Assembly: GCA_041666945.1 (NCBI GenBank)
Contig: JBAYFY010000001.1
Span: 55,813 to 119,812, forward strand
Source of the DNA: Candidatus Buchananbacteria bacterium
GTDB taxonomy: Bacteria; Patescibacteriota; Patescibacteriia; 2-01-FULL-39-33
Length of the DNA stretch: 64,000 nucleotides
Direction of reading: 5' to 3'
The notes below the pieces were generated by a model, which was not told the DNA's origin, searched no databases, and saw only the letters and a program-made list of their open reading frames with translations. Position numbers and translations under genes: made by a program. Shown one piece after another: positions 1 through 64,000 of this stretch; positions within the stretch are counted from its first letter, which is position 1, and every line of letters begins with the position of its first letter.

Positions 1-1785
1 CAATACTTTTCCCTCCATAGTCAAGGCGCCCTGGCAATCGGGAAAGCGTTCGCAGGAATAAAATTTGCCGCCGCGTCCCAGTTTGATTTTCATTTTCGCT
101 CCGCACTCCGGACATTTGATGTCGGCCGGCGCGTCACCTAAATCGGTTATTTTAGGGATGGATTTTTTGCTTTTGATCGCTTCAGTGAAGGGGCCGTAAA
201 AATCCTTCAGGGTTTTGATGTAAGTATCCTGGCCGCGGGCGATTTCATCCAGTTGATTTTCCATTTCCGCGGTAAAGGTGTCGGAGATATAATCGCCGAA
301 ATATTTTTCCAGAAAATCATCAACCAGTTCGCCCACCTCCGTTACCTTGAGCGATTTTTGCTCTTTGGTGACATAGCCGCGTTTAATGACGGTATCAATA
401 ATAGAAGCGTAAGTGGAAGGACGGCCGATGCCGCGTTTTTCCAATTCCTTGACCAAGCCGGCTTCGGTGTAGCGGTGCGGCGGTTCGGTTTGCTTTTCTT
501 CGGCCAAAATATCCAGAAGTTCCAATTTTTCTCCGGCCGTCATCTTGGGCAGTTCTACTTCCTCGCCGCGAGCTTTAGGATCGGCTTTCAGCCAGCCGGC
601 AAAAGTGATGCGGCTGCCTTCGGCGACAAATTCCGGCATTTCCGTTTCGTTTTTAGCGACGGCAATGGCTTTGGTCTTTAGGGTTTTAGCGTCGGCCATC
701 TGGCAGGCGACAGTTCTTTGCCAAATCAATTGATAGAGTCGCTTCTCCTGCGGCGTATGTCCGGCTTCGGTAACAGAGAAATGCGTCGGGCGGACGGCCT
801 CATGCGCTTCTTGCGCGTTTTTGCTTTTGGTTAAGAATTTCTGCGGTTTGGCGTATTCTTTGCCGAATTTTTCTATAACCAAACCGTTGATTTCTTTCAT
901 GGCCTGGCCGCTCAAAGTGGTGGAATCGGTACGCATGTAAGTAATGTGGCCGGCTTCATAGAGTTTCTGCGCCAAACGCATGGTCTGGCTGGGAGAATAG
1001 CCCAGGCGCGAAGAGGAAGATTGCTGCAAAGTTGAGGTGGTAAACGGCGCTTTGGCGCGACGCGTGGCCTCATTTTCTTCTACGGCTTTGACTTGCCAAT
1101 CAGCTTTTTTGGCTTTAGCCAGAATGTCCTCCGAATCTTTGGCTGTTTTGGGCTGTTTACTGCATTTGAATTTAACTTTGTCTTTTTGCGGCGTTTCAAA
1201 TTCCGCTTCCAGAACAAAATAGGTTTCCGGCACGAAAGCGCGGATTTCTTTTTCTTTTTCCGTTAGAATGCGCAGAGCCGGGGATTGCACGCGGCCGGCG
1301 GACAAGCCGTAACGGACTTTCTGCCAGATTAGGGCGCTTAAATCGTAACCGAACAGGCGATCCAAGACGCGGCGCGCTTCTTGCGCTTCCTTTAAATTTT
1401 CATCAATGTTGCGCGGATGCTTGATAGCTTCCTGAACGGCTTCCTTGGTAATTTCATGAAAGACGATTCTTTTGGGTTGCTTCAAGCCGATGGCTTCTTT
1501 GATGTGCCAGGCAATCGCTTCTCCCTCGCGGTCCGGATCGGTGGCTAACACCACTTCATCGGCTTTATGCGCTAAGCTTTTCAGTTCGCTGACGATTTTT
1601 TCCTTGCCCGGAACAATCTCGTAATGCGGCACAAAACCGCCCTTGATATCAATGGCGTTCTTGTTGGATTTGGGCAGATCGCGAATATGGCCGACCGAGG
1701 CCTTGACCGTGTATTCGTTATCCAAATATTTAGCGATGGTTTTGGCTTTGGCCGGGGACTCAACAATTAATAGTTTACGTGGCAT
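1..1785 (-). CDS. topA: DNA topoisomerase I, 5' portion; the C-terminal end runs off the window start
   Basis: Manual reverse-complement translation from ATG at 1785 gives MPRKLLIVESPAKAKTIAKYL...TDPDREGEAIAWH (Toprim), ...RPSTYASII..., and at the window edge the zinc-ribbon ...CPECGAKMKIKLGRGGKFYSCERFPDCQGAL. The frame is open to nt 1, which is why it is missing from the ORF track. Confidence 0.9.
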   Translation of the reverse strand, partial: MPRKLLIVESPAKAKTIAKYLDNEYTVKASVGHIRDLPKSNKNAIDIKGGFVPHYEIVPGKEKIVSELKSLAHKADEVVLATDPDREGEAIAWHIKEAIGLKQPKRIVFHEITKEAVQEAIKHPRNIDENLKEAQEARRVLDRLFGYDLSALIWQKVRYGLSAGRVQSPALRILTEKEKEIRAFVPETYFVLEAEFETPQKDKVKFKCSKQPKTAKDSEDILAKAKKADWQVKAVEENEATRRAKAPFTTSTLQQSSSSRLGYSPSQTMRLAQKLYEAGHITYMRTDSTTLSGQAMKEINGLVIEKFGKEYAKPQKFLTKSKNAQEAHEAVRPTHFSVTEAGHTPQEKRLYQLIWQRTVACQMADAKTLKTKAIAVAKNETEMPEFVAEGSRITFAGWLKADPKARGEEVELPKMTAGEKLELLDILAEEKQTEPPHRYTEAGLVKELEKRGIGRPSTYASIIDTVIKRGYVTKEQKSLKVTEVGELVDDFLEKYFGDYISDTFTAEMENQLDEIARGQDTYIKTLKDFYGPFTEAIKSKKSIPKITDLGDAPADIKCPECGAKMKIKLGRGGKFYSCERFPDCQGALTMEGKVL

Positions 1786-1815
1786 AAAAATTAGCAGTAA
1801 TTATTGGTTCTGACT

Positions 1816-2904
1816 TTAGATTTTGATATAATTTCCTCCGCCGACGTCTTTTACCAGTCCTTTTATGGACATCATCATAAGCAAAGACGATAAGGCATTG
1901 ATTCTAATATTACATACCTGGACGATTTTGTCAAGGTGAAGCGGTTCGGCGGAGAGATATCCCAAGATTTCCTTTTCCAATTCCGTCGGCTGGCTTTCTT
2001 CGGCGATCGCCGTTATTTGAGGCAACTTTTGCCAACCGTATTCTTCAATAATATCCGCGGCGTCGCTTACGGGTTTAGCTCCTTTTTTGATTAGATTGTT
2101 GGTACCTGCGGAGCAAGAACTGAAAATATTTCCGGGTACGGCAAAAACGTCGCGGTTTTGTTCTAAGGCGTAATTGGCGGTAATCAGCGAACCGGAATTT
2201 TCGCCGGCCTCAATAACCAATACGCCCGAAGATAAGCCGGAAATAAGGCGGTTGCGTTGGGGAAAAGTGGCTCGGTTGGCGCTGATGCCCAAAGGGAACT
2301 CCGAAATCAAACAGCCGTCTGATTCCAGGATTTTTTCGGCCAAATGAAAGTTGGTTTTAGGCCCGATATTATCCCAACTCAAATCCGATCCTAACACCGC
2401 CGCCGTTAATCCCCGGTTGTCCAAAGCGGTTTTGTGGGCCAGAGCGTCAATGCCCAAAGCCAAACCGGAAACCACGGTGATTCCCGCTTGAGCAATGCCG
2501 GCGATGATTTTTTCCGCCGCTTGCTGGCCGTAAGCCGTATGTTTTCTGGCGCCGACCACGCCCAGGCAAGAAACGTTTAAACAGCCAATGGCGCCGCGAT
2601 AATACAGTAGCGGGGGAGCGTTATAGATTTCTTTTAGCAAAGCCGGATAATCATCCTCGTCAAAAGTCACGAATTTAACGCCGGCCTGGCCCAGCCGCTT
2701 AAGTTCCTCCTCGGGTTGTATTTCCTGGCGTTTCAAAATAATATCCGTTGCTTCTTTTTCATTAAAACCGGCCGCTAAGAATTCCGGCAGCTTGGCGGTC
2801 CAAGCGTCTTTGGGATCGGGGAAAAAGCCAAGCAGCCGCCTTAAGCGAGCCGGACCCAAAAAATTTATTTGTGACAGGGCTATGAGATATGACGCGTTAA
2901 GCAT
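1816..2904 (-). CDS. dprA: DNA processing protein DprA (Smf), a natural-transformation mediator
   Basis: 362-aa ORF. Rossmann-like core GVVGARKHTAYGQ...VVSGLALGIDALAHKTAL...VLGSDLS...LISEFPLG...FPQRNRLISGLS...VIEAGENSGSLITA...RDVFAVPG is typical of the DprA family. Confidence 0.88.
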   Translation of the reverse strand: MLNASYLIALSQINFLGPARLRRLLGFFPDPKDAWTAKLPEFLAAGFNEKEATDIILKRQEIQPEEELKRLGQAGVKFVTFDEDDYPALLKEIYNAPPLLYYRGAIGCLNVSCLGVVGARKHTAYGQQAAEKIIAGIAQAGITVVSGLALGIDALAHKTALDNRGLTAAVLGSDLSWDNIGPKTNFHLAEKILESDGCLISEFPLGISANRATFPQRNRLISGLSSGVLVIEAGENSGSLITANYALEQNRDVFAVPGNIFSSCSAGTNNLIKKGAKPVSDAADIIEEYGWQKLPQITAIAEESQPTELEKEILGYLSAEPLHLDKIVQVCNIRINALSSLLMMMSIKGLVKDVGGGNYIKI

Positions 2905-2973
2905 GGTTGATGAAAAATTAAAATTGAGAGAACCCTCAATTTTTAATGATTGATTGATTTTTATCCTGAGGCC

Positions 2974-3002
2974 TTGACAGATCTATGACCGTTTGCTAAG
3001 AT
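2974..3002 (+). promoter_or_regulatory. Near-consensus sigma70-like promoter: TTGACA, 17-bp spacer, TAAGAT. No CDS follows on the plus strand.
   Basis: TTGACA at 2974-2979 and TAAGAT at 2997-3002, read directly. See the sRNA finding. Confidence 0.4.
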
Positions 3003-3044
3003 GGGGTCGTAAAACAAAGGGTATTATTTTAAGCGAAGCATCAA

Positions 3045-3139
3045 ATGACGGCCATAATTCTGTCTGTTAACTAGCGGTTATTGTCCCCCTCCTGACAATT
3101 TTCGCTTATTGGCAGACAGTATTATATCCGTCATTTTTT
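3045..3139 (+). terminator. Long imperfect hairpin followed by a T6 run; candidate intrinsic terminator, possibly bidirectional
   Basis: Arm 3045-3066 pairs with arm 3113-3134 (~19 bp of 22). It encloses an inner hairpin TTGTC/GACAA at 3081-3098. TTTTTT at 3134-3139. Confidence 0.5.
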
Positions 3140-3209
3140 ATAAAGCCCCTAAAGCCCAGCTTATAAAATAAACAAACTATCTTTATCGGGAATTTTATGG
3201 ACTTTTGAC

Positions 3210-3776
3210 TTAATTATGCCGGTTCATGGCTCGGGGCAAGCCGTCAATGATAATATCCAAAGCCGCGGCCGCGGCTTTTTTTGTTTGCTCTTTGACTATC
3301 GCCTTCTCGCTCCCGCTCCATTTCATCAGCACATAATCGGCGGTGGGGATTTTATCCAGCAACGGCGTCTTGACGCCCAGGCGGACGCGCGAGAATTTTT
3401 GGCTGGCCAGATGTTCAATGATTGATTTGACGCCGTTATGGCCGCCGGCCGAGGAATCATGCGACAGGCGCAATTTGCCTAAAGCCAAATCCTTGTCATC
3501 GTGGATAATGATGATATTTTCATTTTTGATTTTATAAAACTTAGCCAGCTTGGCCACGCTGGCTCCGGAATTATTCATGTAGGTCAGCGGCCTGGCCGCG
3601 ATGACTTTTTCACCGTTGATCGCGCCGCTGCTGATTTCCGCCAGGAATTTGGCGGATTTTTTCATTTTCGGCAAAACCGCCAACTGTCGAAAATTTTCGA
3701 CAGCCAGCCAGCCCAGATTATGCCAGGTTTGTTCGTATTTTTTGCCGGGATTGCCCAAGCCCGCTATTAAATACAT
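3210..3776 (-). CDS. pth: Peptidyl-tRNA hydrolase
   Basis: MYLIAGLGNPGKKYEQTWHNLGW...NGEKVIAARPLTYMNNSG...GHNGVKSI. The internal Met at 3776 is chosen; the ORF track opens at 3818. Confidence 0.9.
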   Translation of the reverse strand: MYLIAGLGNPGKKYEQTWHNLGWLAVENFRQLAVLPKMKKSAKFLAEISSGAINGEKVIAARPLTYMNNSGASVAKLAKFYKIKNENIIIIHDDKDLALGKLRLSHDSSAGGHNGVKSIIEHLASQKFSRVRLGVKTPLLDKIPTADYVLMKWSGSEKAIVKEQTKKAAAAALDIIIDGLPRAMNRHN

Positions 3777-3790
3777 ATAAATGCGCAAAG

Positions 3791-5155
3791 TTATTTTTGT
3801 AATTTGTTTTGGCCCCACTTTTTCATCTCAATCTGTATCGGCGTGCCGATGATTTTGAAGGTGTCGCGCAAATTATTCTGCAAAAAACGCAGATAAGAAA
3901 AATGCAAAGTCGCCGGATCATTCACGTTAATGATAAAGCGCGGCGGATTGGTGCCGCCTTGGCGGATGCTGTAAATGTAAGGATTCTTCAATCCTTTGCC
4001 GCGGCTGGGGCGGTGCTGTTTGATTTTTGATTTTAAGAACTTGTCCAAACGCGAATCGGAAATTTCCACTAAGCGCGAGCCAATGATTTCCAAAATGACG
4101 TCTAAGATTTTTTTGCTGCGCAAATTTTCTTTGGCAGAAACGAAAATCAAAGGCGCCCACCACAGATAAGGAAATGACAGGCGGTAGTAATCCACGAATT
4201 TGTCAATCGTTGCCGTGTCTTTGTCGCCGATCAAATCCCATTTGTTGGCCACGATAATCACGGACTTGCCCGATTCTAAAATGGCCTGGGTTATTTTTTT
4301 GTCCTGCACGTCGATTTTTTTGTCCGCTTCGGTGACGAGCACGGCCACATCGCATTCGGCCAGCGCTTTAAGCGATTTGGCAACGGATTTTTTTTCTAAT
4401 CCGCCTTCCACCCTGGCTTTCTTGCGCAGTCCGGCCGTATCAATAATAACGAATTTGCGGTCATGATATTCAAATTCAGTGTCGTGCGCTTCGCGCGTGG
4501 TGTGCGGCAGGGGGCTGACGATGACTCGCTCTTCGCCTAAAATTGAATTAAGCAAAGATGACTTGCCGACGTTGGGCTTGCCTAAGAGGGCGACGCGAAT
4601 CGGTTCTTGTCCGGCTGTTTCAGCGCTTTTTTGCGGCGGGAGTTTTTTGACGATCTCATCCAGCAAGTCGCCGGTGCCGGAACCGGAGGCGGCGGAAACA
4701 AACAACGGCTGGCCTAAGCCCAATCTTTCCACGCCGGCCGAATGCTTTTCATATCTGGCGCTTTCCGCTTTGTTGCCGACCACTAAGATTTTTGAACGCA
4801 GGCCTTGGCGAAGCAAGGATTTGGCCAATTCCCGATCCGACGTCAGGATGCCGGTTTTCAAGTCAATGACAAAAATAATAACTTTAGCCGTTTTAATGGC
4901 TTGTCGGGCTTGCTTAATAATGCCCAGCGCGATTTCCTCGGGCGCGCCTTCAATCAAGTCAACATCCAGCCCGCCGGTGTCTACCAGGGTGAATTTGACG
5001 CCGCGCCACTCGGCTATGCCGATGTTGCGATCGCGCGTAGTGCCGGCAACGGAAGAAACCAGCGCCTTGTTCTGTTCTATCAGGCGGTTAAAGAGAGTGG
5101 ATTTGCCGACATTGGCTCGGCCGACAATGGCTACTTGCGGTAATTTATCAGACAT
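3791..5155 (-). CDS. der: Ribosome-biogenesis GTPase Der/EngA with tandem GTPase domains
   Basis: Two G-domains, GRANVGKSTLFN...DTGG and GKPNVGKSSLLN...DTAG...NKWD, plus a C-terminal KH-like domain. Start taken at MSDKLPQVAIVGR (5155). Confidence 0.92.
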   Translation of the reverse strand: MSDKLPQVAIVGRANVGKSTLFNRLIEQNKALVSSVAGTTRDRNIGIAEWRGVKFTLVDTGGLDVDLIEGAPEEIALGIIKQARQAIKTAKVIIFVIDLKTGILTSDRELAKSLLRQGLRSKILVVGNKAESARYEKHSAGVERLGLGQPLFVSAASGSGTGDLLDEIVKKLPPQKSAETAGQEPIRVALLGKPNVGKSSLLNSILGEERVIVSPLPHTTREAHDTEFEYHDRKFVIIDTAGLRKKARVEGGLEKKSVAKSLKALAECDVAVLVTEADKKIDVQDKKITQAILESGKSVIIVANKWDLIGDKDTATIDKFVDYYRLSFPYLWWAPLIFVSAKENLRSKKILDVILEIIGSRLVEISDSRLDKFLKSKIKQHRPSRGKGLKNPYIYSIRQGGTNPPRFIINVNDPATLHFSYLRFLQNNLRDTFKIIGTPIQIEMKKWGQNKLQK

Positions 5156-5271
5156 ATTAATTATAGTATCAGTTATTGAGAGACAAAACAATATCATATA
5201 ATATTTTTGTTCTCCCTGTCAAGGCCAAATGTTTTTTATTTTGCCGTTTTTCGCAGTTTTTTGATTTTTAT

Positions 5272-6276
5272 GTTATGATATATTTGATGAAATGGGAAAA
5301 AAATTTCAATCCTAATCGCGCTTCTTGGGAGGAGTTCGTCACGGCCAATGCCGCTGACGGCGGTTTTTTGCAATCCTGGGATTGGGGAGAATTCCAACAA
5401 TCCTACGGACGAAAAATCTGGCGTTTGGCCTTGACTGACCGGAGTGAAATCTTGGCCGCGGCCCTGATTATCCGCCAACCGCTGCCCGGGGGGTGGAGTT
5501 ATTTTTATCTGCCGCGCGGACCGGTGTTAACGGCAAACGGCAAACGGCAAACGGCAAAAAGCGGAATATTGAATTATTTAATTGCCGAAATAAAAGAGCT
5601 GGCTAAAAAAGAAAAAGCCATATTTGTCAGAATGGATCCGGCTTGGCGTCAAGCCGACGATTTAACCGCCAATAAATTCAAATTCAGCGGACAGGTTCAG
5701 CCCCAAAGCACTTTGATCTTGGATTTAACCAAATCCGCGGAAGAATTGCTGTCCGCCATGAAACCCAAGACGCGTTATAATATCAAGGTGGCGCAGAAAC
5801 ACGGCGTAAAAATAACAATCAGCGCCAGACCGCAAGAAGAATTCAAGGAGTTTCTGGCTTTAATGAAGCAAACGGCCCGGCGTGACAATATCGCCGTTCA
5901 TCCGGATGGTTATTATCAAAAAATGTTGGAACAGCCGGAGATAAAATTAGTTTTTGCTCAAGCCGAAGGCCGAATCGCCGCCGCCATCATGGCTTTTTAT
6001 GGCGATTGGTGTTACTACTTGCACGGCGCTTCCGCTTATGAGGCGCGGGAAAAAATGGCGCCTTACTTGCTGCAATGGGAGATGATCAGGGAAGCGCAAA
6101 AACGCGGTTGCAAACATTATGATTTTTTTGGCGCTGACCCCGATAGATGGCCGGGCGTAACCAGATTCAAAGTCGGCTTTGCCCCCCGGCAGCCGTTAGC
6201 GGAATATGTCGGCGCTTATGATTCGGCTGTTAATCCTTTGTTATATTTTGCTTATAGAATAATCAAAAAATCATGA
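5272..6276 (+). CDS. FemAB-family peptidoglycan interpeptide-bridge aminoacyltransferase (FemX-like)
   Basis: GFLQSWDWGEFQ...KTRYNIKVAQK...YYLHGASAYE...KHYDFFGADP resembles the FemABX (tRNA-dependent aminoacyl transferase) family. The start is ambiguous among 5176, 5272 and 5284. Confidence 0.7.
   Translation, partial: VMIYLMKWEKNFNPNRASWEEFVTANAADGGFLQSWDWGEFQQSYGRKIWRLALTDRSEILAAALIIRQPLPGGWSYFYLPRGPVLTANGKRQTAKSGILNYLIAEIKELAKKEKAIFVRMDPAWRQADDLTANKFKFSGQVQPQSTLILDLTKSAEELLSAMKPKTRYNIKVAQKHGVKITISARPQEEFKEFLALMKQTARRDNIAVHPDGYYQKMLEQPEIKLVFAQAEGRIAAAIMAFYGDWCYYLHGASAYEAREKMAPYLLQWEMIREAQKRGCKHYDFFGADPDRWPGVTRFKVGFAPRQPLAEYVGAYDSAVNPLLYFAYRIIKKS
5531..5558. repeat. Heptanucleotide tandem repeat (CGGCAAA)x4 inside the FemAB-family CDS
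   Basis: cggcaaacggcaaacggcaaacggcaaa, read directly. It encodes ...NGKRQTAKSG... Confidence 0.85.
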
Positions 6277-7460
6277 GCAACGGACCGTTTAACATTCTGT
6301 CATCTTTTTTTGCTCATCGGTTGACCCGCCAAGTGAGGGAGCTTTATGCTTCTTCTGTTATTTTGGATTTCGCTTCTTGCATGGTTAGTATTTTTGAACC
6401 GGTTTTTTTGTATGTTTTCTTTTCGCAAACCCACAATTTGCAAGATACGTTGGAATTGATCACCTTGTTTTACTTATTGGTTTACATCCCGTATTTTTTC
6501 TTGGTGCCGTTGGGCGCCAAATTCGCCCGCCGTTTCGGTTACGAGAATTCCATTGCTTTGTCCACGCCCTTTTTGGTCTTGATGTATTTTTTGCTGTTTT
6601 CTGCCAATCAGTTTGCGCCGGCGGTTTGGCTGGCGGTCATACCCTATGTTATTTTTAAAATGCTTTATTGGCCGTCCTACCATTCCAATTTTGCCAAGTT
6701 TTCCGCTGAAGGCGAACAGGGCAGGCAAATCGGAAATCTGTACGCTATTTTGAATGTGGTTTACGTTATCAGTCCGTTAGTCGGCGGTTTGATTTTGCAA
6801 TTTTACGGTTTTAAGGTTTTATTCGTGGTGGCCGCAGTATTGATATTGGCTTCCAATATTCCCATGCTGATCACCAAAGAAGAATTTGAACCGAAATCTT
6901 TCAGTTATCGCGAGGCCTTCAGACGCGTTTTCACTCGGGAACATCGGCTCAAGCTCTGGGCTAATTTGGGCTTCGGCGAAGAATGGATAGTTTTGGTTAT
7001 TTGGCCGATTTTTATTTTTCTGGTCGTCAGCAATTATCTCAATTTAGGCATCCTTTCCGCGGCTTCCACTCTGGTCTCATTGGTTGTTTTATTATTCATT
7101 GGCCGCTGGACCGACAAGAATGACCGCCAGCAAATTATCGGCTACAGTACGGTTTTCTATTTTTTAAGCTGGCTGCTAAAATTAGTTACGCGTTTGCCGT
7201 TGGGAGTGTTGCTTCTGGACATATTCTCCCGCGTTTCCAAAGATTCCTTAACCGTGCCAATCACCGCATTTACTTACAAAGACGCTAAGGACGGTTCGGT
7301 CATGAATACGATTGTATTTTTTGAAATGTCTTTAGTTTTGGGCAAAATTGCGGCTATGTTTGTTTGTTTTCTGGCTTTGCAACTGGTGGCGCCGGGCTGG
7401 AACACAATGTTTATCGTCGGCGCCATCTTTACTTTGTTTTATTTGTTTTACCGCCTATGA
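6273..7460 (+). CDS. MFS-type transporter (12-TM membrane protein)
   Basis: 395 aa. About 12 hydrophobic segments in two halves with a central loop. It overlaps the previous stop (ATGA). Confidence 0.6.
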   Translation: MSNGPFNILSSFFAHRLTRQVRELYASSVILDFASCMVSIFEPVFLYVFFSQTHNLQDTLELITLFYLLVYIPYFFLVPLGAKFARRFGYENSIALSTPFLVLMYFLLFSANQFAPAVWLAVIPYVIFKMLYWPSYHSNFAKFSAEGEQGRQIGNLYAILNVVYVISPLVGGLILQFYGFKVLFVVAAVLILASNIPMLITKEEFEPKSFSYREAFRRVFTREHRLKLWANLGFGEEWIVLVIWPIFIFLVVSNYLNLGILSAASTLVSLVVLLFIGRWTDKNDRQQIIGYSTVFYFLSWLLKLVTRLPLGVLLLDIFSRVSKDSLTVPITAFTYKDAKDGSVMNTIVFFEMSLVLGKIAAMFVCFLALQLVAPGWNTMFIVGAIFTLFYLFYRL

Positions 7461-8260
7461 TTGATGTTAAATCGTTATGCCGGCAGTATGATATCAAGCC
7501 GGCCAAATCCAGGGGGCAGAATTTTTTAATTGACGCCAACATCGTCAAGAAAATTTTAGCCGCGGCCGCCATTGAACCGGGAGAAAAAATTCTGGAGGTC
7601 GGGCCGGGGTTGGGCGTCTTGACTGAAGGATTAGTTCGGGCTACTGATAATTTGACGGCGGTGGAGGTGGATAAAAAAATCATCGCTTATTTAAAAGCCA
7701 ACTTTCCCCAAGTCCGCTTGATTGAAGGTGATGTGTTGCAAGTCAATTTGTCTGCCGCCGGATTTACCGATTTTACTTACCGCATCGTGGCCAACTTGCC
7801 TTATTCAATTACGGCGGCATTCTTAAAATTATTTTTGGAGACCGGCCCCAAACCGACGGAGATGATCCTAATGCTGCAGAAAGAAGTGGCTAAACGGCTC
7901 ATAGCCCGGCCGGGCGAAATGTCTTTATTGGGTCTGTCGGCTCAATTGTTCGGCGAGCCGCAAATATTGTTTGAAGTCGGTCGCGGCTGTTTTTGGCCGG
8001 CGCCGGCCGTGGATTCGGCGGTAATCAAAATAAAATTAAAACAACCGGCGCCGGTCGGAGCCAAACAAATTTTTCGTTTGGCGCGCATCGGCTTTGCCGC
8101 CAAAAGAAAACAATTAAAGAATAATTTAGCCGGCGGATTGCATTTGCCGGAAGAGCAGGTGCGTCAGGCCTTGGTTGAATTGGGGTTAGACGAAAAAATC
8201 CGCGCGCAGGATTTGAGCGTAAATAATTGGTTAAAGTTAGCCGAAAAAATAGGGAAGTAG
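7457..8260 (+). CDS. rsmA: 16S rRNA (adenine1518/1519-N6)-dimethyltransferase RsmA/KsgA
   Basis: MIDVKSLCRQYDIKPAKSRGQNFLID...ILEVGPGLGVLTE...NLPYSITAA. Start at the internal Met, giving an ATGA overlap with the upstream stop. Confidence 0.9.
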   Translation: MIDVKSLCRQYDIKPAKSRGQNFLIDANIVKKILAAAAIEPGEKILEVGPGLGVLTEGLVRATDNLTAVEVDKKIIAYLKANFPQVRLIEGDVLQVNLSAAGFTDFTYRIVANLPYSITAAFLKLFLETGPKPTEMILMLQKEVAKRLIARPGEMSLLGLSAQLFGEPQILFEVGRGCFWPAPAVDSAVIKIKLKQPAPVGAKQIFRLARIGFAAKRKQLKNNLAGGLHLPEEQVRQALVELGLDEKIRAQDLSVNNWLKLAEKIGK

Positions 8261-8480
8261 ATGATAAAAACAGATAAAAAATAAAATAATAGTCAAACCT
8301 CAATAATTACTCCGAAAGTTGTGGCATTAAAGCGGCTTCCAATAAGCAAAGAAATTATAAATTCAGAAATAAAGGATTGGTATTCAAGCTATGTTTTGCT
8401 TCCGTACCCCCTTTATTTTTTTGTTGATTTATGGGCCGTGGAAATGTTCTAATATAAATCTTTTTATGAAAACGATTTTG

Positions 8481-8509
8481 TGGTATAATTAATACATAAC
8501 TTATCCACA
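8481..8509 (+). promoter_or_regulatory. Extended -10 (TGGTATAAT, 8481-8489) followed by a perfect DnaA-box 9-mer TTATCCACA (8501-8509). This is the candidate promoter/operator of the 22-kb surface operon.
   Basis: Read directly. The same 10-mer TGTGGATAAG, in reverse complement here, recurs at 40133 and 52620. Confidence 0.5.
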
Positions 8510-8516
8510 CCTCTAA

Positions 8517-9584
8517 ATGGAAGGTAGTGAACAATTCCAGCCGGTTAATGAAGATAACCAACCCGATTATTTGAAGAATTTAGAAGTCAGCGGCAATAGA
8601 ACGGCAGATAAAAATTCGGGTGTCGGGCGATCATTTACGGGCCAGGAAAAAATGCATGTAGTTTTAATCGCGATAATCGGGGTGCTATCCCTTGGTTTTG
8701 GTTTTTGGCAGTTTTTTTTCGCCAGTCAAAACCCCTTTCAGGATATCGTTAAAGCCGGTGAAAAATCCCGCGCCGAAAGATTGGCTTTACAGCAGGCGCA
8801 AATTAAGGACATGATGACTCGCGATACTGATACCGACGGCCTGGCGGATAATCTGGAATTAAGCATTTACCATACCAGCCCTTATCTGAAAGACAGCGAT
8901 TCTGACGGCATGGATGATAAAATGGAAATAGACAGAGGCACCGATCCCAATTGTCCGCAAGGCCAGAAGTGTACGGGCTTGCCCACTATGGACTCAACTG
9001 CCAGCCCCCTGACCGGCAGTGCATTGTCCTCCGGTTCGGCCACTTCCACCGGATCGTCTGCAACCGCCATTCAGCAAACAACCAGCAATTATTCGGCTTT
9101 GACCCCGTCGGTCATCAGGCAAATGTTGCAAAACAGCGGTATAAGCGACGAGGACTTAGCCGATACTACCGATGAAGAATTGGTGCAGATTTTTGCCCAG
9201 TATTTACAAAATAATCCGACCATGGCGCAGCAGTTGCAGCAATACGGCTTAATTGATCCCACGGTTTTTTCTTCTTACGCGCTGGGCGGAAATTCGGTCA
9301 TTGCCGATAATTCGGCTGACTTGACTGATCAAAACGGTTCAACTTCAGAAACGATCAGTACCGCCGCAAGTGGCTGGGCCAATGTTAATTTGGAGTCATT
9401 CGGCGTTACCACTATGGCTGATTTCAAAAAGTTATCCGGCGCGCAAATTAGGCAGATCTTGATCAAATCCGGCGGCGATGCCGCCATATTAAACGCTGTC
9501 GGTGACGCCGAATTAAGACAGATATTCATCAGTCAATTAGAAAAACGCGTTGTTTCTTCAACAGCCACCAGCACTAGTCAATAA
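8517..9584 (+). CDS. Bitopic membrane protein with thrombospondin-type-3-like Asp-rich Ca-binding repeats
   Basis: TM at aa ~47-70. DTDTDGLADNLE and DSDSDGMDDKMEIDRGTDPNCPQG fit D-x-D-x-D-G-x-x-D. Two C-terminal EL(V/R)QIF helical repeats. Confidence 0.7.
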   Translation: MEGSEQFQPVNEDNQPDYLKNLEVSGNRTADKNSGVGRSFTGQEKMHVVLIAIIGVLSLGFGFWQFFFASQNPFQDIVKAGEKSRAERLALQQAQIKDMMTRDTDTDGLADNLELSIYHTSPYLKDSDSDGMDDKMEIDRGTDPNCPQGQKCTGLPTMDSTASPLTGSALSSGSATSTGSSATAIQQTTSNYSALTPSVIRQMLQNSGISDEDLADTTDEELVQIFAQYLQNNPTMAQQLQQYGLIDPTVFSSYALGGNSVIADNSADLTDQNGSTSETISTAASGWANVNLESFGVTTMADFKKLSGAQIRQILIKSGGDAAILNAVGDAELRQIFISQLEKRVVSSTATSTSQ

Positions 9585-9589
9585 AAATC

Positions 9590-12500
9590 ATGAGAGTAAA
9601 TAATCATAAATTTTGGTTAAGACATTTCAGCGCCCTGGCTTTAATGCTGGGATTGTTTGTTGTCGGCCAGAAAATCGTTTTGGCGCAATCGGGGGTGATT
9701 TATGAAATAGACGAAACGGTAGTTCAGGCGCAAGCGGCAAAATTTTGCGCGTCAGCCGGATCGGTCGGCGCAGTCGGAGGAGAAGAGGGGCTGGATTGTA
9801 CCAACGAAATATTCGCCAAAACCCAGGCAAAGTTAGCTGAATGCGCCGCGATGTACGCCGCCGCTCAATCCTCTGCCGCCGTTTGCACCGGTCCTCAATC
9901 GCTTACTTGTTTGGCTGAAGTGCAAGTAAAAATCGCCGAATATCATGAGGCCTGCGATTCCTACAGCAAATATTACGTGGAAGGCCAACAGATGGCCGCG
10001 GATTTGGCTAAGGAGGAAAGAGACATAAAAAGCAAAAAAAGAAGAATTCAATTTTTAAACGCCTTAAGCACCTCGGCCTCCAAGGCCTTGGATACTTTGC
10101 TAAGAAGCGTTACGCGCGAAGCCACCAAGATCGCTTTCACCGCGCTTAAGGGTCAGAAGCCGGCTTACATTACGGAAGGTTGGAATGCTTATCTGATTAA
10201 CGCCGCCGATTCGGCTTTAGGCGATTTTGTTGATAACTTCAGTCAGCATTACGGCATGGATATTTGCCAGCCCGATTTGTCGGTGCAGTTATTGATTAAT
10301 GTGCAACTTAGCCAAACCACTCCTCGCGTCAGGTGTACCTTTTCCGAAATTATGAGCAATTGGCAGGAAGCCGTAACCAATCCTGTTTTTCCTTTGGAAT
10401 ACACGCTGGCTTTGCGGCCGGGAGAAAATGATATTACCGCTTCATTGTTAGCTTTGGATTTGCGCGACATGGCGGTCAATCAGCAAGTTACGGCTAAAAC
10501 CTATGAAGCCAGCACCAATCAGGGCTGGTTAAGCAAGGTTACGCTTAATGGCAAGATTTTGACTCCCGGAACGTTACTGCACGACATGATGACCGATGCC
10601 ATGCTGAAGAAGGGCAATTCGCAATATTCCATTACTTGGACGGAAACGGCGATGGCCGTGCCATTTGAATTTATGGACACGGTCGTGGCCGAGTCGTTGG
10701 GATTATTGAAAGAGGGCTTGTTCTCTTTGGAACAATCAGCTTATGGCAATAATTCTTCCAGTGGCGGTAGCAGTAATTTAGCCAGCCAGGGCGCTAACAT
10801 TCTTTCCGGCGCTTTAACCGCTTTATTCAATCCCTCGGCCAGTCCGATAATCACCGAAGGCACTAAAGGCGCAGAGGCCAGAATTAATAATGCCATCTCC
10901 GGCAGCCAGGGTCAGCAAGGAGGGAAAATTGATTTGATAGTTAAGCTTTCCTCTTGCGATGATTCGGCCAAAACCAATCCCGGACCCATGGATTGCGTTA
11001 TGGATGATGCTTTGGCGCAGGCAGTCAAGAGTAAGACCTACGTAATTGATTTGCCTGATCAGATTAAAAATCGCGTTTTTTCTCCTCGATCCGAGCAATC
11101 CAATTCTTTGCAGACAGCCATTCCTTATCGTTCCATTTTGATTTTGCGCCAATATCGCATCGTGCCCGTGGGTTGGGAAGAGGCCGCCGATGTTATCAGG
11201 AACTCCAACAGCAATCGCGAGTACACTTTAGGTGAGTTGATTAATTGCTATGAGGGCATAGGCAAAAACGGTTGCACCACCAACAATTTTAAAGGCATGG
11301 TTGATCCTTACTGGACGCTTAAGGCGTATGAAACCAGCTGCCGCCGCCAGGGTTATGGCGCTCTTAATTTGAATAAAGATGATCAAAGCGGCACTATCGG
11401 ACGTTTGGAATACTGCTCCGATGAACAGCAATGTCTGCAGGAAGACGAAAACGGCGCCTGTTTGGCTTATGGCTATTGCAGTGAAGAGCGCCGTATCTGG
11501 GATTTGGGCAAGACCTGCCCGGCTCGGGCCAATTCTTGCCAGACCTATACTTCGCGCGCCGGTAACGCCGCTTCTTATTTAACCAATACTTTGGATTTTA
11601 GAAATTGCAATGCGCAAGTCGCCGGTTGTCGCTGGTATGCCGTTGATTATAATCCGTCCAGCCAAACTTGGACTAATTTGGGCGGCGGCACGCAGTTTAC
11701 CTCGCCCGAGGTCATCAATCAGGTTATCACTTTCAGCAGAAGCAACAGGGATTGGTGGGTTCAGGCCGGGCATCAAGTCAGCGCCAACTCCCGTTTGCGT
11801 TTGGCCTCGCCCTGCTCTTCGGAGATGTGCAAGTTGGATGCCACCGGTAAAGGTTGCGTTTTCCATCAGACCACCGGCGGAAATTATTGCAGTTTCCAAT
11901 ATTCAGAAGCCGCTGGCGCAACCGGTTACATCCCTCAAGATCCTTCTTGCAATGTCCCGGACAATGGCGTGTCTTGCCAGTTACGCTTGTGCAATGATCC
12001 CAAATTGTTTGCCAATGTTTATGCTGCCGAGATAGAAAATACGCCCAACCTCGGCTTAGAAAGGGCGCTTAACGGCCAGGAAACATGGAAAGCCGCTTCC
12101 TGGACTTTGGCGTTTATTGATAACGGCAATCGCCATTTGCGCGTTACTGCTGACAAACATAGCGGCAACGCTTCGCTTCTCATCAAAACGCTGTACGCGC
12201 CGGCCGATCTTATAAGTTATGAGCCGGCTATACCGGTGGAAAAGAATACCAATTATAATGTCAGATTCTACTATAAAGGATCAATTAACGGCAGTATTAA
12301 TGTGGAAGTTAGGGCCGGTGATGGAGACGGTCTGTCTTTTGGCCAAAACAGTGATCTCTGGCCGTCTTTATTAAACAATTTACAATTAACTGATGGCTCA
12401 ACGGGTTGGCGCGAGGTAAACTTCAATTTTAATTCTGGCGATAACGAACAAGTCGTTCTGGTAGCGCGTAACTCCGCCGGTGTTTACGCTGATTTGTATT

Positions 12501-15500
12501 TGGATGACTTTGAGTTTTATCCCATTAGCACCGCTTGCGGCGCCGGCGCCGTCTCGGTTTTTGTTTCTTCACGCGAAGGCGCGACTGAAATGTATTTTGA
12601 TCGTGATGCCAAAACTTGTTCGGCGGCAAGCGACGGTTGCAGCCAATTTATCCGCACTAAGTCCAACTTAGGCGGCAATATTGTCATTAACGGCGGCTTT
12701 GACGGCGCATTATATGATTGGAGCAATTTAAGTTTGGCGGAAAATACCAAAGCAAAAATCACCCACATTAACAGTTTGGACAGCGCCAGTTCCAATAAAT
12801 CAGTTCAGGTTACCCCCGGCCAATATTATTTTTTGGCTTTTGACGGGTATCAAGCTTCCGCGGGTCAAACAGCGGAAGTTGATGCTTTCTTAAGATTCAA
12901 ATCCAAAGCCAATGCTGTTTTGCAGGTTGCCACTTCTTCGGCCACTTGCGAGTGGGCTCAAGAAAAAGACGGCAGCGTTCCCCAGACCCTGGCCTTGAGG
13001 TTCACTCCCGGTTCTTATGCCACCTCCAGTCGCTTCTTTTGCAAATTCAAAGCGCCGGATAATGCCGTTAAAATGGAATTATGGCTGTCCAGCGGAATTA
13101 GCGGCCAGGAAGCGGTTATTGACAATGTTAAAATTGAAGCGATTTCTTTTAATGCCACTTATCCCAGCAATTACAGCGATTACAATCCGGCAACTCGGCC
13201 GACCGAACAAATATCCTATCTTAAGAAAGCCCCAGCTTACTACAATTGCTATGATGCTTATCCGGAAATCATCGGTTGGCAATGGCCGCAAAATCAACAA
13301 GAATTAACCGGTGTTTTAAAAAATAAAAACGCTAATTGTTCCAATTACTCCGGTGTCTGCACGCCGCAAGAAGTCGGCTGTGAATTATACCGGCCGCTTA
13401 ACGGCGATCCGTCCATCCCGGGTGTGGCGCAGGATTTTGACGCTTGTCCCAAGGAATGCGCCGGCTACCAATTATACAATCAGGAAGAAACCAACTTCAT
13501 TAATCAAACCTTCAAGCAATTTATCGCCGATAAGAAACTTAAAACCTGTTCGGCCAGTTATGCCGGTTGCGATGAGTTCACCAATCTGGATGCTGCCGGC
13601 CAGGGTGGAGAACAAAAAGAATATTATAGCCAGATTCGGGCCTGCCAAAAACCAGCCATTGATGACGGCGCCTATTATACTTGGGAGGGTTCGGATATCA
13701 CCGGTTATCAGCTGGTCGCTTTCAGTTTGAAAAAATCGCAGATTGCCAGCGATCCGGAAATCACCGGCGCCGGCAAAGGTAGCGCTCCTTGCACTAACTT
13801 GGCTCACAATGTTTCCGGTAACGCCATTTGCAGCGATCCGACAGATGCCCGAGGCCCGGGGAATGATCGTTATGATTTTGGCGTCTGCGTCAAAGATGAT
13901 ATGGTTAGCAACCCGGATTGTCGTGAATTGTACGATGTGGACGGCAATATTCATTATCGTTTATTGTCTCGCACTGTCTCCGTTTCCGATAATTGCCATC
14001 CGTACCGCCGCACCATGACCGAGACCTCGCTAACTGAAGCCCAAACCAATTGCACCAGCCATAGCGGTTGGTGGAATGGGAACAATGAATGTATTTACAT
14101 GACCATCCCCGGCCAAGGCAAGACCTGTCCGGCCACGGCTCAAGGATGCCGCGCCTATACCGGCAATCGGGGCAATAATGTTAAGAATGCCATTAACGTG
14201 ATTAATTTCACCGCCAGCAGTACCGCTTTGGATTTGTGGGAAGACGAGAACGGCGGTAAAAACGGCTTGTTCATTTCTTCCGAATCAACTTTCCCCGGCG
14301 GCAATTCCCTGTCTAATAAAGCCGACAATTCCACTATAAACTATCCGATAACCATTGCCAAAAATAAGGCCTACACTTTATCGTTCTGGGCCAAAGGCAA
14401 TGCCGCTTATTATTTTGACAATATCAGATTTGCTGAAAAGAGTGGCGCTAATTGGGATGATAATTCCGCCGCTAACGGTGATAATTATTTTTCCGCCAGC
14501 CGCTTAGTCGGAGAAAATCTGATTAACCCGCGGACGCAATTGACGGCGGAATGGAAGCGTTATGAACTGGGGCCGTTGTTTGTAACTTGGGAGCCCGGCG
14601 ATGGCAATTATTTGGAATTTTCCATGCCGAACGGCCAGATTGTTTATCTGGATAATGTCATCTTAAAAGAAATCACCAATCAAGTTTACGCCATAGAAAA
14701 TTCCTGGTTCACGCCCGTTTCCTGCGATAACAAATTGGATGATCCGGAGGGCAGCCGGGCCAAAGCCGAAAATGCCTGCCAGGACGCCAAATCGGGCCGT
14801 TGCTCGGTTGGCGAGATGCTGGGTTGCGCCGGCTACCTGGATCGCAGTAACAAAACGTCCTATTTAAGATCGTTTGCTTCTTTGTGCCGGCCGGAAGCCG
14901 CCGGTTGCGAGGCCTTGATTGACACGTTCAATTCCAGCGCGCCCCAAGCCCAATCGTTTAACGGGACCAATGGCGCCAATCATGACGATGTCACCGTTGC
15001 CGCCGATACTTTGGTTTATTTGGTTAATGATGACAAATACGCTTGCGCCAAAGGAGATAAGGGTTGCACTCGCTATGGCTTGCCCCTCATAGACAAGTGG
15101 GATGAGATTACCGGCTACCGCGACGTTTATCTTGAGAATGACCCGGATCGTTACTCTACCGATTTGTGCGCCGCGGAAAATCTTTGGTGCGAGGAATGGA
15201 CCGGCAATAATACTCTGATTTACTTTAAAGATCCGCACGGCAAAGTTTGTCAATTCGCTTCCGCCGATAACACCAACAGCTGGGATAAATGGGTCAAGTC
15301 CGATACCGCCGAAACCTGCCCCACCACCTATCAACAAACGCTGGGCTTAAGCTATAAGGCGGCGACAGACAAGTTGCAACCGCTCGGCCCGATTAATTCG
15401 GTGACTTTGCAAGAACCGGCTGATCCGGCTTATAGCGGCTGGGTGGGATCGTGTTCAGCCGAACAATCCGGCTGCAGCGAGTATATTGATCCGTTGGACA

Positions 15501-18500
15501 ATTTGGCGTCCAATCTTATACCGCAACGTTGCGAAGGCAAAAATATTTGCGCGGATGTGTCCATTAAGAAAAACATCCTGTATGTTTTGTCCGATAATAT
15601 CCAAGCGGGAAGCGTAATCTGCAGCGATGTTGATAATTTGAGTAATAATTTTTCCGATGATCTCGGTCATTACCTTTATTTGGCCACGGATAATCTCAAG
15701 TCATTGACTTGCCGTGTAACTTTCCAGACCAAAGACGGCTCGCCGATAGATTTAATCAAAGACAAGATCGGATTGGGCAGCGTTTCTTATGTTTTAAATT
15801 CAAAAGTTACCGGCGGAGATTGCAACGGCCAGGTGGATTACCACAAAGGTTGCATCCTGTTTAATGACCGCAGTCAGTTGGATTACGGCAATTTGATCAA
15901 TAGCGCCACCACCTCCTTGGTTTTCTCCAGCCGTTTGACTCGGGATAATAATTATCCGCAGGGGATTAACGGCCTGGCTCAACCAGTATCGCCAATAGCG
16001 ACGGCCGCCGCCGGGAAACCTAAAGATGCCAATATTATTTTAAAATCTCAGCCCAATCGCGCTTGCGCCAGTTGGCTGACTTGCTCTACTTTTGAAAAGA
16101 AAAAGGAGGGCCAGTCATCGGCTTTGGCCCCGTATTTTTTCAGCGATCAAGATTCTTGTTTGGAAGTCGGCGCTTGCAATTCTTTGGGAGACAACGGCAT
16201 TTGTAATAATTATCTGACTAATGAGGCCGTAAGCAGCGATACTTATTCTCCTTCGTCAGATGCCAATAAATCCGGCTTTTCACGCGTCGGTTATTATTCT
16301 TTTGACGCCATGACGCAGGTCGGCCAATCGTCCAACATAGTTAATGGCAATTTTGAAGAGACCTTTGGCGCCACCACTCAGCCGTTAGGCTGGAAGCTGT
16401 CCACTTATTATTGCGCCAGCAATTCCAATTGCGCCAGCGGCAATCCCGATATTGTTTACAGAAATTGGCAAGCCAGCTACGTTACCGTCGGCCGCGATGG
16501 CACCAAAGCCAAGGATGGCGTGGGATATTTGAAAGTCAATTCCGGCTGGGGGGTTATTTCCGAATCGGTTGATATATTGCCTAAGCAGGAATATTTCTTA
16601 TCCGCCTGGGTTCATACCAAGGATTTGCAAGGACCGGGCGCCGGCGGTCGCTTGCCTTACGCGGAATTGCGTTTGCGTTTCCTTAATTCCAAAGGCCAGC
16701 CACGGCCCGGCTTGGCTACCGTTGACGGCGGTACTTATGAGGGTGATTGGGTTAAGGGTGGAATTATGCAAATACCCACGGGTTTGCCTTGGCAGCAAGT
16801 AGTTGTGCATTTTACCACCGGTGACAATGTTTCTGGCGTGCAATTCGCTTTGTTTAATATGAATCCGGATGGCGAAAAAGGCATAGACAACAGCAAGCTC
16901 GGCGGTTATACCATTTGGGATAATGTTAATCTTAAGCCGTTGCTTAAATCCAATAACGCAGGTTATATTGATCGCACTTGTCGCGTTTACCCCAGTATGA
17001 ACGCCCCGGCTTGCAAATATAATAATGGCAATAATTATTTTTACGGCCAATACGGTTATTGTCTGACGCCGGATCCTGCCAATAGCCAGCAGTGTTTGCA
17101 ATGGTGGCCGGTTGATTCTATTCGCGGCGAGACCTTAAGCGATTTTTCCAGTTATTACAGCGAGCGTTATCCTTTGTATTATTGTTTGGAAAAGAAAACT
17201 ATTACTTTGGACGTGTCTCAATACACTGGCAATTTCGGTTTGTTCGGCGAGGGCGTTAATGAGTCCGGAATGGAATCGTTAAAGTTTGACCAAAGCGCTA
17301 AACAGACCAAAGCCACTTCATTCAATATCAGTCCGACTTGGTCGCCGCTTTTCCGTTATCCTTTCATTTACAAATTCCAATTTGACGGTTTGTTTATCGC
17401 TATCGGCGATACGGCCAGCCATACTTTGTTCGGCGGCGCTCTGTCAGTCGGCATGTGGAAAAATTTGGTTTGCGCCAAGCCGCTGGGCATCATTCCTTTG
17501 CCGGTTTGTTATGTGCCGATCGGCAATAATCTGATTACTTCATCGGATGAAGCGGGGGCCATAACTACTCCGGCTCAAGAGGAAATCCAGGCCTGGATTC
17601 AAAACAACCCCAGTAATCGGGTGTGTGAATTTTCCGTTTTGGCCACCCTGCAGGATTCTGATGCCAATAGTCCGGTCGGTTGCGAATGCGATTCAACAGC
17701 AGAGAAAAACAAGGGCGCAAAATTGAATGATGAAATCAGCGATAGCATCTGCCAAAGCAAAAACAATTGCGGCGCCGGCTCGCCGAACTATAATTGCATT
17801 ACCGCTGATTTGGCCAAGGATTATACTCAACCCATCAGTGATTACACTTATCTTTGCGAAACTACGGCCGAGCCCTGTTCTTGCGCCGCTCCTGACGCCG
17901 AAGGAAAATGCGAAGATTCAGTTCATTGCTCCAATTCGGGCACTAATAAATGCGCCAAAGTGTTTATTGATAGCGGCGCTTCCGCCGGAGCGGCCGGAGT
18001 CGCGCAAACGATTTCCCAGCAAAACCAATCATTAAATGACGCTTATCAGAATTGTTCCGACGAAAATCCCTGCGAAGGTTACGATTCAGGCAGCGGTTTC
18101 TGGTCCAAACTTTGGAGCGGCATTAAACAATTTTTCGGTTCTATTTTCAGCACCTTGGGTAATTTATTGGATATAGTTTTTGCTCCCAATTCGCTTAATT
18201 TGGCCGCTGAAGATTCTTGGGGCGGTTGGGGAGCGGTAGCCATCGCCGGTTACGGCCAATTATTAAGTTTCGTACCGGTTAATATCGTTTTGCATGTGGA
18301 GTTGCCTTGGCATACTGCCAAGAAGTTTGACACTTCCGGAGGGGTTTTGGGCAACTTGGCCGGCATGATTATTCAGCAGGCAGGCGTGGATTTAGGGGTT
18401 TCCACTTTCGGTTTAAGGATTATTACGGATGAGGATTCGGAATTTGGTAAAAATTTAACCGATCCCAATCCCACAGTAACCGGAGACGTTCTGGGGTTTG

Positions 18501-21235
18501 CCAAGTTTTTGGACTTTAATAAGCCGGCCGGCATGGGCGATAAAATGGGCGCCATAACCGTGGTGGGAAATTTTGCCGGCAAACAAGTCGTGGAATATTG
18601 TTCCAAATTAGTCCAAGTTGTCAACTCTGGCGATGAAAATAAGGCCTGGGCCAGTCGCTTATCTCCCGGTTCGCAATATTTGGATTATTTGGGCAAGGAT
18701 TGCGTCAAAGACAGTTCGGTTTCCGGCGACGCCATTCCTTCAGGCGTGGGTATTGTTACGCCCAGCAATGATGAATTATTTTCCGACGGTTGTTTCTATA
18801 GCTCCGCTTATTGCTTGGCGGAAAGCCGTCGTCTTTATAGCGCCTCCGGTCAATTATTGGGCTTTTACCCTTTGAATTTGTGCCAGAATTTTATCGGTAT
18901 TGACGATGGCAGGGGAGTCAATGATCCTGATGATGCCACGCGTAAATTATATTGTGCCGAAGATATTTCCCTGGAGGGCAGACAGCGCACCGCTTATCTT
19001 AATCAAGCCAATGCCTTAAACTGCCAGATATCCTATAATTCCCGTCCCGCTACCGATTCCTCGGATAATGATTATTTTCAGGTTCACAGCTTTGCCAAAA
19101 ATGGATCGCTCACCATGAGTGATTGCCAGATTAATTATAAATACTTCTGCGTCAATGACAGAAGTTTCGGGGCCACAGGAGTTTGGAGATCAAAGAAACT
19201 TATTTATCGCCGTGTTTACGCGGCCGTCGGTTATAATTATACCAGCGATTACAAACCCTTCGGTTCTTTGGTAGCGCCGGAAAATGGCCAATATCCCAAT
19301 GAGTGGGACACGCGTCCTGATTCCAGCGGCAATCAGCCGATTTTCTATGAATTCCCCGGCGGAGAAAATCCGCCCTATCAAGCGCGCGCCGGGCAGAAAT
19401 CAGGCACCTCCATCTATTATATTGATAATTTTTCCGTTAATAAGCCGGATTTATTGCAATTATTCGGCCGTTCTTACAGTTTATGGCAGTGGCAAGCGGA
19501 TAAATCCAGCGATCCCTTGATCGGCCATTATGCCGACGTTACCGGCACGACCGGGTCTAATAACTCGGTTTGGAGTTTGCCCACGTTATATTGTCCCAAT
19601 AATTCGCGTCCGACTAACACCTATCTGTCATTCTGTTTGGTCAAGCCGGAATTCACTTTAGCCAAAGTCAGCCCCACTATTGTCAACAGCATCGGCGCGG
19701 TCAAAGTCAGTTTTAATTCCAAAATTGATCCGGATCAAGTGCCTATCCGTTCTTATGATGTTGATTGGGGCGATGGCAGCATCTCATCTTATGCCGGTTT
19801 GTCTTTGGCCAGCCGTCCTACCTCCTCAAATACTTTTGATTTGTATCATTTCTATAATTATGACAGTTTAGCCAACAAAAATTTGCGGGAATGCGAGACC
19901 AAAGCCGGTGTTCTGGTTTTGGGCGACGGCACGACAGAAACAATTGAAGAGTTCAATGATGATTTGACTCGGGGCGCCTGCCAAGAACCGGTTGGGTCGG
20001 TTCCCAATGCCTCTGCTTTCCATGTGCCGATTAAATTGACTGTGAGAGACAATTGGGCTTCAGCCAATTCAATAACGATTAAGGATTTGATTGTTTTAAG
20101 ACGCGATACTTATGATGCGGAACAGCAAGACGCCATTGCCGAGTGCAAGACGACCAGTTACAGTTCAGCTTTGGGCCAGCAATGCGCCAGCGGCAATCCT
20201 TGCTGTTCAGCCGCTTGTTATTGGCGGCCGGCGGAAGAAGTTAATACGGAGCAATGTTGTGCCACTTATTTCGGCGGTTGGCGCAGGTGCCAGGAGATAG
20301 GCGACGGTTATTGCGATCTGGGCGAACAGGCCACCGATGCCAATGCCGAACATTATAGTCCGGATGATTGCGGCAATATCGTATCCAATGTTACGCCGAT
20401 TGATTATGCCGATGGCATCTGTCCGGAAACCAAGTCATTGGATGATGACATTGATTGTCCTTTAGGCCAAGGCAGTTTGGTTACTTTAGCCCATGACAGT
20501 TATGACTGGCAGGCGTTTATGGCGGTAAATACCGTCGGCGGCGGTTGCGGCGGAACTCCGGATACTCAATTTAATGATGGCAGCGGCGCCAGCAAGGGCA
20601 ATTTTAACTTTAACGCCGATGCCGCTACTTTTTCCGGCTATGCCGCCAGCGGCAATACCGAATACTTTCTTGATTTGGTTTATGCTCCCAATGATACGGA
20701 AAACGACAAACAATTGCGTTACGGCGATATTTTCCGTTTGGTGCCTTGTTTCCAGGGCGTTTACGGTTTCGGTTCCAATAATTGTCCGACAGTATCGTCT
20801 GTTAATCCTGCCACTGCCGTGTCAATTCCCGCAATCAGCCCGATAAAATTGAATATTTACAAAATACAGCCGAATTGGTGGCAGCAATTATGGGGAACAG
20901 ACCCCGGAGATTGGAAAGCTTACCTTGATACTTGCGGAACGGACGGCGATGTTTATTTTAAGGTTTGCCAAAGTCAAGCTTGCAACGGTCCGGCTGATAA
21001 AGTGGGAATCGGCGATCGGGTGGTTTTAAGGATGGTAACCAATTCGGCGCAGGCTGGCGAGCCGCTTGAAGCCAGTTTGTATGATGTGGCTTTGCATGTG
21101 GGCGGAGAGGATAGAGCGCCGACTTTCTTGAATACCGAAGAAGACGCGTCCCGTCCTTACAAGGCGGCTCAAGTGAATGTTTCACCGTCTTTGAATTTTC
21201 GTCTCTGTAACCGTTATGGCAATTGCGGATATTAA
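9590..21235 (+). CDS. Giant (3881 aa) secreted cysteine-rich multidomain surface protein. It has CBM4/9-like jelly-roll modules and a PKD-like motif, and is adhesin-like.
   Basis: Single uninterrupted ORF. N-terminal signal peptide MRVNNHKFWLRHFSALALMLGLFVVGQKIVLAQS. At least 8 recurrences of C-x5-GC-x2-[FYW]. Module starts of the NIVINGGFDG... and NIVNGNFEETFG type. YDVDWGDGS (PKD signature). One internal hydrophobic segment. Confidence 0.85.
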   Translation: MRVNNHKFWLRHFSALALMLGLFVVGQKIVLAQSGVIYEIDETVVQAQAAKFCASAGSVGAVGGEEGLDCTNEIFAKTQAKLAECAAMYAAAQSSAAVCTGPQSLTCLAEVQVKIAEYHEACDSYSKYYVEGQQMAADLAKEERDIKSKKRRIQFLNALSTSASKALDTLLRSVTREATKIAFTALKGQKPAYITEGWNAYLINAADSALGDFVDNFSQHYGMDICQPDLSVQLLINVQLSQTTPRVRCTFSEIMSNWQEAVTNPVFPLEYTLALRPGENDITASLLALDLRDMAVNQQVTAKTYEASTNQGWLSKVTLNGKILTPGTLLHDMMTDAMLKKGNSQYSITWTETAMAVPFEFMDTVVAESLGLLKEGLFSLEQSAYGNNSSSGGSSNLASQGANILSGALTALFNPSASPIITEGTKGAEARINNAISGSQGQQGGKIDLIVKLSSCDDSAKTNPGPMDCVMDDALAQAVKSKTYVIDLPDQIKNRVFSPRSEQSNSLQTAIPYRSILILRQYRIVPVGWEEAADVIRNSNSNREYTLGELINCYEGIGKNGCTTNNFKGMVDPYWTLKAYETSCRRQGYGALNLNKDDQSGTIGRLEYCSDEQQCLQEDENGACLAYGYCSEERRIWDLGKTCPARANSCQTYTSRAGNAASYLTNTLDFRNCNAQVAGCRWYAVDYNPSSQTWTNLGGGTQFTSPEVINQVITFSRSNRDWWVQAGHQVSANSRLRLASPCSSEMCKLDATGKGCVFHQTTGGNYCSFQYSEAAGATGYIPQDPSCNVPDNGVSCQLRLCNDPKLFANVYAAEIENTPNLGLERALNGQETWKAASWTLAFIDNGNRHLRVTADKHSGNASLLIKTLYAPADLISYEPAIPVEKNTNYNVRFYYKGSINGSINVEVRAGDGDGLSFGQNSDLWPSLLNNLQLTDGSTGWREVNFNFNSGDNEQVVLVARNSAGVYADLYLDDFEFYPISTACGAGAVSVFVSSREGATEMYFDRDAKTCSAASDGCSQFIRTKSNLGGNIVINGGFDGALYDWSNLSLAENTKAKITHINSLDSASSNKSVQVTPGQYYFLAFDGYQASAGQTAEVDAFLRFKSKANAVLQVATSSATCEWAQEKDGSVPQTLALRFTPGSYATSSRFFCKFKAPDNAVKMELWLSSGISGQEAVIDNVKIEAISFNATYPSNYSDYNPATRPTEQISYLKKAPAYYNCYDAYPEIIGWQWPQNQQELTGVLKNKNANCSNYSGVCTPQEVGCELYRPLNGDPSIPGVAQDFDACPKECAGYQLYNQEETNFINQTFKQFIADKKLKTCSASYAGCDEFTNLDAAGQGGEQKEYYSQIRACQKPAIDDGAYYTWEGSDITGYQLVAFSLKKSQIASDPEITGAGKGSAPCTNLAHNVSGNAICSDPTDARGPGNDRYDFGVCVKDDMVSNPDCRELYDVDGNIHYRLLSRTVSVSDNCHPYRRTMTETSLTEAQTNCTSHSGWWNGNNECIYMTIPGQGKTCPATAQGCRAYTGNRGNNVKNAINVINFTASSTALDLWEDENGGKNGLFISSESTFPGGNSLSNKADNSTINYPITIAKNKAYTLSFWAKGNAAYYFDNIRFAEKSGANWDDNSAANGDNYFSASRLVGENLINPRTQLTAEWKRYELGPLFVTWEPGDGNYLEFSMPNGQIVYLDNVILKEITNQVYAIENSWFTPVSCDNKLDDPEGSRAKAENACQDAKSGRCSVGEMLGCAGYLDRSNKTSYLRSFASLCRPEAAGCEALIDTFNSSAPQAQSFNGTNGANHDDVTVAADTLVYLVNDDKYACAKGDKGCTRYGLPLIDKWDEITGYRDVYLENDPDRYSTDLCAAENLWCEEWTGNNTLIYFKDPHGKVCQFASADNTNSWDKWVKSDTAETCPTTYQQTLGLSYKAATDKLQPLGPINSVTLQEPADPAYSGWVGSCSAEQSGCSEYIDPLDNLASNLIPQRCEGKNICADVSIKKNILYVLSDNIQAGSVICSDVDNLSNNFSDDLGHYLYLATDNLKSLTCRVTFQTKDGSPIDLIKDKIGLGSVSYVLNSKVTGGDCNGQVDYHKGCILFNDRSQLDYGNLINSATTSLVFSSRLTRDNNYPQGINGLAQPVSPIATAAAGKPKDANIILKSQPNRACASWLTCSTFEKKKEGQSSALAPYFFSDQDSCLEVGACNSLGDNGICNNYLTNEAVSSDTYSPSSDANKSGFSRVGYYSFDAMTQVGQSSNIVNGNFEETFGATTQPLGWKLSTYYCASNSNCASGNPDIVYRNWQASYVTVGRDGTKAKDGVGYLKVNSGWGVISESVDILPKQEYFLSAWVHTKDLQGPGAGGRLPYAELRLRFLNSKGQPRPGLATVDGGTYEGDWVKGGIMQIPTGLPWQQVVVHFTTGDNVSGVQFALFNMNPDGEKGIDNSKLGGYTIWDNVNLKPLLKSNNAGYIDRTCRVYPSMNAPACKYNNGNNYFYGQYGYCLTPDPANSQQCLQWWPVDSIRGETLSDFSSYYSERYPLYYCLEKKTITLDVSQYTGNFGLFGEGVNESGMESLKFDQSAKQTKATSFNISPTWSPLFRYPFIYKFQFDGLFIAIGDTASHTLFGGALSVGMWKNLVCAKPLGIIPLPVCYVPIGNNLITSSDEAGAITTPAQEEIQAWIQNNPSNRVCEFSVLATLQDSDANSPVGCECDSTAEKNKGAKLNDEISDSICQSKNNCGAGSPNYNCITADLAKDYTQPISDYTYLCETTAEPCSCAAPDAEGKCEDSVHCSNSGTNKCAKVFIDSGASAGAAGVAQTISQQNQSLNDAYQNCSDENPCEGYDSGSGFWSKLWSGIKQFFGSIFSTLGNLLDIVFAPNSLNLAAEDSWGGWGAVAIAGYGQLLSFVPVNIVLHVELPWHTAKKFDTSGGVLGNLAGMIIQQAGVDLGVSTFGLRIITDEDSEFGKNLTDPNPTVTGDVLGFAKFLDFNKPAGMGDKMGAITVVGNFAGKQVVEYCSKLVQVVNSGDENKAWASRLSPGSQYLDYLGKDCVKDSSVSGDAIPSGVGIVTPSNDELFSDGCFYSSAYCLAESRRLYSASGQLLGFYPLNLCQNFIGIDDGRGVNDPDDATRKLYCAEDISLEGRQRTAYLNQANALNCQISYNSRPATDSSDNDYFQVHSFAKNGSLTMSDCQINYKYFCVNDRSFGATGVWRSKKLIYRRVYAAVGYNYTSDYKPFGSLVAPENGQYPNEWDTRPDSSGNQPIFYEFPGGENPPYQARAGQKSGTSIYYIDNFSVNKPDLLQLFGRSYSLWQWQADKSSDPLIGHYADVTGTTGSNNSVWSLPTLYCPNNSRPTNTYLSFCLVKPEFTLAKVSPTIVNSIGAVKVSFNSKIDPDQVPIRSYDVDWGDGSISSYAGLSLASRPTSSNTFDLYHFYNYDSLANKNLRECETKAGVLVLGDGTTETIEEFNDDLTRGACQEPVGSVPNASAFHVPIKLTVRDNWASANSITIKDLIVLRRDTYDAEQQDAIAECKTTSYSSALGQQCASGNPCCSAACYWRPAEEVNTEQCCATYFGGWRRCQEIGDGYCDLGEQATDANAEHYSPDDCGNIVSNVTPIDYADGICPETKSLDDDIDCPLGQGSLVTLAHDSYDWQAFMAVNTVGGGCGGTPDTQFNDGSGASKGNFNFNADAATFSGYAASGNTEYFLDLVYAPNDTENDKQLRYGDIFRLVPCFQGVYGFGSNNCPTVSSVNPATAVSIPAISPIKLNIYKIQPNWWQQLWGTDPGDWKAYLDTCGTDGDVYFKVCQSQACNGPADKVGIGDRVVLRMVTNSAQAGEPLEASLYDVALHVGGEDRAPTFLNTEEDASRPYKAAQVNVSPSLNFRLCNRYGNCGY

Positions 21236-21265
21236 TTCTCTTTTTATTTATTTTATTGAATTTTT

Positions 21266-24200
21266 GTGATGCCTTACCAAAAACACAAAAGAATAATTTT
21301 AACTCTGTTATTAGCCGCCGTAGTGGGAGGCGGAGTTTTGGGTGTTTTTATCAGCTGTTCTTACGCATATACTAATAGTTATATACAAAGCGCGGGACAA
21401 CTAACAGATAAAAGAATACGATTGACTGGCAATGAAAATATAGAATATCAAGTGTGGCGGTTTGGTAATCCGCCCGAATATTATTTAGTAAATCCTGCCG
21501 GGCAAGATGCGGATACAGCTATGCTCGCCGATGAGAATGGCAATCTGGTTGATCCTAATACTGGAAAATCTCAATCACAAGCAACGGCAGGAACCAGGAC
21601 AGAGACCTCCGGTGCTCAATCCGCTCTTTCCGATGTAATCGCCCGCATGCTGGCCTGGATACTTTATGGTTTAACCTACGGTTTGGGTTGGATTTTGATT
21701 TTAGTCACTAAAGCCATGTTGGCCGTCTCCACTTTTAATAATTTTACCAATCACACGGTAACCACTGTCGGTTGGAAAATTATCAGGGACGTATGCAATA
21801 ATTTTTTCATTATTTTGCTCTTAGTTTCCGCTGTCGGCACGATTCTGCACCAGAAAAACTACGATTTTCGCACGATGATGCCCAAGATCCTGTTAGCGGC
21901 GGTTCTTATCAATTTTTCCAAAATGTTTTTCGGCTTGATGATTGACGCCTCGCAGATTTTAATGTTGACTTTTGCCGCTCCGCTGGCGCAAAGCACCGGC
22001 TATAATGTGATTTTGAATGCCCTGGGCTTGCCTGATTTAATGTCTTTAAGCGGCGTGGCCGCTCAATTGGAAGCAGTCGGTTTCAGCACTTGGAATTTGG
22101 TGGCAGCCATGTTGTTTGCGGTTATTTTTACTTTTATCGCTTTAGTGGTGATCGTGTGCATCACTGCTGTTTTGATGTACCGGGTTGTTTATATGATGTT
22201 TCTGGTTGTGTTATCGCCCCTATATTTTTTCGGCTGGGCCTTTCCTGCCGCTGGCAAACATACCAATCAAATTTTAAGCGATTTGGTCAAATACCTGATT
22301 ATCGGTCCGGCCATGATGTTTTTTATTTATATTTCCCTGATTACGCTTAAGGATCTTGGAAATGGTGAACAGTTTGACAGTACGATTTCCTATGATTTGC
22401 AAACTACCGGGACCGGCGGCAGCGCGGAATTGCAAAAAGAAGCGGCGGTGGCGACCGGGCTTAGTACGGAGAATTCCACTATTTTGGCCTTATCTAAAAT
22501 GGGGACAGTGGAAAAAATTATTAATTTCGGTTTATTGATCGGTTTGCTTGTTTGCTCTTTGGTAATCGGTCAAAAATTGGGTACGGCCGGCGGTTCCTGG
22601 GCCGGCAAAGGCATGGGATTTTTAACTAAACAAGGCAAGCGTTTCAGCGGCTTTAATCTGGCCAAACGTACAGCTAAAGAAGCTCCCAGAGCCATTAGCA
22701 CGGCCGTTGATGACAGATTGGGCATCAGGCAAAGGTTGTATTCCGGCCTCTACCAAGTCGGCGGCAAAAACATACCTTTCGCGCGTGAGGCCCTGGGCGG
22801 CAAAATAGAGTCGCTGGAAGCGGGCACCACCAAGAGGTTTAATCAAAGAATCAGAGCAGTGGCCCAGGGAGCAAAAATTGATAAAAAGGATGAGAACCAA
22901 TTGCGCGATTTAGCTTCCGGCGGCGCTAAATATGAAAAGATTGCCGCTATTCAGGCCCTGATGAAGAAGGGTTTAATCAGAGATGATGAAATCAATGAAA
23001 GCAAGAAACGCAATAATATTGATTTGGTTAATCAAGCGCGTCTCGCTTTGGAGGGGACGGAATTAGGCAAAGAGTTTGATGAGAATTTGAGAAAATACAA
23101 TCCCAATTTGGCCATGAATACCATGTATACCAGGGCAGGCAAGATTAATCGCGAGAAATTGGAGTCGGATCTTAAGACCGGCAAAGTTGATTTGAATAAG
23201 ATTATGGGCAGTATGGACCCCGCGACCTTAACCAATCTTAATGAAGCGTTGGGCGGCAAAAAAAATGACGCCGGACAATTTGACGATACTTTGGCTAAAT
23301 TTTTAATGAAGCATGGCGCCGGCGATTTATCTAAATTGGATAAAGCCATGTCCTCGGAAGTCAAGAAGAGCATCTGGTCCGGGGTCTCTCACACGTCTTT
23401 CATTAAAAAGGACGCCCAAGGCAATAATATTATTGACGCCGCCGGCAGGGCTGCTTATGACGAAGATTTGCGCAAAGAATATTTGTCAACGAAATATGAC
23501 GTGGCCAAGGCCTATGATCGCAGCGATCCGGAACAAAAAGAAAAAGCGCGTAAGTATTTCAGCGAGAATCGCAATAAGGTTTTGGAGAATATGCACTCTG
23601 ACGGCATGACGGCCGATTTTATGCGCGATTTCGGCGATTTGGTTTCGCCTAAAGAATTGCAGGAGAAATTCGGCGATCGCAGCAAGGAACATTCGGGTAA
23701 GATGGAAGCTGCTCTAAGAGAGGCGATTGTCGGTAATGGCGGAAACATCAGCCCTTACGATTTCGGCCAATTGAATGGCAATCTGGCAGAAGCCAGAAAA
23801 GGATTAAGCGTTGCCACTGGAGCAAGCAGAAGCGCCGCCCAGCAGGCCGTTGATCAAGCGGCAAAGAATTTGAAAGACGCCGAAGAAATGATTAAGAAGT
23901 ATTTGTTGTCCCAGGGGTCGTTTGAAGGCATCACCGGGCAAGTCAATGCGGAAAACAAATCAAATATCGTCGGATCGCTTAAAGCCGAAGAAGCGGAAAA
24001 AATCAAGTGGGGCAGTTTGTCCGATGCCGATCAGAGAGCGGTAGCTCAAGGCATGGATGCCAACACCTTGTGGGTAATCGGCGCCAGAGGCAATAATAAT
24101 GAATTAATAAAAGGCGTCAAACAGAGAATTTTTGACGAAGTGGAAAACGACCCGGTGAAAAAGGGGTACGATGATTTGATTGAGCGAGCTAAAAAATTAA

Positions 24201-24505
24201 GATCCGAAGACGAGCAAATAGAGAGCGATTTAAAGAGCTTGCAGGCAAAAGGCGATCCGACATTGCAAAACGATATTAACGCGTTAATGCTAAGACGGGT
24301 AGAATTGAGAGGCGATCAAGCCAGAGGCATTGAAGGAGAGAGAAAGAAAATAAATGACGCCATTGAAAAATTTTTAAAAGAAAACGAGAGATTCTTCGTG
24401 GATATTAACGAAGATCGCCCGAAATTTAAGCCGACCGATTGGGATAAAAAAGCCCGAGCGATTAAGGGCAAGAAAAAGGGCGGTGATTTTGAAGAACAAG
24501 CATAA
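21266..24505 (+). CDS. VirB6/TrbL-like polytopic membrane protein (TcpH/PrgH-type) with a ~700-aa charged coiled-coil C-terminal extension
   Basis: About 7-8 TM helices between aa ~120-440 (e.g. ILLAAVLINFSKMFFGLMIDASQILMLTF, VVIVCITAVLMYRVVYMMFLVVLSPLYFFGW). A K/E/D-rich tail follows. It starts 30 nt after the giant gene. Confidence 0.55.
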   Translation: MMPYQKHKRIILTLLLAAVVGGGVLGVFISCSYAYTNSYIQSAGQLTDKRIRLTGNENIEYQVWRFGNPPEYYLVNPAGQDADTAMLADENGNLVDPNTGKSQSQATAGTRTETSGAQSALSDVIARMLAWILYGLTYGLGWILILVTKAMLAVSTFNNFTNHTVTTVGWKIIRDVCNNFFIILLLVSAVGTILHQKNYDFRTMMPKILLAAVLINFSKMFFGLMIDASQILMLTFAAPLAQSTGYNVILNALGLPDLMSLSGVAAQLEAVGFSTWNLVAAMLFAVIFTFIALVVIVCITAVLMYRVVYMMFLVVLSPLYFFGWAFPAAGKHTNQILSDLVKYLIIGPAMMFFIYISLITLKDLGNGEQFDSTISYDLQTTGTGGSAELQKEAAVATGLSTENSTILALSKMGTVEKIINFGLLIGLLVCSLVIGQKLGTAGGSWAGKGMGFLTKQGKRFSGFNLAKRTAKEAPRAISTAVDDRLGIRQRLYSGLYQVGGKNIPFAREALGGKIESLEAGTTKRFNQRIRAVAQGAKIDKKDENQLRDLASGGAKYEKIAAIQALMKKGLIRDDEINESKKRNNIDLVNQARLALEGTELGKEFDENLRKYNPNLAMNTMYTRAGKINREKLESDLKTGKVDLNKIMGSMDPATLTNLNEALGGKKNDAGQFDDTLAKFLMKHGAGDLSKLDKAMSSEVKKSIWSGVSHTSFIKKDAQGNNIIDAAGRAAYDEDLRKEYLSTKYDVAKAYDRSDPEQKEKARKYFSENRNKVLENMHSDGMTADFMRDFGDLVSPKELQEKFGDRSKEHSGKMEAALREAIVGNGGNISPYDFGQLNGNLAEARKGLSVATGASRSAAQQAVDQAAKNLKDAEEMIKKYLLSQGSFEGITGQVNAENKSNIVGSLKAEEAEKIKWGSLSDADQRAVAQGMDANTLWVIGARGNNNELIKGVKQRIFDEVENDPVKKGYDDLIERAKKLRSEDEQIESDLKSLQAKGDPTLQNDINALMLRRVELRGDQARGIEGERKKINDAIEKFLKENERFFVDINEDRPKFKPTDWDKKARAIKGKKKGGDFEEQA

Positions 24506-24508
24506 ACT

Positions 24509-25027
24509 ATGGCTGATCAAATGACAAAAGAGTTGGGCGCAATCGCCGAGTTAAAACGGTTCAATCCTTGGATCGACTCTTTTCAGTTGTCTGATCCCGA
24601 GATTTATGCGGTTATTGATTTGATCGGCCAGGTGATTTGGGGCGACATGACTTTAGAAGAATTCCCTTTGGCTTTGCAGAAAGCGGTTATCAAGGATGAC
24701 GCCGCTAAACGACGTTTGATTATAGAAATTGCCAAAAACCGTTTTAAGGATTTTCAAGACGATCTTGGCGATGTTGACGCTTTTATCAATAATTTTCAGT
24801 CCGGGAACAGTGTCGTCTCCCCTGTGGTTGAAAACAGCTCTCCTAAGGAAACAAAAAACCTCCCGCCTTCGCCGGCTGTTTCTGCTTTAGTCAAACCGGT
24901 TAACAGCCGGGATGAAATATTGAGACAGTATGACTGGTCGGCCACCACCGGCTTGGAACGCCGTTTGCTGTTGGAAGAATTAGGCGTCAGCCGGCAGGAG
25001 TTGGAAGATTATTTGAAGAGTAATTAA
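24509..25027 (+). CDS. Hypothetical protein (172 aa), translationally coupled within the T4SS-like module
   Basis: ORF with a 3-nt gap to its neighbours. No recognisable motif. Confidence 0.55.
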   Translation: MADQMTKELGAIAELKRFNPWIDSFQLSDPEIYAVIDLIGQVIWGDMTLEEFPLALQKAVIKDDAAKRRLIIEIAKNRFKDFQDDLGDVDAFINNFQSGNSVVSPVVENSSPKETKNLPPSPAVSALVKPVNSRDEILRQYDWSATTGLERRLLLEELGVSRQELEDYLKSN

Positions 25028-25097
25028 TCATCCCCGTTATCCGATAATCGTCACGCAGCCATCCTTCTGAAATTCAAAGGGTGGCGACAAAATTATT

Positions 25098-26507
25098 ATG
25101 CCCCAAGATTATTTAAACAAACTTAAATCTTTACCGCCAACAGTCAAAAACAAACTGTCTACGGATGCGATATTGTCTAAATTGGATGCTTTGGACGAAG
25201 AATTCGGCATCAAATCCACCTCTTTGGTAATCAGTATTCTTTTAGGTGAAGTGACTACCGGAGTTTTAGCGGATAAATTGAAGACCGATTACGGTTTTAA
25301 TGATTATTTGGCGCATCAAGTAGCCAATGGCGTTAGGGAAGTAGTGAATGAAGTCGGTTATTACGGCCGGCCAGCTGGAATGGCCGCCCTCCCGGCGAAA
25401 GAAAGCAGAAAACCGATTCTTGACGCCTTAAACAAACCGCAAAATTCCACAGTTATGACTTTTTCCCGCGAAGATGAAGAGGAAATTGAAAAATATATTG
25501 AGTCGGTTAAAACGACGCCGCGGATTACCGATTATACCGATGCCGCCACCTCAATTATCCTGTCTTTTGGTTATCCGGTCAGTGATGAAGTGATGATTAA
25601 GCGTCTGGGCTCAATCATTATCGCCCGACTCAAAGATATTCGCGATGAACTGGAAACCAAGGAGAATTTAATGAAAAGCCGCAAGGTTGGAGGTATGGAA
25701 TTTCCTGAAGCCGATGCCGACAGAATATTGAAGATTATCAAATCAGTTGTTGCCGGGCAGGCCGCGCCGGCTGACGCCGGAGCGGTTTCAAAGGAATTGC
25801 AAGAAATTTTAGCGGCCAATGAAGAGGCCGACACAATAACGCCGCCCGTTGAAAAACAGCAGCCAAGAATTTCCCCCGCTCCTCCCACTATAGAAATGGA
25901 AGACGGCTTGCCGGTAATTCGGATGCCTGATGATTTAATGATCAGGCCGCGGGATGAATCTGCTGTTTTAGAAAAGAAACTCGGCTTAACGCCGTCTTTC
26001 GAGCAGGGGAGAAAGAAACCTCAATTGCCCACAGCCGCACAAGATGTTAAAATTAAGACAGCCAAGGATTTGCCTTTGCCGCAACCCCAGCCGTTTGCGG
26101 CCAGAGAAACTTTTACCGGCAATCTGGCCATGCCGCGTTCGACCGGCCGGCCGAACTTGGATGATGTCAAATTCAATAAAAAATTAATGGGACCGATTGA
26201 AGAATTGGAGAGTATGACCTTGATCGATTTCCGCCGTTTATCCCCCGATCCGGTTGCGGTAACAGCCAAAATTAAGGAGAAAATTGATTTATTGGAACAA
26301 GAGCATTTTGGCAAAAAAATCGATGGTATAGCGGCTTGGCACAAAAATGAAGTCAGTAAATTTTATCGTTTATTGGGCCAAACGGCCATGGCTGAAGGCA
26401 AGAGCATTGAAACGGTAATCAAAGAGCGCCTGACTGACGGTAAACCGACTTTGTCGTTAGATGAATTCCATGCCGTTATGGGGCTTAATCGTAATTTACG
26501 TTATTAA
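25098..26507 (+). CDS. Hypothetical Pro-rich protein (469 aa)
   Basis: Long ORF on the operon strand with a Pro-rich central region (PPVEKQQPRISPAPP...LPLPQPQP). No recognisable catalytic motif. Confidence 0.6.
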   Translation: MPQDYLNKLKSLPPTVKNKLSTDAILSKLDALDEEFGIKSTSLVISILLGEVTTGVLADKLKTDYGFNDYLAHQVANGVREVVNEVGYYGRPAGMAALPAKESRKPILDALNKPQNSTVMTFSREDEEEIEKYIESVKTTPRITDYTDAATSIILSFGYPVSDEVMIKRLGSIIIARLKDIRDELETKENLMKSRKVGGMEFPEADADRILKIIKSVVAGQAAPADAGAVSKELQEILAANEEADTITPPVEKQQPRISPAPPTIEMEDGLPVIRMPDDLMIRPRDESAVLEKKLGLTPSFEQGRKKPQLPTAAQDVKIKTAKDLPLPQPQPFAARETFTGNLAMPRSTGRPNLDDVKFNKKLMGPIEELESMTLIDFRRLSPDPVAVTAKIKEKIDLLEQEHFGKKIDGIAAWHKNEVSKFYRLLGQTAMAEGKSIETVIKERLTDGKPTLSLDEFHAVMGLNRNLRY

Positions 26508-26509
26508 TT

Positions 26510-26953
26510 ATGCAACAAGTGGTTGTGCCGCAATTTTTGGATGTTGAGGATAAAATTATCGGACCGATTTCCGTCCGTCAGTTTGTTGAGTTGATTGTCG
26601 GCGGATTAATTATCGTGATTTTTTATCGCATTTTTGATTTTTCTTTGTTTATCGTCTCCGGTTTGATAGTTTTGGCTATAACTTTAATCGTGGCCTTCGC
26701 CAAAATTAACGGCCAGCCCTTTCATTTATTCCTGCTTAATTTTATCCAGACCTTAAAAAATCCCAAGCTTAAAGTTTGGCGTAAATTTTTCACCCTGGAT
26801 GAAATAAAAGCCGATTTAATTAAGCCCAAAGAAGAAAAACCGCCGCTTCGGATGGCCGCGCGCCAGCCCGTCAGCAAATCCCGCCTGTCGGAAATCGCTT
26901 TGGTCATTGATACCGGCGGTGTCTACCAGGGAGAAAACGGAGTTAATGATTAA
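26510..26953 (+). CDS. PrgI-family / VirB3-like small two-TM T4SS membrane protein
   Basis: MQQVVVPQFLDVEDKIIGPISVRQFVELIVGGLIIVIF...FIVSGLIVLAITLIVAF. This is the typical size and topology, and it sits immediately upstream of VirB4. Confidence 0.55.
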   Translation: MQQVVVPQFLDVEDKIIGPISVRQFVELIVGGLIIVIFYRIFDFSLFIVSGLIVLAITLIVAFAKINGQPFHLFLLNFIQTLKNPKLKVWRKFFTLDEIKADLIKPKEEKPPLRMAARQPVSKSRLSEIALVIDTGGVYQGENGVND

Positions 26954-27001
26954 ATTAAACTTAGCCCGCCGGCGGGCGGATTATAAACCGAATTTTATTG
27001 T

Positions 27002-27685
27002 ATGGCTAAAAATCGACAAGCCACCAAAACCACCCCCTCAACCCAGAAATTCTTGCAGATAGCGGAGATCAGGGACGACACTATCGTAATGAAAGACGGC
27101 ACTTTGCGGTCAGTGATTTTGGTGTCCTCAATTAATTTTGCGCTTAAATCCGAAGACGAACAGAACGCCATTATTTCCGGTTATGTCAGTTTTTTGAATT
27201 CTTTGGATACGCCTCTGCAGATTATCATTCAATCGCGTCAACTGGATTTGGAATCATATCTGGAATTTTTAAAAGATGCCGAAACCAAACAAACAAATGA
27301 TTTGCTAAAAATGCAAATGGCCGAATATCGGCAATATATCACAGAATTGGTGGAATTGGGCAATATTATGACTAAACGATTTTTGGTCGTGGTGCCTTAC
27401 GAGCCCTTCCGGTCAAAAACCAGGAATTTTTGGCAGCGGAGCGGCGATATCCTGTCGCCGACAAAAGTTTTATCTTTGGGGCAAAAACAATTCATGCAAA
27501 GACAGCGGGAACTTTTAACCATAGTGGACAGGGTTTTAACCGGTTTGGCCAGCATGGGTTTGCGCGCCCAGGTTTTAGACACCCAATCATTAATTGAAAT
27601 TTTTTATAACACCTACAATCCGACTGTTTCTCGCAGTGAAAAATTGGTTGACGTTAATAAATTAAGAACCGAAGACCTCGTTTAA
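27002..27685 (+). CDS. VirB4-family ATPase, N-terminal domain fragment (split gene)
   Basis: IAEIRDDTIVMKDGTLRSVILVSSINFALKSEDEQNAIISGYVSFLNSLDTPLQIIIQS matches the N-domain of Gram-positive VirB4 (TcpF/PrgJ/TraE type). The stop lies 4 nt before the next ORF in another frame. Confidence 0.6.
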   Translation: MAKNRQATKTTPSTQKFLQIAEIRDDTIVMKDGTLRSVILVSSINFALKSEDEQNAIISGYVSFLNSLDTPLQIIIQSRQLDLESYLEFLKDAETKQTNDLLKMQMAEYRQYITELVELGNIMTKRFLVVVPYEPFRSKTRNFWQRSGDILSPTKVLSLGQKQFMQRQRELLTIVDRVLTGLASMGLRAQVLDTQSLIEIFYNTYNPTVSRSEKLVDVNKLRTEDLV

Positions 27686-27689
27686 TTTT

Positions 27690-29594
27690 ATGTTTACTCC
27701 CGAAGATATCAACAAACAAACAACCCCGCCGCCGGTCGGCTATGCTCCGCCGCCAGCGCCAACGCCGCAACAAAAGAAACAAACAGAACTCAAAGAGTTG
27801 CAAACGGCGCGTGAAGTTTTAGAAGAGGAGAGAATTTATCGGCGCGGCGTCGTTTCCGTCCGGGATTTAATAGCTCCGGCCGCTTTGGAAGTCAATTCCG
27901 ATCATATCAGGTTGGGTGAACTTTACATTAGGACCATCTTTGTTTTTGAATATCCGCGTTATATCGCTGTCGGCTGGTTTGCGCCGATTATCAATATGGA
28001 TATTGAGGCGGACATGGCCATGTATTTTTTTCCGGTCAAAGCCGCGGTCATTTTAAAGCAGCTAAAGAAAAAAGTCGGCGTATTAGAGGCGACAATTATT
28101 GGCGCGGCGGAAAAAGGCGCGCCTCGCGATCCTCTGGCCGAAACTGCTTTGCGCGATATGGAAAAGTTGCGCGATGATCTGACCCAGGGCATTGAGCATT
28201 TTTTCCAATTCTCGCTATATGTGACGCTATATGCCAAAACACTGGAGGAATTGGATAAGACCTCGGAACGCATTGAGAATTTTTTCGGCGGCACTTTGAT
28301 TTTCTCCCGCCGGGTATTCTATCAGGCCGAGCAAGGTTTCAATTCCACTTTGCCCATGGCGTATGACGAACTCCAGGTTTATATCAACCTTAATTCTTCA
28401 CCGGCCGCTTCTTCCTTCCCGTTCGTTTCTTCCGATTTGACTTCCGATCATGGCATTCTGTACGGCATCAACCGCCACAATAACAGCTTAATCCTGTTTG
28501 ACCGTTTTTCCCTGCAGAACGCCAACTCCGTGGTGTTTGCCACTTCCGGCGCCGGCAAGTCCTATACGATTAAATTAGAGGTCTTGCGCAGCATGATGTT
28601 CGGCACCGATGTGATTATCATTGATCCGGAACGCGAATATAACCATTTGTGCGAAGCTGTTGGCGGCACTTACATTGACATCTCGCTTAATTCTGAAGGC
28701 AAAATCAATCCTTTTGATCTGCCTCGCGCTATTGGCGAAGACGCCAAACCGGCGGATATTATCCGCAATGCCGTTATCACTGTTAAGGGGCTGGTGCGAT
28801 TAATGATTGGTGATGTGACGCCGGAAGAGGACTCCATTATTGACCGCGCGCTATTAGAGACCTATGCCAAGAAAGATATTACGCCCGATGCCGATTTACG
28901 CACCGTGGAGCCGCCCATTATGCAGGATTTCCAGGATATCCTGGAGGGCATGGAAGGCGGCAACAATATTGTTTTGCGGCTCAAGAAATACACTGAAGGC
29001 ACTTTCTCCGGCTTGCTCAATCATCCGACTAACGTCCAATTGAATAATCAGCTGGTGGTTTTTTCCGTCCGCGATTTGGAAGATGAACTAAAGCCGCTGG
29101 CGATTTACACCATTGTCAATTATATTTGGAATATTGTCCGTTCGGAAATGAAGAAAAGGATTTTGGTGGTGGATGAGGCCTGGTGGCTGATGCAACGCGA
29201 GGATTCGGCCAAATTTATTTTTGCTTTAGTCAAGCGTTGCCGCAAATATTACTTGGGCGTTACGACTATCACCCAGGATGTCAATGATTTTCTGACTTCT
29301 CCCTACGGCCAAGCCATCGTCAATAATTCCGCCATTCAATTGCTGCTCAAGCAATCTCCGGCGGCCATTGATTTGGTGCAAAAAACGTTCCTATTAACCG
29401 AGGGCGAAAAATATTTGCTATTGGAGGGCGCGGTAGGCGAAGGCATTTTCTTTGCCGGCGCCAAACATGTGGCGGTTAAAGTTGTGGCTTCCTATTCCGA
29501 AGACCAATTGATTACTTCCGACCCGCGGCAATTATTGGAAATTGAGGCGGCCAAGAAAGAGTTTGCCGAAGCGATGCTGTCGCAGAATAATTAG
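27690..29594 (+). CDS. VirB4-family T4SS ATPase, central and C-terminal ATPase portion
   Basis: ...YIRTIFVFEYPRYIAVGWFAPIIN..., Walker A FATSGAGKSYT, Walker B LVVDEAWWLM, and ...GVTTITQDVNDF. Confidence 0.85.
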   Translation: MFTPEDINKQTTPPPVGYAPPPAPTPQQKKQTELKELQTAREVLEEERIYRRGVVSVRDLIAPAALEVNSDHIRLGELYIRTIFVFEYPRYIAVGWFAPIINMDIEADMAMYFFPVKAAVILKQLKKKVGVLEATIIGAAEKGAPRDPLAETALRDMEKLRDDLTQGIEHFFQFSLYVTLYAKTLEELDKTSERIENFFGGTLIFSRRVFYQAEQGFNSTLPMAYDELQVYINLNSSPAASSFPFVSSDLTSDHGILYGINRHNNSLILFDRFSLQNANSVVFATSGAGKSYTIKLEVLRSMMFGTDVIIIDPEREYNHLCEAVGGTYIDISLNSEGKINPFDLPRAIGEDAKPADIIRNAVITVKGLVRLMIGDVTPEEDSIIDRALLETYAKKDITPDADLRTVEPPIMQDFQDILEGMEGGNNIVLRLKKYTEGTFSGLLNHPTNVQLNNQLVVFSVRDLEDELKPLAIYTIVNYIWNIVRSEMKKRILVVDEAWWLMQREDSAKFIFALVKRCRKYYLGVTTITQDVNDFLTSPYGQAIVNNSAIQLLLKQSPAAIDLVQKTFLLTEGEKYLLLEGAVGEGIFFAGAKHVAVKVVASYSEDQLITSDPRQLLEIEAAKKEFAEAMLSQNN

Positions 29595-29659
29595 CAACCA
29601 AGAGGCGAGCAGCGGCTAAACGGCAATAACAAAAAGAAGAAAATAATCTAAATTTTTAT

Positions 29660-30229
29660 ATGCTTGAAGATCGACGACGATTGGTACTGATTATTTTAGC
29701 TATTGCCATAGTGCTATCTTTAGCAGTAGCTTTATGGTTGATATTCGGACCTCAAAAAAAACCCCAGAATCAACAAACCGGGTCGACACCGCAGGTGGAG
29801 ACAGGTGGCAGCGCCGCTACTTTCGGCTTGCCGGCAGCGCCGCCGGAGCGTTTGGAACAGGAAAACGATTATCCCATCGGCTTAAAGCAATTAGCCATGT
29901 CTTTTGCCGAACGCTATGGCAGTTATTCCACTGACGAACCGCAAAAAAATATCAAGGATTTGGAATCGCTTATGACTGTGACAATGTATAAAACGTCTTT
30001 GGCCCAAACGCCGGTTATCGGCGCGGCCGGGTTTTCCGGTTACTCGGTCAAAGCGCTTTCTGCCGATTTGCAAAGCGTAAAAACCGATTCAGCGGCAGTA
30101 TTAGTCAAAACCCAAGTCACGCAAACCAGCGGCGACGGCATTACGCCCAATGTTTACTATCGCAACTTGCAATTAACTTTTATTAAATCCGGCACAGAAT
30201 GGCTGGTGAATCAGGCGAAATGGCAATAA
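29660..30229 (+). CDS. Small bitopic membrane protein (189 aa), possible VirB8-like/NTF2-like T4SS component
   Basis: N-terminal TM LVLIILAIAIVLSLAVALWLIF plus a ~150-aa extracytoplasmic domain. Its position is right after VirB4. The assignment rests on topology and context only. Confidence 0.5.
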   Translation: MLEDRRRLVLIILAIAIVLSLAVALWLIFGPQKKPQNQQTGSTPQVETGGSAATFGLPAAPPERLEQENDYPIGLKQLAMSFAERYGSYSTDEPQKNIKDLESLMTVTMYKTSLAQTPVIGAAGFSGYSVKALSADLQSVKTDSAAVLVKTQVTQTSGDGITPNVYYRNLQLTFIKSGTEWLVNQAKWQ

Positions 30230-30879
30230 ACAATATTAAAGAACAGATCGCCGATTTGTTGTTTCCGCGTTACTGCCTAAGCTGTCGGCGGGAAGGTGAG
30301 TGGTTGTGCGAGAAGTGCTTGATAACTTTGCCGGTCGGAAAAAGGCAATTGTTTTTGCCGGTCGGTGTTGGTGGAATAGAAGTTACGGCTTTATTTGATT
30401 ATGATCAATTACTGATGGGCAAGATTATCGCCGCCTTAAAATATAATTTTGCCTTTGATCTGTCGCGAACCGTTCATCGTTTGGTGAGTGAAGTAAAATT
30501 GACAGAACAAATAGGCAATGATCCCACAGTTTTAGTTCCAGTGCCCCTGCATCGTCGTCGGTATCTTTGGCGCGGATTTAATCAGGCGGAAATAATCGCA
30601 CAAGCCCTGGCGGCCGCTAATTCTTCTTGGTCAGTTTGTCCGGATTTGCTTAGGCGAGTTATTTACTCTAAGCCGCAAGTCGGACAAAAACAAAAAGATC
30701 GGGTTAGAAGCGTGCAAGGAGTGTTCCGGATCAATTTGGAGCGATTAAGCGATAATTGGAATAAACGTATTATCTTGGTTGATGATGTTTTAACCACGGG
30801 CTCTACTTTAAGCGAATGCGCCGAAGTTTTAAAAACCGCTGGATTCGCTGAAATTAGCGGTTTTGTCTTGGCTACATGA
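30220..30879 (+). CDS. comFC: ComF family protein (ComFC; phosphoribosyltransferase-domain competence protein)
   Basis: N-terminal zinc finger CLSCRREGEWLCEKC and PRTase motif ILVDDVLTTGSTLSE. Start at MAINNIKEQ, overlapping the upstream ORF by 10 nt. Confidence 0.85.
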   Translation: MAINNIKEQIADLLFPRYCLSCRREGEWLCEKCLITLPVGKRQLFLPVGVGGIEVTALFDYDQLLMGKIIAALKYNFAFDLSRTVHRLVSEVKLTEQIGNDPTVLVPVPLHRRRYLWRGFNQAEIIAQALAAANSSWSVCPDLLRRVIYSKPQVGQKQKDRVRSVQGVFRINLERLSDNWNKRIILVDDVLTTGSTLSECAEVLKTAGFAEISGFVLAT

Positions 30880-30938
30880 TGGACGGGGGCTTTACAAAAG
30901 ACATGCTTTTATGATAGAATAAGCAGGTTGCGTTGTTT

Positions 30939-31030
30939 GGAGAGATGGCCGAGTGGCTGAAGGCGGCGGTTTGCTAAACCGTTGTACGTCTATTATGGGC
31001 GTACCGAGGGTTCGAATCCCTCTCTCTCCG
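30939..31030 (+). tRNA. tRNA-Ser (anticodon GCU), class II with a long variable arm
   Basis: Cloverleaf folded by hand. Acceptor GGAGAGA/TCTCTCC, anticodon loop TTGCTAA, variable-arm hairpin GTACG/CGTAC, T arm GAGGG-TTCGAAT-CCCTC. No encoded CCA. Confidence 0.88.
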
Positions 31031-31077
31031 AATGTACTCTTGAAAGGGTAAACTTTACAATATAATTAACATAAAAT

Positions 31078-31314
31078 ATGTATTCACAACTCTATTCCCA
31101 AAACCCATGGATTATAGTCCTGATGCTGGTTTTGGCGCTTTGGACAATTCCTTGGAAAGGTTTAGCGCTTTGGAAATCGGCTCGTCGTGGCGATACTGCT
31201 TGGTTTATTGTTCTCTTACTGGTTAACACTCTGGGTATCTTGGAAATCCTGTACATTTACGCCTTTAGCGGCAAGAAAGAGAAGAAAGAAGAACCGGTAA
31301 CTCCAGTCGTTTAA
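31078..31314 (+). CDS. Small two-TM membrane protein (PLDc_N/DUF-type)
   Basis: 78 aa. WIIVLMLVLALWTIPWKGLALWKSARRGDTAWFIVLLLVNTLGILEILYIYAF. Confidence 0.55.
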   Translation: MYSQLYSQNPWIIVLMLVLALWTIPWKGLALWKSARRGDTAWFIVLLLVNTLGILEILYIYAFSGKKEKKEEPVTPVV

Positions 31315-31411
31315 GTACCGGCATCAGGACTAAACCAAAAAAAGAGCGGGAGTGACTGGCAGCAGCCGCTGCGTCATTGTATTTTATGTATCTTAGAAAA
31401 GAAGCAAAGAT

Positions 31412-31498
31412 GGAGAGGTGGCAGAGCGGTTGAATGCGTCAGTCTTGAAAACTGAAGTCCCCTTAAAAGGACCGCGAGTTCGAATCTCGCCCTCTCCG
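31412..31498 (+). tRNA. tRNA-Ser (anticodon UGA), class II
   Basis: Acceptor GGAGAGG/CCTCTCC, anticodon loop CTTGAAA, T arm GCGAG-TTCGAAT-CTCGC. Confidence 0.88.
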
Positions 31499-31537
31499 AA
31501 ATAAAAGCACCTGCAATTATTTAATCACATATAGTAT

Positions 31538-32038
31538 ATGCCTCAAAATGAAAAAACCTTAGAACAGCTTAGTCGCGTGGTTTTTTCCTGGCAGTATCCG
31601 GAATTTGTCGTCTATCATAAAGATAAGCGTTGGTATGTCATCTCGCTTATAGTATTGGTCTTGGCTTTGGCTTGGACGATTTATGACAAGAATTATTTAT
31701 TCAGCGCTTTCTTATTGTTGTTTTATTTATTGGTTATATTTTATGAGAGCCGGCAACCGGAAATGATTGATTTTACTATCACGGAAGACGGGGTAAAATC
31801 AGGCGACAATTTTTATTATTTCAAAGATATTGATCATTTTTATGTTGTTTACCAGGCGCAAGGCGTAAAAAATCTTTACTTGGAATTCCGCAATCCTTTG
31901 CGCAGCCGTTTGATTGTGCCGCTGGTCGGCCAGAATGCCGTGGCCGTCAGAGATTTTTTATTGCAACATTTAGCGGAAGATCTGGAACGGGAAGCCGAAC
32001 CTCTTTCCGAGCAATTAAGGCGCTGGCTTAGATTGTAG
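31538..32038 (+). CDS. Hypothetical membrane protein (166 aa)
   Basis: ORF with two adjacent TM helices (WYVISLIVLVLALAWTI / FSAFLLLFYLLVIFY). Confidence 0.5.
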   Translation: MPQNEKTLEQLSRVVFSWQYPEFVVYHKDKRWYVISLIVLVLALAWTIYDKNYLFSAFLLLFYLLVIFYESRQPEMIDFTITEDGVKSGDNFYYFKDIDHFYVVYQAQGVKNLYLEFRNPLRSRLIVPLVGQNAVAVRDFLLQHLAEDLEREAEPLSEQLRRWLRL

Positions 32039-32118
32039 GACTTGATTTATATCGGCAAAAATGATAAGATATGAATCTGTTTCAAAAAGCTGTTTTTGGG
32101 ACAGATTATTAGTATCAT

Positions 32119-32192
32119 GTACCCGTAGCTTAGCTGGATAAAGCGTCGGCTTGCGGAGCCGGAGACCACAGGTTCAAATCCTGTCGGGTACA
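32119..32192 (+). tRNA. tRNA-Arg (anticodon read as GCG)
   Basis: Acceptor GTACCCG/CGGGTAC, D stem GCTT/AAGC, anticodon stem TCGGC/GCCGG with loop TTGCGGA, T arm ACAGG-TTCAAAT-CCTGT, A20 and C35 present. The isotype call is less certain than the tRNA itself. Confidence 0.75.
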
Positions 32193-32235
32193 CAATTAGT
32201 TAAAATTTTATAAAGTCGAAAGTCCATAAAGTTAG

Positions 32236-34314
32236 ATGCTAATCCGACTTCCTTCTATGAACTTATCACTTGATAGCCAGATCAGCCAGATTAGCCCTTA
32301 CGCCAAGCGGTTGGCTAATAAATTAAAGAAGTTAAACATTGAGACCGTTCGGGATCTCATTTTTTATTATCCTTTTCGTTACGAAGATTACAGCCGTTTG
32401 TCCAAAATAGCTGATTTGCGCGAGGGCTTGGAAGCGGCGGTAGTCGGACGTTTGGAATTGGTAGCCAATCGCCGCAGCCACCGGCAGAGAAAAATCATCA
32501 CTGAAGCGGTTTTGACTGACGATAGCGGCTCCATTAAGCTCGTTTGGTTTAATCAGCCCTGGGTGGGCAAAACCCTAACTGGCGGGGAAATTGTCAGGGT
32601 TTACGGCAAAGTTAGCGGGGATATGTTTAATTTGCATTTTAATTCCCCCAATTATGAGCGCGCGACCGCTATCGCTCCGGGAATTGTGCCGGTTTATCCT
32701 TTGACTTCCGGTCTAAGCAATAAACAATTGCGTTTTTTATTGTCCACGCTTAAGCCGCTTTTGGCAAAAGTTTACGATTATCTGCCTATTGAGATAATTA
32801 AACGGCAGAATTTGATCAATCTGTCATCCGCTCTGATTAATATTCATTGGCCGGAAAATGCCAGCGCCTTGGCCGCGGCGCGTCATCGTTTGGCCTTTGA
32901 TGAACTGTTTCTACTTCAAACCTGGTCGCAAATACTGCGACGCAATCTGAAAGAGTTGCAGGCGCCGGCGATTGAATTCAAGGAAACGAAAATAAAAGAA
33001 TTCATAGCGCAGTTGCCGTTTGAATTGATGTTGGACCAAAAGCGCGCCGCTTGGGAAATTATCAAGGACTTGGCTAAGACCGAGCCCATGAATCGGTTGA
33101 TGGAAGGCGATGTCGGTTCGGGAAAAACCGTAGTGGCTTTGATCGCCATGTATAATACTATCTTAAACGGCCAACAGGCGGTCTTGATGGCGCCGACCGA
33201 AATCCTTGCTAATCAGCATTATCAAAATTTAAGCCGGCTGTTAGCCGGTTATAAAATTAATACCGGCCTATTGACCCGAACACAAAAAGTGTTCAATAAT
33301 GGAGAGGTTGGTAAAAAAGAATTTTTAAATAAAATAGCCGCCGGGGGAATAGATTTGATTGTCGGTACTCATGCCCTGATTCAGAAAGAGGTGGTTTTTA
33401 AACAACTGGGGCTGGTCGTCGTAGATGAACAGCATCGCTTTGGCGTCAAACAAAGACAGGAATTAAAGCAGAAGGGCGCCGGCAATAAAATTCCGCATTT
33501 TTTATCTTTAACCGCCACGCCCATACCGCGTTCTTTGGCTTTGATAGTTTACGGCGATTTGGATTTGTCCATCATTCGGGAAATGCCCAAAGGCAGGAAA
33601 GCGATTATAACCAAGGTGGTACCGCCGGATAAACGACTGTTGGCTTATGAATTCCTTGGCAAACAAGCGGCCGCCGGCCGGCAGATATTTGTGATTTGCC
33701 CCTTAATTGACCCTTCGGATAAGCTGGGTGTGCGATCGGTTACCGAAGAATTCCATAAATTAGATAAAGAAGTTTTCCCGCAGCTCCCGGTAGGGTTACT
33801 GCATGGAAAACTGAAGACGGAAGAAAAAGAGGAAGTGATGGCTCGGTTTAAGGATAATGAAGTAAAAATTTTAGTTTCCACTTCAGTGGTGGAAGTCGGG
33901 GTGGATATCCCTAACGCTACCGTCATGATGATCGAAGGCGCGGAAAGATTCGGTTTGAGCCAGTTGCATCAATTCCGCGGTCGCGTGGGGCGAGGGGAGA
34001 GTCAATCGTACTGTTTTTTGTTTTCTGAAGATCCCTCGGATCGGGCTTTGGCGCGATTGAATTATTTGTCGCAAACCACCGACGGTTTTGCTTTGGCTGA
34101 ATACGATATGAAACAACGCGGCGGCGGCAATGTTTTCGGCCTGGAGCAATCGGGCTTTATTGATAATTTAAAAATCGCCGATCCCGGCGATTTGGCTTTA
34201 GCGAAAAAAGCGCGCGATGCCGCTAAAGATTTTACGGCTGAATTCAAATTGGAAGATTTTCCTCGGTTAGCCGAAGCGGTCAGTCAGTTCGGTTTGACGG
34301 CACACTTAGAGTAG
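32236..34314 (+). CDS. recG: ATP-dependent DNA helicase RecG
   Basis: Wedge/OB N-terminus. Helicase motifs DVGSGKTVVAL and VVVDEQHRFGV, and ...VSTSVVEVGVDIPNATVMMIEGAERFGLSQLHQFRGRVGRG. Confidence 0.9.
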   Translation: MLIRLPSMNLSLDSQISQISPYAKRLANKLKKLNIETVRDLIFYYPFRYEDYSRLSKIADLREGLEAAVVGRLELVANRRSHRQRKIITEAVLTDDSGSIKLVWFNQPWVGKTLTGGEIVRVYGKVSGDMFNLHFNSPNYERATAIAPGIVPVYPLTSGLSNKQLRFLLSTLKPLLAKVYDYLPIEIIKRQNLINLSSALINIHWPENASALAAARHRLAFDELFLLQTWSQILRRNLKELQAPAIEFKETKIKEFIAQLPFELMLDQKRAAWEIIKDLAKTEPMNRLMEGDVGSGKTVVALIAMYNTILNGQQAVLMAPTEILANQHYQNLSRLLAGYKINTGLLTRTQKVFNNGEVGKKEFLNKIAAGGIDLIVGTHALIQKEVVFKQLGLVVVDEQHRFGVKQRQELKQKGAGNKIPHFLSLTATPIPRSLALIVYGDLDLSIIREMPKGRKAIITKVVPPDKRLLAYEFLGKQAAAGRQIFVICPLIDPSDKLGVRSVTEEFHKLDKEVFPQLPVGLLHGKLKTEEKEEVMARFKDNEVKILVSTSVVEVGVDIPNATVMMIEGAERFGLSQLHQFRGRVGRGESQSYCFLFSEDPSDRALARLNYLSQTTDGFALAEYDMKQRGGGNVFGLEQSGFIDNLKIADPGDLALAKKARDAAKDFTAEFKLEDFPRLAEAVSQFGLTAHLE

Positions 34315-35637
34315 TCCCATTATCTCGCTAACATGCTTTACGGGTAGAAGTTTTAGTTTTTCCGCCGTTGCTTCCTGCCGAGCGGGGATAATGGCTTTAA
34401 TATAGCCGAGGCGCTCCGCTTCCTTAAGCCGGCGGGTTAATTGCGGCACGGTACGGATCTCCCCGGATAGTCCCACCTCGCCTAAAATCAAGGTTTTGCC
34501 GGGCAAGGGCTTTTCCATAAAAGCGGAAACAATTGCCGCAGCCACCGCCAGATCCGCTGACGGTTCTTTTATTTTTAAGCCGCCGGCGACATTAAGATAA
34601 ACGTCCTGGTTGCTTAAGTTAACTTTATTGTATTTGCCAATAACCGCCAGAAGCATCTGCAGGCGATTAAGATCAAAGCCCGTGGTTTTGCGTTGCGGAT
34701 AACCGAAAAAGGTCTTGGCGGTTAACGATTGTACCTCCACGAGAAACGGCCTGGTGCCCTCAAGCACCATGGTAGCGCCGATGCCCGGGTTGCCCGATGA
34801 CAGTTCTTTATCGGCAAAAATTCCCGCCGGATCGTTGACCTCTTTTAGTCCGCCGCCGGTCATTTCAAAAACCCCGATTTCGCCCACGGCGCCGAAACGG
34901 TTTTTGACGGCTCGTAAGATTTTAAAATTATTTTGCGCGTCATTTTCCAGATACATCACCGTATCCACTAAGTGTTCCAAAGTTTTCGGTCCGGCGACTT
35001 GGCCGTCTTTGGTGACATGGCCGATAATTAGGACGGCGATGTTGTTTATTTTGGCCAGCGACATCAGTTTGGCGGTGCAGGACGTGATTTGCCCCACGTT
35101 GCCGGCCGCGCCGGGAGAGTCAGCCGTGTAGACCGTCTGAATTGAGTCCACTATTAATAATTGCGGCTTAAGCGCGGTGGCCGTGGCGATGACGGCGTCG
35201 ATATCGGTTTGCGGCAAAAATTTTAATTTGCTCAAATCATTAGTTAAGCGTTCGGCGCGCATTTTTATTTGCGCCGCCGATTCCTCGCCGGAAACATACA
35301 AGACGGAATTAAGTTGGCCAACCAATTGCAAAGCTAAAGTGGATTTGCCGATTCCCGGGTCGCCGCCTAAAAGCATTAAAGCGCCATTAACAATGCCGCC
35401 GCCCAAAACGCGATCTACTTCGTTCAGGCCGGTAAGGGTTCTGGTTTCTTTGCCCCCGATTATGGTTGATAAGTCAATAGTTTCTTCCGCTCGGGCCGTA
35501 TTAGCCGAATTTTCTGATTTTTTTCGTTCTTCAGACAAAGTCCCCCAAGCGCCACAATCAAGACAGCGCCCTTGCCACTTAGGGTATTGGGCGCCGCATT
35601 TGGAACAGGAAAAGACGGTTTTGATGTTGGCTGGCAT
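34306..35637 (-). CDS. radA: DNA repair protein RadA/Sms
   Basis: N-terminal zinc finger CSKCGAQYPKWQGRCLDCGAW, RecA-like Walker A GGDPGIGKSTLALQ, KNRFG motif, and a Lon-like C-terminal domain. The stop overlaps recG by 9 nt (convergent). Confidence 0.9.
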   Translation of the reverse strand: MPANIKTVFSCSKCGAQYPKWQGRCLDCGAWGTLSEERKKSENSANTARAEETIDLSTIIGGKETRTLTGLNEVDRVLGGGIVNGALMLLGGDPGIGKSTLALQLVGQLNSVLYVSGEESAAQIKMRAERLTNDLSKLKFLPQTDIDAVIATATALKPQLLIVDSIQTVYTADSPGAAGNVGQITSCTAKLMSLAKINNIAVLIIGHVTKDGQVAGPKTLEHLVDTVMYLENDAQNNFKILRAVKNRFGAVGEIGVFEMTGGGLKEVNDPAGIFADKELSSGNPGIGATMVLEGTRPFLVEVQSLTAKTFFGYPQRKTTGFDLNRLQMLLAVIGKYNKVNLSNQDVYLNVAGGLKIKEPSADLAVAAAIVSAFMEKPLPGKTLILGEVGLSGEIRTVPQLTRRLKEAERLGYIKAIIPARQEATAEKLKLLPVKHVSEIMGLL

Positions 35638-35643
35638 AATTGT

Positions 35644-36855
35644 TTATGGAGTGCTGTTGCCGTTATAATAGTTCATTACTTTATTAACATAATCTCTGGT
35701 TTGCCCGTAACCGGCATTTTGGCAGCATTGGTAGCTTAGGTATCCTTTGCAATTTGTGCTGTTGCTGACAGCGCCCTTGCCGCCATTATAGGCCGCCGCC
35801 GCTCGCGTAAGATCTTTTTCGTTGCTATTTTTTACGTATTTAGCGGCCAATTTAATACTCAAATCCACCCCGGCCTGGCCTTTAAGTTCGTCGCAACTTA
35901 CTTTACGTCCGGCCAATCCGCTGGCAGTTGTCGGTAAAATTTGCATAATACCGCAAGCATTTGATTTACTGGTGCCCACATTGGCGTTGCCGCTTGATTC
36001 TTGAGACATGATGGCTTTTAACAGTTTTGGATCCACACCCTCTGCGGCTGCGGCGGCTTTGATTTGCGAATCGTAAGCGTCGCAATTGGAGCAAGTCATT
36101 GGCTTATTTACACCGTCTTTTTTGTAATCCCAAGCCGTACCATTGGGGGCGCTAAGGCAAGGATCGTTCTTATCGGGGGCAATTTGCTTGCCCTGATTTT
36201 TTAAGTTATTTTGTTGAGTTTCCGTGGAGATGCCGGCATTACCAGCAAGAATCACCGGTTCAAATTCCTGTCCGGTTATAACCGTCAAGTTAGGGTTAAT
36301 AATACTAATTAACGTATAAGATAGCAAGGCCAAGGCCAATCCGGCCAAAGCGGAAAAAATTATGGATTTGGCATCGGTTATTTTGCCGCCATCGCCGCGC
36401 GCCAGAAGCCATTTGAATCCGCCCCACATGACCATAATCGTTGCGAGTATGCCAACTGTTCCCAATAATAATGCGTACCAGGTGTTAATGTAGCTGGGCA
36501 GAAGATCCGCATTAACCGGAATTTTAGCGCCGGCCGTAAAAAGGCCGCCGATGGCCACGTTAGGAGTAAAAGTAAAAGACGCTCCACTATCTTGATCAAT
36601 GGTTTTTGTTGAACCAATGTTCACAGTGGTGTCGGAAGGCGTTGATTGGCCCCATTCCGCCGCCCCATTGGGATAGGTGATGGAGCATTGGTGAATACAG
36701 CCGCTGATTTGTTCTTGAGTCCAATCCGCTCCTGAATCGTAACAACCATCAAGGCATTGCTGATATTCAGTTTTGTTGTCGGCCAAAACCGCTGCCGGCA
36801 GCAACAGATTAAAAACCAGAGCAATAGTTAAAAATGTTTTCAGTAAATATCTCAT
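35644..36855 (-). CDS. Secreted Cys-rich protein: two-helix hydrophobic hairpin module fused to a C-terminal SLT lytic transglycosylase domain (VirB1/TraG-like)
   Basis: Signal peptide. Hairpin WYALLLGTVGILATIMVMWGGFKWLLARGDGGKITDAKSIIFSALAGLALALLSYTLISIINP. SLT motif AIMSQESSGNANVGTSKSNACGIMQI...AAYNGG. Confidence 0.7.
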   Translation of the reverse strand: MRYLLKTFLTIALVFNLLLPAAVLADNKTEYQQCLDGCYDSGADWTQEQISGCIHQCSITYPNGAAEWGQSTPSDTTVNIGSTKTIDQDSGASFTFTPNVAIGGLFTAGAKIPVNADLLPSYINTWYALLLGTVGILATIMVMWGGFKWLLARGDGGKITDAKSIIFSALAGLALALLSYTLISIINPNLTVITGQEFEPVILAGNAGISTETQQNNLKNQGKQIAPDKNDPCLSAPNGTAWDYKKDGVNKPMTCSNCDAYDSQIKAAAAAEGVDPKLLKAIMSQESSGNANVGTSKSNACGIMQILPTTASGLAGRKVSCDELKGQAGVDLSIKLAAKYVKNSNEKDLTRAAAAYNGGKGAVSNSTNCKGYLSYQCCQNAGYGQTRDYVNKVMNYYNGNSTP

Positions 36856-36877
36856 AATTATTAATATAAAAAATAAT

Positions 36878-37927
36878 TCAATTTTTCATAATCTCCCATT
36901 CCACCAATTCTTGATTCATACTGGTTAAACGCAAAGGCATATTCATGCCTTCCAACTGATAAACTCCGCCGACAATCAAGTCGGGAGAAATTTTTAAGGT
37001 GTCCATCAGTAACATTTCGTCAGCGGCTAAAGGATTGGTGGAAATGCTGAATTTGTTATTAGCCAGTTGGTTTAATTCCAACGGGCCCAAACTAAGGTTA
37101 TTCAAGGTGGTGCCCAGAGTGGCCAAATCGCTTATTTCTTGAGTTGAGAGCAATTCATATTGCAGGCAAGACCCCATTTCGGCGCTCGCGGGCAGAGTGG
37201 CGGCGTTTTCGCTGTTGCAATATGGTTTATAAATTTCAAAACCGGATTTTTTTAAGGTGGCTCTGACTTTTTGTTCGGTTTCAGGCAGGATTTGTTTGCC
37301 CAGTTGGTCTTGAAAAAGTTTTTTTAATTCCGCATCAGTCAACGGCGTGTAATTTTGCACTATGGGTTCCCGGCCCTCAAAATTTATATTGCTAAGGTCG
37401 GGGTTAACGATGGATATCAAAGTATAAGACAATAAAGCCAAAGCCAGACCGGCCAAAGCGGAAAAAATCATGGATTTGGCATCGGTAATTTTGCCGCTGT
37501 CGCCGCGCGCCAGAAGCCACTTGAATCCGGCCCACATAATCATTATCGTAGCCACAATGCCGATTACCCCCAGCATCAAGTCATACCAGGCCTTGATATA
37601 ATTACCCAATAAATTTTCGTTGACATTACCGCCCATAAAGGCGCCGATAGGCACGTTGAGAATTAAATCTCCGCTTTGGGCCGCAGTGGCGGCATCTGAT
37701 GCTGCTAATTGCGCATTTTGCGCCGCCTCATATTCGTTTTTGCAAAGGGAAAAATCGTCAGCGGCTTGTTGTTGGCAGGCCGTATCATCAGATTCGCAGT
37801 TATCAAGTTGGTCTTGCTGTTGTTTTAAGCAATCATCAATATAATTCGCTTGAGCCGCAATCCAAGGAAAAAGCAAAAGATAAGAGGCAAAATAAATAAT
37901 CGCTAAGATTGGGATTTTTCTGTTCAT
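36878..37927 (-). CDS. Paralogous secreted Cys-rich protein with the same two-helix hairpin module but no SLT domain (candidate VirB2/TrbC-like pilin-type subunit)
   Basis: WYDLMLGVIGIVATIMIMWAGFKWLLARGDSGKITDAKSMIFSALAGLALALLSYTLISIVNP is about 85% identical to the module in 35644-36855. The two modules are also near-identical at the nucleotide level. Confidence 0.65.
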   Translation of the reverse strand: MNRKIPILAIIYFASYLLLFPWIAAQANYIDDCLKQQQDQLDNCESDDTACQQQAADDFSLCKNEYEAAQNAQLAASDAATAAQSGDLILNVPIGAFMGGNVNENLLGNYIKAWYDLMLGVIGIVATIMIMWAGFKWLLARGDSGKITDAKSMIFSALAGLALALLSYTLISIVNPDLSNINFEGREPIVQNYTPLTDAELKKLFQDQLGKQILPETEQKVRATLKKSGFEIYKPYCNSENAATLPASAEMGSCLQYELLSTQEISDLATLGTTLNNLSLGPLELNQLANNKFSISTNPLAADEMLLMDTLKISPDLIVGGVYQLEGMNMPLRLTSMNQELVEWEIMKN

Positions 37928-39162
37928 GGCAAATCAATTTTATAAATGCGGTTATTGGAACCATCAGTGAAAAATAATGATTTGGGCGAAGAAGCGTTGT
38001 ACATAATATTGGCAATACTACCTTGGCGGGTTGGCGTGGCAATAATTGTCTGTTGGCCTGTCGTTAAATCAATCTGGTAAATATCATCAGTCAGAGTATC
38101 GGCCACGCTACGATCAATGTCGGCGCCATTGGGCAAATCGCGCGGAACGGCGCAGTAAAGCGTATCATTGCCGGCGAAAGAGCATTTGTCCGGCCAAGTG
38201 TTTAAGGAAAGCGCTTGGCGGTTAGTGCCGATATTATCACCATGAGCGTCGGAAATCCACAGTTGCGGCTTGAAATCTGTCATATTGTGCACACTATAAA
38301 GCAGGCGTTCGCCATTGGGCGACCATTCGCTTTGAAACCCTCGGCCCTCCACAATCATGGATTTGAAGTTTTCACCATTTAAACCGATGAGATAAATTTC
38401 AGAACGGTTGAGATCCTTACCCTCGTTAAAAGTTGCTACCACTTGATTATTTGGTGACCAATTAGGTTGGACTTGGTTTTCAATACCGCCGATACTTTCT
38501 AGAATTTGAGGATTGGAACCGTCATAGTTGGCGGCGACTAAAAAACGATTTTCCACGTCCAGGGCCATGTTTTTGAATAGTATCTGCTCATTATTGGCCG
38601 AAAAATCAAAATCTTCCCAATGCTCGGGCAGAGTGATTTGTTTTTCTGTATTAAAGTCATAAACAGTGTTGGAACCGTCAGGATATTCCAATATAGCTTT
38701 ATTACCCTTGCTATCCCAAGTGGCATTACTGATATTATAGAATATTTGGTCGCTCAAAGCAGTGATATTGCCGTTACTGTCCACGCGATAAAATTTGCCG
38801 TCTTTAGAATTATAATAACTGATTGTCCCGTCGGAGGTCATGAAAGAAAAATAAGCCGGATCTTTAACGATAGCGCTTACAGCCGTTAGTCCGCCTTGAG
38901 CTGTTTTGGTGACCGCAGGCACTGAAGCAGTAATTTGCCCGGGAGATTGGGGCAGGAAACCGGATTGCGCCGCTATTTGCTGATTGCCGGCGCCGGCTTC
39001 AGGCAGTTGGCCGATGGTGGTAGTGGCAGTTTGTTCAGTCGGCAGAGTGCTGGCAGGAGCAAAGAAAGGCAGCCAAAAAAACCAATAAATAAAAAACACC
39101 AATAAAACGGCGGCGCCGATAATTAGGGCGAAAACCCCAATTTTTTTCCAATCAAGATTCAT
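37924..39162 (-). CDS. Membrane-anchored TolB-like beta-propeller protein (PD40/WD40-like repeats)
   Basis: N-terminal TM. Repeated DGxxxxY / WSPNG blades: SDGTISYYNSKDGKFY, DSKGNKAILEYPDGSNTVY, WSPNNQVVATF, WSPNGERLLYS. Confidence 0.65.
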   Translation of the reverse strand: MNLDWKKIGVFALIIGAAVLLVFFIYWFFWLPFFAPASTLPTEQTATTTIGQLPEAGAGNQQIAAQSGFLPQSPGQITASVPAVTKTAQGGLTAVSAIVKDPAYFSFMTSDGTISYYNSKDGKFYRVDSNGNITALSDQIFYNISNATWDSKGNKAILEYPDGSNTVYDFNTEKQITLPEHWEDFDFSANNEQILFKNMALDVENRFLVAANYDGSNPQILESIGGIENQVQPNWSPNNQVVATFNEGKDLNRSEIYLIGLNGENFKSMIVEGRGFQSEWSPNGERLLYSVHNMTDFKPQLWISDAHGDNIGTNRQALSLNTWPDKCSFAGNDTLYCAVPRDLPNGADIDRSVADTLTDDIYQIDLTTGQQTIIATPTRQGSIANIMYNASSPKSLFFTDGSNNRIYKIDLP

Positions 39163-39179
39163 ATATGTGATATTTATTA

Positions 39180-39842
39180 TTAACCGCCATCCTCAATTTC
39201 CCCCTCGTTTTCGCCGGCAGTAGCGCCGCTTGACGGTTGCGGACCAGCGTCTTGAGCGCTCGGCGAGGCGGCGGGAGCAGCCGCCGGGGAGCCGGTGTTA
39301 CTTTCCTGAACGCATTCCAAACTCCCGCTGATTAATTTTTCCGGGTCATTGATTAGGTAGCTTATGGCGCCGTTAAGATAGAATGACCAGCCGCATTTTT
39401 CATAAGCGTAATACATGCTGCCGCCAATCATAATAACAATAAGAAGCAGTAGAATAACTACCCAAAGCCACCAAGTTCCGGCGATAAAAGTCAAGGCCAT
39501 CCAAACATACCTGACTGTTTTGACGGTTTTCGCGGCTTGTTGGATTTTTTGTTTCGCTTCACTGGTTTCTTCAGCGGCTTTAGCGGCAGTATTGGCGGCT
39601 TGAGCTTTTTCAGAATTAAGCATGTCGGCCTGATTATCATCCGAAGAAGCTGAATTGGATCGGCTATTTTTGCTTTGTTGGTTTTCTGTTTGTCCGAACG
39701 CGGCTGAACGGCGGCCCAAGGCAGTATCCACCGAAGAAAAATCATCAGCGCGAATCAATTCATTACGCTTGGCGTTTTTTTGGCTGTTTATTTGATTGGC
39801 TATATTTGCCTCATCTATTATAACCCGTTCATCATCCGCCAT
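39180..39842 (-). CDS. Hypothetical bitopic membrane protein (220 aa)
   Basis: Charged N-terminus, TM VWMALTFIAGTWWLWVVILLLLIVIMIGG, and an Ala/Pro/Ser-rich acidic tail. Confidence 0.5.
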   Translation of the reverse strand: MADDERVIIDEANIANQINSQKNAKRNELIRADDFSSVDTALGRRSAAFGQTENQQSKNSRSNSASSDDNQADMLNSEKAQAANTAAKAAEETSEAKQKIQQAAKTVKTVRYVWMALTFIAGTWWLWVVILLLLIVIMIGGSMYYAYEKCGWSFYLNGAISYLINDPEKLISGSLECVQESNTGSPAAAPAASPSAQDAGPQPSSGATAGENEGEIEDGG

Positions 39843-40105
39843 AATAAAGATGTAATAATTACACTTTTATTATACCATTTTTTACCTTTAATCACAAAAT
39901 GTCGCTGACTATGATTTTTTTCTGTCCGACGATTTTCTTATTCTGACCATTTTAACAATTTTTTTTTGACTGCAGGCAATCGGCAGTGATAGCGCAAAGA
40001 TGGTTTTTTAGAATCAACGCAAAGCTTTGATTAGGTACAGGATTGCATTAAAGATAGATTTTATGTTGTAATTAAAATAGTAATTTCTCAAAATAGCTAA
40101 AATGT

Positions 40106-40142
40106 TGTATAATTAAATTATAGTTAATGCTTGTGGATAAGT
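40106..40142 (+). promoter_or_regulatory. -10-like TGTATAAT (40106-40113) followed by TGTGGATAAGTTAT (40133-40146). The 9-mer TGTGGATAA is a DnaA box on the minus strand.
   Basis: Read directly. The 14-mer TGTGGATAAGTTAT is identical to the reverse complement of 8496-8509. Confidence 0.45.
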
Positions 40143-40276
40143 TATAAATCAGCCAATTTTTTCCGTCATTCCCAAAAATCACTGATGAGCTTAAAAGAGC
40201 GAGTCAAAATTTATCGGAAATCAGTAATATAATAATATTAAGTTGGTTTTTCACAAGCAAATAAGGTGACAAAAAT

Positions 40277-42934
40277 ATGCTGGTAAAACAGCCCATCAAG
40301 TTTTTTCAGGTTGCGATTTTCGTCGTAAGCGGCCTGTCTTTGTTTTTAATTTTGTCTGCGCCTGCCTTATCCTGGACCGGTCCGACAGATGATCCGCCTA
40401 ATGGCAATGTCGCGGCGCCGCTTAATCAATCCACGCTTTTCAGCGGCGATGTTATTTCCGGCAGATGGAATACGTTAACAATTACTCCCGATAACTGCAG
40501 TATCGCCTCTTTAGTCGGTTGGAACGGCACTAAATTGGCGTGCACTTCCACTTCGCCAACTTCTGGAGGGATCAGCGGCCGAGTCAATTACTTGTCTAAA
40601 TTTATCACCACTAGCACGCTGGGTGAGTCCTCTATTTTTGACAACGGCAATGTCGGTATAAACGATGTGACTCCTGAAGCTACTTTAGTGATAAAAAGAG
40701 CCGGCGGGGGGGCTACCAATACTTGGTTGCGTGTCCATGATACCTCGGCTAATCCCGAGATTCAGTTGCAATATTCCAGTGGCGTCAATGACCATTGGGG
40801 TATTTATAATAATCAGACCGAAGATGCTTTTAGAATTTGGGGCGGCGGCAATGATCGTTTTTCTATTCTGCAAAACGGCAATATCGGTATCGGCAAAAAT
40901 GCTCCCGTTGCCAAATTAGATGTGGCTGGCACGGTCAGTTCAACCGGTTTGCAAGTTAATGGTTTAATAAGAGCGAGCAGTTTAGTCGGCAGCGGGGTTC
41001 GTTGCTTGCAAACTAGCGCTACCGGCCAAATTTCTGCCACTGCCGCGGCTTGCGGTATCGGATCGGGCGGAAGCGGCGGTGTTAATTACGGTTTGTCTGG
41101 GCAAGTTGCCTATTATCCGGCTAATGGCACGAATGTTACCGGCACCTCGGCTTTAATCATTGATAATGCCAACAATCGGGTTGGTTTAGGCGCGGCTCCA
41201 GCGACTAATCATCGCTTTCTAGTTAAATCGGCCGGTGTTTTGAGTTATGCGATGAAGATTTTGGATTCCAGCGGCAATATACCGCTTTTATCAATTGTTG
41301 ATCTTGGTACGTCAGCTTTGGGCTCTATGGTGGGTATTGGTGTTGACACTCCGGCTGAAATGTTAGAAATAGCAGCCCCCACCAGCGCCAAAACGGCCAG
41401 GGTGCGTATTACCGATACTGTGAATAATCCGGAATTGCAATTGCAATATGGCACCAGTAATGAACATTGGTCAATATATAATCGCAATGCGGGGATTACC
41501 GGTTACCCCGATACAGCAGACAGTTTAAATATTTGGAGCAAAGGTTCCGATAACGGTGGGGATCGTGTTACTCTTACCCAAAATGGCTTTGTCGGAATCA
41601 ATAACAATACTCCGCAGAAAAGGTTGCATATAGGTCCGGGCTTAACTTATTATCCGGCTTCGGCATTAGCGATTACAGAGAGTCCGGCCACACCTTGGAA
41701 TCCTGCCGCTGGAGCGGCTATGGAATTTGATACTATTGCGAATACGGATAGTTATGGCGAGGGCGGCGGGATCGGTTATGACGCCCCTAAAAATGATCCG
41801 GCGCGCGGCATGGAATTTTATGTCGGTCGGACAGACCCCAGCAGTGTTGCTGGTTGGGGCAACGGTTTAACGGCCGTGAAAATTCAAAGCGTCAATGGTT
41901 ATGTCGGCGTGGGAAATTGGAATCCCACTTCTCTGCTATCCATATCCAACCAAAGTATTTATTGGAAGAGACCAACAATAGCCAATAAAGACGTTTTTTT
42001 GGATTTAAGCACTTATAAAACGGAAAATAATAACGGCTTGCGTTGGTCTGTCGGTCCGTCGACCAGCAGCCAAGATTTGTGGTGGTTGTATCGGCCGGCT
42101 AATTCCACTAATTTGGTTTTAGCAACCGGCGACAACAACCCCGCTAATAGCGTAATGACCTTTTTGTCCGATGGAAGAGTAGGCATAGGAACCAGTAGCC
42201 CGGCCTCCACCCTAAGTGTGGTTGGTGATAGCACTACGGGTTATGGTATTGCTCAGCCCGATGGCGCCACTGTTTATGTTAAGAATACTCACATTACTTC
42301 CGGCTTGGAATATTCTTTTGGTGTTATAGCCGAAGGTTATACGGCAGGAGTGTTAGGAATGTCTGCCAGTGATACGGGCATTGGTTTGTATGGCAGTAGT
42401 TCCGGAGGAGAGGGGGTGCAGGGTTGGACGGAAAGCGGCGCAGCAATTTCTGGAAATTCTACCGAGAATAGCGGTTTGTCAGGTACTTTTAGCGGGGGAA
42501 AAGGTTTAAAAATTAATCGTTCTCTCAACGAAAAAGCCGGAGGTTATGCAATCATAGGCGCCTGGCCGGATAGTACGCAAAGCGGTTCATGGATGGCTTT
42601 GCAACTATCAGGGAATGAAATCTCTCAAGGTAATTACAACTTGTTGTCATCGCCTGATAATACCAACCTTTATATTAATCGTCCTTCTGATAGGAATATA
42701 TATTTTAGAGAAAATAATGCCGATCAAATGATTATAAGCACCGGAGGCAATGTGGGTATCGGCTTAACTGCGCCGACGCAGAAACTCCAGGTTAACGGCG
42801 TGGTTCGAGCGACTGGTTTTATGGCCGGTTCGGCCACCGGCATAAGCAGAACGGTGCGAGTCAAAGGAAGCAATGGCGCTAATTGCAATTTAGTTTTTAC
42901 TAATGGCCTCTTAACCAGTGAAACCTGTCCTTAA
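40277..42934 (+). CDS. Secreted fibre-like repeat protein (885 aa) with seven G-x-VGIG...P...L.V.G repeats (tail-fibre-like)
   Basis: Signal peptide. Repeats DNGNVGINDVTPEATL, QNGNIGIGKNAPVAKLDV, QNGFVGINNNTPQKRL, SMVGIGVDTPAEML, NGYVGVGNWNPTSL, DGRVGIGTSSPASTLSV, GGNVGIGLTAPTQKLQV. Tandem ~55-aa NPE(I/L)QLQY...HW(G/S)IYN units. Confidence 0.7.
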   Translation: MLVKQPIKFFQVAIFVVSGLSLFLILSAPALSWTGPTDDPPNGNVAAPLNQSTLFSGDVISGRWNTLTITPDNCSIASLVGWNGTKLACTSTSPTSGGISGRVNYLSKFITTSTLGESSIFDNGNVGINDVTPEATLVIKRAGGGATNTWLRVHDTSANPEIQLQYSSGVNDHWGIYNNQTEDAFRIWGGGNDRFSILQNGNIGIGKNAPVAKLDVAGTVSSTGLQVNGLIRASSLVGSGVRCLQTSATGQISATAAACGIGSGGSGGVNYGLSGQVAYYPANGTNVTGTSALIIDNANNRVGLGAAPATNHRFLVKSAGVLSYAMKILDSSGNIPLLSIVDLGTSALGSMVGIGVDTPAEMLEIAAPTSAKTARVRITDTVNNPELQLQYGTSNEHWSIYNRNAGITGYPDTADSLNIWSKGSDNGGDRVTLTQNGFVGINNNTPQKRLHIGPGLTYYPASALAITESPATPWNPAAGAAMEFDTIANTDSYGEGGGIGYDAPKNDPARGMEFYVGRTDPSSVAGWGNGLTAVKIQSVNGYVGVGNWNPTSLLSISNQSIYWKRPTIANKDVFLDLSTYKTENNNGLRWSVGPSTSSQDLWWLYRPANSTNLVLATGDNNPANSVMTFLSDGRVGIGTSSPASTLSVVGDSTTGYGIAQPDGATVYVKNTHITSGLEYSFGVIAEGYTAGVLGMSASDTGIGLYGSSSGGEGVQGWTESGAAISGNSTENSGLSGTFSGGKGLKINRSLNEKAGGYAIIGAWPDSTQSGSWMALQLSGNEISQGNYNLLSSPDNTNLYINRPSDRNIYFRENNADQMIISTGGNVGIGLTAPTQKLQVNGVVRATGFMAGSATGISRTVRVKGSNGANCNLVFTNGLLTSETCP

Positions 42935-42950
42935 TTTCGTCAACTTAATC

Positions 42951-44618
42951 ATGCCTAATCGTGTTTTTAAATATGGATCACTGACCATGCTTACGGCCAT
43001 TATTGTTTTGGCTGGGGTATTAGCTTGCCGCTTAGCTTTCATGCAAGAAGCAACTGTAGTTTATGATGTTGCCGGCTGGCTATGGAGCGATAATTACGGC
43101 TGGATATCATTGCATTATCAAAATGCGGAATTATCCGAAGGCGGGGATACCAGGGCTTACAGAGTTCAATTAGATAGCGATAATAATCTGATTGGGTATG
43201 GTTGGTCGGAATATGTGGGCTGGATTTGTTTCGGTTTCACTTGCTCCAGTTCGGGTATTGGTGGTACTCCCATCGGCGGTTGGAGCGCCAATTATGACCC
43301 AATAACCAAAAAAGTTTCCGGCTGGGCTGGTATCGTTTCGGTAAAAAGCGATGGTTATTTATATTTAGGCGGTTCTTTAGCGGGCAGCGGCTCTTTGATT
43401 AATGGCGTTGGTCAGACCTGCTACGATTGCAATACTAATAATGAAGAGGGGGCGTTGAATTGCCATACTTGTTTTGCTCGCGTTCGGTTTGATGGCGAAA
43501 ATATACCGGAAGCTAATGTTACTTCCACCGTCGGCGGCAGCGGCTCAATTTGTTTCAATTGCACTGGTTGTCAGACCTCAACCAACGCCTTAGGCGCTGG
43601 TCGAATTGTGTGCAGTTCCGGCTGTGAAAGCTGTAAAAGTTACGGCACAGCAGTTAATGGCGCCAATGGCACGATTTTGGGTTGGGGCTGGAACGGTGAT
43701 GACACTAAATTAGTCGGCGCCGGTTGGGTGGAATTTAATGGCGCAGCTGAAATTGTCTATCCTTGGCTGCAAACGCAATTCGGTTCAGTTTACGGTTCTA
43801 ACTATATCAGACAAAGATTTGAAAAGGGCCGTAACGCCACTTATTGTATTTTTGCCAAGGATGTTTACAGTTTTACGACTGTCAATTGTCAGATACCTTA
43901 TTTTAGCGATGTTTCCATCGCTTTCCCCACAGAGCAAAACGGCGTTTATAAAAATGCTTTGGGGCAGATTGATTTGGTTGGCTTAACTACCGAATATAAA
44001 AAAATAGGCAATGTTCGTTATAATAAATATGATCAGGTGCTAAATATCAGCGCTAACGCCACTTGGAATGATAATAAGATTCTTAATAATGGCGTTTACG
44101 TCATTAATGGCGATCTGGTTATTGGCAGCGGCTTCAATATTGCCAATGCGGCAGGCAATCAAAGGGGCAATGGTTTGGTGGTAGTCAATGGCAATCTGAA
44201 TATTAATAGCAATTTCGGTTATGATTCCGGCCTGCCCGATGATTTGAAAAAGTTAGGTTCCGTAGCTTGGGTTATCAAGGGGGATGTTATAGTCGATCCC
44301 GCCGTAACCAATATCGCCGGCGCTTTTATGCTTTTAGGCAAAGACGGCGTCAGCGTTTGCCAGAGGAGCGGCGGTTCTGATGATTATCCTCAATATGCCG
44401 CCAATGGCTGCGGAGTGTTCTTCTCCAACCAAAGCAAAAATAAGTTGGAGGTGCTGGGCTTGATTATCGCCAGGGCTTTTGATTTCCGTCGCACCTATTC
44501 TAAATTGTCTCAAGGTTCGGAAAGAATTATTTATGATGGCCGTTTGATCGCTAATCCGCCCCCGGGACTTAAGGCCTTGGCTGAAAATCTGCCGGTGATT
44601 AGGGATTATCAGTATTAA
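42951..44618 (+). CDS. Secreted Cys-rich hypothetical protein (~555 aa), candidate pilus-associated adhesin
   Basis: Signal-anchor SLTMLTAIIVLAGVLA, many Cys pairs, and Asn/Gly-rich beta-like repeats. Start at the internal Met; the ORF track opens at 42918. Confidence 0.55.
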   Translation: MPNRVFKYGSLTMLTAIIVLAGVLACRLAFMQEATVVYDVAGWLWSDNYGWISLHYQNAELSEGGDTRAYRVQLDSDNNLIGYGWSEYVGWICFGFTCSSSGIGGTPIGGWSANYDPITKKVSGWAGIVSVKSDGYLYLGGSLAGSGSLINGVGQTCYDCNTNNEEGALNCHTCFARVRFDGENIPEANVTSTVGGSGSICFNCTGCQTSTNALGAGRIVCSSGCESCKSYGTAVNGANGTILGWGWNGDDTKLVGAGWVEFNGAAEIVYPWLQTQFGSVYGSNYIRQRFEKGRNATYCIFAKDVYSFTTVNCQIPYFSDVSIAFPTEQNGVYKNALGQIDLVGLTTEYKKIGNVRYNKYDQVLNISANATWNDNKILNNGVYVINGDLVIGSGFNIANAAGNQRGNGLVVVNGNLNINSNFGYDSGLPDDLKKLGSVAWVIKGDVIVDPAVTNIAGAFMLLGKDGVSVCQRSGGSDDYPQYAANGCGVFFSNQSKNKLEVLGLIIARAFDFRRTYSKLSQGSERIIYDGRLIANPPPGLKALAENLPVIRDYQY

Positions 44619-44697
44619 AGTACAACTAATAATCAATAATTGGTAATTAAAATTAATGAAAAAATGCTTAATTATCGGTTATTAATTTTTAATTTTT

Positions 44698-45810
44698 ATG
44701 CTTGGATCAAAGAAAAACAATTATCTCGGTGTCGATCTGGGGTCTTCTTCCGTTAAAGTAGTTGAATTATCCAATTATTCCGGCCGGCCGCGGTTGATTA
44801 CTTATGGTTTTACCGAAAAAAGCCCGACTAATATCTCAGAATCGGGAATAATTTCCGATATTGAAGAAACTGCCGCCATTCTTAAGGAAGTTTGTAAAAA
44901 ATCAAAAGTAACCGCCAATAAAGCCGTAGCCGCTTTGCCTAATTTTTCCGTTTTTACTTCCATTCTGACTTTGCCATCGTTATCAAAAAAAGATTTGGCG
45001 GCGGCGATAAGCTGGGAAGCTAAAAAAATCATCCCCATGCCGTTGGAAGAAATAATCTTGGATTGGAAGATCGTAGAAGAATTTGAAGCGGGCGGAGGCG
45101 GCGGCGCGGAAAAATTACCAGAGTTGAATCAGGAAGTTAATCCGTTGAAAAAAATATTTTCTAGGCCCAAGAAAAACGTTCGCGTATTGCTAACCGGAGC
45201 CAGTAAACAATTAATTAAGAAATACATTGATATTTTTGCTAAATGCGGCCTGACTTTGCTTAGTTTGGAAACGGAAAGTTTCGCTTTGATTCGTTCGCTT
45301 TTGGGCGATGATAAATCAACGGTGATGATTATTGATTTGGGCGCGGCCACCTCCAGTTTAGTCGTGGTTTCTAAGGGCGTGCCGGTTTTGAATCGTTCTT
45401 TAGAGTTGGGCGGCCAGGCATTGACCAAGGCCATTTCCTTGGCTTTAAACGTTAATTTGGAACGAGCCGAACAATTTAAGCAAGATTTGTCATTGGATTC
45501 GGAAACCAGCGAGAATTCTTTGCCTCAGACCGTAGAAAAGGCCTTCGCTCCTATTTTGAATGAAATTAGTTACACGATTAATTTATATCAAGACAGCAAC
45601 AACACTAAGATTGATAAATTGATTTTAACCGGCGGTACGGCTCTTTTGGGGCATTTACCGGGTTATTTATCGAATACTTTTAATATTAATACGGTTATCG
45701 GCGATCCCTGGGCGCGGGTGGTTTATCCTGTTGACTTGAAGCCGATTTTGGATCGTGTCGGAGCGCGCTTTGCCGTTCCTGTCGGTTTGGCGATGCGGGA
45801 GATAGAATAA
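44698..45810 (+). CDS. pilM: Type IV pilus assembly protein PilM (actin-like ATPase fold)
   Basis: YLGVDLGSSSVKVVEL...LTLLSLETESFALIRS...LTGGTALL. Confidence 0.85.
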   Translation: MLGSKKNNYLGVDLGSSSVKVVELSNYSGRPRLITYGFTEKSPTNISESGIISDIEETAAILKEVCKKSKVTANKAVAALPNFSVFTSILTLPSLSKKDLAAAISWEAKKIIPMPLEEIILDWKIVEEFEAGGGGGAEKLPELNQEVNPLKKIFSRPKKNVRVLLTGASKQLIKKYIDIFAKCGLTLLSLETESFALIRSLLGDDKSTVMIIDLGAATSSLVVVSKGVPVLNRSLELGGQALTKAISLALNVNLERAEQFKQDLSLDSETSENSLPQTVEKAFAPILNEISYTINLYQDSNNTKIDKLILTGGTALLGHLPGYLSNTFNINTVIGDPWARVVYPVDLKPILDRVGARFAVPVGLAMREIE

Positions 45811-45851
45811 TTATTAGTATTGGAGAACAAAAAATGGTATAATATTAATAC

Positions 45852-47084
45852 ATGTCAGATGTTAACTTGTTGCCGGAAGAATTAAGAAAAAAAGAAACTG
45901 AAGAACAAAAGCGGCGAACGAATCAAACGCCGAGTTTTGATATTGCTCTGACTAATCCGAAAGAAGCAAAAAAAGCCAATTGGTTCAGTCGTGTATTTGG
46001 CAAACCGGTTTCACCTATTGTTTCTTCATCCCGTTATCAGCCGTCGGTCAACGATCAGCCGGCAGTTATTTTGCCGACTTTTAAATCCTCGGTTCCGGCT
46101 AATTTGCCATTCAACGAAGAACCATCTAAAAATAATTTCCCCCGCCCGATTTTCAAAGAAGCAATGAAAATGCCGATTACAGAAAATAATAGGCCGATTA
46201 AATCTCAAATGGCGTCCCAATCCGCCGTTTCTTCGTTGGTAAATCAGTCAAAACCCGGCATATTTTTGCCGACTGTCAAAAAAAATAGTTGGTGGCATAT
46301 TTTGTCGGACTTGTTTTCTCGTTCCAAAAAATCAGAACCAGAGATCCGCTTGGCTAAAGCGCCGGAAATGACGGCAATATCGGCGGCGGCGCCGGTAAAC
46401 TTTGCGGAGTTTGGATCCAAGCCGGGCAGCGAACAAGCGAAATCGGGGAAAGGGGGCAAACCTAAAAAATCCGGCGGTTACCATACTGTTATTCCGCTAA
46501 AACATAATCGTCATACCTATATAAATCTCATACCCTCTGAATTATTAAGAGGAGAAGCGGGAGGCGTTAGTTGGTTGAGAATCGTCTTAGCCATGATTTT
46601 GCCGGCTTTATTGGTATTCTTCTGTTATTTGGGTATGAATTGGTTGCAAGGTGATATTAATCAAAAGATATCAACCGGCCGAAAAGATTTAACACAATTA
46701 CAAAAGAGCGTCGGTGACTATAATGAACGGGCGAGAATTAACAATGATACAGCTAATCGCGTCATTACTTTAAAAAAACTGCTGGACAATCGCATTTATT
46801 GGAGCAAGTTCTTTGTTTTATTGGAGAAATATACTTTGGACGGAGTGTATTTCAAGGAATTCAAAGCTGATATTGCCGGACTTATCTCTTTGCCGGCTGC
46901 GGCTGATAACTACGAAACTTTGGCGCGGCAACTTGTGGTTTTAAGGAACGCCGGTGATTTTGTCAAGGATGCCAGAACCACCAGCATGCAAGTGTCTGCC
47001 GATCCTAAAGCCGGAGTTACCGGTGTTGATTTCCTTTTACGCCTGACCTTGGCCGAAGGCGTTTTTCGTCAGTTGACCAAATAA
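45852..47084 (+). CDS. pilN: PilN-family protein with a ~210-aa N-terminal low-complexity extension and a duplicated INLLP motif
   Basis: DVNLLPEEL at aa 3-11 and again YINLIPSELL at aa ~216-225, just before the TM VSWLRIVLAMILPALLVFF. A coiled-coil periplasmic part follows. Confidence 0.7.
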   Translation: MSDVNLLPEELRKKETEEQKRRTNQTPSFDIALTNPKEAKKANWFSRVFGKPVSPIVSSSRYQPSVNDQPAVILPTFKSSVPANLPFNEEPSKNNFPRPIFKEAMKMPITENNRPIKSQMASQSAVSSLVNQSKPGIFLPTVKKNSWWHILSDLFSRSKKSEPEIRLAKAPEMTAISAAAPVNFAEFGSKPGSEQAKSGKGGKPKKSGGYHTVIPLKHNRHTYINLIPSELLRGEAGGVSWLRIVLAMILPALLVFFCYLGMNWLQGDINQKISTGRKDLTQLQKSVGDYNERARINNDTANRVITLKKLLDNRIYWSKFFVLLEKYTLDGVYFKEFKADIAGLISLPAAADNYETLARQLVVLRNAGDFVKDARTTSMQVSADPKAGVTGVDFLLRLTLAEGVFRQLTK

Positions 47085-47087
47085 TTT

Positions 47088-47666
47088 ATGCCTGATTTGA
47101 GCTATAAAAATACTTTAGTTGAATTTTGGAACAAATATGAGCGTTTTTGGTTGGCCTTAATCGCTATCCTGGTTTTATTATTTGGCTATTTATTGGTTTT
47201 AAATCCACAGTGGACAAATTATAATAATAGCCGCCAGGTACAAGCCGAATTGCAGGAAAAAATCTCCATTGCTCAATTTCAATTGAGCGAATCGCAAAAG
47301 AACGCTTCTCAAATAGTTGAGTTAACGGCGGAAGAGAAACGCCTTTTGTCTTTGGTTTTGCCAGCAGCGCCAGATACGCCAAGCATGATTGTGCATTTTA
47401 CCAATTTAGCCAAACGCGCCGGTTTTATCGTCAGTAATTTATCGTTTAGCGATGGCGTTAGTACTTTGCCCGGTAATACGGGAACAGTCATCGGCGTACA
47501 AAAAATAATTGTTAAAATGCATTTGGCCGGCGGTGATTATAATTCTTTTAAGTTATTTTTGAGTTTTTTGGAAAAATCAGCCATTATTGCTGACATTAAT
47601 TCCATTAGTATGGCCGATGATGGCAAGGATTATGATCTTTCTTTGGCCGTTTATTATCGTCCCTAA
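47088..47666 (+). CDS. pilO: PilO-like pilus assembly protein
   Basis: N-terminal TM FWLALIAILVLLFGYLLVL, a coiled coil and a ferredoxin-like C-terminal domain. Positioned after pilN. Confidence 0.6.
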   Translation: MPDLSYKNTLVEFWNKYERFWLALIAILVLLFGYLLVLNPQWTNYNNSRQVQAELQEKISIAQFQLSESQKNASQIVELTAEEKRLLSLVLPAAPDTPSMIVHFTNLAKRAGFIVSNLSFSDGVSTLPGNTGTVIGVQKIIVKMHLAGGDYNSFKLFLSFLEKSAIIADINSISMADDGKDYDLSLAVYYRP

Positions 47667-47677
47667 TAAAAGCGATT

Positions 47678-48013
47678 TTGAATATGGAAAAACAAGAAAA
47701 AAAATCCTCTTGGCGTTTATACATTTTATTGTTTATTTTGATTGTCATTGCTTATGGCGCCCTGGCTTATTGGCAGAAATTTTGGCCTTTCTCTTTATTA
47801 CAGAAGCAGGATTTGGTTAATTTAGGCAGTCAATTCGTCAAGATAAATCGGGATATTTTTCCAGAAATCAGTCAACTTAATCAATGCAATGATTGGCCGA
47901 TTACCGGAGTGGAGTTGAGTTCCGGCCGAGGTAATCCTTTTGAACGAAAAATCGCCGATGTTAACGCGATAGTGAATACTTCAACCGCTCGTTGCCGCGA
48001 ATTAGGAGAATAA
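47678..48013 (+). CDS. Small bitopic membrane protein (111 aa), possible PilP-like accessory
   Basis: TM WRLYILLFILIVIAYGALAYW. Context only. Confidence 0.45.
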   Translation: MNMEKQEKKSSWRLYILLFILIVIAYGALAYWQKFWPFSLLQKQDLVNLGSQFVKINRDIFPEISQLNQCNDWPITGVELSSGRGNPFERKIADVNAIVNTSTARCRELGE

Positions 48014-48017
48014 AATT

Positions 48018-49760
48018 ATGCCCGACATTCAATACAATGAAAAAATAAGAAATTATTTAGCTAGCCATAACTTAGTTAACCCTTCTATTTTAGATGAGGC
48101 CTTAAGCGCGGCCAATAAGGGCAAGCGAACAATTGAAGAGGAATTGACGGAACGCAATGTCTTCAATCGTGATGAACTGCTAAAAATCAAGGGAGGAATA
48201 TTCAACTTACCCGTAGCTGATTTGGCGGTCAGTCAGATTAAGCCGGAGATTCTTAATTTGTTATCGCAGAAAGTGGCGGAAAATTATAAGGCCATTGTCT
48301 TCGCCCAGAAAGATAAGCAGGTCAGCATTGGTTTAGTTGATCCCGGGGATTTTATGGCTAATGAAGCGATTGAATTCTGGGCTAAGACCTCGGGTTTTCA
48401 AATTAGTTATTTTGTAATTTTATTGGAAGATTTTCGTCGTTTTATTAAGAATTATAGCGGTTTTACCAAGGAAATCGGTACTGCTTTGCAGTCAGCGGAA
48501 GAGAAGTACGCGGAGAAGGAAGATGAACTAATATTGGAAGGCGGAGCTGCTTTGGAAGAAAAAATTAAAGCTGCCCCCGTTGCTAAGATTGTTTCCGTAA
48601 TTATCCGTCATGGCATTGAAGGCAATGCCTCGGATATCCATATTGAGCCGGGACGCAGTGAAAGCCGTGTACGCTATCGCGTGGATGGAATTTTGCATAC
48701 TTCGCTGACCTTGCCCACTTACATCCATAACGCCGTGGTATCGCGCATCAAGGTTATGGCTAACCTAAAATTAGATGAAACGCGCCTGCCTCAAGACGGC
48801 CGCATCAGGTCGCAAATAGACGGCCAGGAAGTGGATCTGCGCATTTCCGTTTTACCCATGCTAAATTCAGAAAAGGTGGTAATTCGCGTTCTGGATACTT
48901 CTGCCGGCGTGCCTAATTTGTCTCAACTCGGTTTTCTTGATAATGAAGTTGAATTGTTAAACCAGAATGCCAATAAGCCGTTTGGCCTGATTCTTTTAAC
49001 CGGTCCGACCGGCTCCGGCAAAACCACTACTTTGTATTCCATTCTAAACCAGATAAAAACCGAAAATAGCAATGTTACTACTTTGGAGGATCCGATTGAG
49101 TATTCTATTGCCGGCATTAATCAATCCCAGATCAACCCGGATGTCGGTTTTACCTTCGCTTCCGGCTTGAGAGCAATTTTGCGCCAAGATCCCAACGTGA
49201 TTATGGTGGGAGAAATCCGCGATAGTGAAACGGCGGAGTTAGTCATTCATGCCGGTTTGACCGGACATTTGGTTTTCTCCACTTTGCATACCAACAACGC
49301 TTGGGGCGCTATCCCGCGCATGATTGATATGAAAGCCGAACCGTTTTTGCTATCCTCTACGCTTAATTTAATCATGGCTCAACGCTTGGTTAGAAAAATC
49401 TGCTCCAGTTGCCGCCAAGAAGTGTCTTTACCCGGTCCCTTACTTAAGCAAGTAGAAAGCGAAATCCAGCAGATTCCGCCGGAATTGCTTAAGCGTTATG
49501 CGCCGCAAGCCAAATTTTATCGGGCAGTAGGTTGTGATCTTTGCGGCAAGAGCGGTTTCGTCGGTCGTACGGTTATTAGTGAAATTATCGCCATTACCCC
49601 GGAATTGCGGGAACTTATCGCCAAAGAGAATTTTTCTAATGAGGCAGTCATAGCTGAATTGAAGAAACAGAATTTTGTCACTTTAATGCAGGACGGGATA
49701 ATGAAATCAATGATGGGATTGACAACCATTGAAGAGGTGATGCAGGTGACGCAAATGTAA
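48018..49760 (+). CDS. pilB: Type IV pilus assembly ATPase PilB (GspE family)
   Basis: Walker A LLTGPTGSGKTTTLYS, Asp box, Walker B VIMVGEIRD, His box GHLVFSTLHTN, and the tetracysteine motif CSSC...CDLC. Confidence 0.92.
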   Translation: MPDIQYNEKIRNYLASHNLVNPSILDEALSAANKGKRTIEEELTERNVFNRDELLKIKGGIFNLPVADLAVSQIKPEILNLLSQKVAENYKAIVFAQKDKQVSIGLVDPGDFMANEAIEFWAKTSGFQISYFVILLEDFRRFIKNYSGFTKEIGTALQSAEEKYAEKEDELILEGGAALEEKIKAAPVAKIVSVIIRHGIEGNASDIHIEPGRSESRVRYRVDGILHTSLTLPTYIHNAVVSRIKVMANLKLDETRLPQDGRIRSQIDGQEVDLRISVLPMLNSEKVVIRVLDTSAGVPNLSQLGFLDNEVELLNQNANKPFGLILLTGPTGSGKTTTLYSILNQIKTENSNVTTLEDPIEYSIAGINQSQINPDVGFTFASGLRAILRQDPNVIMVGEIRDSETAELVIHAGLTGHLVFSTLHTNNAWGAIPRMIDMKAEPFLLSSTLNLIMAQRLVRKICSSCRQEVSLPGPLLKQVESEIQQIPPELLKRYAPQAKFYRAVGCDLCGKSGFVGRTVISEIIAITPELRELIAKENFSNEAVIAELKKQNFVTLMQDGIMKSMMGLTTIEEVMQVTQM

Positions 49761-49883
49761 TATTTAGATTCAGTTGCCTTATCGTCATTCCGAGTGCAGC
49801 GTAAGCGAAGCGGGAGTGGAACCGAGGAATCCCTTGATCTATTAAGATAGTTTATTTAATTTATAATTTCTAATATATTTTAT

Positions 49884-50264
49884 ATGACTAAAGACAAGAA
49901 AGTAAATATTTTGATTGTGGAGGATGATGTTTTTTTGGCTGATTTGTATAAAACCAAATTCACCCTGGAGGGATTTAAGGTAACTGTGGCTTATGACGGT
50001 GAAAAGGGTTGGGAGTCAGCGAAGAAAATTTCGCCGGATATTATTTTATTGGATTTGATTCTGCCCAAAATGAGCGGCTTTGATATCCTTAAGTCGCTTA
50101 AGGCCGACAGCAAATTAGAGAAAATTCCGGTTATTTTATTAACCAATTTGAGCCAAAAATCAGATGTGGAAAAGGGTTTAAAAATGGGCGCCAAGGATTA
50201 TTTGATTAAAGCTCATTTTATGCCGTCCGAAGTGGTGGAAAAGATCAAAAAATTAATTGCGTAA
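49884..50264 (+). CDS. Single-domain CheY-like response regulator (PilH/PilG-like)
   Basis: ILIVEDD...DIILLDLILPKMSG...PVILLTN...KDYLIKA. The Asp pocket, Thr and Lys are all present. Confidence 0.85.
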   Translation: MTKDKKVNILIVEDDVFLADLYKTKFTLEGFKVTVAYDGEKGWESAKKISPDIILLDLILPKMSGFDILKSLKADSKLEKIPVILLTNLSQKSDVEKGLKMGAKDYLIKAHFMPSEVVEKIKKLIA

Positions 50265-50266
50265 TT

Positions 50267-51331
50267 ATGGATACTGGCCAGGACTTATTTTTGAAACAAA
50301 TATTGACTGAAGGAATAACGGCCAGCGCGTCCGACTGGCATTTTACCGTTGGCCATTTCCCGATTATCAAAGTCAACGGCGAATTGCATTATCTGGAAGA
50401 CAAGGGGATTATTACTGGAGAGTTCATGACTAAGTTGGCGGGAACATTGTTGACACCGGGCCAACAGGAAAAATTAGCTAAGGATAGGGAAATAATCCTA
50501 ACCTATAATTTTGATAAAAATCTTCGTTTCAAAATAAATATTTTTTACCAGAAAAGTTTTCTATCCGCCACTTTTCGTTATATCCCGATGCAAATCCCGG
50601 CTTTAAATCAATTGGGCTTGCCGGCGGCGGTTAAGGAATTAGTTAAATTGAATCGAGGTTTGATTATCGTTTCCGGCGCTTTCGGTTCGGGCCGGACTTC
50701 CACGGCTTCTTCTATGATTGAGGAGATAAATATCAGCCGAAAGAAGTATATTATTACCATTGAAGATCCGATTGAATATATTTTTGCCAACAAGAACAGC
50801 GTTATTGAGCAACGTGAAGTTGGTCAGGATACGAAAAGTTTTGTTGATGCCCTGAGTTATTTTCAAGAAGAAAGCGGAGATGTATTGTTTTTGGAACAGC
50901 TGAACAGCGCTTCCATTGTTCCGCCGGTGTTAGAAATAGCTCGTGGCAGCGCTTTGGTTGTCACTACTATGGTCGCTGATACTTGCACCAGAACACTGAC
51001 TGCCATCCTTGACTATTTTCCGGCCTTTGATCAGGAACGAATCCGTGATTTGTTGTCCGGCGCTTTAAAAGCCGTGGTTTGCCAGAAGCTTTTGCCTAAA
51101 ATCGGCGGCGGGATAGTCCCAATTTGCGAAATACTCTTAGTCAATGATACGGTTAGATCAACCATAGCCAGCGGCAATCTTAATCAATTAGACAACATTA
51201 TCGCCACCTCGCGCCGTGAGGGCATGATATCGTTCAATCAGGCCTTAAATGAGGCGATAAAGGCCAATTTGATCACTTACGAAGAAGCGCAAGAGCATTC
51301 CCCCGATTCTAAGGGTTTGGGAAAGAATTAA
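50267..51331 (+). CDS. PilT-family retraction-ATPase paralogue with degenerate catalytic motifs
   Basis: PilT-like fold. Walker A reads GAFGSGRTST (Lys replaced by Arg). The His-box region reads ALVVTTMVAD with no His. GDVLFLEQLN stands in place of the ...VGEMRD motif. Confidence 0.75.
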   Translation: MDTGQDLFLKQILTEGITASASDWHFTVGHFPIIKVNGELHYLEDKGIITGEFMTKLAGTLLTPGQQEKLAKDREIILTYNFDKNLRFKINIFYQKSFLSATFRYIPMQIPALNQLGLPAAVKELVKLNRGLIIVSGAFGSGRTSTASSMIEEINISRKKYIITIEDPIEYIFANKNSVIEQREVGQDTKSFVDALSYFQEESGDVLFLEQLNSASIVPPVLEIARGSALVVTTMVADTCTRTLTAILDYFPAFDQERIRDLLSGALKAVVCQKLLPKIGGGIVPICEILLVNDTVRSTIASGNLNQLDNIIATSRREGMISFNQALNEAIKANLITYEEAQEHSPDSKGLGKN

Positions 51332-51339
51332 TTTTATTC

Positions 51340-52551
51340 ATGTCGGTATACAAGTATAAAGCCAAGGATCGCCGAGGCAACATTATTGAAGCAGCCATGG
51401 ATGCGGTTTCCACTGAGGCCGTAGCCAATTTTTTGTTGGATAAAAAATTAGCCATCATTGATATCCGGCCTCAAGTCGTTTCAGGTGTCTGGTATTGGCA
51501 AAAAATATTTTTTTTTAATCGAGTCAGTAATAAAGATTTAGTGATATTTTTCCGTCAGCTGGCGGTGATGGTAGAGGCCAATATTCCTTTGGTGCGCGGT
51601 TTGCGTATTTTGGTCAGACAAACCAAAAATGACTATTTGCGCAACGTGATTGATAAAGTGGCTGATGAAGTAGAAGGCGGGTCAAGTTTCTCCTCCGCTT
51701 TGGAAGTCCATCCCGATATTTTCACCAAGTTTTATGTTAATATTATGCGTTCCGGTGAAACTTCGGGGCGCCTGTCCGAGGTGATGAATTATTTGGCCGA
51801 TCAGAAGGAAAAGGATTATGATTTGGAATCAAAAGTCAGGGGAGCGATGATTTATCCGGCTATGATTGTTTTGGTTTTGGGCGTGGTCGGCTTCATCGTT
51901 GTGGCCTTCGTTATCCCCGGAATTACCAAGATGTTGATAGAATCAGGCGCTCAAATACCTCTGATTACCCAAATTATGATGAATTTAGCCAATTTCTTAA
52001 GGAATTTTTGGTGGTTAGTGGTTCTTACGGCTGTCGGTTTATTAATTATATTTTTTGTCGGTCGACGGACACCGGAGGGTCGGCGTTTTCTGGACTTGGT
52101 TAAACTTAAAATTCCCATTTTTGGCGCTATTTTTAAAGATATTTACATTGTGCGTTTTGCTCAAAGTTTTGCCACCCTGATTAAAGGCGGCGTTCCCATT
52201 GCCCAGGGGTTGGCGGTAGTCAAGGAAGTGGTGGATAATAAAATGTTTGAAGAGATGATCAATAATGCGATAGGGAGCGTCAATGAGGGCAATCAAATTT
52301 CTGAAAGCTTAGCCGCCAGTCCTTATTTACCGCAAATCGTGGCCAATATGATCAGCGTTGGCGAGGAATCGGGTAAATTAGAAGAAGTGTTGGACAAAGC
52401 CGCTGATTTTTATTCTAAAGAAATAGATAATTCCGTCAGGAATTTGTCTAATTTGATTGAACCGATTATCATGATTTTTTTAGGAATCGCTGTGGCTTTA
52501 TTTGTTATCGCGGTTCTTCTGCCGATGTGGCAATTGTCATCGGCTTTCTGA
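51340..52551 (+). CDS. pilC: Type IV pilus platform protein PilC (GspF family)
   Basis: Two GspF repeats with three TM segments. NVIDKVADEVEGGSSFSSAL and ...VANMISVGEESGKLEEVL. Confidence 0.9.
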   Translation: MSVYKYKAKDRRGNIIEAAMDAVSTEAVANFLLDKKLAIIDIRPQVVSGVWYWQKIFFFNRVSNKDLVIFFRQLAVMVEANIPLVRGLRILVRQTKNDYLRNVIDKVADEVEGGSSFSSALEVHPDIFTKFYVNIMRSGETSGRLSEVMNYLADQKEKDYDLESKVRGAMIYPAMIVLVLGVVGFIVVAFVIPGITKMLIESGAQIPLITQIMMNLANFLRNFWWLVVLTAVGLLIIFFVGRRTPEGRRFLDLVKLKIPIFGAIFKDIYIVRFAQSFATLIKGGVPIAQGLAVVKEVVDNKMFEEMINNAIGSVNEGNQISESLAASPYLPQIVANMISVGEESGKLEEVLDKAADFYSKEIDNSVRNLSNLIEPIIMIFLGIAVALFVIAVLLPMWQLSSAF

Positions 52552-52594
52552 TTTTTATTAACAGTTGATTTTTCTGTTTTTTTGTCCTATTTTG

Positions 52595-52629
52595 TGCTAT
52601 AATTATGTTATAAAATAGCTGTGGATAAG
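52595..52629 (+). promoter_or_regulatory. Extended -10 (TGCTATAAT, 52595-52603) followed by TGTGGATAAG (52620-52629), upstream of the major pilin gene
   Basis: Read directly. This is the third copy of the 10-mer. Confidence 0.5.
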
Positions 52630-52739
52630 CAAAATATCCCTCAAGATTAAAGAGGAAAGGTCGAAGAAAAAGCTTAAAAACAGCATAATTTTATTCACTC
52701 GCGAGTGAAATTAAAATGTTAAATATAAATCATAAACCT

Positions 52740-53150
52740 ATGAATAAGAAAGGTTTTACTTTAATCGAATTATTGGTCGTCATCGCCATCATCGGCATTT
52801 TGTCCTCGGTTGCTATCGTTTATTTGCAGGATGCCAGAAATAAAGCCAATGACGCTAAAGTTCAATCAAACGTCGCTACTGCTTCTACCCAGACGGAGAT
52901 TGCCAGAGCTAATGGCGAAAGTGTTGACTCTGACACTTATAGTAATTCTGTTATTGCAAAGTTAGGCACTTATCCTTGCACTGCTGCCGGTAAAGTAAGT
53001 TGGACCGCTTCAGCTTCCACTACGGCCTCTGTTGTCGCTTATTATGCGCAACTTTGTACCAGTGACTCCTATTTCTGCGCCGACACCAATGGTTTTAGGG
53101 GAGCAAATACGGCTATCCCCGCCGTTGCCGGACAATGTAATGCCAATTAA
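52740..53150 (+). CDS. Major type IV pilin (prepilin with class III signal)
   Basis: MNKKGFTLIELLVVIAIIGILSSVAIVYL: the G/FTLIE cleavage and methylation motif. C-terminal Cys pairs. Confidence 0.88.
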   Translation: MNKKGFTLIELLVVIAIIGILSSVAIVYLQDARNKANDAKVQSNVATASTQTEIARANGESVDSDTYSNSVIAKLGTYPCTAAGKVSWTASASTTASVVAYYAQLCTSDSYFCADTNGFRGANTAIPAVAGQCNAN

Positions 53151-53162
53151 GAATCTTGAATA

Positions 53163-53194
53163 AAACCCTCCCATTGAATTGAGAGGGTTTTTTT
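53163..53194 (+). terminator. Rho-independent terminator after the pilin gene
   Basis: AAACCCTC (53163-53170) pairs with GAGGGTTT (53183-53190) over a 12-nt loop, followed by a T run to 53194. Confidence 0.75.
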
Positions 53195-53235
53195 GTTGTC
53201 TCGGTTATGGTATAATATTAAGATAAAGACAACTT

Positions 53236-53619
53236 ATGCGACGATTATCGTACAAAATTATCGTTTATGCCATGTTGCTTATTTTAGGGTTGATTTTTAC
53301 CGGTTTAGCCGTTTGGTTTTATAGCGGCCAAGCCAGGGATTTTGAACGTCTCAAAGGTTTAAAAACCTGGCAAGATATTATGGCCGGATATTTTTCTAAA
53401 TATAATACCTATCAAGTCGTTGATTGTAATTCGGGTATGATTATTAGCCAATGTTTTCCCAACCAAACCACACCGCTTGACCCCATAAGCCAAGGCAATT
53501 ATAAATATCTTGTCGGCGCTTTAGGCGAAAGCGACTATGAAATTAATTTTTATTTGGAGCGAGGCATCGGCGGTCTTAAGGCCGGCGGTTATATTTGGAC
53601 GAAAAACGGAGTGAAATAA
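53236..53619 (+). CDS. Hypothetical bitopic membrane protein (127 aa)
   Basis: TM IIVYAMLLILGLIFTGLAVWFY. An extended -10 TGGTATAAT lies just upstream, at 53208-53216. Confidence 0.5.
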   Translation: MRRLSYKIIVYAMLLILGLIFTGLAVWFYSGQARDFERLKGLKTWQDIMAGYFSKYNTYQVVDCNSGMIISQCFPNQTTPLDPISQGNYKYLVGALGESDYEINFYLERGIGGLKAGGYIWTKNGVK

Positions 53620-53626
53620 ATAAAGC

Positions 53627-54439
53627 ATGCTTATTATATTGTTTATTTTTATCATCGGACTTATCATCGGCAGCTTCCTTAATGTCGTGATTTGGCGTTT
53701 GCATTCCAATGAGTCAATCATTTCCGGCCGATCGCAGTGCTCTCAATGCAAAACTAAATTAAAAGCTAAAGATTTGGTGCCGCTGGTTAGTTTTATTGTT
53801 TTGCGCGGCAAATGCCGTTATTGCCAAAAACCGATTTCTTGGCAATATCCATTGGTGGAACTCGCGACGGGGTTGTTGTTTGTCTTGGTTTACCTTGTCA
53901 ATTTACAATTGCCCGTTATTGGTTTACAATCAAGCGATATCTTTTTTGCTCCAGCCGCAACCCCCACCCAACTACTGAAATTTTTTAGGGACATTTTTTT
54001 AGTTTCCGTGTTAACTATTATTTTTGTTTATGATCTGCGCTGGCAATTGATACCGGATCAGGTTACTATTCCTTCCATTGTTTTATTGTTCGTTTTCAGT
54101 TTGCTTTTGGGCCAAAGTTTAGGGTCGTTGGTTTTTGCCGTCTTAGTCGGTTTTGGTTTTTTCGGCTTGCAATACTGGGTTTCTTCCGGCCGTTGGATCG
54201 GGGGAGGCGATTTGCGTTTAGGCGCCTTAATGGGCGCGGCTTTGGGCTGGCCGCTTCTTATAGTCGGATTATTGGCCGCTTATATTGTCGGCGCGGCGGT
54301 TTCCGTTGTTTTGTTGGTTTCTGGCAAAGCCCAAGCCAAAACGCCGATAGCTTTTGGCACTTTTTTGGCCTTAGGCACTCTCGTTGCCTTATTTTGGGGA
54401 GAAAAAATAATCAATTGGTATTTTGGCTTATTGTCATAA
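53627..54439 (+). CDS. pilD: Prepilin peptidase PilD (A24 family)
   Basis: Zn-binding CSQC...CRYC N-domain and a polytopic C-terminal domain with ...GGGDLRLGALMGAALGWPL. Confidence 0.88.
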   Translation: MLIILFIFIIGLIIGSFLNVVIWRLHSNESIISGRSQCSQCKTKLKAKDLVPLVSFIVLRGKCRYCQKPISWQYPLVELATGLLFVLVYLVNLQLPVIGLQSSDIFFAPAATPTQLLKFFRDIFLVSVLTIIFVYDLRWQLIPDQVTIPSIVLLFVFSLLLGQSLGSLVFAVLVGFGFFGLQYWVSSGRWIGGGDLRLGALMGAALGWPLLIVGLLAAYIVGAAVSVVLLVSGKAQAKTPIAFGTFLALGTLVALFWGEKIINWYFGLLS

Positions 54440-54444
54440 TTTTT

Positions 54445-54954
54445 ATGCTTAAACATCAAGCGCAAAAAGGATTTACTCTGATTGAGTTGCTTGTTGCCAT
54501 TGCTATATTCACTTTGCTTTCCTCTTTTATGGTGGCTAAATTTGCCGGTAACGAAGACGCTCGCCTGCTCAAAGAACAAGCTGATTTGGTTTTAACCGGC
54601 ATTGATCAGGCGCGCAATCTGTCTTTGGCTGGCAGCGGTCCGAGCAATATTTATTCCCAGCAATTTGTTTTTGCTATCAGTAATTGCCAGAGCAACTGTT
54701 TTTATGAGATCAGCGGTAAGGACCCGGACCAGCAAGTGGTTAAAAAAAATTTAGAGAAAGTTAATATTACCATTAAGGATGAAACCAGTAACAAGTTGGC
54801 AATCGTTTTTGCCGTGCCTCGGGGACGCATGACTCTGTTAGGCGATAATCCCAGTGAAGCTAAGATAGAAATCAGCAACGATTCGGCCGCTTTTTGCATC
54901 CAAGTCAATAGTGTTTCCGGTAAGGTAGAGGAGATTAAAGGAAATTGCCTGTAA
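54445..54954 (+). CDS. Minor pilin / pseudopilin
   Basis: MLKHQAQKGFTLIELLVAIAIFTLLSS. The track ORF 54193-54954 is an upstream artefact. Confidence 0.8.
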   Translation: MLKHQAQKGFTLIELLVAIAIFTLLSSFMVAKFAGNEDARLLKEQADLVLTGIDQARNLSLAGSGPSNIYSQQFVFAISNCQSNCFYEISGKDPDQQVVKKNLEKVNITIKDETSNKLAIVFAVPRGRMTLLGDNPSEAKIEISNDSAAFCIQVNSVSGKVEEIKGNCL

Positions 54955-54957
54955 TTT

Positions 54958-55581
54958 ATGAAACGTTTGAAAAATAATCAATCCGGCCAAAGTTTAATCG
55001 AACTCATTGTTTCTATTGCCGTTATTACTATCGGTTTGTTTTCCGTTTGGTTTTTATTTTTAGTTAATTTCAATGCCGTTAAGGAATCGGAGATGCGGAT
55101 TGTGGCGGCTAATTTAGCGCGTGAAGGCGCTGAAATAGTTAAAAATATTCGCGACAGCAATTGGTTGAGAATGGCCAGGAATCTGTCCGATTCTGGAGCC
55201 GCTTCCGGTTTATGGCTTTGGGATAGGGGGTTGGCTGACGGCATTTACACTATTGATTACCGCAATGGTCTGCTTGTTTTAGAAGACGATAACCAGGCCG
55301 GTAAGTTGTTTTTTGATGCCGACGGTTACTATTCATCTTCAGCCACGGCAAATTCCTCGCCTTTTTCCCGCTTGGTAACACTGGCCTCCATTTGCTGTTA
55401 TGATAGCGATCCGGAAGATTTGAAATGCGATGATACGTCCCACTTTTTCACTACAAACGATAGTGGTTGTCCCGCCAATACCATTAAAATCGGTATTAAT
55501 GTAAATTCCCGCGTGACTTGGACTTATTCCGGCCAGCCGCGCCAACTGGTCGTGGAGGATCAATTATTTAATTGGCGCTGA
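54958..55581 (+). CDS. Minor pilin (prepilin-type N-terminus)
   Basis: MKRLKNNQSGQSLIELIVSIAVITIGLF. Confidence 0.78.
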   Translation: MKRLKNNQSGQSLIELIVSIAVITIGLFSVWFLFLVNFNAVKESEMRIVAANLAREGAEIVKNIRDSNWLRMARNLSDSGAASGLWLWDRGLADGIYTIDYRNGLLVLEDDNQAGKLFFDADGYYSSSATANSSPFSRLVTLASICCYDSDPEDLKCDDTSHFFTTNDSGCPANTIKIGINVNSRVTWTYSGQPRQLVVEDQLFNWR

Positions 55582-55584
55582 TTT

Positions 55585-56160
55585 ATGGAATTAAAACCCG
55601 GACAAAATCAAGGATTCACTTTGGTAGAAATGCTGATTACTGCCGGTTTGTTTGCTATTACCTCAATATTGGTTGGCGGAGTTTTTATCAATGTCAATAA
55701 CCTTCAACAGCAGACCGCCAATATGGAAAAATTGCAAAACGACGGCAGATATATGGTGGAAAAGATGGGTCGGGAAATCCGCGGCCGTGAGTTGGATTAT
55801 GAAGCAACTTTGCCGTCCGCCGAGGGCAAGGTGGACCGGCTGGTATTTAAAGAAGACGAAGCCGGAGAAATTTGGCAGTTGGCTTATGATGCGGAAGATT
55901 TTTCCGCCAAAATATTCATCACCACCGTTAATCCTAACAATACCGTTTCCGCTTCACTTAACGCTTCCGATGTGGGCGTAAAGAATCTGCAATTCATCGT
56001 CAGCCCGGTTTTTAATCCTTATGACGATGATACGCTCAATGATTATGTTTATCAGCCGGAGATAACCGTGCTGATGACGCTCTACAACAAAAATACTTCA
56101 AGTCGCCATTATAAAGAACTGCGATTGCAGACCACGATTTCTTCCAAAGTTTATCACTAA
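55585..56160 (+). CDS. Minor pilin (PilW/PilV-like)
   Basis: MELKPGQNQGFTLVEMLITAGLFAITSIL. Confidence 0.78.
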   Translation: MELKPGQNQGFTLVEMLITAGLFAITSILVGGVFINVNNLQQQTANMEKLQNDGRYMVEKMGREIRGRELDYEATLPSAEGKVDRLVFKEDEAGEIWQLAYDAEDFSAKIFITTVNPNNTVSASLNASDVGVKNLQFIVSPVFNPYDDDTLNDYVYQPEITVLMTLYNKNTSSRHYKELRLQTTISSKVYH

Positions 56161-56162
56161 TT

Positions 56163-59083
<2,921 letters not shown>

Positions 59084-59088
59084 TTTTT

Positions 59089-59541
59089 ATGAAAAGATAC
59101 CATAAACGATTACGCGATTTAAAAAGCGTCAAGGAGATTAATGATGTTAACCGGGAACACTATAATCGTTTGAGTCCCTTGGATAAATTAGCGATTTTCA
59201 TCACGGAGAGGGTCGGGACCATTGGATTTTTTTTGGTTATTTTTTGTTGGACTTTTTGCTGGCTGACCTGGAATATCTTTGCTCCCAACGCCTGGCGTTT
59301 TGATTCTTTTCCCGCTTTTGTTTTGTGGTTATTCATCTCCAATATGATCCAGATCATGTTGCTGCCATTAATCATGGTCGGCCAGAATTTGCAAGCCCAT
59401 CATGCGGAGATTCGGGCAGAAAGTGATTTCCGAGTTAACGTAAAAGCCGAACGAGAGATTAAAAGGGTTATTAATCATCTTCAGGATCAGAATAAGATCT
59501 TATTAAAAATGGTTAAGTACCTGGAAAAAGAAGATAAATAA
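59089..59541 (+). CDS. DUF1003-family membrane protein
   Basis: Two TMs (GFFLVIFCWTFCWLTWNIF / VLWLFISNMIQIMLLPLIMVGQN) followed by a coiled coil. Confidence 0.6.
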   Translation: MKRYHKRLRDLKSVKEINDVNREHYNRLSPLDKLAIFITERVGTIGFFLVIFCWTFCWLTWNIFAPNAWRFDSFPAFVLWLFISNMIQIMLLPLIMVGQNLQAHHAEIRAESDFRVNVKAEREIKRVINHLQDQNKILLKMVKYLEKEDK

Positions 59542-59559
59542 TACCCGTTAGCCAGGATA

Positions 59560-59583
59560 AACGCCCGCGTTAGGGCGTTTTTT
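59560..59583 (+). terminator. Rho-independent terminator
   Basis: AACGCCC/GGGCGTT stem (59560-59566 pairs with 59573-59579), 6-nt loop, then TTTTTT. Confidence 0.8.
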
Positions 59584-59625
59584 AGCACTTGATTTTTTTT
59601 ACTGTTTTATGTTATGATTTAATAT

Positions 59626-61122
59626 ATGAAAGAAGCCGCTAAACAACGTTTATCGGAAATTTTTCCTGCTGCCAGTATCTGGTTAACTTTTATCGCTGCC
59701 ATAACTTTGTCACTAATTAAGCCGCTTTGGGCGGTTTATTTTATTTTGGTTTTTTCCGTTTATTGGATTGTCCGCTTGTTTTACATGCTCTGGTGGCTGA
59801 TTTCCTCCTGGATTAAATTCCGGCGCGATATTAAGAAGAATTGGCTTAAAGAGTTGAAAACATTGCCTAAGAATTATCTTGATTATTGGCAGGTAATTAC
59901 TTTGCCGACTTATAAGGAGCCGTATGAAGTAATTGAAAGGACTTTTGAGACATTGCTGAAATGCGATTATCCTTTGGAAAAGATGATTGTGGTTTTGGGC
60001 GGAGAAGACCGCGATGAAGAAAGTTTTTTGGCTATAGCCAAAAAAATTGAAATTAAATTTGCCGGCAATTTTAAAAAATTGATTATTACAGTACACCCTC
60101 GGCGGCCCGATGAATTGCCCGGTAAGGGCGCCAACGTCAATTACATGGAGAAAAAACTCAAGGAATATATTGATGTTGAAAATATTCCCTATGAGAACGT
60201 CATTGTCTCTTGTTTTGACGTGGAGACATTGCCTCACCCGCAGTATTTTGCCTGCTTAGCTTATAAATACCTGACTCATCCCAATCCGACCCATGCCAGT
60301 TATCAGCCCCTGGTGCTTTATAACAACAACGTCTGGGAATCTAATCCGATTATCCGCGTCGTGGCTTCTTCCACAACTTTTTGGTTGTTAACCGATATGT
60401 CACGGCCGGAGCGTTTACTGACTTTTTCCAGTCACTCCATGAGTTTTAAGATGATTGTGGATGTGGGCGGACACGAAAAGACCATTGTTTCCGAGGATTC
60501 ACGCATTTGTCTGCAAGCCATTGATCGCTATAATGGCGATTATGAAGTGGTGCCCATGTTTATCACCGTGTCCATGGATACGGTTTATATCGGCAAGTTT
60601 TGGCAGTCCCTGAAGAACCAATACAAACAGATGCGGCGCTGGGCCTGGGGCGTAGAGCACTTCCCTTGGATGTGGGATCATTTTTTTGGCGCTCATAAAA
60701 ATGTCAATATTCCTTTACGCGTGCGTTTGAGATATTTCTGGGTGCAGGCCGAAGGCATGTATTCTTGGGCGACGGCGCCGATTTTGATTTTGGTTGTCGG
60801 TCGCTTGCCTTTAGCCATGATTTCCGGCGCGGATAAGGCCTCGGCCTTTGTTCAAAATGCCCCCGTTACCCTGGAAAGTTTGATGACCATTGGTATGGTA
60901 GGTTTGATCTTAAACGCGATTATGTACACCCTGACCCTGCCGGAACGTCCTAATCGCATGTCAATCGTTAATTGGTTGATAATGGTTTTGCAGTGGGTGT
61001 TATTTCCTGTTACCATGATTATTTTCGGTTCCATTCCAGCCATAGAATCGCAGACCCGTCTTTTGCTTGGCGGCAAATACCGCCTGGGTTTCTGGGTGAC
61101 GGAGAAAAAAATACAGAAATGA
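59626..61122 (+). CDS. Processive family-2 glycosyltransferase (cellulose/chitin-synthase-like), membrane-embedded
   Basis: N-terminal TMs, DxD-type motifs, and the signature QxxRW (KQMRRWAWG). C-terminal TMs. Confidence 0.75.
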   Translation: MKEAAKQRLSEIFPAASIWLTFIAAITLSLIKPLWAVYFILVFSVYWIVRLFYMLWWLISSWIKFRRDIKKNWLKELKTLPKNYLDYWQVITLPTYKEPYEVIERTFETLLKCDYPLEKMIVVLGGEDRDEESFLAIAKKIEIKFAGNFKKLIITVHPRRPDELPGKGANVNYMEKKLKEYIDVENIPYENVIVSCFDVETLPHPQYFACLAYKYLTHPNPTHASYQPLVLYNNNVWESNPIIRVVASSTTFWLLTDMSRPERLLTFSSHSMSFKMIVDVGGHEKTIVSEDSRICLQAIDRYNGDYEVVPMFITVSMDTVYIGKFWQSLKNQYKQMRRWAWGVEHFPWMWDHFFGAHKNVNIPLRVRLRYFWVQAEGMYSWATAPILILVVGRLPLAMISGADKASAFVQNAPVTLESLMTIGMVGLILNAIMYTLTLPERPNRMSIVNWLIMVLQWVLFPVTMIIFGSIPAIESQTRLLLGGKYRLGFWVTEKKIQK

Positions 61123-61143
61123 AAAGAATGACGCTTAATATCT

Positions 61144-62181
61144 ATGATTAGCCCTAAGGTTACCATAATTATAGTTACCCGAAACAGCCAACGCTTCATG
61201 GCGTCTTGTTTGGATTCTATTTATGCCCAAACCTATCACGATTTTCAGGTTTTAATTATTGATAATGACAGCCATGACGGTACGGTTGATTTTGTCCGTT
61301 CCAATTATCCGCAAGCCGGGATGTTTATTAACAATAAAAATTCCGGTTTTGCCAAAGCGAACAATCAAGGCATTCGGTTGATTAAGTCGCCGTTTTTCCT
61401 GCTCTGCAATCCGGATATAATTTTAGAGCCGGATTGGCTTATGAAAATCATGGCCATAGCGGAGTTGGAGCAGAATAATGATTGCGCCAGCTTCGGCGGC
61501 AAATTGCTCAAACTGAAATTGATCAACTCGGAAATAGGCGAAACAGAAAAAACCGAAATCATTGATTCCTGCGGTTTACAATTACTTAAGAATCATCGTT
61601 TTGTGGAATTGGGCGCGGGCCGGCCGTCAGCCGATTATAATCAGGCGCAAGAGGTGTTCGGTCACTCCGGCGCTTTAGTGTTGTTGCGCAAGGAATTATT
61701 AGAACAGGCCGCCATTCAGGACAAATATCATTACACGGGAGATTTTTTAGACAGTAATTTTTTCTTTTATAAAGAAGATGTGGATTTGGCTTGGCGGTTG
61801 CGCCTTCAAGGTTTTAGGTCAATGTTTATCCCCGAGGCCGTGGCTTATCATTTGCGGACGTTTCCGGCGGCGCAAAAGAATCGTCTGAGCGAGGTGATAG
61901 CCAATCGCCGCCACCAGAACGATTTGGCTCGCTATTATTCTTACCGCAATCATTTTTTGGTGCTCTTGGGTAATGAATTTTTGTCCAATTTGTTGATTTA
62001 TTCGCCGTTTATCATTTGGCATGAACTAAAAAAATTATGTTATTTGTTAATTTTTGAAATCAGGAATTTAAGGGCGATTATTGAGGTGATTGGAATGTTT
62101 CCCCAGACGCTCGCCAAACGCCGCCAAGTTTTCCGGCGCGCCAAACTAACGGCAAAAGACATAAGGAAGTGGATAAATTAG
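61144..62181 (+). CDS. Glycosyltransferase family 2
   Basis: VTIIIVTRNSQRFMASCLDSIYAQTY...VLIIDNDSHDGT. Confidence 0.8.
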   Translation: MISPKVTIIIVTRNSQRFMASCLDSIYAQTYHDFQVLIIDNDSHDGTVDFVRSNYPQAGMFINNKNSGFAKANNQGIRLIKSPFFLLCNPDIILEPDWLMKIMAIAELEQNNDCASFGGKLLKLKLINSEIGETEKTEIIDSCGLQLLKNHRFVELGAGRPSADYNQAQEVFGHSGALVLLRKELLEQAAIQDKYHYTGDFLDSNFFFYKEDVDLAWRLRLQGFRSMFIPEAVAYHLRTFPAAQKNRLSEVIANRRHQNDLARYYSYRNHFLVLLGNEFLSNLLIYSPFIIWHELKKLCYLLIFEIRNLRAIIEVIGMFPQTLAKRRQVFRRAKLTAKDIRKWIN

Positions 62182-62969
62182 TTAAAATTATGGAAATATC
62201 AATAATTATTAATAATTATAAAACCCGCGGCCTGCTCAAGCAGTGCCTGAAGGGGATATATGCCAATCCGCCCAGCGTGGAGTTTGAGGTCGTAGTGGTT
62301 GATAATAATAGCCAAGATGGCTCCGTAGAATTAGTTAAAGAGAATTTTCCGCAAGTTCGTTTAATCGCCTCAGATAAAAATCTCGGCCATCATAAAGGCA
62401 ATAATTTAGGCATTAAAAATTCCACCGGCAAATATGTTTTGATTTTAAACACCGACATCGCCGTATCGGCCGGCGCCATTGATGAACTGTACGGGTTTAT
62501 GGTTAGCCAGCCGGAAATCGCTTTGGCCGGCCCGCGGTTAAAGAACCCCGACGGTTCTATCCAAATGTCTTGTTTGCGTTTTCCGCATTTGCTGACCCCG
62601 TTTTATCGCCGAACCATACTTAGTCAATTCAAATTCGCGCAAGAAGAATTGCGTCGTTATTTGATGGAGGATTTCAGTCATAATGAAACGCGACCCGTTG
62701 ATTGGATTCTGGGCGCCTGCGAGATGGTGCGCCGCAGCGCGATTGAGAAAATCGGCGGCATGGATGAAGGATTATTTTTGTATTTCGGCGATGTGGCGTG
62801 GTGTCGGAAATTCTGGCAGGCGGGATTGCCGGTGTATTATTTTGCCGGCGCCGATATCATCCATTATCATAAACGCGAATCGGCGGAAAGCGGGGTATTC
62901 TCCAAGATTTTTTGGATTCATATCAGTGATTGGATCAAATACTTATTGAAGTATTATCGGAACAGTTAG
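62169..62969 (+). CDS. Glycosyltransferase family 2
   Basis: ISIIINNYKT...VVVVDNNSQDGS...LILNTDI. Overlaps the previous gene by 13 nt. Confidence 0.8.
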   Translation: MDKLVKIMEISIIINNYKTRGLLKQCLKGIYANPPSVEFEVVVVDNNSQDGSVELVKENFPQVRLIASDKNLGHHKGNNLGIKNSTGKYVLILNTDIAVSAGAIDELYGFMVSQPEIALAGPRLKNPDGSIQMSCLRFPHLLTPFYRRTILSQFKFAQEELRRYLMEDFSHNETRPVDWILGACEMVRRSAIEKIGGMDEGLFLYFGDVAWCRKFWQAGLPVYYFAGADIIHYHKRESAESGVFSKIFWIHISDWIKYLLKYYRNS

Positions 62970-63028
62970 GGCGGTTAATTTTGTTTGGGCTTTTGACTTC
63001 AAATAACTTTATGAACTTTTGACTCAGA

Positions 63029-64000
63029 TATGTTTTTTAAGAAGAAAAACAAGCTGGAGCAGCTGCTCCAGGCAAGCCCTTTTAATGGGAAACCCAAAAG
63101 GAGGTGGTGGAGATTTCTAGCGCCGATTTTGTTATTGCTGGCGATTGTTTCAGCCGTTATCGTTCCTTTGGCGGTAAACGGCAGCCAGATTTACGCGCGA
63201 ATGATGGCAATTAATAACCGGGTAGAACCGCTGATGGCAGCCGCGGCGCGGGGTGATTTTGCGGCTATTGACAGCCAATTGACAGCGACGCGTGAAGATC
63301 TGGCCGCAGTAAGAGGGAAGGTTCAAAAATTAGGGCCGATCCTCTGGTTTCCAGCGGTAGCCAAAACCGCGCGGACCGGCGATAAGATGCTGCTGGCAAC
63401 CGGTGATTTATTGGCCGGTTATCAGGAGATGTTGTCGGTTTTTTCTGATTTGTTTTCCCAAACAGAAGAGCAAAAAGTGGTGTTTGATTTTTCCCTCAAG
63501 GAATCCAAGCGTCAGCTGTTAGCTTCCATTGTTAAAAACAGGAACAAGCTGGAAGAGGCCAAAACTAAAATCGCTTTGGCTAAAGCCGAATTAAACTCGG
63601 TTAATGCCAATGATTTGACCGGCGTTTTCCAGAGCAGAGTAATCGCCGCCAATCGCTTGTTGTCTGAAGTGGTGGAGCAAAGCGAAACGGCCTTGCCGTT
63701 ATTCAAATATTTGCCGGAACTCGCCGGTTATAATCAAGCAAAAAATTATCTGATTCTGTTTGAAAACAATACCGAACTCAGGCCGACCGGCGGATTCATC
63801 GGCAGTTATGGCTTAGTGACCATTAAAGATGGCGACATTATCGCCATGCATACCGATGATATCTATAATTTGGATAAATGGTCTAAAGATAAATTGCAGG
63901 TGCCGGCGCCTTGGCCTATGACCGTTTATAACAATCAGAAGTACCTGTTTTTGCGCGACGCCAACTGGTCGCCGGATTGGCCGACCTCGGCGCGGCAGAT
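63029..64000 (+). CDS. DUF4012-domain membrane-anchored protein; the 3' end lies beyond the window
   Basis: Manual translation from ATG at 63029: MFFKKKNKLEQ...WWRFLAPILLLLAIVSAVIV (TM) ...LFENNTELRPTGGFIGSYG (DUF4012 signature). The frame is open to the window end, so it is missing from the ORF track. Confidence 0.75.

What the first reader, a model, noticed from the sequence alone, without database searches (positions are those of the whole stretch)
8481..8509. Shared operator-like motif TGTGGATAAG (DnaA-box 9-mer) just downstream of extended -10 elements at three cell-surface operons
The exact 10-mer occurs at 8500-8509 (reverse complement), 40133-40142 and 52620-52629. Roughly 0.1 occurrences are expected by chance in 64 kb. 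All three are intergenic and lie 11-19 nt downstream of a TG-TATAAT-type -10. Each sits in front of a surface operon: the giant-protein/T4SS operon, the fibre-protein/pilus-assembly operon and the major pilin. Two sites share a 14-mer, TGTGGATAAGTTAT. TTATCCACA is the canonical DnaA box. This points to a common repressor or activator coordinating the three surface systems, either DnaA itself or another regulator with a similar site.
Basis: seen in the sequence. Interest (0 to 1): 0.55.

Follow-up and report, generated by a model that had tools for sequence, protein, structure and literature searches.

The report
Shared DnaA-box operator at surface-operon promoters
Three promoters in a Candidatus Buchananbacteria (CPR) genome, driving a giant-protein/type IV secretion operon, the type IV pilus assembly operon and the major pilin gene, each carry the same 9-bp perfect DnaA-box sequence just after the -10 element, and it is conserved in distant relatives, so it is very probably a shared regulatory protein-binding site, with DnaA the leading candidate binder.

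Summary
TGTGGATAAG occurs exactly three times in 64 kb, against 0.08 expected. Each copy lies 10-18 nt after a TATAAT box in front of a surface operon.

The box is under selection. At orthologous promoters from relatives, only the -10 and the 9-mer TGT[G/T]GATAA stay invariant while the spacers diverge. These relatives go down to about 38% identity in neighbouring proteins.

The reverse orientation at the giant-protein/T4SS promoter is itself conserved in four lineages. This argues against an RNA leader, an alternative-sigma promoter or a sigma-dependent pause signal. It points to a DNA site for a trans-acting protein.

Information content across 32 sites is confined to the nine bases of the canonical DnaA box, with no dyad or second half-site. 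That fits a monomeric binder such as DnaA domain IV. The likely effect is steric control of initiation or escape, because the box sits at about +1 to +20.

The binder is not proven. A recurrent TTATCAACA variant departs from the classical DnaA consensus. No dnaA/oriC sequence from this lineage could be fetched.

My estimates are about 0.85 for a DNA-level operator and about 0.5 for DnaA as the binder. This is a new member of a known kind and moderately interesting for CPR biology.

The parts
8481..8489 (+). Extended -10 element TGGTATAAT of the site 1 promoter (TSP3 / giant protein / T4SS operon)
   Evidence: Conserved as TG[G/T]TATAAT in L061, L064 and L065.
8500..8509 (-). Box 1: TGTGGATAAG, read as CTTATCCACA on the + strand. 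It is in reverse orientation relative to the gene, 10 nt after the -10 and 7 nt before the ATG at 8517.
   Evidence: Invariant, in the same reverse orientation, in four lineages down to 38% protein identity.
8517..30879 (+). Downstream gene string: TSP3-repeat protein (8517-9584), 3881-aa giant protein (9590-21235), a 1079-aa protein, PrgI-like protein (26510-26953), VirB4 with a TraG P-loop domain hit (27690-29594), ComF-like protein (30199-30879).
   Evidence: Pfam; source-given names. That these form a single operon is inferred from the tight spacing.
40105..40124 (+). Site 2 core promoter: TTGTATAAT (TATAAT at 40108-40113) followed by a second -10-like box, TATAGT, at 40119-40124.
   Evidence: Both boxes are conserved in alignment A2.
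40132..40141 (+). Box 2: TGTGGATAAG, 18 nt after the TATAAT. The extended form in relatives is TGT[G/T]GATAAGTCAA.
   Evidence: TGT-GATAA is invariant in 12 lineages.
40277..52551 (+). Pilus operon: 885-aa and 566-aa lineage-specific proteins, PilM, three small proteins, PilB, a receiver-only response regulator, PilT-like protein, PilC.
   Evidence: Pfam. Synteny is conserved in L001-L003.
52595..52614 (+). Site 3 core promoter: TGCTATAAT (52595-52603) and a second -10-like box, TATAAA (52609-52614).
52620..52629 (+). Box 3: TGTGGATAAG, 16 nt after the -10, at the 5' end of the major-pilin leader.
   Evidence: Present at the pilin promoter in about 20 lineages, with variants TGTGGAAAA, TGTGGACAA, TGTGGATAT and TGTTGATAA.
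52740..53150 (+). Major type IV pilin gene (MNKKGFTLIEL...). The first in-frame ATG is at 52716, but the conserved start is 52740.
   Evidence: Pfam N_methyl hit; alignment of leaders.

Best explanation
The 9-bp sequence TGTGGATAA (the reverse complement of TTATCCACA) is a protein-binding operator. It lies within or just downstream of the core promoters of three operons that build the cell-surface machinery of this Candidatus Buchananbacteria bacterium: the TSP3/giant-protein/T4SS operon, the type IV pilus assembly operon and the major pilin gene.

The box lies 10-18 nt after the -10 hexamer, roughly +1 to +20 relative to the inferred start sites. At sites 2 and 3 it lies only 4-7 nt after a second -10-like box. 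A protein bound there would overlap the RNA polymerase footprint. The most likely effect is therefore repression, by blocking open-complex formation or promoter escape. This would put the three operons under one signal.

The site is single and asymmetric, exactly nine informative base pairs long, works in either orientation, and is identical to the canonical high-affinity DnaA box. The most likely binder is therefore DnaA, through its monomeric domain IV. That would tie expression of the attachment, DNA-uptake and secretion machinery to free DnaA level, and so to replication and nucleotide status.

Shown: presence, position, conservation, use of both orientations and motif boundaries. Inferred: transcription start sites, sign of regulation and identity of the binder.

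My estimates: DNA-level operator about 0.85; DnaA as the binder about 0.5.
For: - Three exact copies in the window against 0.08 expected, all in the 5-25 nt zone after a TATAAT.
- Site 2: in 12 lineages the only invariant columns are TATAAT and TGT-GATAA, plus the nearly invariant G and T that follow the box.
- Site 1: the reverse-oriented CTTATCCACA is invariant in four lineages down to 38% identity of the adjacent protein, while the upstream spacer is unalignable.
- Site 3: the box is present at the major-pilin promoter in about 20 lineages. In L017 and L026 the box is absent while the other conserved leader modules remain, so it is a separate module.
- The exact 9-mer occurs 21 times in intergenic sequence and 8 times in coding sequence across 850 kb, where intergenic sequence is 7.5% of the total. 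GTGGATAA and TATCCACA rank among the most intergenic-enriched 8-mers, alongside -10 words.
- Information content over 32 sites is 1.2-2.3 bits at positions 1-9 and 0.84 bits or less outside. There is no dyad or repeat. This is the footprint of a monomeric binder and matches the DnaA box boundaries.
- In about 82 kb of contiguous genome (the window plus L072 and L073) there are no exact copies other than these three.
- No transcription factor gene was found in the window.
- Published context: in Patescibacteria the T4SS locus is often linked to dnaA, dnaN and ksgA (PMC12102498). Here ksgA sits immediately upstream of site 1, and parA/parB lie about 12 kb upstream of the window.
Against: - There are no binding, expression or transcription-start data.
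- In several lineages the orthologous site reads TGTTGATAA (TTATCAACA). These are L017, L019, L020 and L032 at site 2, and L035, L039 and L042 at the pilin promoter. The change is at box position 6, which is invariant C in the E. coli consensus TTWTNCACA. Box position 5, which is free in E. coli, never varies here. That pattern is not the classical DnaA degeneracy.
- No dnaA gene or oriC from this lineage could be obtained. I therefore could not show that this organism's DnaA uses this box.
- The set of 32 sites was assembled partly by looking for the motif, which inflates information content inside the 9-mer.
- The related loci are all centred on the same operons. The intergenic enrichment therefore reflects conservation at orthologous sites, not a genome-wide regulon.
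- The site 1 box is lost in more distant relatives (L068, L070).
Confidence: 0.5

Rival explanations
1. The box is an operator, but the binder is a dedicated regulator other than DnaA. Candidates include a response-regulator half-site binder or a small HTH protein encoded elsewhere in the genome. On this view the identity with the DnaA box is coincidental or only partial.
For: The recurrent TGTTGATAA variant, together with invariance at DnaA-box position 5 and variability at position 6, does not follow the classical DnaA degeneracy. There is weak extra conservation 3' of the box (G, T, Y, A; TGTGGATAAGTCAA at site 2). The pilus operon encodes a receiver-only response regulator, which implies a signalling pathway acts on the pilus system. 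A TrpR/YerC-like HTH protein is encoded about 16 kb upstream of the window.
Against: Most dedicated bacterial regulators bind dyads or direct repeats of 14-20 bp. Here there are only nine informative positions and no second half-site. No DNA-binding regulator is encoded in the 64-kb window next to any of the three operons. The consensus is the perfect DnaA box.
Confidence: 0.33
2. The motif acts at the RNA level. It would be a conserved 5'-leader element bound by an RNA-binding protein or an sRNA, or pairing within the leader, to control translation or stability of the three transcripts.
For: At sites 2 and 3 the box falls inside the predicted 5' UTR. The pilin leader does carry other conserved RNA-like modules: AAAGGTCGA and a hairpin with compensatory changes. 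The motif contains GGA, as CsrA sites do (from my own knowledge).
Against: At site 1 the box is on the opposite strand relative to the gene, and that orientation is conserved in four lineages. L045 has a reverse-oriented copy at the pilin promoter. I found no conserved pairing partner on inspection of the leaders. There is no Rfam match. The box is lost independently of the leader modules in L017 and L026.
Confidence: 0.05
3. The motif is read by RNA polymerase or a sigma factor. It could be a -10-like element causing sigma-dependent promoter-proximal pausing, or the -10 of a sigma-28-like promoter (compare GCCGATAA), or part of a second promoter.
For: xGATAA resembles the sigma-28 -10 element GCCGATAA. 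TGTG-GATAAG resembles a TRTG-extended -10. Tandem -10-like boxes occur at sites 2 and 3. The comparisons with known sigma elements are from my own knowledge.
Against: Such elements are strictly orientation-dependent, yet site 1 is reversed and conserved. The spacing to the upstream TATAAT varies from 9 to 18 nt. The key -7 T of a -10 element is absent.
Confidence: 0.06
4. The motif has no function of its own. It would be a chance match or a relic of promoter duplication, or one arm of an invertible (phase-variable) promoter, or a DNA uptake sequence.
For: Surface operons are classic targets of phase variation. At site 1 the sequence TGTGGTATAA...TTATCCACA forms an imperfect inverted repeat around the -10. 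The three promoters have similar AT-rich spacers.
Against: Chance is excluded. Purifying selection acts on the box specifically, across lineages whose spacers have diverged. No inverted partner flanks sites 2 or 3. All metagenomic copies have the same promoter orientation. The coding-sequence frequency equals my composition-based expectation, so the motif is not a genome-wide uptake sequence.
Confidence: 0.03

Closest known systems
DnaA boxes acting as transcriptional operators (for example the E. coli dnaA, nrdAB, mioC and guaBA promoters, and the B. subtilis DnaA regulon including dnaA and sda). These examples are from my own knowledge.
   Same: The 9-bp asymmetric consensus TTATCCACA is identical. 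Single boxes sit at or just downstream of the core promoter. They function in either orientation. The footprint is monomer-sized.
   Different: The target genes (type IV pilus, major pilin, T4SS/giant surface protein) are not known DnaA targets, and the phylum (Patescibacteria) is new. Relatives tolerate TTATCAACA, which is outside the classical consensus. Binding by DnaA is untested.
Classical repressor operators that overlap the +1 region and act by steric occlusion, as with lacO1, or LexA and Fur boxes
   Same: The position, between the -10 and about +20. One motif is shared by several operons, which defines a small regulon.
   Different: Those operators are dyad-symmetric sites of 16-20 bp for dimers. 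This one is a single 9-bp asymmetric site.
Origin-proximal placement of the T4SS in Patescibacteria (Quinonero-Coronel et al. 2025, PMC12102498)
   Same: The T4SS locus is of the same kind: PrgI/VirB3, VirB4 and VirB2-like pilins, with comF, recG and radA nearby as that paper reports for class ABY1, and ksgA adjacent. The paper links T4SS expression to the replication origin.
   Different: The paper proposes a gene-dosage effect and reports no promoter motif (0 occurrences of 'promoter' or 'motif'). Here the link would be a cis-acting DnaA-box-type operator, shared with the pilus and pilin promoters.

Membership tests
DnaA box (DnaA-binding site) | A 9-bp asymmetric sequence matching TTATCCACA, or the relaxed form TTWTNCACA | tested here: met
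   All three window sites are exact TTATCCACA. Information content is confined to these nine positions.
DnaA box (DnaA-binding site) | Evolutionary variation follows DnaA degeneracy: positions 3 and 5 free, T4 and C6-A9 fixed | tested here: inconclusive
   The variants TTTTCCACA and TTGTCCACA fit. The recurrent TTATCAACA (position 6) and ATATCCACA (position 1) do not. Position 5 never varies.
DnaA box (DnaA-binding site) | Bound by the organism's DnaA protein | not testable with these tools
   This needs EMSA, ChIP or DAP-seq.
DnaA box (DnaA-binding site) | The same box is clustered at the organism's oriC and dnaA promoter | not tested
None of the called genes within about 20 kb upstream of the window carry a DnaA family hit.
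Transcription-factor operator defining a regulon | Intergenic, at a fixed position relative to the core promoter, and shared by functionally related operons | tested here: met
Transcription-factor operator defining a regulon | Conserved at orthologous promoters while the flanking spacer diverges (phylogenetic footprint) | tested here: met
   Alignments A2 and A3 and the pilin leaders.
Transcription-factor operator defining a regulon | Altering the site changes transcription | not testable with these tools
   This needs a reporter or genetics. CPR bacteria are mostly uncultured.
cis-acting RNA leader motif | Strand-specific: always on the sense strand of the transcript | tested here: not met
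   Site 1 is antisense-oriented and conserved. L045 has a reversed copy. There is no Rfam hit.
Sigma-factor element (alternative -10 or sigma-dependent pause) | Fixed orientation and fixed spacing relative to the partner element | tested here: not met
   Both orientations occur, and the gap to the upstream TATAAT is 9-18 nt.
Invertible (phase-variable) promoter | A pair of inverted repeats flanking the promoter, with both orientations present in populations | tested here: not met
   No inverted partner at sites 2 or 3. All metagenomic copies have the same orientation.
DNA uptake sequence | Strong genome-wide over-representation, including in coding regions | tested here: not met
   8 copies in 786 kb of coding sequence, about equal to my composition-based expectation of 8.

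The most novel reading that the evidence does not exclude
DnaA itself is the direct regulator of the host-interaction machinery of these ultra-small CPR bacteria. A single high-affinity DnaA box at each of the T4SS/giant-adhesin, type IV pilus and major pilin promoters would couple attachment, DNA uptake and secretion to replication-initiation status. This would be a cell-cycle or nucleotide-supply checkpoint in organisms that cannot make their own nucleotides and have very few transcription factors.
Probability: 0.4. Interest if true: 0.7.

Novelty: new member of a known kind. Interest (0 to 1): 0.55.

Why it matters
Almost nothing is known about gene regulation in Patescibacteria (CPR). They are mostly uncultured, have tiny genomes and few regulators, and depend on type IV pili and a repurposed T4SS for their epibiotic life. 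My literature searches found no conserved operator described for these systems in Patescibacteria.

A conserved, easily recognised operator shared by the pilin, pilus-assembly and T4SS/giant-protein operons gives a concrete regulon. It also gives a testable candidate regulator: DnaA can be expressed recombinantly and tested by EMSA or DAP-seq on synthetic promoters without culturing the organism.

If DnaA is the binder, this offers a direct mechanistic link between T4SS expression and the replication origin. That would be an alternative to the gene-dosage idea proposed for the origin-proximal T4SS in PMC12102498. If DnaA is not the binder, the motif is a handle for fishing out a new CPR regulator.

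Tried and rejected
- RNA-level element. Rejected because the reverse orientation at site 1 is conserved. I also found no conserved pairing partner and no Rfam hit.
- Sigma-28-like -10, sigma-dependent pause or second promoter. Rejected on orientation and variable spacing.
- Invertible promoter. No flanking inverted partner at sites 2 or 3, and all copies are in one orientation.
- DNA uptake sequence. The motif is not over-represented in coding sequence.
- Local regulator gene. Pfam scans of 45 ORFs in the window found no DNA-binding regulator. The 127-aa and 166-aa proteins of unknown function look like membrane proteins from their sequences.
- Hunt for dnaA/oriC of this lineage. This search had no positive control.
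- Walking about 20 kb upstream of the window. I found relA, parB, parA, tRNAs, a TrpR/YerC-like HTH protein, glyS, smpB and infC, but no dnaA and no further box.
- More distant orthologues of the site 1 gene (L068, L070). These lack the box and have no dnaA nearby.
- Consensus -35/-10 scan. It recognises only the site 2 promoter.
- Literature searches. I found no description of this motif in Patescibacteria and no link between DnaA boxes and pilin genes.

Full report
**Observation**

The 10-mer TGTGGATAAG occurs exactly three times in the 64-kb window: 8500-8509 (minus strand), 40132-40141 and 52620-52629 (plus strand). The expected count is 0.08, and none of 100 shuffles gives three. No other intergenic copy exists within one mismatch.

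Each copy follows a -10 box:
- Site 1: TGGTATAAT 8481-8489, gap 10 nt.
- Site 2: TTGTATAAT, with TATAAT at 40108-40113, gap 18 nt.
- Site 3: TGCTATAAT 52595-52603, gap 16 nt.

Only 2.7% of window positions lie 5-25 nt after a TATAAT, so the chance that all three do is about 2e-5. At site 1 the box is inverted relative to the downstream gene, and the ATG follows 7 nt later.

The simple -35/-10 scanner recognises only the site 2 promoter. Sites 1 and 3 are extended -10 promoters without a good -35, and I infer them from sequence and conservation.

**Context**

The window comes from a Candidatus Buchananbacteria (Patescibacteria/CPR) metagenome-assembled genome. The source is ENA ERZ27249449, contig k141_1081614, 300 kb, with NCBI locus tags WCT16_. 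The genes after each site, from Pfam and source names, are:
- Site 1: a TSP3-repeat protein, a 3881-aa giant protein with a CBM_4_9 domain, PrgI, VirB4 (TraG P-loop domain hit) and a ComF-like protein.
- Site 2: two lineage-specific proteins of 885 and 566 aa, then PilM, PilB, a receiver-only response regulator, PilT and PilC.
- Site 3: the major type IV pilin (MNKKGFTLIEL).

Four other strong promoters in the window lack the box: the tRNA-Ser promoter at 30912, the divergent T4SS-pilin operon promoter at 39877, and the promoters at 45835 and 53208. The box is therefore not a general promoter feature.

**Conservation**

I fetched five genome loci with PilB as the query. I then fetched 54 metagenome loci with an alignment of the 566-aa protein. 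Orthologues of the site 1 gene came.

Of the 28 exact TGTGGATAA copies in 884 kb, about 19 lie 9-18 nt after a TATAAT at the orthologous site 2 and site 3 promoters.

In the 12-lineage alignment of site 2, the invariant columns are TATAAT and TGT-GATAA. The G and T that follow the box are nearly invariant, and the fourth base of the box is G or T.

Site 1 reads TG[G/T]TATAAT-TAAT-N3-ATAA-CTTATCCACA in four lineages. This holds down to 38% identity of the adjacent protein, although the rest of the spacer cannot be aligned. The box is absent in the more distant L068 and L070.

The pilin promoter carries the box in about 20 lineages, with variants TGTGGAAAA, TGTGGACAA, TGTGGATAT and TGTTGATAA.

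In 850 kb of de-duplicated sequence the exact 9-mer occurs 21 times in the 7.5% that is intergenic and 8 times in coding sequence. The binomial P is 6e-18, but these are largely the same orthologous sites, so the figure measures conservation rather than a genome-wide regulon. The coding count matches my own composition-based estimate of about 8. An unbiased 8-mer comparison places TATCCACA and GTGGATAA among the most intergenic-enriched words, together with -10 words.

**DNA level or RNA level**

The conserved reverse orientation at site 1 makes an RNA leader element, an alternative-sigma -10 or a sigma-dependent pause signal unlikely. So does a reverse copy plus a forward TGTTGATAAGT flanking the pilin -10 in L045. 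All of those elements are strand-specific.

The gap to the -10 varies from 9 to 18 nt. The box is lost in L017 and L026 while the other pilin-leader modules remain. It is therefore an independent module.

No inverted partner flanks sites 2 or 3, and all metagenomic copies share one orientation. This argues against an invertible promoter. The motif is not over-represented in coding sequence, which argues against an uptake sequence.

**Mechanism**

The box lies at roughly +1 to +20 of the inferred transcripts. It sits 4-7 nt after a second -10-like box at sites 2 and 3. A bound protein would therefore overlap the polymerase footprint. Repression by occlusion is the simplest reading. The sign of regulation is an inference.

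**Who binds**

Across 32 sites the information content is 1.2-2.3 bits at exactly the nine positions TGTKGATAA and 0.84 bits or less outside. There is no dyad or second half-site. There is some ascertainment bias here, because part of the site set was found by searching for the motif.

A single asymmetric 9-bp site that works in either orientation is the signature of a monomeric binder. The consensus is the perfect DnaA box TTATCCACA. No regulator gene is present in the window.

A 2025 survey reports that the T4SS of Patescibacteria is often linked to dnaA, dnaN and ksgA, and proposes a gene-dosage effect. It does not mention promoter motifs (PMC12102498). Here ksgA is adjacent to site 1, and parB/parA lie about 12 kb upstream of the window.

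Three points count against DnaA:
- The TGTTGATAA (TTATCAACA) variant recurs in several lineages. It alters box position 6, which is invariant in the E. coli consensus. Position 5, which is free in E. coli, never varies here.
- I could not retrieve dnaA or oriC for this lineage.
- There are no binding data of any kind.

I therefore rate a DNA-level operator at about 0.85, DnaA as the binder at about 0.5, and another regulator at about 0.33.

**Novelty**

My literature searches found no description of this motif or of DnaA control of pili or T4SS in CPR bacteria. DnaA boxes acting as operators are a known kind. A regulon of pilus, pilin and T4SS/giant-protein operons in Patescibacteria would be a new member of that kind. 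It is directly testable with recombinant protein.

Noticed in passing
window 52656-52664 and 52694-52709 (major-pilin 5' leader, 52610-52739): Besides the box, the pilin leader carries two more conserved modules in about 15 lineages. One is AAAGGTCGA. The other is a U-tract/hairpin/A-tract (TTCACTCGCGAGTGAA) with compensatory changes in 3 of 6 stem pairs. There is no Rfam family for it. The modules persist in L017 and L026, where the box is absent. This may be an undescribed cis-regulatory RNA of CPR pilin genes; alternatively the perfect palindrome is a dimeric operator.
   Followed up: partly
window 40108-40124 and 52598-52614: There are tandem -10-like boxes at the pilus and pilin promoters: TATAAT followed by TATAGT or TATAAA. 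The arrangement is conserved in relatives. The box starts 4-7 nt after the second one, so two overlapping promoters may be controlled differently.
   Followed up: partly
L072 13517-18182 (about 10-16 kb upstream of window position 1): relA/spoT, parB, parA, a tRNA, an NYN-domain gene and a 107-aa TrpR/YerC-like HTH protein lie just upstream of the window. This suggests the T4SS/pilus region is origin-proximal. dnaA was not found within 20 kb. The YerC-like protein is one of the few candidate DNA-binding proteins nearby.
   Followed up: partly
window 45835-45854: The promoter TGGTATAAT is followed after only 8 nt by the ATG of the 410-aa gene downstream of pilM. This looks like a leaderless mRNA inside the pilus operon. 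The sequence TGGTATAAT(A)TTAATACAT closely resembles the site 1 promoter.
   Followed up: no
L068 2968-4358 and 10888-11229: A more distant Buchananbacteria relative (same as RIFCSPHIGHO2 protein P0054) has a diversity-generating retroelement module (bAvd plus RVT_1) 6 kb upstream of its ksgA-TSP3-giant-gene locus. It also has a 23S_rRNA_IVP-family gene inserted between the TSP3 gene and the giant gene. Its site 1 promoter lacks the box.
   Followed up: no
L010 6800, L011 4975, L017 5600, L020 4050, L022 2850; window 8517-8527: The sequence GGAAGGTGA (GGAAGGTAG in the window) recurs just before or at start codons. It looks like a lineage-typical Shine-Dalgarno variant with an extra A. At site 1 it overlaps the annotated ATG (ATGGAAGG), so the true start of the TSP3 gene is slightly uncertain.
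   Followed up: no
window 34306-39842 (minus strand): The divergent operon next to site 2 encodes two T4SS_pilin (VirB2-like) domain proteins (one also carrying an SLT transglycosylase domain) and RadA. Together with ComF and RecG nearby, this matches the ABY1-class T4SS neighbourhood described in PMC12102498. Its own promoter (TGGTATAAT at 39877, minus strand) has no box.
   Followed up: partly

Follow-up and report, generated by a model that had tools for sequence, protein, structure and literature searches.

A giant cysteine-rich secreted protein in the type IV secretion operon of ABY1-type Patescibacteria: a candidate host-contact arm

[quoted passage not shown] In the DNA analyzed here (a 64,000-nt stretch of a Candidatus Buchananbacteria contig, hereafter the window), the genes of such a system are preceded by one open reading frame of 11.6 kb. 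Is this frame a real gene, does it belong to the secretion locus, and what might its product do? The reading that we prefer, at a probability of roughly 0.55, is that the product (the giant) serves the ABY1-type Patescibacteria T4SS as an extracellular arm for host contact or adhesion, in the form of an exported, disulfide-stapled, non-enzymatic fibre. The features discussed are collected in Table 1.

Table 1. Positions of the giant, its regions and the neighboring T4SS genes in the window (aa, residues of the giant or of the protein named).
Feature	Position	Strand	Description
Giant ORF	9590..21235	+	3,881 aa; NCBI MFA6593684.1, 'carbohydrate binding domain-containing protein [Candidatus Buchananbacteria]'
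Sec-type signal peptide	9590..9688	+	aa 1-33; predicted cleavage VLA/QS
Family-defining N-terminal domain	9977..11689	+	aa ~130-700; first half helical
Accessory insert	11690..12589	+	aa ~700-1000; in ~30% of relatives (conservation map)
Universally conserved core	12590..17239	+	aa ~1001-2550; conservation, AF2 model, Foldseek
Lineage-variable region	17240..19189	+	aa ~2551-3200; Gly/Ser/Cys-rich; without annotation
Third conserved block	19190..19939	+	aa ~3201-3450; PFG..V.P, W.W, W-G-D-G motif
Cys-rich C-terminal tail	19940..21232	+	aa ~3451-3881; lineage-specific, common only to closest orthologues
Upstream partner gene	8517..9584	+	355 aa; cytoplasmic N-terminus, one TM helix aa 44-70
VirB6/TrbL-like polytopic membrane protein	21266..24505	+	1,079 aa; ~8 hydrophobic segments in aa 7-441
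Two unannotated conserved-position genes	24509..26507	+	172 aa and 469 aa; no TM, no Cys
PrgI family (VirB3-like) membrane protein	26510..26953	+	Pfam PF12666, 34.6 bits vs cut-off 27
TrsD/TraC-like protein	27002-27685	+	NCBIfam TrsD 5.8e-11
VirB4 ATPase	27690-29594	+	NCBIfam conju_CD1110 355.8 bits > cut-off 325; Pfam P-loop_TraG
189-aa single-TM protein, then ComF	29660..30879	+	TM profile, family search
Two VirB2-like T4SS_pilin proteins	35644..37927	-	Pfam PF18895, PF01464; one fused to SLT lytic transglycosylase (VirB1-like)

As the original prediction claimed, the frame is uninterrupted, running from an ATG through 3,881 codons to its stop with zero internal stops in the translation. A frame of this length at 47% GC cannot have arisen by chance (p <1e-80 by our own estimate), and the gene evolves with an overall dN/dS of 0.09. 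The source contig (ENA ERZ27249449 k141_1081614, 300.5 kb) comes from a k141-style short-read assembly, and in the syntenic relative L002 the same region consists of six ORFs, which together could suggest an assembly artefact, or an erroneous fusion of several genes or of a pseudogene. However, two independently assembled orthologues (3,883 and 3,852 aa; ~85% identity) are collinear with the giant over its full length, which disposes of a chimeric join, and self-comparison finds no long internal repeats beyond a short Cys motif, leaving repeat mis-assembly without a substrate. Across 54 species-representative Patescibacteria genomes the homologue is a complete single ORF in 32 (2,613-3,883 aa), is cut by a contig end in 16 and is interrupted in 6, the frameshifted or interrupted copies being those of L002 and five other genomes. 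Some of the complete ORFs lie in contigs of 0.7-1.3 Mb, and the names of two such assemblies with intact homologues (L027, L043) suggest long-read data, which speaks to the concern that long reads might reveal frameshifts. In L002 the frame changes exactly where homology continues; since these breaks are frameshifts inside continuous homology, without independent starts, L002 represents the derived or erroneous state. With purifying selection along the entire length as well, the giant ORF is a genuine single gene and the probability of an artefact is negligible. The frameshifts in L002 and the five other genomes indicate that the gene may be dispensable in some lineages.

The predicted signal peptide and cysteine richness are both confirmed. 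The N-terminus, MRVNNHKFWLRHFSALALMLGLFVVGQKIVLA/QSG, has a basic n-region, a hydrophobic core (residues 12-37) and a V-x-A site, with cleavage (slash) placed by the -3/-1 rule. The same layout recurs in 40 family representatives inspected, and the ~100 residues that follow the signal peptide evolve fast (dN/dS 0.42). The giant contains 132 Cys (3.40%, vs 0.83% in the 38 other window ORFs), the majority of which are invariant across the family in alignments. Neither an LPXTG signal (LP.T[GAN]) nor a lipobox nor a C-terminal TM anchor is present in the giant. From the signal-peptide features and the cysteines we infer that the protein is exported and disulfide-bonded. Delivery coupled to the downstream apparatus, one of the two roles first suggested for it, is unlikely because the giant carries its own Sec signal peptide.

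Conservation declines from the N-terminus toward the distal end. The N-terminal domain is universally conserved (dN/dS 0.05) and contains the invariant motifs GQKP..TEGW, NAxDxAxG, NPGPTDCV, RIVPVGWE and DPxW; its second half (aa ~445-625) is confidently modelled as an alpha/beta plus Cys-rich hairpin subdomain. Nothing curated or solved resembles this domain, and no similarity to a T4SS component could be detected in it. A whole-protein Pfam scan at E<=1 returns CBM_4_9 and Endotoxin_C and nothing else, and the sole significant domain is CBM_4_9 (PF02018) at aa 842-957 (window 12113-12460; 37.3 bits vs a cut-off of 25.9). It lies in the accessory insert, a region that profile searching also matches to 4d0q, a CBM of hyaluronate lyase. 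Profile searches of PDB sequences with the giant find CBMs, and a single-sequence search gives no match.

In the conserved core, CBM4/16/22-like jelly-roll domains begin at aa ~1017 and ~1530, with small disulfide-rich modules between them. A third jelly roll may be situated near aa 2240, a position outside the AF2 model to which only an NGNFE motif and conservation point. The motif C-x6-GC-x2-[YFL] occurs in 10 copies between aa 673 and 2091, and the linker modules that contain it match no curated family. The AF2 model of aa 1001-2200 is of moderate confidence (pLDDT 66; the other AF2 model has pLDDT 63). Searched against the PDB with Foldseek, the core model retrieves CBM16/4/22 at probability 1.0 (TMt ~0.6), together with Cry1 protoxin, reelin repeats and Elapor1, which have mixed jelly-roll/Cys-module architectures. 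A Cry-toxin-like reading of the protein (helical domain plus Endotoxin_C) was dropped, the Endotoxin_C match being a CBM-like jelly roll and the N-terminal domain having no match to Cry domain I. The jelly rolls are probably lectin-like and may bind glycans, bearing in mind that a CBM-like fold is no proof of carbohydrate binding. Host-cell adhesion, the other role first suggested, would be a plausible use of these jelly rolls and the variable distal regions.

The region at aa ~2551-3200 is missing or unalignable in most relatives, yet is under purifying selection (dN/dS 0.10), and dN/dS is at most 0.12 in the lineage-specific parts of the giant. For the W-G-D-G block (aa ~3340-3450) a PKD identity was considered and rejected: among 10 orthologous segments scanned with Pfam, the best match was PKD_4 at E = 0.09, in one segment. 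Variable distal regions of this kind could harbor the active domain of a secreted polymorphic toxin, an effector or a polysaccharide-degrading enzyme, and the giants of predatory Omnitrophota do carry cell-wall-degrading domains (10.1101/2023.11.21.568195). Such a function is very unlikely here. The giant has no enzyme, toxin, phage or defence family match in Pfam, NCBIfam or PHROGs, and PDB sequences likewise yield no catalytic or toxin family. A protein word-index search finds no homologues of the variable regions, tail included, in other, shorter proteins, and the tail is ~80% conserved between orthologues with dN/dS 0.12. The gene downstream is VirB6-like and not immunity-like. Membership of the polymorphic toxin, Rhs or CDI type was rejected, as RHS/YD repeats, haemagglutinin repeats, a toxin tip and an immunity gene were all searched for and not found.

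The giant belongs to a large, uncurated family. An exhaustive HMMER search recovers 1,627 cluster representatives, nearly all of 2,300-3,900 aa with the domain at the N-terminus, and the family represents >900 sequence clusters. Its signature is an N-terminal domain of ~550 aa with invariant GQxP..TE, C226/C249, R523-x2-P526-x2-W529 and P573-x-W575, heading a secreted protein of >2,300 aa whose gene lies between those for a TSP3-like TM protein and a VirB6-like protein. The word-index protein search barely reaches this family (3, 2 and 0 matches), which may partly reflect that the 90% cluster of the window protein is represented by a 43-aa fragment. Members were found only in Patescibacteria MAGs labelled Buchananbacteria, Falkowbacteria, Uhrbacteria or Parcubacteria group, lineages that we take to fall in GTDB class ABY1; to our knowledge, no member of this class has been cultivated. 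The original prediction had placed such giants among episymbiotic small-genome bacteria in general. The recurrence that it described is real, whereas the setting is too broad, since the family as found here is confined to the labels above. One relative, L002, carries the gene in a form broken by frameshifts. A phage or plasmid origin was rejected after tblastn against 72,556 plasmids and 50,697 phages and a PHROGs search, all without a match.

In the conserved arrangement, KsgA is followed by a single-pass membrane protein and then by the giant; after it come a VirB6/TrbL-like protein, two unknowns, PrgI, TrsD, VirB4 and finally comF/recG/radA. The predicted position immediately upstream of a T4SS core is accurate: the ATG of the giant lies 5 nt past the end of the upstream gene, its own end is 30 nt ahead of the VirB6/TrbL-like gene, and PrgI, TrsD and VirB4 follow within the next 6.5 kb. 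The upstream 355-aa protein has Asp-rich thrombospondin-type-3-like Ca-binding repeats and a Ser/Thr-rich ectodomain, with weak MtsD/CglD (TSP3) matches (its orthologues are labelled 'TSP3_bac (faint)'), and a homologue directly precedes the giant in almost all loci. The VirB6/TrbL-like protein of the window, in which a charged C-terminal domain of ~640 aa follows the hydrophobic segments, itself gives only a weak pLS20_p028 match. Its orthologues match PF04610 TrbL (26.7 bits, above the cut-off of 25.9, and E 5e-4), orthology across loci is seen by tblastn at 1e-38 to 1e-127, and the gene is present in every locus that reaches ~1.5 kb or more beyond the giant. Genes similar in size to the two unknowns (172 and 469 aa) occupy the same positions in L061, L063, L064 and L065.

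The pairing of TrsD with VirB4 is typical of Patescibacteria (PMC12102498). The 189-aa single-TM protein after VirB4 is a possible VirB8 analogue. A gene of matching size (185 aa), a match in size only, follows VirB4 in L064. PDB sequence searches with the 189-aa and 355-aa neighbors gave no match. Both T4SS_pilin proteins of the window are, like the giant, Cys-rich. ComF, RadA-like, KsgA and DprA proteins were identified in the window, where comF, recG, radA and ksgA accompany the locus as in the published ABY1 T4SS (PMC12102498); the RecG-like helicase (32236-34314) was recognized by reading the sequence, without a family search. The ORFs scanned, which include part of the small ones, contain neither a relaxase nor a coupling protein (T4CP). 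Promoter and terminator scans performed no better than on shuffled sequence, and a database look-up of the 885-aa ORF at 40277 gave no record. Judged from its VirB4/TrsD and PrgI/VirB6 genes and their context, the locus is a Patescibacteria-type (MPF-FATA-like) chromosomal T4SS of the ABY1 flavour.

Is the giant functionally tied to this system, or only its neighbor? It could be a general cell-surface protein, such as an adhesin, an envelope- or S-layer-associated fibre or a biofilm protein, that acts independently of the T4SS and lies in a conserved neighborhood. The synteny block also includes the housekeeping genes KsgA, FemAB and MFS, and part of the synteny may merely be frozen chromosomal backbone. 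Large Cys-rich surface proteins without a T4SS link exist in other episymbionts (PMC6792436), and the essential lectin-like adhesins of Southlakia are discussed apart from its T4SS cluster (PMC10633639). The order giant, VirB6-like, PrgI, TrsD, VirB4 is nevertheless retained in five of the six sampled loci with enough downstream sequence (the window, L061, L063, L064 and L065; PrgI is called by Pfam in three), so the predicted recurrence beside VirB4/VirB6 genes stands. The exception is the distant relative L060, which has no VirB4 within 7 kb and would fit an independent surface protein. Against such independence, the giant shares its strand with the T4SS genes, its spacing to the upstream membrane protein and the VirB6-like gene is near zero, the giant/VirB6-like pair is held even in the distant L060/L065 subfamily, and the gene order survives insertions of unrelated genes between the giant and VirB4 (L061, L065). 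A T4SS-independent role is therefore possible but not favored, and these arrangements suggest a functional coupling of the giant to the T4SS.

Coupling could also mean that the giant is part of the channel: a single-polypeptide extracellular conduit or stalk that would replace the missing outer complex and move substrate (e.g. DNA or nucleotides) between host and epibiont. Its invariant operon position, the strong constraint on the N-terminal domain and the competence/recombination genes flanking the locus (comF, dprA, recG, radA) are consistent with this, and import of DNA or nucleotides by the Patescibacteria T4SS has been proposed (PMC11665869). A conduit is nonetheless improbable, because there is no sign of a tube-forming or oligomeric fold, the core resembling lectin modules like beads on a string; the VirB2-like pilins could themselves form a conduit; and the distal 40% of the giant is not conserved. 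A related idea, slightly less improbable though still doubtful, is that the giant is an unrecognised core extracellular subunit. One chain of 2,600-3,900 residues would then form a disulfide-stapled stalk that uses its N-terminal domain to dock on the extended VirB6-like protein, bridges epibiont and host and is needed for transport. The flanking dprA, comF, recG and radA genes make host DNA or nucleotides a possible cargo of such a subunit.

Comparison with known systems helps to place the giant. PrgB/aggregation substance and other MPF-FATA adhesins are likewise Sec-exported surface proteins from Gram-positive-type T4SS clusters with a presumed role in holding the partner. The giant differs in being ~3 times larger and Cys-rich, with neither LPXTG nor sequence or Pfam similarity to PrgB, and its chromosomal locus shows no relaxase or coupling protein among the ORFs scanned, unlike PrgB systems. 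An assignment as a PrgB-type LPXTG adhesin was rejected, as LP.T[GAN] is absent and Pfam and NCBIfam give no PrgB/GbpC-type match. TraN of F-type plasmids, an outer-membrane protein of ~600 aa in diderms, is also T4SS-encoded, Sec-exported, Cys-rich and surface-located, with conserved disulfides and a variable receptor-binding part. This is a functional analogy only, and membership of that family was rejected, the whole-protein scan (E<=1) giving no Pfam TraN match. Very large proteins whose extensions are surface-exposed or hydrophilic are encoded at other T4SS loci as well, namely CagY (Helicobacter Cag T4SS) and the extended VirB6 proteins of Rickettsiales; these are enlarged core subunits (VirB10, VirB6), whereas the giant is a separate gene beside a VirB6-like protein that is itself extended. 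The role of extended VirB6 domains is unknown (FEMS review).

With CBM4/9/16/22 proteins the giant shares one Pfam-passing CBM_4_9 and at least two domains that are CBM-like by profile and fold, but no glycoside hydrolase is attached and the linkers lack curated relatives. Jelly rolls alternating with small disulfide modules recall reelin (subrepeat, EGF, subrepeat) and the mixed C-terminal half of Cry1 protoxin. The giants of Omnitrophota (West-Roberts et al. preprint) and Giant1-5 of Apilactobacillus kunkeei are also multi-thousand-residue extracellular proteins encoded beside secretion or pilus genes in contact-living bacteria; they belong to other phyla, have other domains and partners (type II secretion/pilus-like), and are much larger or repeat-rich. 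The same phylum contains Southlakia epibionticum (Saccharibacteria), whose relaxase-less monoderm T4SS is of the same kind and has VirB2-like pilins, and whose epibiosis depends on polysaccharide-binding surface proteins (PMC10633639). No homologue of the giant is described in its T4SS cluster. Epibiotic growth of Saccharibacteria requires the T4SS as well as several polysaccharide-binding adhesins (PMC10633639). A phylum-wide survey of Patescibacteria T4SSs found no adhesins, PrgB-like ones included (PMC12102498).

The host-contact arm that we prefer would work as follows. Expressed as the second gene of a chromosomal, relaxase-less, monoderm-type T4SS operon in ABY1-type Patescibacteria, the giant would be exported by Sec via its cleavable signal peptide and, once outside, fold into a long non-enzymatic fibre stapled by disulfides. 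Along this fibre the N-terminal domain would be followed by a chain of CBM-like jelly rolls with C-x6-GC modules (aa ~1000-2550) and by the variable distal regions (~2550-3200 and 3450-3881). In the orientation that we propose, the conserved N-terminal part would stay near the membrane translocon, with the VirB6-like and the tightly coupled, single-pass TSP3-like proteins. The lectin-like jelly rolls, along with the variable distal part, would attach to glycans on the host-cell surface and keep the T4SS channel against the host. Several observations weigh against this picture: the giant has no anchoring motif, its N-terminal domain resembles no T4SS component, the structural models are of moderate confidence, the gene is frameshifted in some genomes, L060 has no VirB4 nearby, and unrelated genes separate the giant from VirB4 in L061 and L065.

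In one major branch of the Patescibacteria, the largest gene of the genome (11.6 kb in what we assume to be ~1 Mb) is a fixed member of the T4SS operon. The N-terminal domain can serve as a marker to annotate thousands of proteins now called 'hypothetical' or 'carbohydrate binding domain-containing'. In the giant the T4SS gains a concrete candidate for its host-recognition component, and the variable distal regions of the protein could help to predict host range. If true, the core-subunit reading would amount to a new architectural class of T4SS.

The frame at 9590-21235 (+) starts with ATG and comprises 3,881 codons with zero internal stops in the ORF listing and translation; of its neighbours, the upstream one stops at 9584 and the downstream one begins at 21266. 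The N-terminus has the features of a signal peptide (basic n-region, hydrophobic core at aa 12-37, V-L-A/Q site), and the protein contains 132 Cys residues, or 3.40% versus 0.83% in the 38 other ORFs of the window. The coordinates, open frame, signal peptide and Cys-richness are thus as described in the original prediction. No LPXTG, lipobox or C-terminal anchor is found in the sequence, and self-comparison detected no long internal repeats; only the short motif C-x6-GC-x2-[YFL] recurs, in 10 copies (aa 673-2091). Neither GC content nor GC skew stands out along the gene. The protein is recorded at NCBI as MFA6593684.1, [quoted passage not shown], and exactly the same protein is encoded on ENA contig ERZ27249449 k141_1081614 (300.5 kb).

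Two orthologues from other assemblies, L006 (3,883 aa, JBAZRV010000004.1) and P0004 (3,852 aa, 958-kb contig), are collinear with the giant at ~85% identity over the entire length, including regions absent from all other relatives. The codon-level dN/dS against L006 is 0.09 overall, 0.05 in the N-domain, 0.07 in the core and 0.10-0.12 in the lineage-specific parts, and is high solely in the first 130 aa (0.42). Scanning a single genome for each GTDB species revealed 54 homologous loci in Patescibacteria MAGs labeled Buchananbacteria, Falkowbacteria, Uhrbacteria or "Parcubacteria group"; among these, many TPA MAGs bear the label "uncultured Gammaproteobacteria", which is evidently wrong. To our knowledge, the lineage bearing the giant is uncultivated. 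The homologue is one complete ORF (2,613-3,883 aa) in 32 of the 54 loci, while 16 are cut by contig ends and six are interrupted. Intact homologues include those on contigs of 0.7-1.3 Mb (loci L027 and L043) with names in long-read style, from which the platform is inferred. In the syntenic relative L002 (ERZ21878410 contig_4, 802 kb), the giant region (10001-21190) reads as six ORFs. In tblastn, homology is continuous and collinear with the frame jumping exactly at each stop, and deletion of a single T restores one junction; these breaks are frameshifts and not native gene boundaries. Because of the collinear orthologues, the selection, the complete ORFs and the nature of the L002 breaks, the concern in the original prediction that the ORF might be an assembly artefact or several genes does not apply to the window, and the probability of an artefact is very low. 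The L002 orthologue carries at least four frameshifts with ~12 kb of flanking genes intact, which suggests that the giant gene is decaying in this lineage or that consensus errors are clustered in it.

An exhaustive HMMER search of 1.84 billion representatives with a profile covering aa 1-660 recovered 1,627 proteins (E<=1e-3), of which 938 reach E<=1e-30; almost all are 2,300-3,900 aa long, with the matching region at their N-terminus. The inspected representatives start with a Sec-type signal peptide and contain 2.5-4.1% Cys. Alignment of 133 full-length representatives onto the giant delineates conserved blocks (aa ~150-700, ~1000-2550 and ~3200-3450), in which most Cys residues are invariant across the family, and variable blocks (aa ~700-1000, ~2550-3200 and ~3450-3881); conservation declines from the N-terminus toward the distal end. 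Plasmid and phage collections yielded no homologues, no shorter protein sharing the C-terminal third was found, and a literature search retrieved no paper describing the family. The family to which the giant belongs is large and uncurated, and its head domain is novel. In the 90% protein cluster that holds the giant, the representative is a 43-aa fragment called "adenylate kinase family enzyme", and a word-indexed homology search returned almost no family members; both reflect an artefact of the database, by which these proteins are hidden.

Pfam detects CBM_4_9 at aa 842-957 (37.3 bits; cut-off 25.9), overlapped by an Endotoxin_C jelly roll, with no further Pfam matches in the giant and zero matches in NCBIfam and PHROGs. 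The CBM_4_9 match lies in the block at aa ~700-1000, which is present in about 30% of representatives, so the giant belongs to the CBM_4_9 class solely via an accessory insert. Compared with PDB sequences, the family profile matches CBMs (hyaluronate lyase CBM, 3e-6; Cry1Ac protoxin; laminarinase CBM4). The AF2 model of the core (aa 1001-2200; 27-sequence alignment) is mostly beta (pLDDT 66), and Foldseek against PDB aligns it with CBM16, CBM4 and CBM22 modules (probability 1.0, TMt ~0.6). As whole chains, its analogues are Cry1 protoxins, reelin repeats and Elapor1, in each of which small Cys-rich modules occur together with jelly rolls or beta-sandwiches. The N-domain model (aa 116-710; pLDDT 63 overall) shows long helices of low confidence and, after them, a confidently modelled subdomain (aa ~445-625), and none of 25 orthologues scanned has a Pfam match there. 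A PKD domain was considered for the W-G-D-G block and rejected, as it is not detectable. Overall, the sequence and models point to an extracellular fibre that is lectin-like and non-enzymatic, built as beads on a string, with a conserved head of a novel kind; a toxin or enzyme is very improbable.

The giant occupies a fixed position in a T4SS operon (see table). Orthologues of the 1,079-aa protein match TrbL/VirB6 (PF04610) above threshold, and a VirB6-like gene is present in every locus reaching ~1.5 kb or more beyond the giant's stop. The upstream 355-aa gene product spans the membrane once and carries Asp-rich repeats resembling thrombospondin type 3, and its gene lies 0-12 nt from the giant in every locus examined. 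The order KsgA, TM protein, giant, VirB6-like, two further genes, PrgI, TrsD, VirB4 is found in the window and in L061, L063, L064 and L065 (in the last two, Pfam makes no call for the gene at the PrgI position), and holds even in L065, from a distant subfamily of Falkowbacteria type. In L060 the giant and VirB6-like genes are retained, with VirB4 absent within 7 kb. One pilin protein is fused to an SLT lytic transglycosylase, a VirB2-VirB1 fusion. The locus is the ABY1-class T4SS context, with comF, recG, radA, ksgA and the TrsD+VirB4 pairing (Quinonero-Coronel et al., 2025; PMC12102498).

Features of the T4SS locus in the window and insertions in related loci
Feature	Position	Strand	Remarks
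DprA	1816-2904	-	Upstream of giant
VirB6/TrbL-like protein, 1,079 aa	starts 21266		Downstream of giant; ~8 hydrophobic segments, long charged tail
Two unannotated genes, PrgI (VirB3-like), TrsD/TraC-like, VirB4, 189-aa single-TM protein, ComF			3' of VirB6-like gene
ComF	30199-30879		Past 189-aa single-TM gene
tRNA-Ser-GCT	30938-31031	+	Between ComF and RecG-like gene
tRNA-Ser-TGA	31411-31499	+	Between ComF and RecG-like gene
tRNA-Arg-GCG	32119-32193	+	Between ComF and RecG-like gene
RecG-like helicase	32236-34314		Beyond the tRNAs
RadA	34306-35637	-	
Two VirB2-like T4SS_pilin proteins (PF18895)	35644-37927	-	Cys-rich; ~6 kb beyond VirB4, opposite strand
Two unannotated genes	37924-39842	-	Adjoin pilin genes
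885-aa and 566-aa genes	40277-44618	+	Adjacent
Inserted small genes, L061	26538-28491		
Inserted small genes, L065	18881-19513; 23692-24048		
Inserted small gene, L060	14191-14562		

DprA, ComF, the RecG-like helicase and RadA, which flank the T4SS genes, form the competence and recombination neighbourhood of ABY1 T4SS loci, a hint of DNA handling. The operons of relatives carry small unrelated insertions (GIY-YIG, MetK, ORF6N, 23S_rRNA_IVP) at differing points with the order undisturbed. In Falkowbacteria MAG QMNH01 (loci L053, L054 and L056), two short contigs show a giant tail and then another giant's head 1-1.5 kb on, and a third shows the usual KsgA, TM protein and giant start, suggesting tandem paralogous giant genes. 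The two genes adjoining the pilin genes have weak PHROG matches (Zot-like toxin, E 1e-3; endolysin, E 8e-3) and may encode further T4SS or pilus accessory proteins. The 885- and 566-aa products have no family match, and the second has 17 Cys (3.0%); lying directly upstream of PilM and a type IV pilus cluster (44.7-56 kb), they may be further extracellular, pilus-associated proteins.

In function, the giant would resemble two T4SS-encoded adhesins, PrgB and TraN, as well as two kinds of oversized surface part, CagY and the extended VirB6 proteins. It differs from PrgB in lacking LPXTG and a domain match, and it does not pass the tests for membership of TraN or of the polymorphic toxins. A true conduit or stalk subunit is improbable. 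An adhesin or envelope fibre acting independently of the T4SS is rather unlikely. Export of the giant through the T4SS itself, the second role suggested in the original prediction, is unlikely because of its Sec signal; the original interpretation is partly borne out. The giant would be exported by Sec and disulfide-bonded, its conserved head would remain near a translocon of the VirB6-like and TSP3-like proteins, and its lectin-like modules and variable distal parts would reach the host surface; it would therefore act as the arm with which a relaxase-less T4SS adheres to or contacts the host, a reading to which we assign a probability of roughly 0.55.

A phylum-wide T4SS survey detected no adhesins in Patescibacteria (PMC12102498), and reviews call the role of their T4SS unknown (PMC11665869). 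We infer that the giant is an adhesin or extension on the cell surface that is associated with the T4SS. It is of note to researchers working on Patescibacteria and on T4SS, and is useful for annotation and for hypotheses on host range.

Follow-up and report, generated by a model that had tools for sequence, protein, structure and literature searches.

The window, a stretch of 64,000 nucleotides from a metagenome-assembled genome (MAG) of Candidatus Buchananbacteria (class ABY1; uncultured, ultra-small), contains a real, intact and chromosomal type IV secretion system (T4SS) cluster. Its proteins match those of Candidatus Buchananbacteria with 100% identity. It is very probably a vertically inherited system of the "Patescibacteria-clade" type, derived from the MPF_FATA conjugation machinery of monoderm bacteria. 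Judged from sequence, such a system with a role in host interaction is the best overall explanation, held with slightly better than even confidence.

Gene content and organization of the cluster

The features in and around the cluster are the following:
8517..9584, plus strand, 355-aa single-pass membrane protein (TM helix aa 48-66), ending 5 nt before the giant gene
9590..21235, plus strand, 3881-aa Cys-rich giant protein, Sec-exported, candidate adhesin or host-recognition partner (signal-peptide-like N-terminus, CBM_4_9)
21266..24505, plus strand, extended VirB6/TrbL-like polytopic membrane protein, 1079 aa (TM profile; TrbL matches in relatives)
24509..25027, plus strand, 172-aa soluble protein (no family found; hhalign to the 469-aa family)
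25098..26507, plus strand, 469-aa soluble protein, Patescibacteria-specific (directly upstream of PrgI and conserved there)
26510..26953, plus strand, PrgI/VirB3-like protein, 147 aa (PF12666, two TM helices)
27002..27685, plus strand, TrsD/TraD-like protein, 227 aa, the VirB4 N-terminal domain as its own gene (NF041427)
27690..29594, plus strand, VirB4 ATPase of the MPF_FATA / CD1110 type without the N-terminal domain, 634 aa (NF045971)
29660..30229, plus strand, VirB8-like bitopic membrane protein, 189 aa (N-terminal TM helix, linker, NTF2-like domain)
30199..30879, plus strand, ComF/ComFC-type protein, 226 aa, zinc-ribbon and phosphoribosyltransferase domain (TIGR00201, Pribosyltran)
32236..34314, plus strand, RecG helicase (RecG_wedge, DEAD, Helicase_C), between both T4SS operons
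34306..35637, minus strand, RadA/Sms (AAA_25, KaiC-type ATPase, zinc ribbon, Lon_C)
35644..36855, minus strand, VirB2-like pilin fused to a C-terminal SLT lytic transglycosylase, VirB1-like (PF18895, SLT)
36878..37927, minus strand, second VirB2-like pilin protein (PF18895, 35.7 bits)
37924..39162, minus strand, 412-aa single-pass membrane protein, predicted beta-propeller (TM helix aa 8-26; weak Pfam propeller match)
39180..39842, minus strand, 220-aa membrane protein (one TM helix, no significant family)

Eight ORFs form a single compact run on the plus strand (21266-30879), with intergenic gaps of 3, 70, 2, 48, 4 and 65 nt in order; the VirB8-like and ComF ORFs share 31 nt, or 10 nt if the second ATG of the ComF ORF is taken. 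The giant ORF stops 30 nt before the VirB6-like start at 21266, and the 355-aa gene, separated from KsgA by a gap of 256 nt, is probably the first gene of the plus-strand operon. A second T4SS operon (34306-39842) lies on the minus strand and comprises the pilins, the predicted beta-propeller protein and RadA. RadA is its last gene, since it starts 6 nt past the pilin-SLT stop; from its position, the 220-aa gene is probably the first. A tRNA-Ser gene at 30938 is located 3' of the ComF gene.

The energizing subunit is divided between two genes. TrsD (NF041427, E=5.8e-11) aligns to positions 95-215 and 2-119 of VirB4 models and ends 4 nt before virB4. VirB4 itself scores 355.8 bits with NF045971 (CD1110 family; cut-off 325), matches P-loop_TraG (E=7e-31) and has intact Walker A (SGAGKS) and Walker B (VVDEAW) motifs. 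PrgI (PF12666, 34.6 bits, cut-off 27) has predicted TM helices at aa 20-38 and 46-64. For the VirB8-like protein, the AF2 model has a pLDDT of 79.9 and hhalign against PrgL of Enterococcus faecalis pCF10 gave E=2.9e-5. ComF matches TIGR00201 (E=1.8e-27) and Pribosyltran (35.1 bits, cut-off 26.3), with both the CxxC...CxxC motif and the PRPP loop present.

The VirB6 identity of the 21266-24505 product is supported transitively, via its relatives; the window protein on its own stays below threshold. An N-terminal TM helix, about seven TM helices within aa 120-445 and a charged, coiled-coil-like cytoplasmic tail of ~630 aa are predicted; the tail matches coiled-coil proteins only. A Pfam search of the window protein returned no match, NCBIfam a weak one to pLS20_p028 (E = 0.0018), and hhalign against PrgH gave a probability of 8.8%. 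The protein matched 12,155 library clusters at E<=0.001. The sole recurrent Pfam family among its relatives was PF04610 (TrbL/VirB6): of 45 orthologues 13 matched it, as did 14 of 50 relatives from the library, with E = 8.7e-7 at best.

Downstream of this gene, the 172-aa protein carries an N-terminal helical domain paralogous to that of the 469-aa protein (hhalign probability 96%, E=1.5e-9), for which three confident small helical domains linked by disordered Pro-rich stretches were predicted. In locus L001 the 172-aa part appears to be fused to the 469-aa homologue, as read from tblastn coordinates alone.

The two pilin proteins are paralogues (42% identity over 224 aa). The fusion protein has a signal peptide, an N-region rich in Cys, a T4SS_pilin domain (PF18895, 30.7 bits, cut-off 26.6) and an SLT domain (E=1.7e-18). 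The 412-aa protein, present in 15 related loci, accompanies the pilin genes; in locus L083 its homologue is placed between the pilins and likewise shows a weak beta-propeller Pfam match. This weak evidence suggests that the 37924-39162 product may be a beta-propeller protein. The 220-aa protein was not detected among 80 related loci.

The giant protein (Cys 3.4%) contains CBM_4_9 at aa 842-957 (E=4e-9) and conserved blocks at aa 2470-2600, 2870-3030 and 3210-3500; a PDB sequence search gave no match. Its signal peptide, single CBM domain, Cys richness and position make it a candidate for a surface adhesin or for a partner of the T4SS in host recognition. For the 355-aa protein, a Pfam search gave no family besides a weak, below-threshold TSP3_bac repeat match (E=0.03).

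The sequence-only reading had described a tightly packed, minimal Gram-positive-style core closed by comFC. Its ORF positions were re-found, all on the plus strand, with measured gaps of 2-70 nt and one overlap, and comFC is indeed the last gene of the run. The MPF_FATA-related character holds, as PrgI and VirB4 both pass curated cut-offs, and the queried VirB8-like call gained support from structure prediction and hhalign. The VirB6 call is upheld by profile searches for the relatives but not for the window protein. The TrsD split of VirB4 and two conserved genes inside the run (172 and 469 aa) had been missed, and the core is not minimal: pilins, an SLT domain and the predicted beta-propeller protein are encoded ~5 kb downstream on the opposite strand.

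Conservation and relation to known systems

Related stretches were confirmed in 587 cases, and the loci were compared on the best 80 of these, in which VirB4 is 70-88% identical and nearly all sources are labelled Patescibacteria or unclassified MAGs. The order 469-aa gene, PrgI, TrsD, VirB4, VirB8 is kept in essentially all 80 loci. PrgI is present in 74 and a separate TrsD ORF (~226 aa) in 79 of them, the 172-aa gene in only four. ComF adjoins the VirB8-like gene in 33 of the 61 loci with enough downstream sequence. RecG occurs in 28 of 38 loci having at least 8 kb downstream, and in 36 of 38 the ~9 kb that follow the VirB8-like gene contain at least one of ComF, RadA and RecG, the block occurring in three inversion arrangements. 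The adjacency of pilin-SLT and RadA is common to L083, L025, L050, L066 and L071. In L083 all T4SS parts, including pilins, DsbA and RadA, are encoded on one strand; ComF was not found at this locus.

Nothing essential distinguishes the window from the Patescibacteria-clade T4SS. Both have a VirB4 of the MPF_FATA lineage, a separate TrsD, PrgI/VirB3, VirB6 and VirB2-like pilins (PF18895), no nearby relaxase or coupling protein (T4CP), and a chromosomal near-origin site beside KsgA; in class ABY1, comF, recG and radA also occur at the locus together with a PrgL-like VirB8. A GntX/ComF was noted in the T4SS region of TM7x (McLean et al. 2020; PMC7427843), and the TrsD/PrgI/VirB6/pilin repertoire, the missing relaxase and the ABY1 comF/recG/radA neighbourhood have been described (Quinonero-Coronel et al. 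2025; PMC12102498). The combination, previously taken as experimentally uncharacterized, is thus on record. In the saccharibacterium Southlakia epibionticum, the only relative with experimental tests, Tn-seq identified the T4SS (SEML1_0006-0019) as essential, comEC, comF and dprA as dispensable, and transformation requires ComEC (Wang et al. 2023; PMC10633639). Since the T4SS type, the missing conjugation genes and the comF linkage were published in 2020, 2023 and 2025, our cluster is a further example and not a discovery. The experimental data stem from Saccharimonadia, whereas the window belongs to ABY1. These papers do not describe the giant Cys-rich secreted protein upstream of VirB6, the conserved 469-aa helical protein or the pilin-SLT fusion, and according to them a PrgB-like adhesin could not be found. 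Two modest additions result: ComF and RadA each close one of the two T4SS operons, and the upstream giant protein is conserved, a homologous large Cys-rich ORF being found ahead of VirB6 in 25 of 41 related loci.

The MPF_FATA prototype pCF10 has the same order, with PrgB, PrgH (VirB6), PrgI (VirB3), PrgJ (VirB4), PrgK and PrgL (VirB8), and the same monoderm architecture without VirB7/9/10. In contrast to the window, it encodes its own T4CP (PcfC), relaxase (PcfG) and oriT for outward DNA transfer, has no VirB2 pilins, a single-protein VirB4 and a separate large VirB1 (PrgK). The ~630-aa VirB6 tail is a further difference, and the adhesin candidate shows no sequence relationship to PrgB. Helicobacter pylori ComB is likewise a T4SS without relaxase or coupling protein, in a pathway shared with ComFC (PMC9005727), but it is diderm, has VirB7/9/10 homologues and moves dsDNA across the outer membrane, with ComEC at the inner membrane; the system in the window is of monoderm type and derives from MPF_FATA, and a DNA uptake role is suggested for it by gene order only. 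The DNA-importing crenarchaeal Ced (CedA/CedB) shares a VirB4/HerA-like ATPase, a VirB6-like membrane protein, the lack of relaxase and T4CP and membership of the wider MPF_FATA-related radiation. It differs in being archaeal and in its accessory proteins, and the match to CedB is only marginal and partial (43 bits, cut-off 700).

Conjugation, DNA import or host contact

As the source is a metagenome contig, the split VirB4 and overlapping ComF might be read as frameshift errors of assembly or as annotation artefacts. This has practically no probability: it is refuted because the split (~226 plus ~630 aa) recurs across independent assemblies (79 of 80); TrsD is moreover a recognized family (NF041427; PMC12102498), and the ComF overlap or adjacency was found again in 33 loci. 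That the cluster is a conjugative element, whether ordinary or decaying (an ICE or an integrated plasmid), with relaxase and coupling protein outside the inspected region, is very improbable and largely refuted. The best VirB4 model is the conjugative CD1110 family, the pCF10 order is collinear, and T4CP homologues have been published from elsewhere in many Patescibacteria genomes. Against this, no relaxase, VirD4, integrase or repeats were found in the window and the 8 kb on either side of it (-8184 to +72181, ~80 kb of a 300-kb contig), nor VirB9/10/11 in the window or ~8 kb past either end, so that the absence claimed by the sequence-only reading extends to the flanks where a VirD4 or relaxase might have been encoded. 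Housekeeping genes border the cluster (KsgA, Der, Pth, DprA-TopA and ParAB to the left; LigA, MreB and RRF to the right), and this context, together with the lack of a nearby relaxase or coupling protein, speaks against an ordinary ICE. Furthermore, all genes are intact, the GC content equals that of the rest of the window, hundreds of related MAGs have this locus in the same gene order, and a published patristic-distance analysis gave 99% within-class inheritance.

A ComB-like function, proposed earlier from gene order, is a possible but rather unlikely alternative. The T4SS would run in reverse and import DNA from an attached host or the environment, like ComB or Ced; ssDNA would go on to ComF, RadA and RecG, to be recombined or salvaged, and the giant protein would attach the host. 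ComB and Ced are import systems without relaxase and T4CP, and the same absence in the window matches them. The machinery goes back to translocators of ssDNA. The core operon ends with ComF, which overlaps the gene before it, and the pilin operon ends with RadA after a gap of 6 nt, as it also does in L083. Linkage to ComF, RadA or RecG persists despite the three inversion arrangements, although these are simple inversions of one block and the linkage may therefore be inherited and not selected. DprA is paired with TopA in many bacteria and thus adds nothing to the case for import. The TM7x region also holds GntX/ComF (PMC7427843), one H. pylori pathway uses a T4SS and ComFC (PMC9005727), and DNA import has also been proposed for Patescibacteria T4SS (PMC12102498). 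These points are opposed by Southlakia, in which the T4SS is essential while comEC, comF and dprA are not, and comEC deletion abolishes transformation (PMC10633639). The canonical partner of ComF, a type IV pilus, is encoded in the window as well, by a complete cluster at 44698-56160; ComF is absent at L083, and the CedB match is marginal. Overall, the earlier reading stands for the core type, the non-ICE nature and the ComF linkage, but not for minimality and DNA import.

We favour a host-interaction role without dependence on ComF; that the system is specifically a ComF-independent host-contact translocon has, in our estimate, an even chance. ComF and RadA would then be passengers that share a conserved near-origin neighbourhood with the T4SS and are perhaps co-expressed with it. 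The ComF/VirB8 overlap, the 6-nt spacing of RadA from pilin-SLT and the linkage in 36 of 38 loci speak against passengers and could reflect a real role in DNA handling. In the favoured host-interaction role, TrsD/VirB4 would power a membrane channel of VirB3, VirB6 and VirB8 and also drive assembly of a VirB2-type pilus across the cell wall, the peptidoglycan being opened by the SLT domain. The giant CBM-bearing protein may serve as surface adhesin; it is encoded at the site where the collinear pCF10 operon has the adhesin PrgB. Together, these parts would enable contact and macromolecule exchange with a host cell.

The plus-strand run and the giant protein upstream

[quoted passage not shown]

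Genes of the plus-strand run
21266-24505, +, VirB6-like protein, extended, 1079 aa
24509-25027, +, soluble protein without known family, 172 aa
25098-26507, +, soluble protein without known family, 469 aa
26510-26953, +, PrgI/VirB3, 147 aa
27002-27685, +, TrsD (VirB4 N-terminal part), 227 aa
27690-29594, +, VirB4 ATPase, 634 aa
29660-30229, +, VirB8-like protein, 189 aa
30199-30879, +, ComF, 226 aa

The sequence-only reading had described this run as tightly packed, and rightly so, since the gaps of 3, 70, 2, 48, 4 and 65 nt all fall within 2-70 nt, the final VirB8-like and ComF ORFs overlap by 10-31 nt, and further ORFs end 30 and 5 nt away on the upstream side. The true start of the run lies upstream of 21266: a giant ORF of 3881 aa (9590-21235, +) stops 30 nt before this position and is itself preceded, at a distance of 5 nt, by the stop of a 355-aa membrane protein (8517-9584, +). 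A tRNA-Ser gene is located at 30938, 3' of comF. Scans over 8000-40500 returned terminator-like sites at shuffle level and promoter-like sites only modestly above it and spread over both strands, so that operon boundaries are drawn from gaps and strand only. The cluster reported by the sequence-only reading is real and was correctly described, apart from three corrections: a split VirB4, two extra genes and a second operon.

VirB4 belongs to the MPF_FATA lineage; it affiliates with the CD1110 family of VirB4-like ATPases (NF045971; 355.8 bits against a curated NCBIfam cut-off of 325) and with P-loop_TraG (E=7e-31), and its Walker A (SGAGKS) and Walker B (VVDEAW) motifs are intact. The 634-aa protein is without the VirB4 N-terminal domain, which is encoded by the preceding 227-aa ORF, 4 nt upstream; this ORF matches TrsD/TraD (NF041427, E=5.8e-11) and, in several VirB4 models, the N-terminal portion. 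One genome per species was scanned with VirB4, whereby more than 599 stretches matched and 587 were confirmed as relatives. In the best 80 of these 587 loci, VirB4 is 70-88% identical and the labels are nearly all Patescibacteria, Buchananbacteria, Falkowbacteria, Parcubacteria or unclassified MAGs. In 79 of these 80 related loci, virB4 comes after a separate TrsD ORF about 226 aa long; an error as the cause of the split was therefore rejected, and the split is considered genuine. The gene order 469-aa gene, PrgI, TrsD, VirB4 and VirB8-like is kept in essentially all 80. PrgI/VirB3 has two transmembrane (TM) helices and matches PF12666 with 34.6 bits (gathering score 27).

For the 172-aa and 469-aa proteins, no matching family, PDB sequence or fold was found. 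The model of the 469-aa protein consists of three confident small helical domains with disordered linkers between them, and its gene is located directly 5' of PrgI in 68 of the 80 related loci. The N-terminal domains of the two proteins are paralogous (hhalign probability 96%), the 172-aa gene resembling a second copy of the part of the 469-aa gene that encodes this domain. A separate 172-aa gene occurs in only 4 of the 80 related loci; in one other stretch (L001, 7405-8856, tblastn hit coordinates) both regions are apparently fused in a single ORF of 484 aa.

In the 1079-aa protein, one TM helix lies at the N-terminus and about seven more within residues 120-445; the charged tail, some 630 residues long, matches coiled-coil proteins only. 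The window protein itself matched no Pfam family. An exhaustive search yielded 12,155 relatives at E<=0.001 (a word-indexed search with the VirB6 domain gave 3). The sole family to recur among relatives of the protein is TrbL/VirB6 (PF04610): of 45 syntenic orthologues 13 match it, as do 14 of 50 representatives taken from the exhaustive search, with a best E of 8.7e-7 and scores mostly below the gathering score. Topology and gene position agree with the VirB6/TrbL type, and the assignment as VirB6-like, made via the relatives, is supported but indirect. The alignment of the family to PrgH, the VirB6 of pCF10, was not used as evidence because its hhalign probability was 8.8%. The TM domain had no tblastn match among plasmids, and the family profile found only coiled-coil noise from the tail among PDB sequences. 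The 189-aa VirB8-like protein is bitopic, with one N-terminal TM helix and a predicted extracytoplasmic NTF2-like domain closest to VirB8 structures (AF2 model from a 20-sequence alignment, pLDDT 79.9); its family profile aligns to PrgL, the VirB8 of pCF10 (E=2.9e-5). Both this protein and the 469-aa protein have counterparts with 100% identity in a Candidatus Buchananbacteria MAG.

The giant protein starts with a signal-peptide-like sequence, is rich in Cys (3.4%) and contains a CBM_4_9 module, the one firm domain even when the protein was scanned in pieces. No match was found among PDB sequences and, at BLAST level, neither internal repeats nor domains common to other window proteins were detected. 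Of 41 loci, 25 have a homologous large Cys-rich ORF on the plus strand ahead of the VirB6-like gene; in most of the other loci the upstream sequence is too short. Conservation is concentrated in three blocks (residues 2470-2600, 2870-3030 and 3210-3500), and the last ~380 residues are lineage-specific. Conserved blocks with a lineage-specific C-terminal extension are the pattern expected of a fast-evolving recognition protein. In the pCF10 operon, which is collinear (PrgB ... PrgH-PrgI-PrgJ-PrgK-PrgL), the place corresponding to that of the giant protein is taken by the adhesin PrgB. On account of this position, the N-terminus, the Cys richness and the CBM_4_9 module, we propose it as a candidate surface adhesin or host-recognition partner. 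A PrgB-like adhesin was not found in the 2025 survey of Patescibacteria T4SS (PMC12102498).

The pilin operon, its neighbors and the chromosomal setting

The system had been regarded as minimal, a description that does not hold, as a second operon on the minus strand encodes pilins and a soluble lytic transglycosylase (SLT) domain.

Genes of the minus-strand operon
39180-39842, -, 220-aa membrane protein
37924-39162, -, 412-aa single-pass protein, predicted beta-propeller, weak hits only
36878-37927, -, VirB2-like pilin (PF18895, 35.7 bits against 26.6)
35644-36855, -, second pilin (PF18895, 30.7 bits against 26.6) with C-terminal SLT lytic transglycosylase (VirB1-like activity)
34306-35637, -, RadA, beginning 6 nt past the pilin-SLT stop

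RadA is taken as the last gene of this operon because it lies on the same strand, 6 nt from the pilin-SLT stop. The same adjacency, in both orientations, was observed in five other stretches (L083, L025, L050, L066 and L071). The pilin-SLT protein comprises a signal peptide, a Cys-rich N-region, the pilin domain with two TM helices and the C-terminal SLT domain, and amounts to a VirB2-VirB1 fusion; L083, the locus of a distant relative, encodes the same architecture at 18178-19368. Located between the two operons are two tRNA-Ser genes, a DUF5652 protein, a 166-aa membrane protein, a tRNA-Arg gene and RecG. Within 30938-32193, the tRNA-Ser (GCT, TGA) and tRNA-Arg (GCG) genes are interleaved with those of the DUF5652 protein and of the 166-aa protein, which has two TM helices and accompanies RecG in 30 related loci.

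ComF contains a four-Cys zinc ribbon (CLSC...CEKC) and a PRPP loop (ILVDDVLTTGST). It matches Pribosyltran (35.1 bits against 26.3), DZR_2 (E=2.5e-4) and TIGR00201, the last with E=1.8e-27, yet at 96.5 bits below the curated 233.55. Its gene immediately follows virB8 in 33 of the 61 loci with enough downstream sequence, and at least one of ComF, RadA and RecG is present in 36 of the 38 loci that extend 8 kb or more in the downstream direction. Three arrangements were found 3' of VirB8, which differ by inversions of one block.

Arrangements 3' of VirB8
Arrangement 1 (window type): ComF, RecG(+), RadA(-), pilins(-)
Arrangement 2: RadA(+), RecG(-)
Arrangement 3: pilins(+), RadA(+), RecG(-)

In the more distant L083, labelled Nomurabacteria, the whole T4SS cluster is on one strand in the order two large proteins (1523 and 1548 aa), VirB6 (weak TrbL match), 469-aa-like protein, PrgI, TrsD, VirB4, 192-aa protein, pilin, beta-propeller, DsbA, pilin-SLT and RadA; no ComF was found in this locus. 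The DsbA/thioredoxin gene (L083, 17546-18181) thus lies within the cluster, between the beta-propeller and pilin-SLT genes, which is consistent with a need for disulfide formation in Cys-rich exported components. DsbA was not seen in the window.

All ORFs of 100 aa or more in the window were scanned against Pfam, as were the called genes about 8 kb past each end; in these ~80 kb, neither a relaxase nor a VirD4/TcpA-type coupling protein was found, and no VirB9/10/11 or integrase either. The sequence-only reading had named VirD4 or a relaxase just beyond the window as the sign of an ordinary ICE; with both flanks read, neither was found. The cluster sits in a chromosomal housekeeping context: the left flank encodes DprA-TopA, RelA/SpoT, ParB and ParA, the right flank glycosyltransferases, MreB, a class I tRNA synthetase, the DNA polymerase III delta' subunit and RRF, and the GC content of the cluster is that of its surroundings. 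An ordinary ICE is therefore rejected, on the genes of the two ~8-kb flanks as well as on the conservation across related loci.

A complete type IV pilus cluster (44698-56160, +; PilM, PilB, response regulator, PilT, PilC, major pilin, PilD and three minor pilins) is followed by LigA (57086-59083). Ahead of it, 40277-44618 encodes two secreted proteins of 885 and 566 aa, both large and without a Pfam family. Cumulative GC skew climbs monotonically from one end of the 64 kb to the other, and the plus strand carries most genes. ParB and ParA are encoded just left of the window (15034-16715 of stretch L081, ~2-4 kb from the window start), and KsgA is located at 7364-8260. Skew, strand bias and these neighbors together suggest an origin-proximal location of the T4SS cluster, in line with reports on such loci in Patescibacteria.

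Relation to described systems

The system is very probably a "Patescibacteria-clade" T4SS, a kind already described and for which the DNA-import hypothesis is already published. In Saccharibacteria, McLean et al. 2020 (PMC7427843) reported homologs of VirB4, VirB6 and VirB2 together with an array of secreted proteins, and the competence gene GntX, a ComF homolog, in the same region. By Tn-seq, Wang et al. 2023 (PMC10633639) found the Southlakia T4SS cluster, which is without recognizable coupling or relaxase proteins, and its pilin array essential for epibiotic growth; comEC, comF and dprA made no fitness contribution, and transformation required comEC. In a survey of 3,035 genomes, Quinonero-Coronel et al. 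2025 (PMC12102498) placed VirB4 in a monophyletic Patescibacteria clade nested in MPF_FATA, with TrsD as the commonest partner, PrgI, VirB6 and PF18895 pilins widespread, relaxases nearly absent, KsgA and origin-proximal genes as common neighbors, and VirB8 (PrgL-like) matches almost confined to class ABY1. A 2025 FEMS review (PMC12857230) recognizes the Patescibacteria systems as a T4SS group, and outside this group no T4SS has been shown to be essential for its owner (PMC10633639; PMC12857230). The observation and interpretation of the sequence-only reading therefore reproduce published work, and its statement that the combination was uncharacterized stands only insofar as no ABY1 system has been studied experimentally. 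The modest additions made here are a family of 469-aa proteins, the fusion of a pilin with an SLT domain, a giant protein that is conserved upstream and a candidate adhesin, the placement of ComF and RadA as closing genes of one T4SS operon each, and the structural support that the predicted fold lends to the VirB8 call.

Conjugative MPF_FATA systems of the pCF10/pIP501/ICE type possess a relaxase and a VirD4/TcpA-type coupling protein, neither of which was found in the ~80 kb. The outer-membrane core of the Helicobacter pylori ComB system (VirB7/VirB9/VirB10, i.e. ComB7/9/10) has no family counterpart in any window ORF. The CedB model NF041017 has a cut-off of 700 bits; the match scored 43.3 bits and spanned only some 80 residues, so that the system is not assigned to CedB/CedA.

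Candidate functions

By analogy with VirB/Prg systems, TrsD and VirB4 would form a membrane-associated ATPase, VirB3, VirB6 and VirB8 a membrane channel, and the VirB2-like pilins an extracellular filament, the SLT domain opening the peptidoglycan. The chances are about even that this assembly is a host-contact translocon or pilus with an essential role that does not involve ComF. Such a role fits the Southlakia genetics and the presence of a type IV pilus cluster, the usual partner of ComF, in the same window. That the T4SS instead imports DNA and feeds ComF, RadA and RecG is possible but somewhat unlikely. In its favor, each of the two T4SS operons ends in a tightly coupled gene, ComF in one and RadA in the other, and the linkage outlasts inversions; ComB and Ced, likewise without relaxase and T4CP, are precedents. 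Since the inversions shift one single block, the lasting linkage of ComF, RadA and RecG may be simple inheritance. DprA (1816-2904) was considered as added support for a role in DNA handling and rejected, as it belongs to a DprA-TopA pair and this pairing is common in bacteria.

A more specific form of DNA import, which we hold to be doubtful, would make the ABY1 T4SS a contact-dependent import machine with the giant Cys-rich CBM protein as the missing PrgB-like adhesin. The giant protein would dock the host, TrsD/VirB4 would drive the VirB2 pilus and the VirB6/3/8 channel so that host DNA is pulled in, and ComF and RadA, with RecG, would receive the ssDNA.

The window offers a clean and complete ABY1 example and no new kind of system. 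Two testable ideas emerge: the conserved giant secreted protein 5' of VirB6 may be the adhesin missed by published surveys, and ComF and RadA close the two T4SS operons. Patescibacteria account for much of bacterial diversity, seem to live on other cells and are nucleotide-auxotrophic. Contact-dependent DNA import, if true, would join ComB and Ced as a third route of uptake by a T4SS, one that evolved independently and is common throughout a huge uncultured radiation. DNA import, should it prove right, would explain how these auxotrophs acquire host DNA.

Follow-up and report, generated by a model that had tools for sequence, protein, structure and literature searches.

A split VirB4 ATPase in Candidatus Buchananbacteria is most probably a normal trsD–virB4 gene pair

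Organization of the locus

ORF1 and ORF2 lie in tandem on the forward strand of a 64,000-nucleotide stretch of Candidatus Buchananbacteria DNA, referred to here as the window (Table 1). The original prediction took them for a VirB4 ATPase divided between two open reading frames, 4 nt apart and in different frames, and this description holds: the coordinates are as given, and the raw sequence and ORF list place ORF2 in the +1 frame relative to ORF1. Upstream, the ORF2 frame is closed by a TAA at 27663–27665, so any fusion of the two by frameshifting would be confined to the short interval 27666–27683. The Walker A and Walker B motifs said to be intact in the longer ORF were both found there, as ATSGAGKS and ILVVDE.

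Table 1. Features of the trsD–virB4 region (positions in the window)
Feature	Position	Strand	Description
PrgI/VirB3-like small membrane protein	26510..26953	+	147 aa, immediately upstream of ORF1
ORF1, TrsD-like gene	27002..27685	+	227 aa, ATG start, TAA at 27683-27685, soluble
Junction	27683..27692	+	ORF1 TAA, 4-nt spacer 'tttt' (27686-27689), ATG of virB4
ORF2, N-terminally short VirB4-type (TrsE-like) ATPase	27690..29594	+	634 aa, ATG start
Walker A, ATSGAGKS	28539..28562	+	ORF2 aa 284-291
Walker B, ILVVDE	29160..29177	+	ORF2 aa 491-496

The gene order is PrgI(VirB3)–ORF1–ORF2, with a virB3/prgI-like gene on one side of ORF1 and a virB4 gene on the other. The product of the first gene matches the Pfam PrgI family (PF12666; E 2.9e-8, 34.6 bits against a cut-off of 27 bits) and has two hydrophobic segments, at aa 20–38 and aa 46–64; no hydrophobic segment was found in either ORF1 or ORF2 when one was sought. 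The PrgI-like protein is expected to be the membrane anchor for the N-terminal region of VirB4, and its gene occupies the position of trsC in pSK41 and of the PrgI genes in pSC2 and pJFP838A. The genes are chromosomal, and the flanks are housekeeping genes (a KsgA-type methylase, RecG and a ComFC-like protein).

Identity of the two proteins

ORF2 alone passes the curated cut-off (325 bits) of NF045971, the NCBIfam profile for VirB4 proteins of the CD1110 family, scoring 355.8 bits (E 4.7e-106) across profile positions 179–732 of 752. Positions 1–178 are absent from it, and no single polypeptide covers the whole profile; ORF1 matches positions 2–119 (E 1.8e-8). ORF2 is thus an N-terminally short, TrsE-type VirB4. 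It matches Pfam P-loop_TraG (7e-31), and its parts are a proline-rich leader (aa ~10–30), the second half of the VirB4 N-terminal domain, and a C-terminal RecA-like ATPase domain. The crystallized C-terminal ATPase domain of VirB4 (PDB 4AG5) aligns to ORF2 aa 249–609 only (E 2.1e-51), and residues ~48–250 still belong to the VirB4 N-terminal region. The earlier division into ‘ORF1, the N-domain’ and ‘ORF2, the rest’ was roughly right, then, but the split is within the N-terminal domain: by alignment, the break falls inside that domain rather than at its border with the C-terminal domain.

ORF1 is less easily named, and the original prediction did not recognize it as a known TrsD-type protein. 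Besides NF045971, it matches the N-terminal positions of NF045975, the NCBIfam profile of the Mbov_0397 family of VirB4 proteins (E 8.8e-11), and positions 12–143 of 201 of NF041427, the TrsD/TraD profile (42.6 bits, E 5.8e-11). The curated cut-off of NF041427 is 200 bits, which ORF1 does not reach; it is homologous, but lies outside the narrow staphylococcal/enterococcal plasmid subfamily, and with 42.6 bits against 200 it is a distant relative of staphylococcal TrsD. A local Pfam scan of ORF1 returned TraC_F_IV only, below threshold (17.6 bits); its homologues all carry a precomputed assignment to Pfam PF26593.

These homologues are numerous. A large protein collection holds 4,936 of them, the best 120 of which are all 212–253 aa long (E 2e-131 to 1.7e-87, query coverage 92–100%). 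Representatives at 50% identity number 2,515, and the best 150 of these range from 116 to 443 aa at 36–81% identity, some with C-terminal extensions of 100–200 aa. Neither among the best 120 of the 4,936 nor among the best 150 of the 2,515 is there a homologue fused to an ATPase. The ORF1 orthologues come from the same lineages as the TrsD profile matches described in PMC12102498.

When the ORF1 model was compared with the PDB by Foldseek, the top 14 matches were all TrwK/VirB4 chains, with E 1.2e-2 to 0.22 and probabilities of 0.35–0.99 (0.99 for the top four); the best TMq was 0.41. Searched by sequence, ORF1 found matches to PDB chains at chance level only (best E 0.12), and hhalign of the ORF1 family alignment against PrgJ was not significant by itself (E 0.24, probability 0.3%), so the link between ORF1 and the VirB4 N-terminus rests on the NCBIfam profiles and the Foldseek ranking. 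By these measures ORF1 corresponds roughly to a free-standing homologue of the first ~180–220 residues of an unsplit VirB4, such as PrgJ, and ORF1 and ORF2 taken together are co-linear with the unsplit protein.

Conservation of the split

When a single genome was scanned for each species, 80 loci with a homologue of ORF1 were found (ORF1 identity 52–94%), all of them in metagenome-assembled genomes of Patescibacteria type: Buchananbacteria, Falkowbacteria, Parcubacteria and others. Of the 80 species, 79 have an ORF1 homologue that ends in a stop of its own at the equivalent position, with a homologue of ORF2 directly downstream. The upstream protein is 221–260 aa long in these relatives, and the downstream one, where complete, 616–670 aa; the motif xTSGxGKS is present at 75 of the 80 loci. 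In a single relative, L070, trsD stands apart from virB4. A comparison of orthologues had been proposed at the outset as a way of learning whether VirB4 is split throughout this lineage, and the outcome, 79 in 80, points to a real two-gene arrangement; the genuine two-subunit protein, one of three explanations put forward by the original prediction, is strongly supported by it.

The two genes are usually close together, but how close varies a good deal. Across the 79 species the median spacer is 14 nt, between extremes of an 8-nt overlap (ATGTTTAA) and 469 nt; the spacer is 10 nt or less in 35 species, 25 nt or less in 53, and at least 60 nt in 19.

Relation to known systems

Split VirB4 proteins of this kind are not new. 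TrsD is the most abundant component of the type IV secretion systems (T4SSs) of Patescibacteria (Quinonero-Coronel et al. 2025, PMC12102498). As counted by matches to the MPF-FATA (CONJScan) TrsD HMM profile, its homologues there number 2,272, of which 1,664 adjoin virB4, and in the same study TrsD is characterized as a remote homologue of the VirB4 N-terminus. In Gracilibacteria, generally, trsD does not adjoin virB4 (PMC12102498). For Ca. Southlakia epibionticum ML1 the TrsD homologue is reported to be essential (Wang et al. 2023, cited in PMC12102498). The window shares with these published pairs its phylum-level lineage, its components (PrgI/VirB3, TrsD and VirB4) and the adjacency of trsD and virB4; nothing of substance differs, and it is one more instance of them.

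The closest counterpart outside the Patescibacteria is the trs region of the Staphylococcus aureus plasmids pSK41 and pGO1 (MPF-FATA, pGO1 subclass), where trsC (135 aa, VirB3-like), trsD (227 aa) and trsE (672 aa) follow one another in the same order. TrsD of pSK41 and ORF1 are both soluble and ~227 aa long, and are 27% identical over 73 aa (BLASTP E 8e-7, hhalign 1.3e-4). The alignment of TrsE covers its residues 36–570 of 672; residue 36 of TrsE falls opposite residue 59 of ORF2, so the break point is equivalent in the two. pSK41 is conjugative, and a relaxase and a VirD4 are encoded nearby, whereas the genes in the window are chromosomal. The Firmicutes megaplasmids pSC2 and pJFP838A have a comparable set: PrgI, an ORF1 homologue of 312–332 aa, and a 641-aa DUF87 ATPase.

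Unsplit proteins provide the other half of the comparison. PrgJ of the Enterococcus faecalis plasmid pCF10 (CD1110 family, 796 aa) aligns through residues 222–773 with ORF2 residues 55–591 (E 7e-41). As in the window, prgI lies immediately upstream, and it is the N-terminal positions of the PrgJ family profile that ORF1 matches; PrgJ is a single polypeptide, however, whereas in the window its first ~220 residues correspond to a separate gene product. In structure, the ORF1 model comes closest to TrwK/VirB4 of plasmid R388 (cryo-EM structures 7O41 and 8RTB), which the ATPase domain of ORF2 also matches by sequence (2.7e-7). TrwK differs in belonging to a diderm system, in being a single chain of 823 aa, and in its very low sequence identity (9–16%). 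It provides the mechanistic template. As summarized in a 2025 FEMS review (PMC12857230), VirB4 N-terminal domains join one protomer to the next, lie in the membrane, make contact with VirB3 and VirB8, and anchor the ATPase; in solved T4SS structures they keep its hexamer at the membrane.

A probable two-gene VirB4

With a probability that we put at about 93%, ORF1–ORF2 is the normal trsD–virB4 gene pair of the Patescibacteria T4SS, specifying two polypeptides. This T4SS and the MPF-FATA conjugation machinery of monoderms are related. The trsD-like gene and virB4 would belong to one operon, downstream of prgI/virB3, and would be co-transcribed; with a spacer as short as 4 nt, their translation is probably coupled too. 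The TrsD-like protein would then bind, non-covalently, to the half-domain at the N-terminus of the ATPase, and by doing so would rebuild the complete VirB4 N-terminal domain—the membrane-proximal part that binds VirB3 and anchors the hexamer. The apparatus is therefore to be regarded as intact.

It is conceivable, but unlikely, that the TrsD-like protein does something else: that it works on its own as an accessory factor, such as a chaperone, a regulator or an adaptor, and shares ancestry with the VirB4 N-terminus without completing the N-terminal domain of the ATPase. PMC12102498 gives TrsD no assigned function, and trsD is unlinked from virB4 both in L070 and in Gracilibacteria, so TrsD could have a role that does not depend on stoichiometric pairing; it is for these reasons that we keep the idea. 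The C-terminal extensions of some ORF1 homologues, and the greater length of those in pSC2 and pJFP838A, fit it as well. Against it, the segment that ORF1 resembles is exactly the one that ORF2 lacks, the proteins that the ORF1 model matches best by Foldseek are VirB4 itself, and the two genes are tightly adjacent in 79 of 80 species, often with only 1–10 nt between them. An accessory role is, on balance, less likely than a reconstituted N-terminal domain.

If the gene pair does make a two-piece VirB4, the break might be exploited rather than neutral, although we would wager little on this. A detachable TrsD could determine the time or place at which the ATPase docks on PrgI/VirB3, for example by gating the assembly of a T4SS on which the epibiotic lifestyle depends. 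It could also work with another partner, a possibility in keeping with the genomes that have trsD apart from virB4 (L070 and the Gracilibacteria). A related and similarly speculative thought concerns origins: the systems of monoderms and Patescibacteria may descend from a two-gene state, with fusion giving rise to the unsplit VirB4 proteins.

Frameshift, indel or pseudogene

The other explanations offered by the original prediction treat the junction as a lesion, or a recoding site, in what is really one gene, and they fare poorly. Programmed +1 ribosomal frameshifting of the prfB-like kind, at GUU-UAA-U (27680–27686), would produce one full-length VirB4. The ORF2 frame is indeed +1, and open from 27666, and a +1 slip on GUU_U ahead of the TAA would give a continuous protein; moreover, the nearest relatives, L001 and L006, have both the 4-nt spacer and the +1 frame of the window. 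Against it, the spacer is 1 nt in L003, 3 nt in L005 and 6 nt in L004, all close relatives, and among the 79 species the range of spacers is that given above while the relative frames 0, +1 and +2 are evenly spread (29, 28 and 22 species). Neither the last sense codon of ORF1 nor the context of its stop is conserved among the relatives, and the same two-gene layout occurs with other spacers in pSK41 and the Firmicutes megaplasmids. Within 27660–27683 there is no Shine-Dalgarno-like stimulator, and a scan of 27400–27950 against Rfam gave no match at E<=1.

In L002 the 469-nt spacer contains an entire gene, for a 23S-rRNA-intervening-sequence protein (IVP; PF05635, 2.5e-14), flanked by inverted repeats of 35 nt. 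Here the two cistrons are physically parted by a naturally occurring insertion. The search for a conserved slippery heptamer, proposed by the original prediction, likewise came to nothing: in an alignment of the junctions of the relatives there is no conserved slippery motif, and sequence, spacing and frame all vary. Membership of the prfB-type +1 or the dnaX-type −1 class was considered also, and no conserved slippery site, frame relation or stimulatory element was found. The junction is a plain stop and restart, not a slippery site, and programmed frameshifting, set against 80 species-level relatives, is very improbable.

Just as improbable is that an indel, made in sequencing or assembly within the short runs of T at the junction (gTTTaaTTTTatg), has split one gene artificially. 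Removing a single T does restore a continuous frame, ...V-N-F-M-F..., but the runs are just 3–4 nt long, and the stop, at the same position, and the restart recur in 79 assemblies that are independent of one another, stem from separate projects and species, and differ in the sequence of the junction. ORF2 homologues, furthermore, keep a conserved N-terminal start, Met-Phe-(x)-Pro, right after the ORF1 stop, and a fused homologue is absent from both of the sets of best matches described above.

Pseudogenization, by a recent frameshift mutation that inactivated VirB4 and left the T4SS to decay, has nothing in its favor except the split itself and is the least credible reading of all, since the ratios dN/dS relative to L001, at dS ~1, are 0.025 for ORF1 and 0.008 for ORF2, Walker A and B are intact, the split is common to species down to 52% identity (79 of 80), and Ca. 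Southlakia epibionticum requires its TrsD homologue, according to PMC12102498. These ratios signify strong purifying selection on both genes. Neither relaxed selection nor lineage-specific disruption, the criteria by which pseudogenes are known, is found in ORF1 and ORF2. The concern that the apparatus might not be functional, raised when the split was first noticed, was unfounded; the split is conserved, and its two halves have the low ratios just given. Between them, the varying junctions, the insert in L002, the selection and the lack of fusions among the best matches rule out frameshift, homopolymer indel and pseudogenization as accounts of the arrangement.

Implications

The two-gene arrangement is real, functional and already known: it is an ordinary, published property of the T4SS loci of Patescibacteria and of the pGO1 type. 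What is added here, beyond PMC12102498, is a survey of the spacers and frames at the junction, and the mapping of the break point to a place within the N-terminal domain. The comparative junction data make a clean case that TrsD is a separate polypeptide.

For annotation, it follows that the junction is not to be flagged as a frameshift or a pseudogene, and that the T4SS of this genome is to be scored as intact. The fitting names are TrsD-like protein for ORF1 and VirB4 (TrsE-type) ATPase for ORF2. And because the break point is equal to that of pSK41, it supports a shared origin for the systems of Patescibacteria and the pGO1-type systems of monoderms.

Genes around trsD and virB4

The 1,079-aa protein encoded upstream of prgI is likely a VirB6-like channel component: it is organized as a cluster of hydrophobic segments followed by a long charged tail, and its sole match, a weak one (E 1.8e-3), is to pLS20_p028, a conjugation transmembrane protein. 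The two soluble ORFs that come next belong to the T4SS operon. Neither has a significant match in Pfam; in NCBIfam the 172-aa ORF matches nothing, and the 469-aa ORF matches only IteA_antiphage, at a sub-threshold level (E 1.6e-3, 17.6 bits versus a 510-bit cut-off). Beyond virB4 lies a gene for a 189-aa protein with the topology of VirB8, for which a family search gave no match, and this gene overlaps the ComFC-like gene behind it by 31 nt. The T4SS genes are directly preceded by a giant ORF that possibly encodes a surface protein or adhesin tied to the secretion locus.

Features flanking the trsD-like and virB4 genes in the window
Feature	Position	Strand	Characteristics
Giant 3,881-aa ORF	9590-21235	+	N-terminal hydrophobic segment; CBM_4_9 carbohydrate-binding domain (E 4.1e-9)
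1,079-aa protein, likely VirB6-like	21266-24505	+	~7 hydrophobic segments within first 440 aa, then long charged tail
Soluble 172-aa ORF	24509-25027	+	Between VirB6-like gene and prgI
Soluble 469-aa ORF	25098-26507	+	Between VirB6-like gene and prgI
189-aa protein, VirB8-like topology	29660-30229	+	One N-terminal transmembrane helix; after virB4
ComFC-like gene	30199-30879	+	Phosphoribosyltransferase and double zinc-ribbon domains

Exceptional loci among the relatives

In one relative, L002, the trsD and virB4 homologues are separated by an inserted gene for a 23S-rRNA-intervening-sequence protein (PF05635; 1456-1919). This gene is flanked by 35-nt inverted repeats, 89% complementary, and gene and repeats together look like a small mobile cassette. 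Similar short repeated words occur in a number of further loci whose spacers measure 90-130 nt. In another relative, L070, and there alone among the 80 loci, no virB4 was found within 4 kb downstream of the trsD homologue (3989-4654). Every ORF at this locus is short, 288 aa at most, perhaps because the locus is degraded or uses an alternative genetic code.

Many of the related MAGs (among L004, L006, L007, L010, L012, L039, L044 and others) carry the record title 'uncultured Gammaproteobacteria bacterium', and a single one, L044, is titled 'Nanoarchaeota archaeon'. MAGs so titled contain the Patescibacteria gene pair at 52-76% identity, and their taxonomic labels are therefore probably wrong.

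Firmicutes megaplasmids

Two Firmicutes megaplasmids of 400-510 kb, pSC2 of Paenibacillus polymyxa (L081) and pJFP838A of Clostridium perfringens (L082), both described as 'non-mobilizable', have in common a conserved block that encodes TlpA, sigma-70, ClpX, PrgI, a TrsD-like protein of 312-332 aa and a 641-aa DUF87 ATPase. The Patescibacteria protein shares ~26-29% identity with these plasmid TrsD-like proteins over ~88-89% of its length, and it is nearer to them than to TrsD of the staphylococcal plasmid pSK41.
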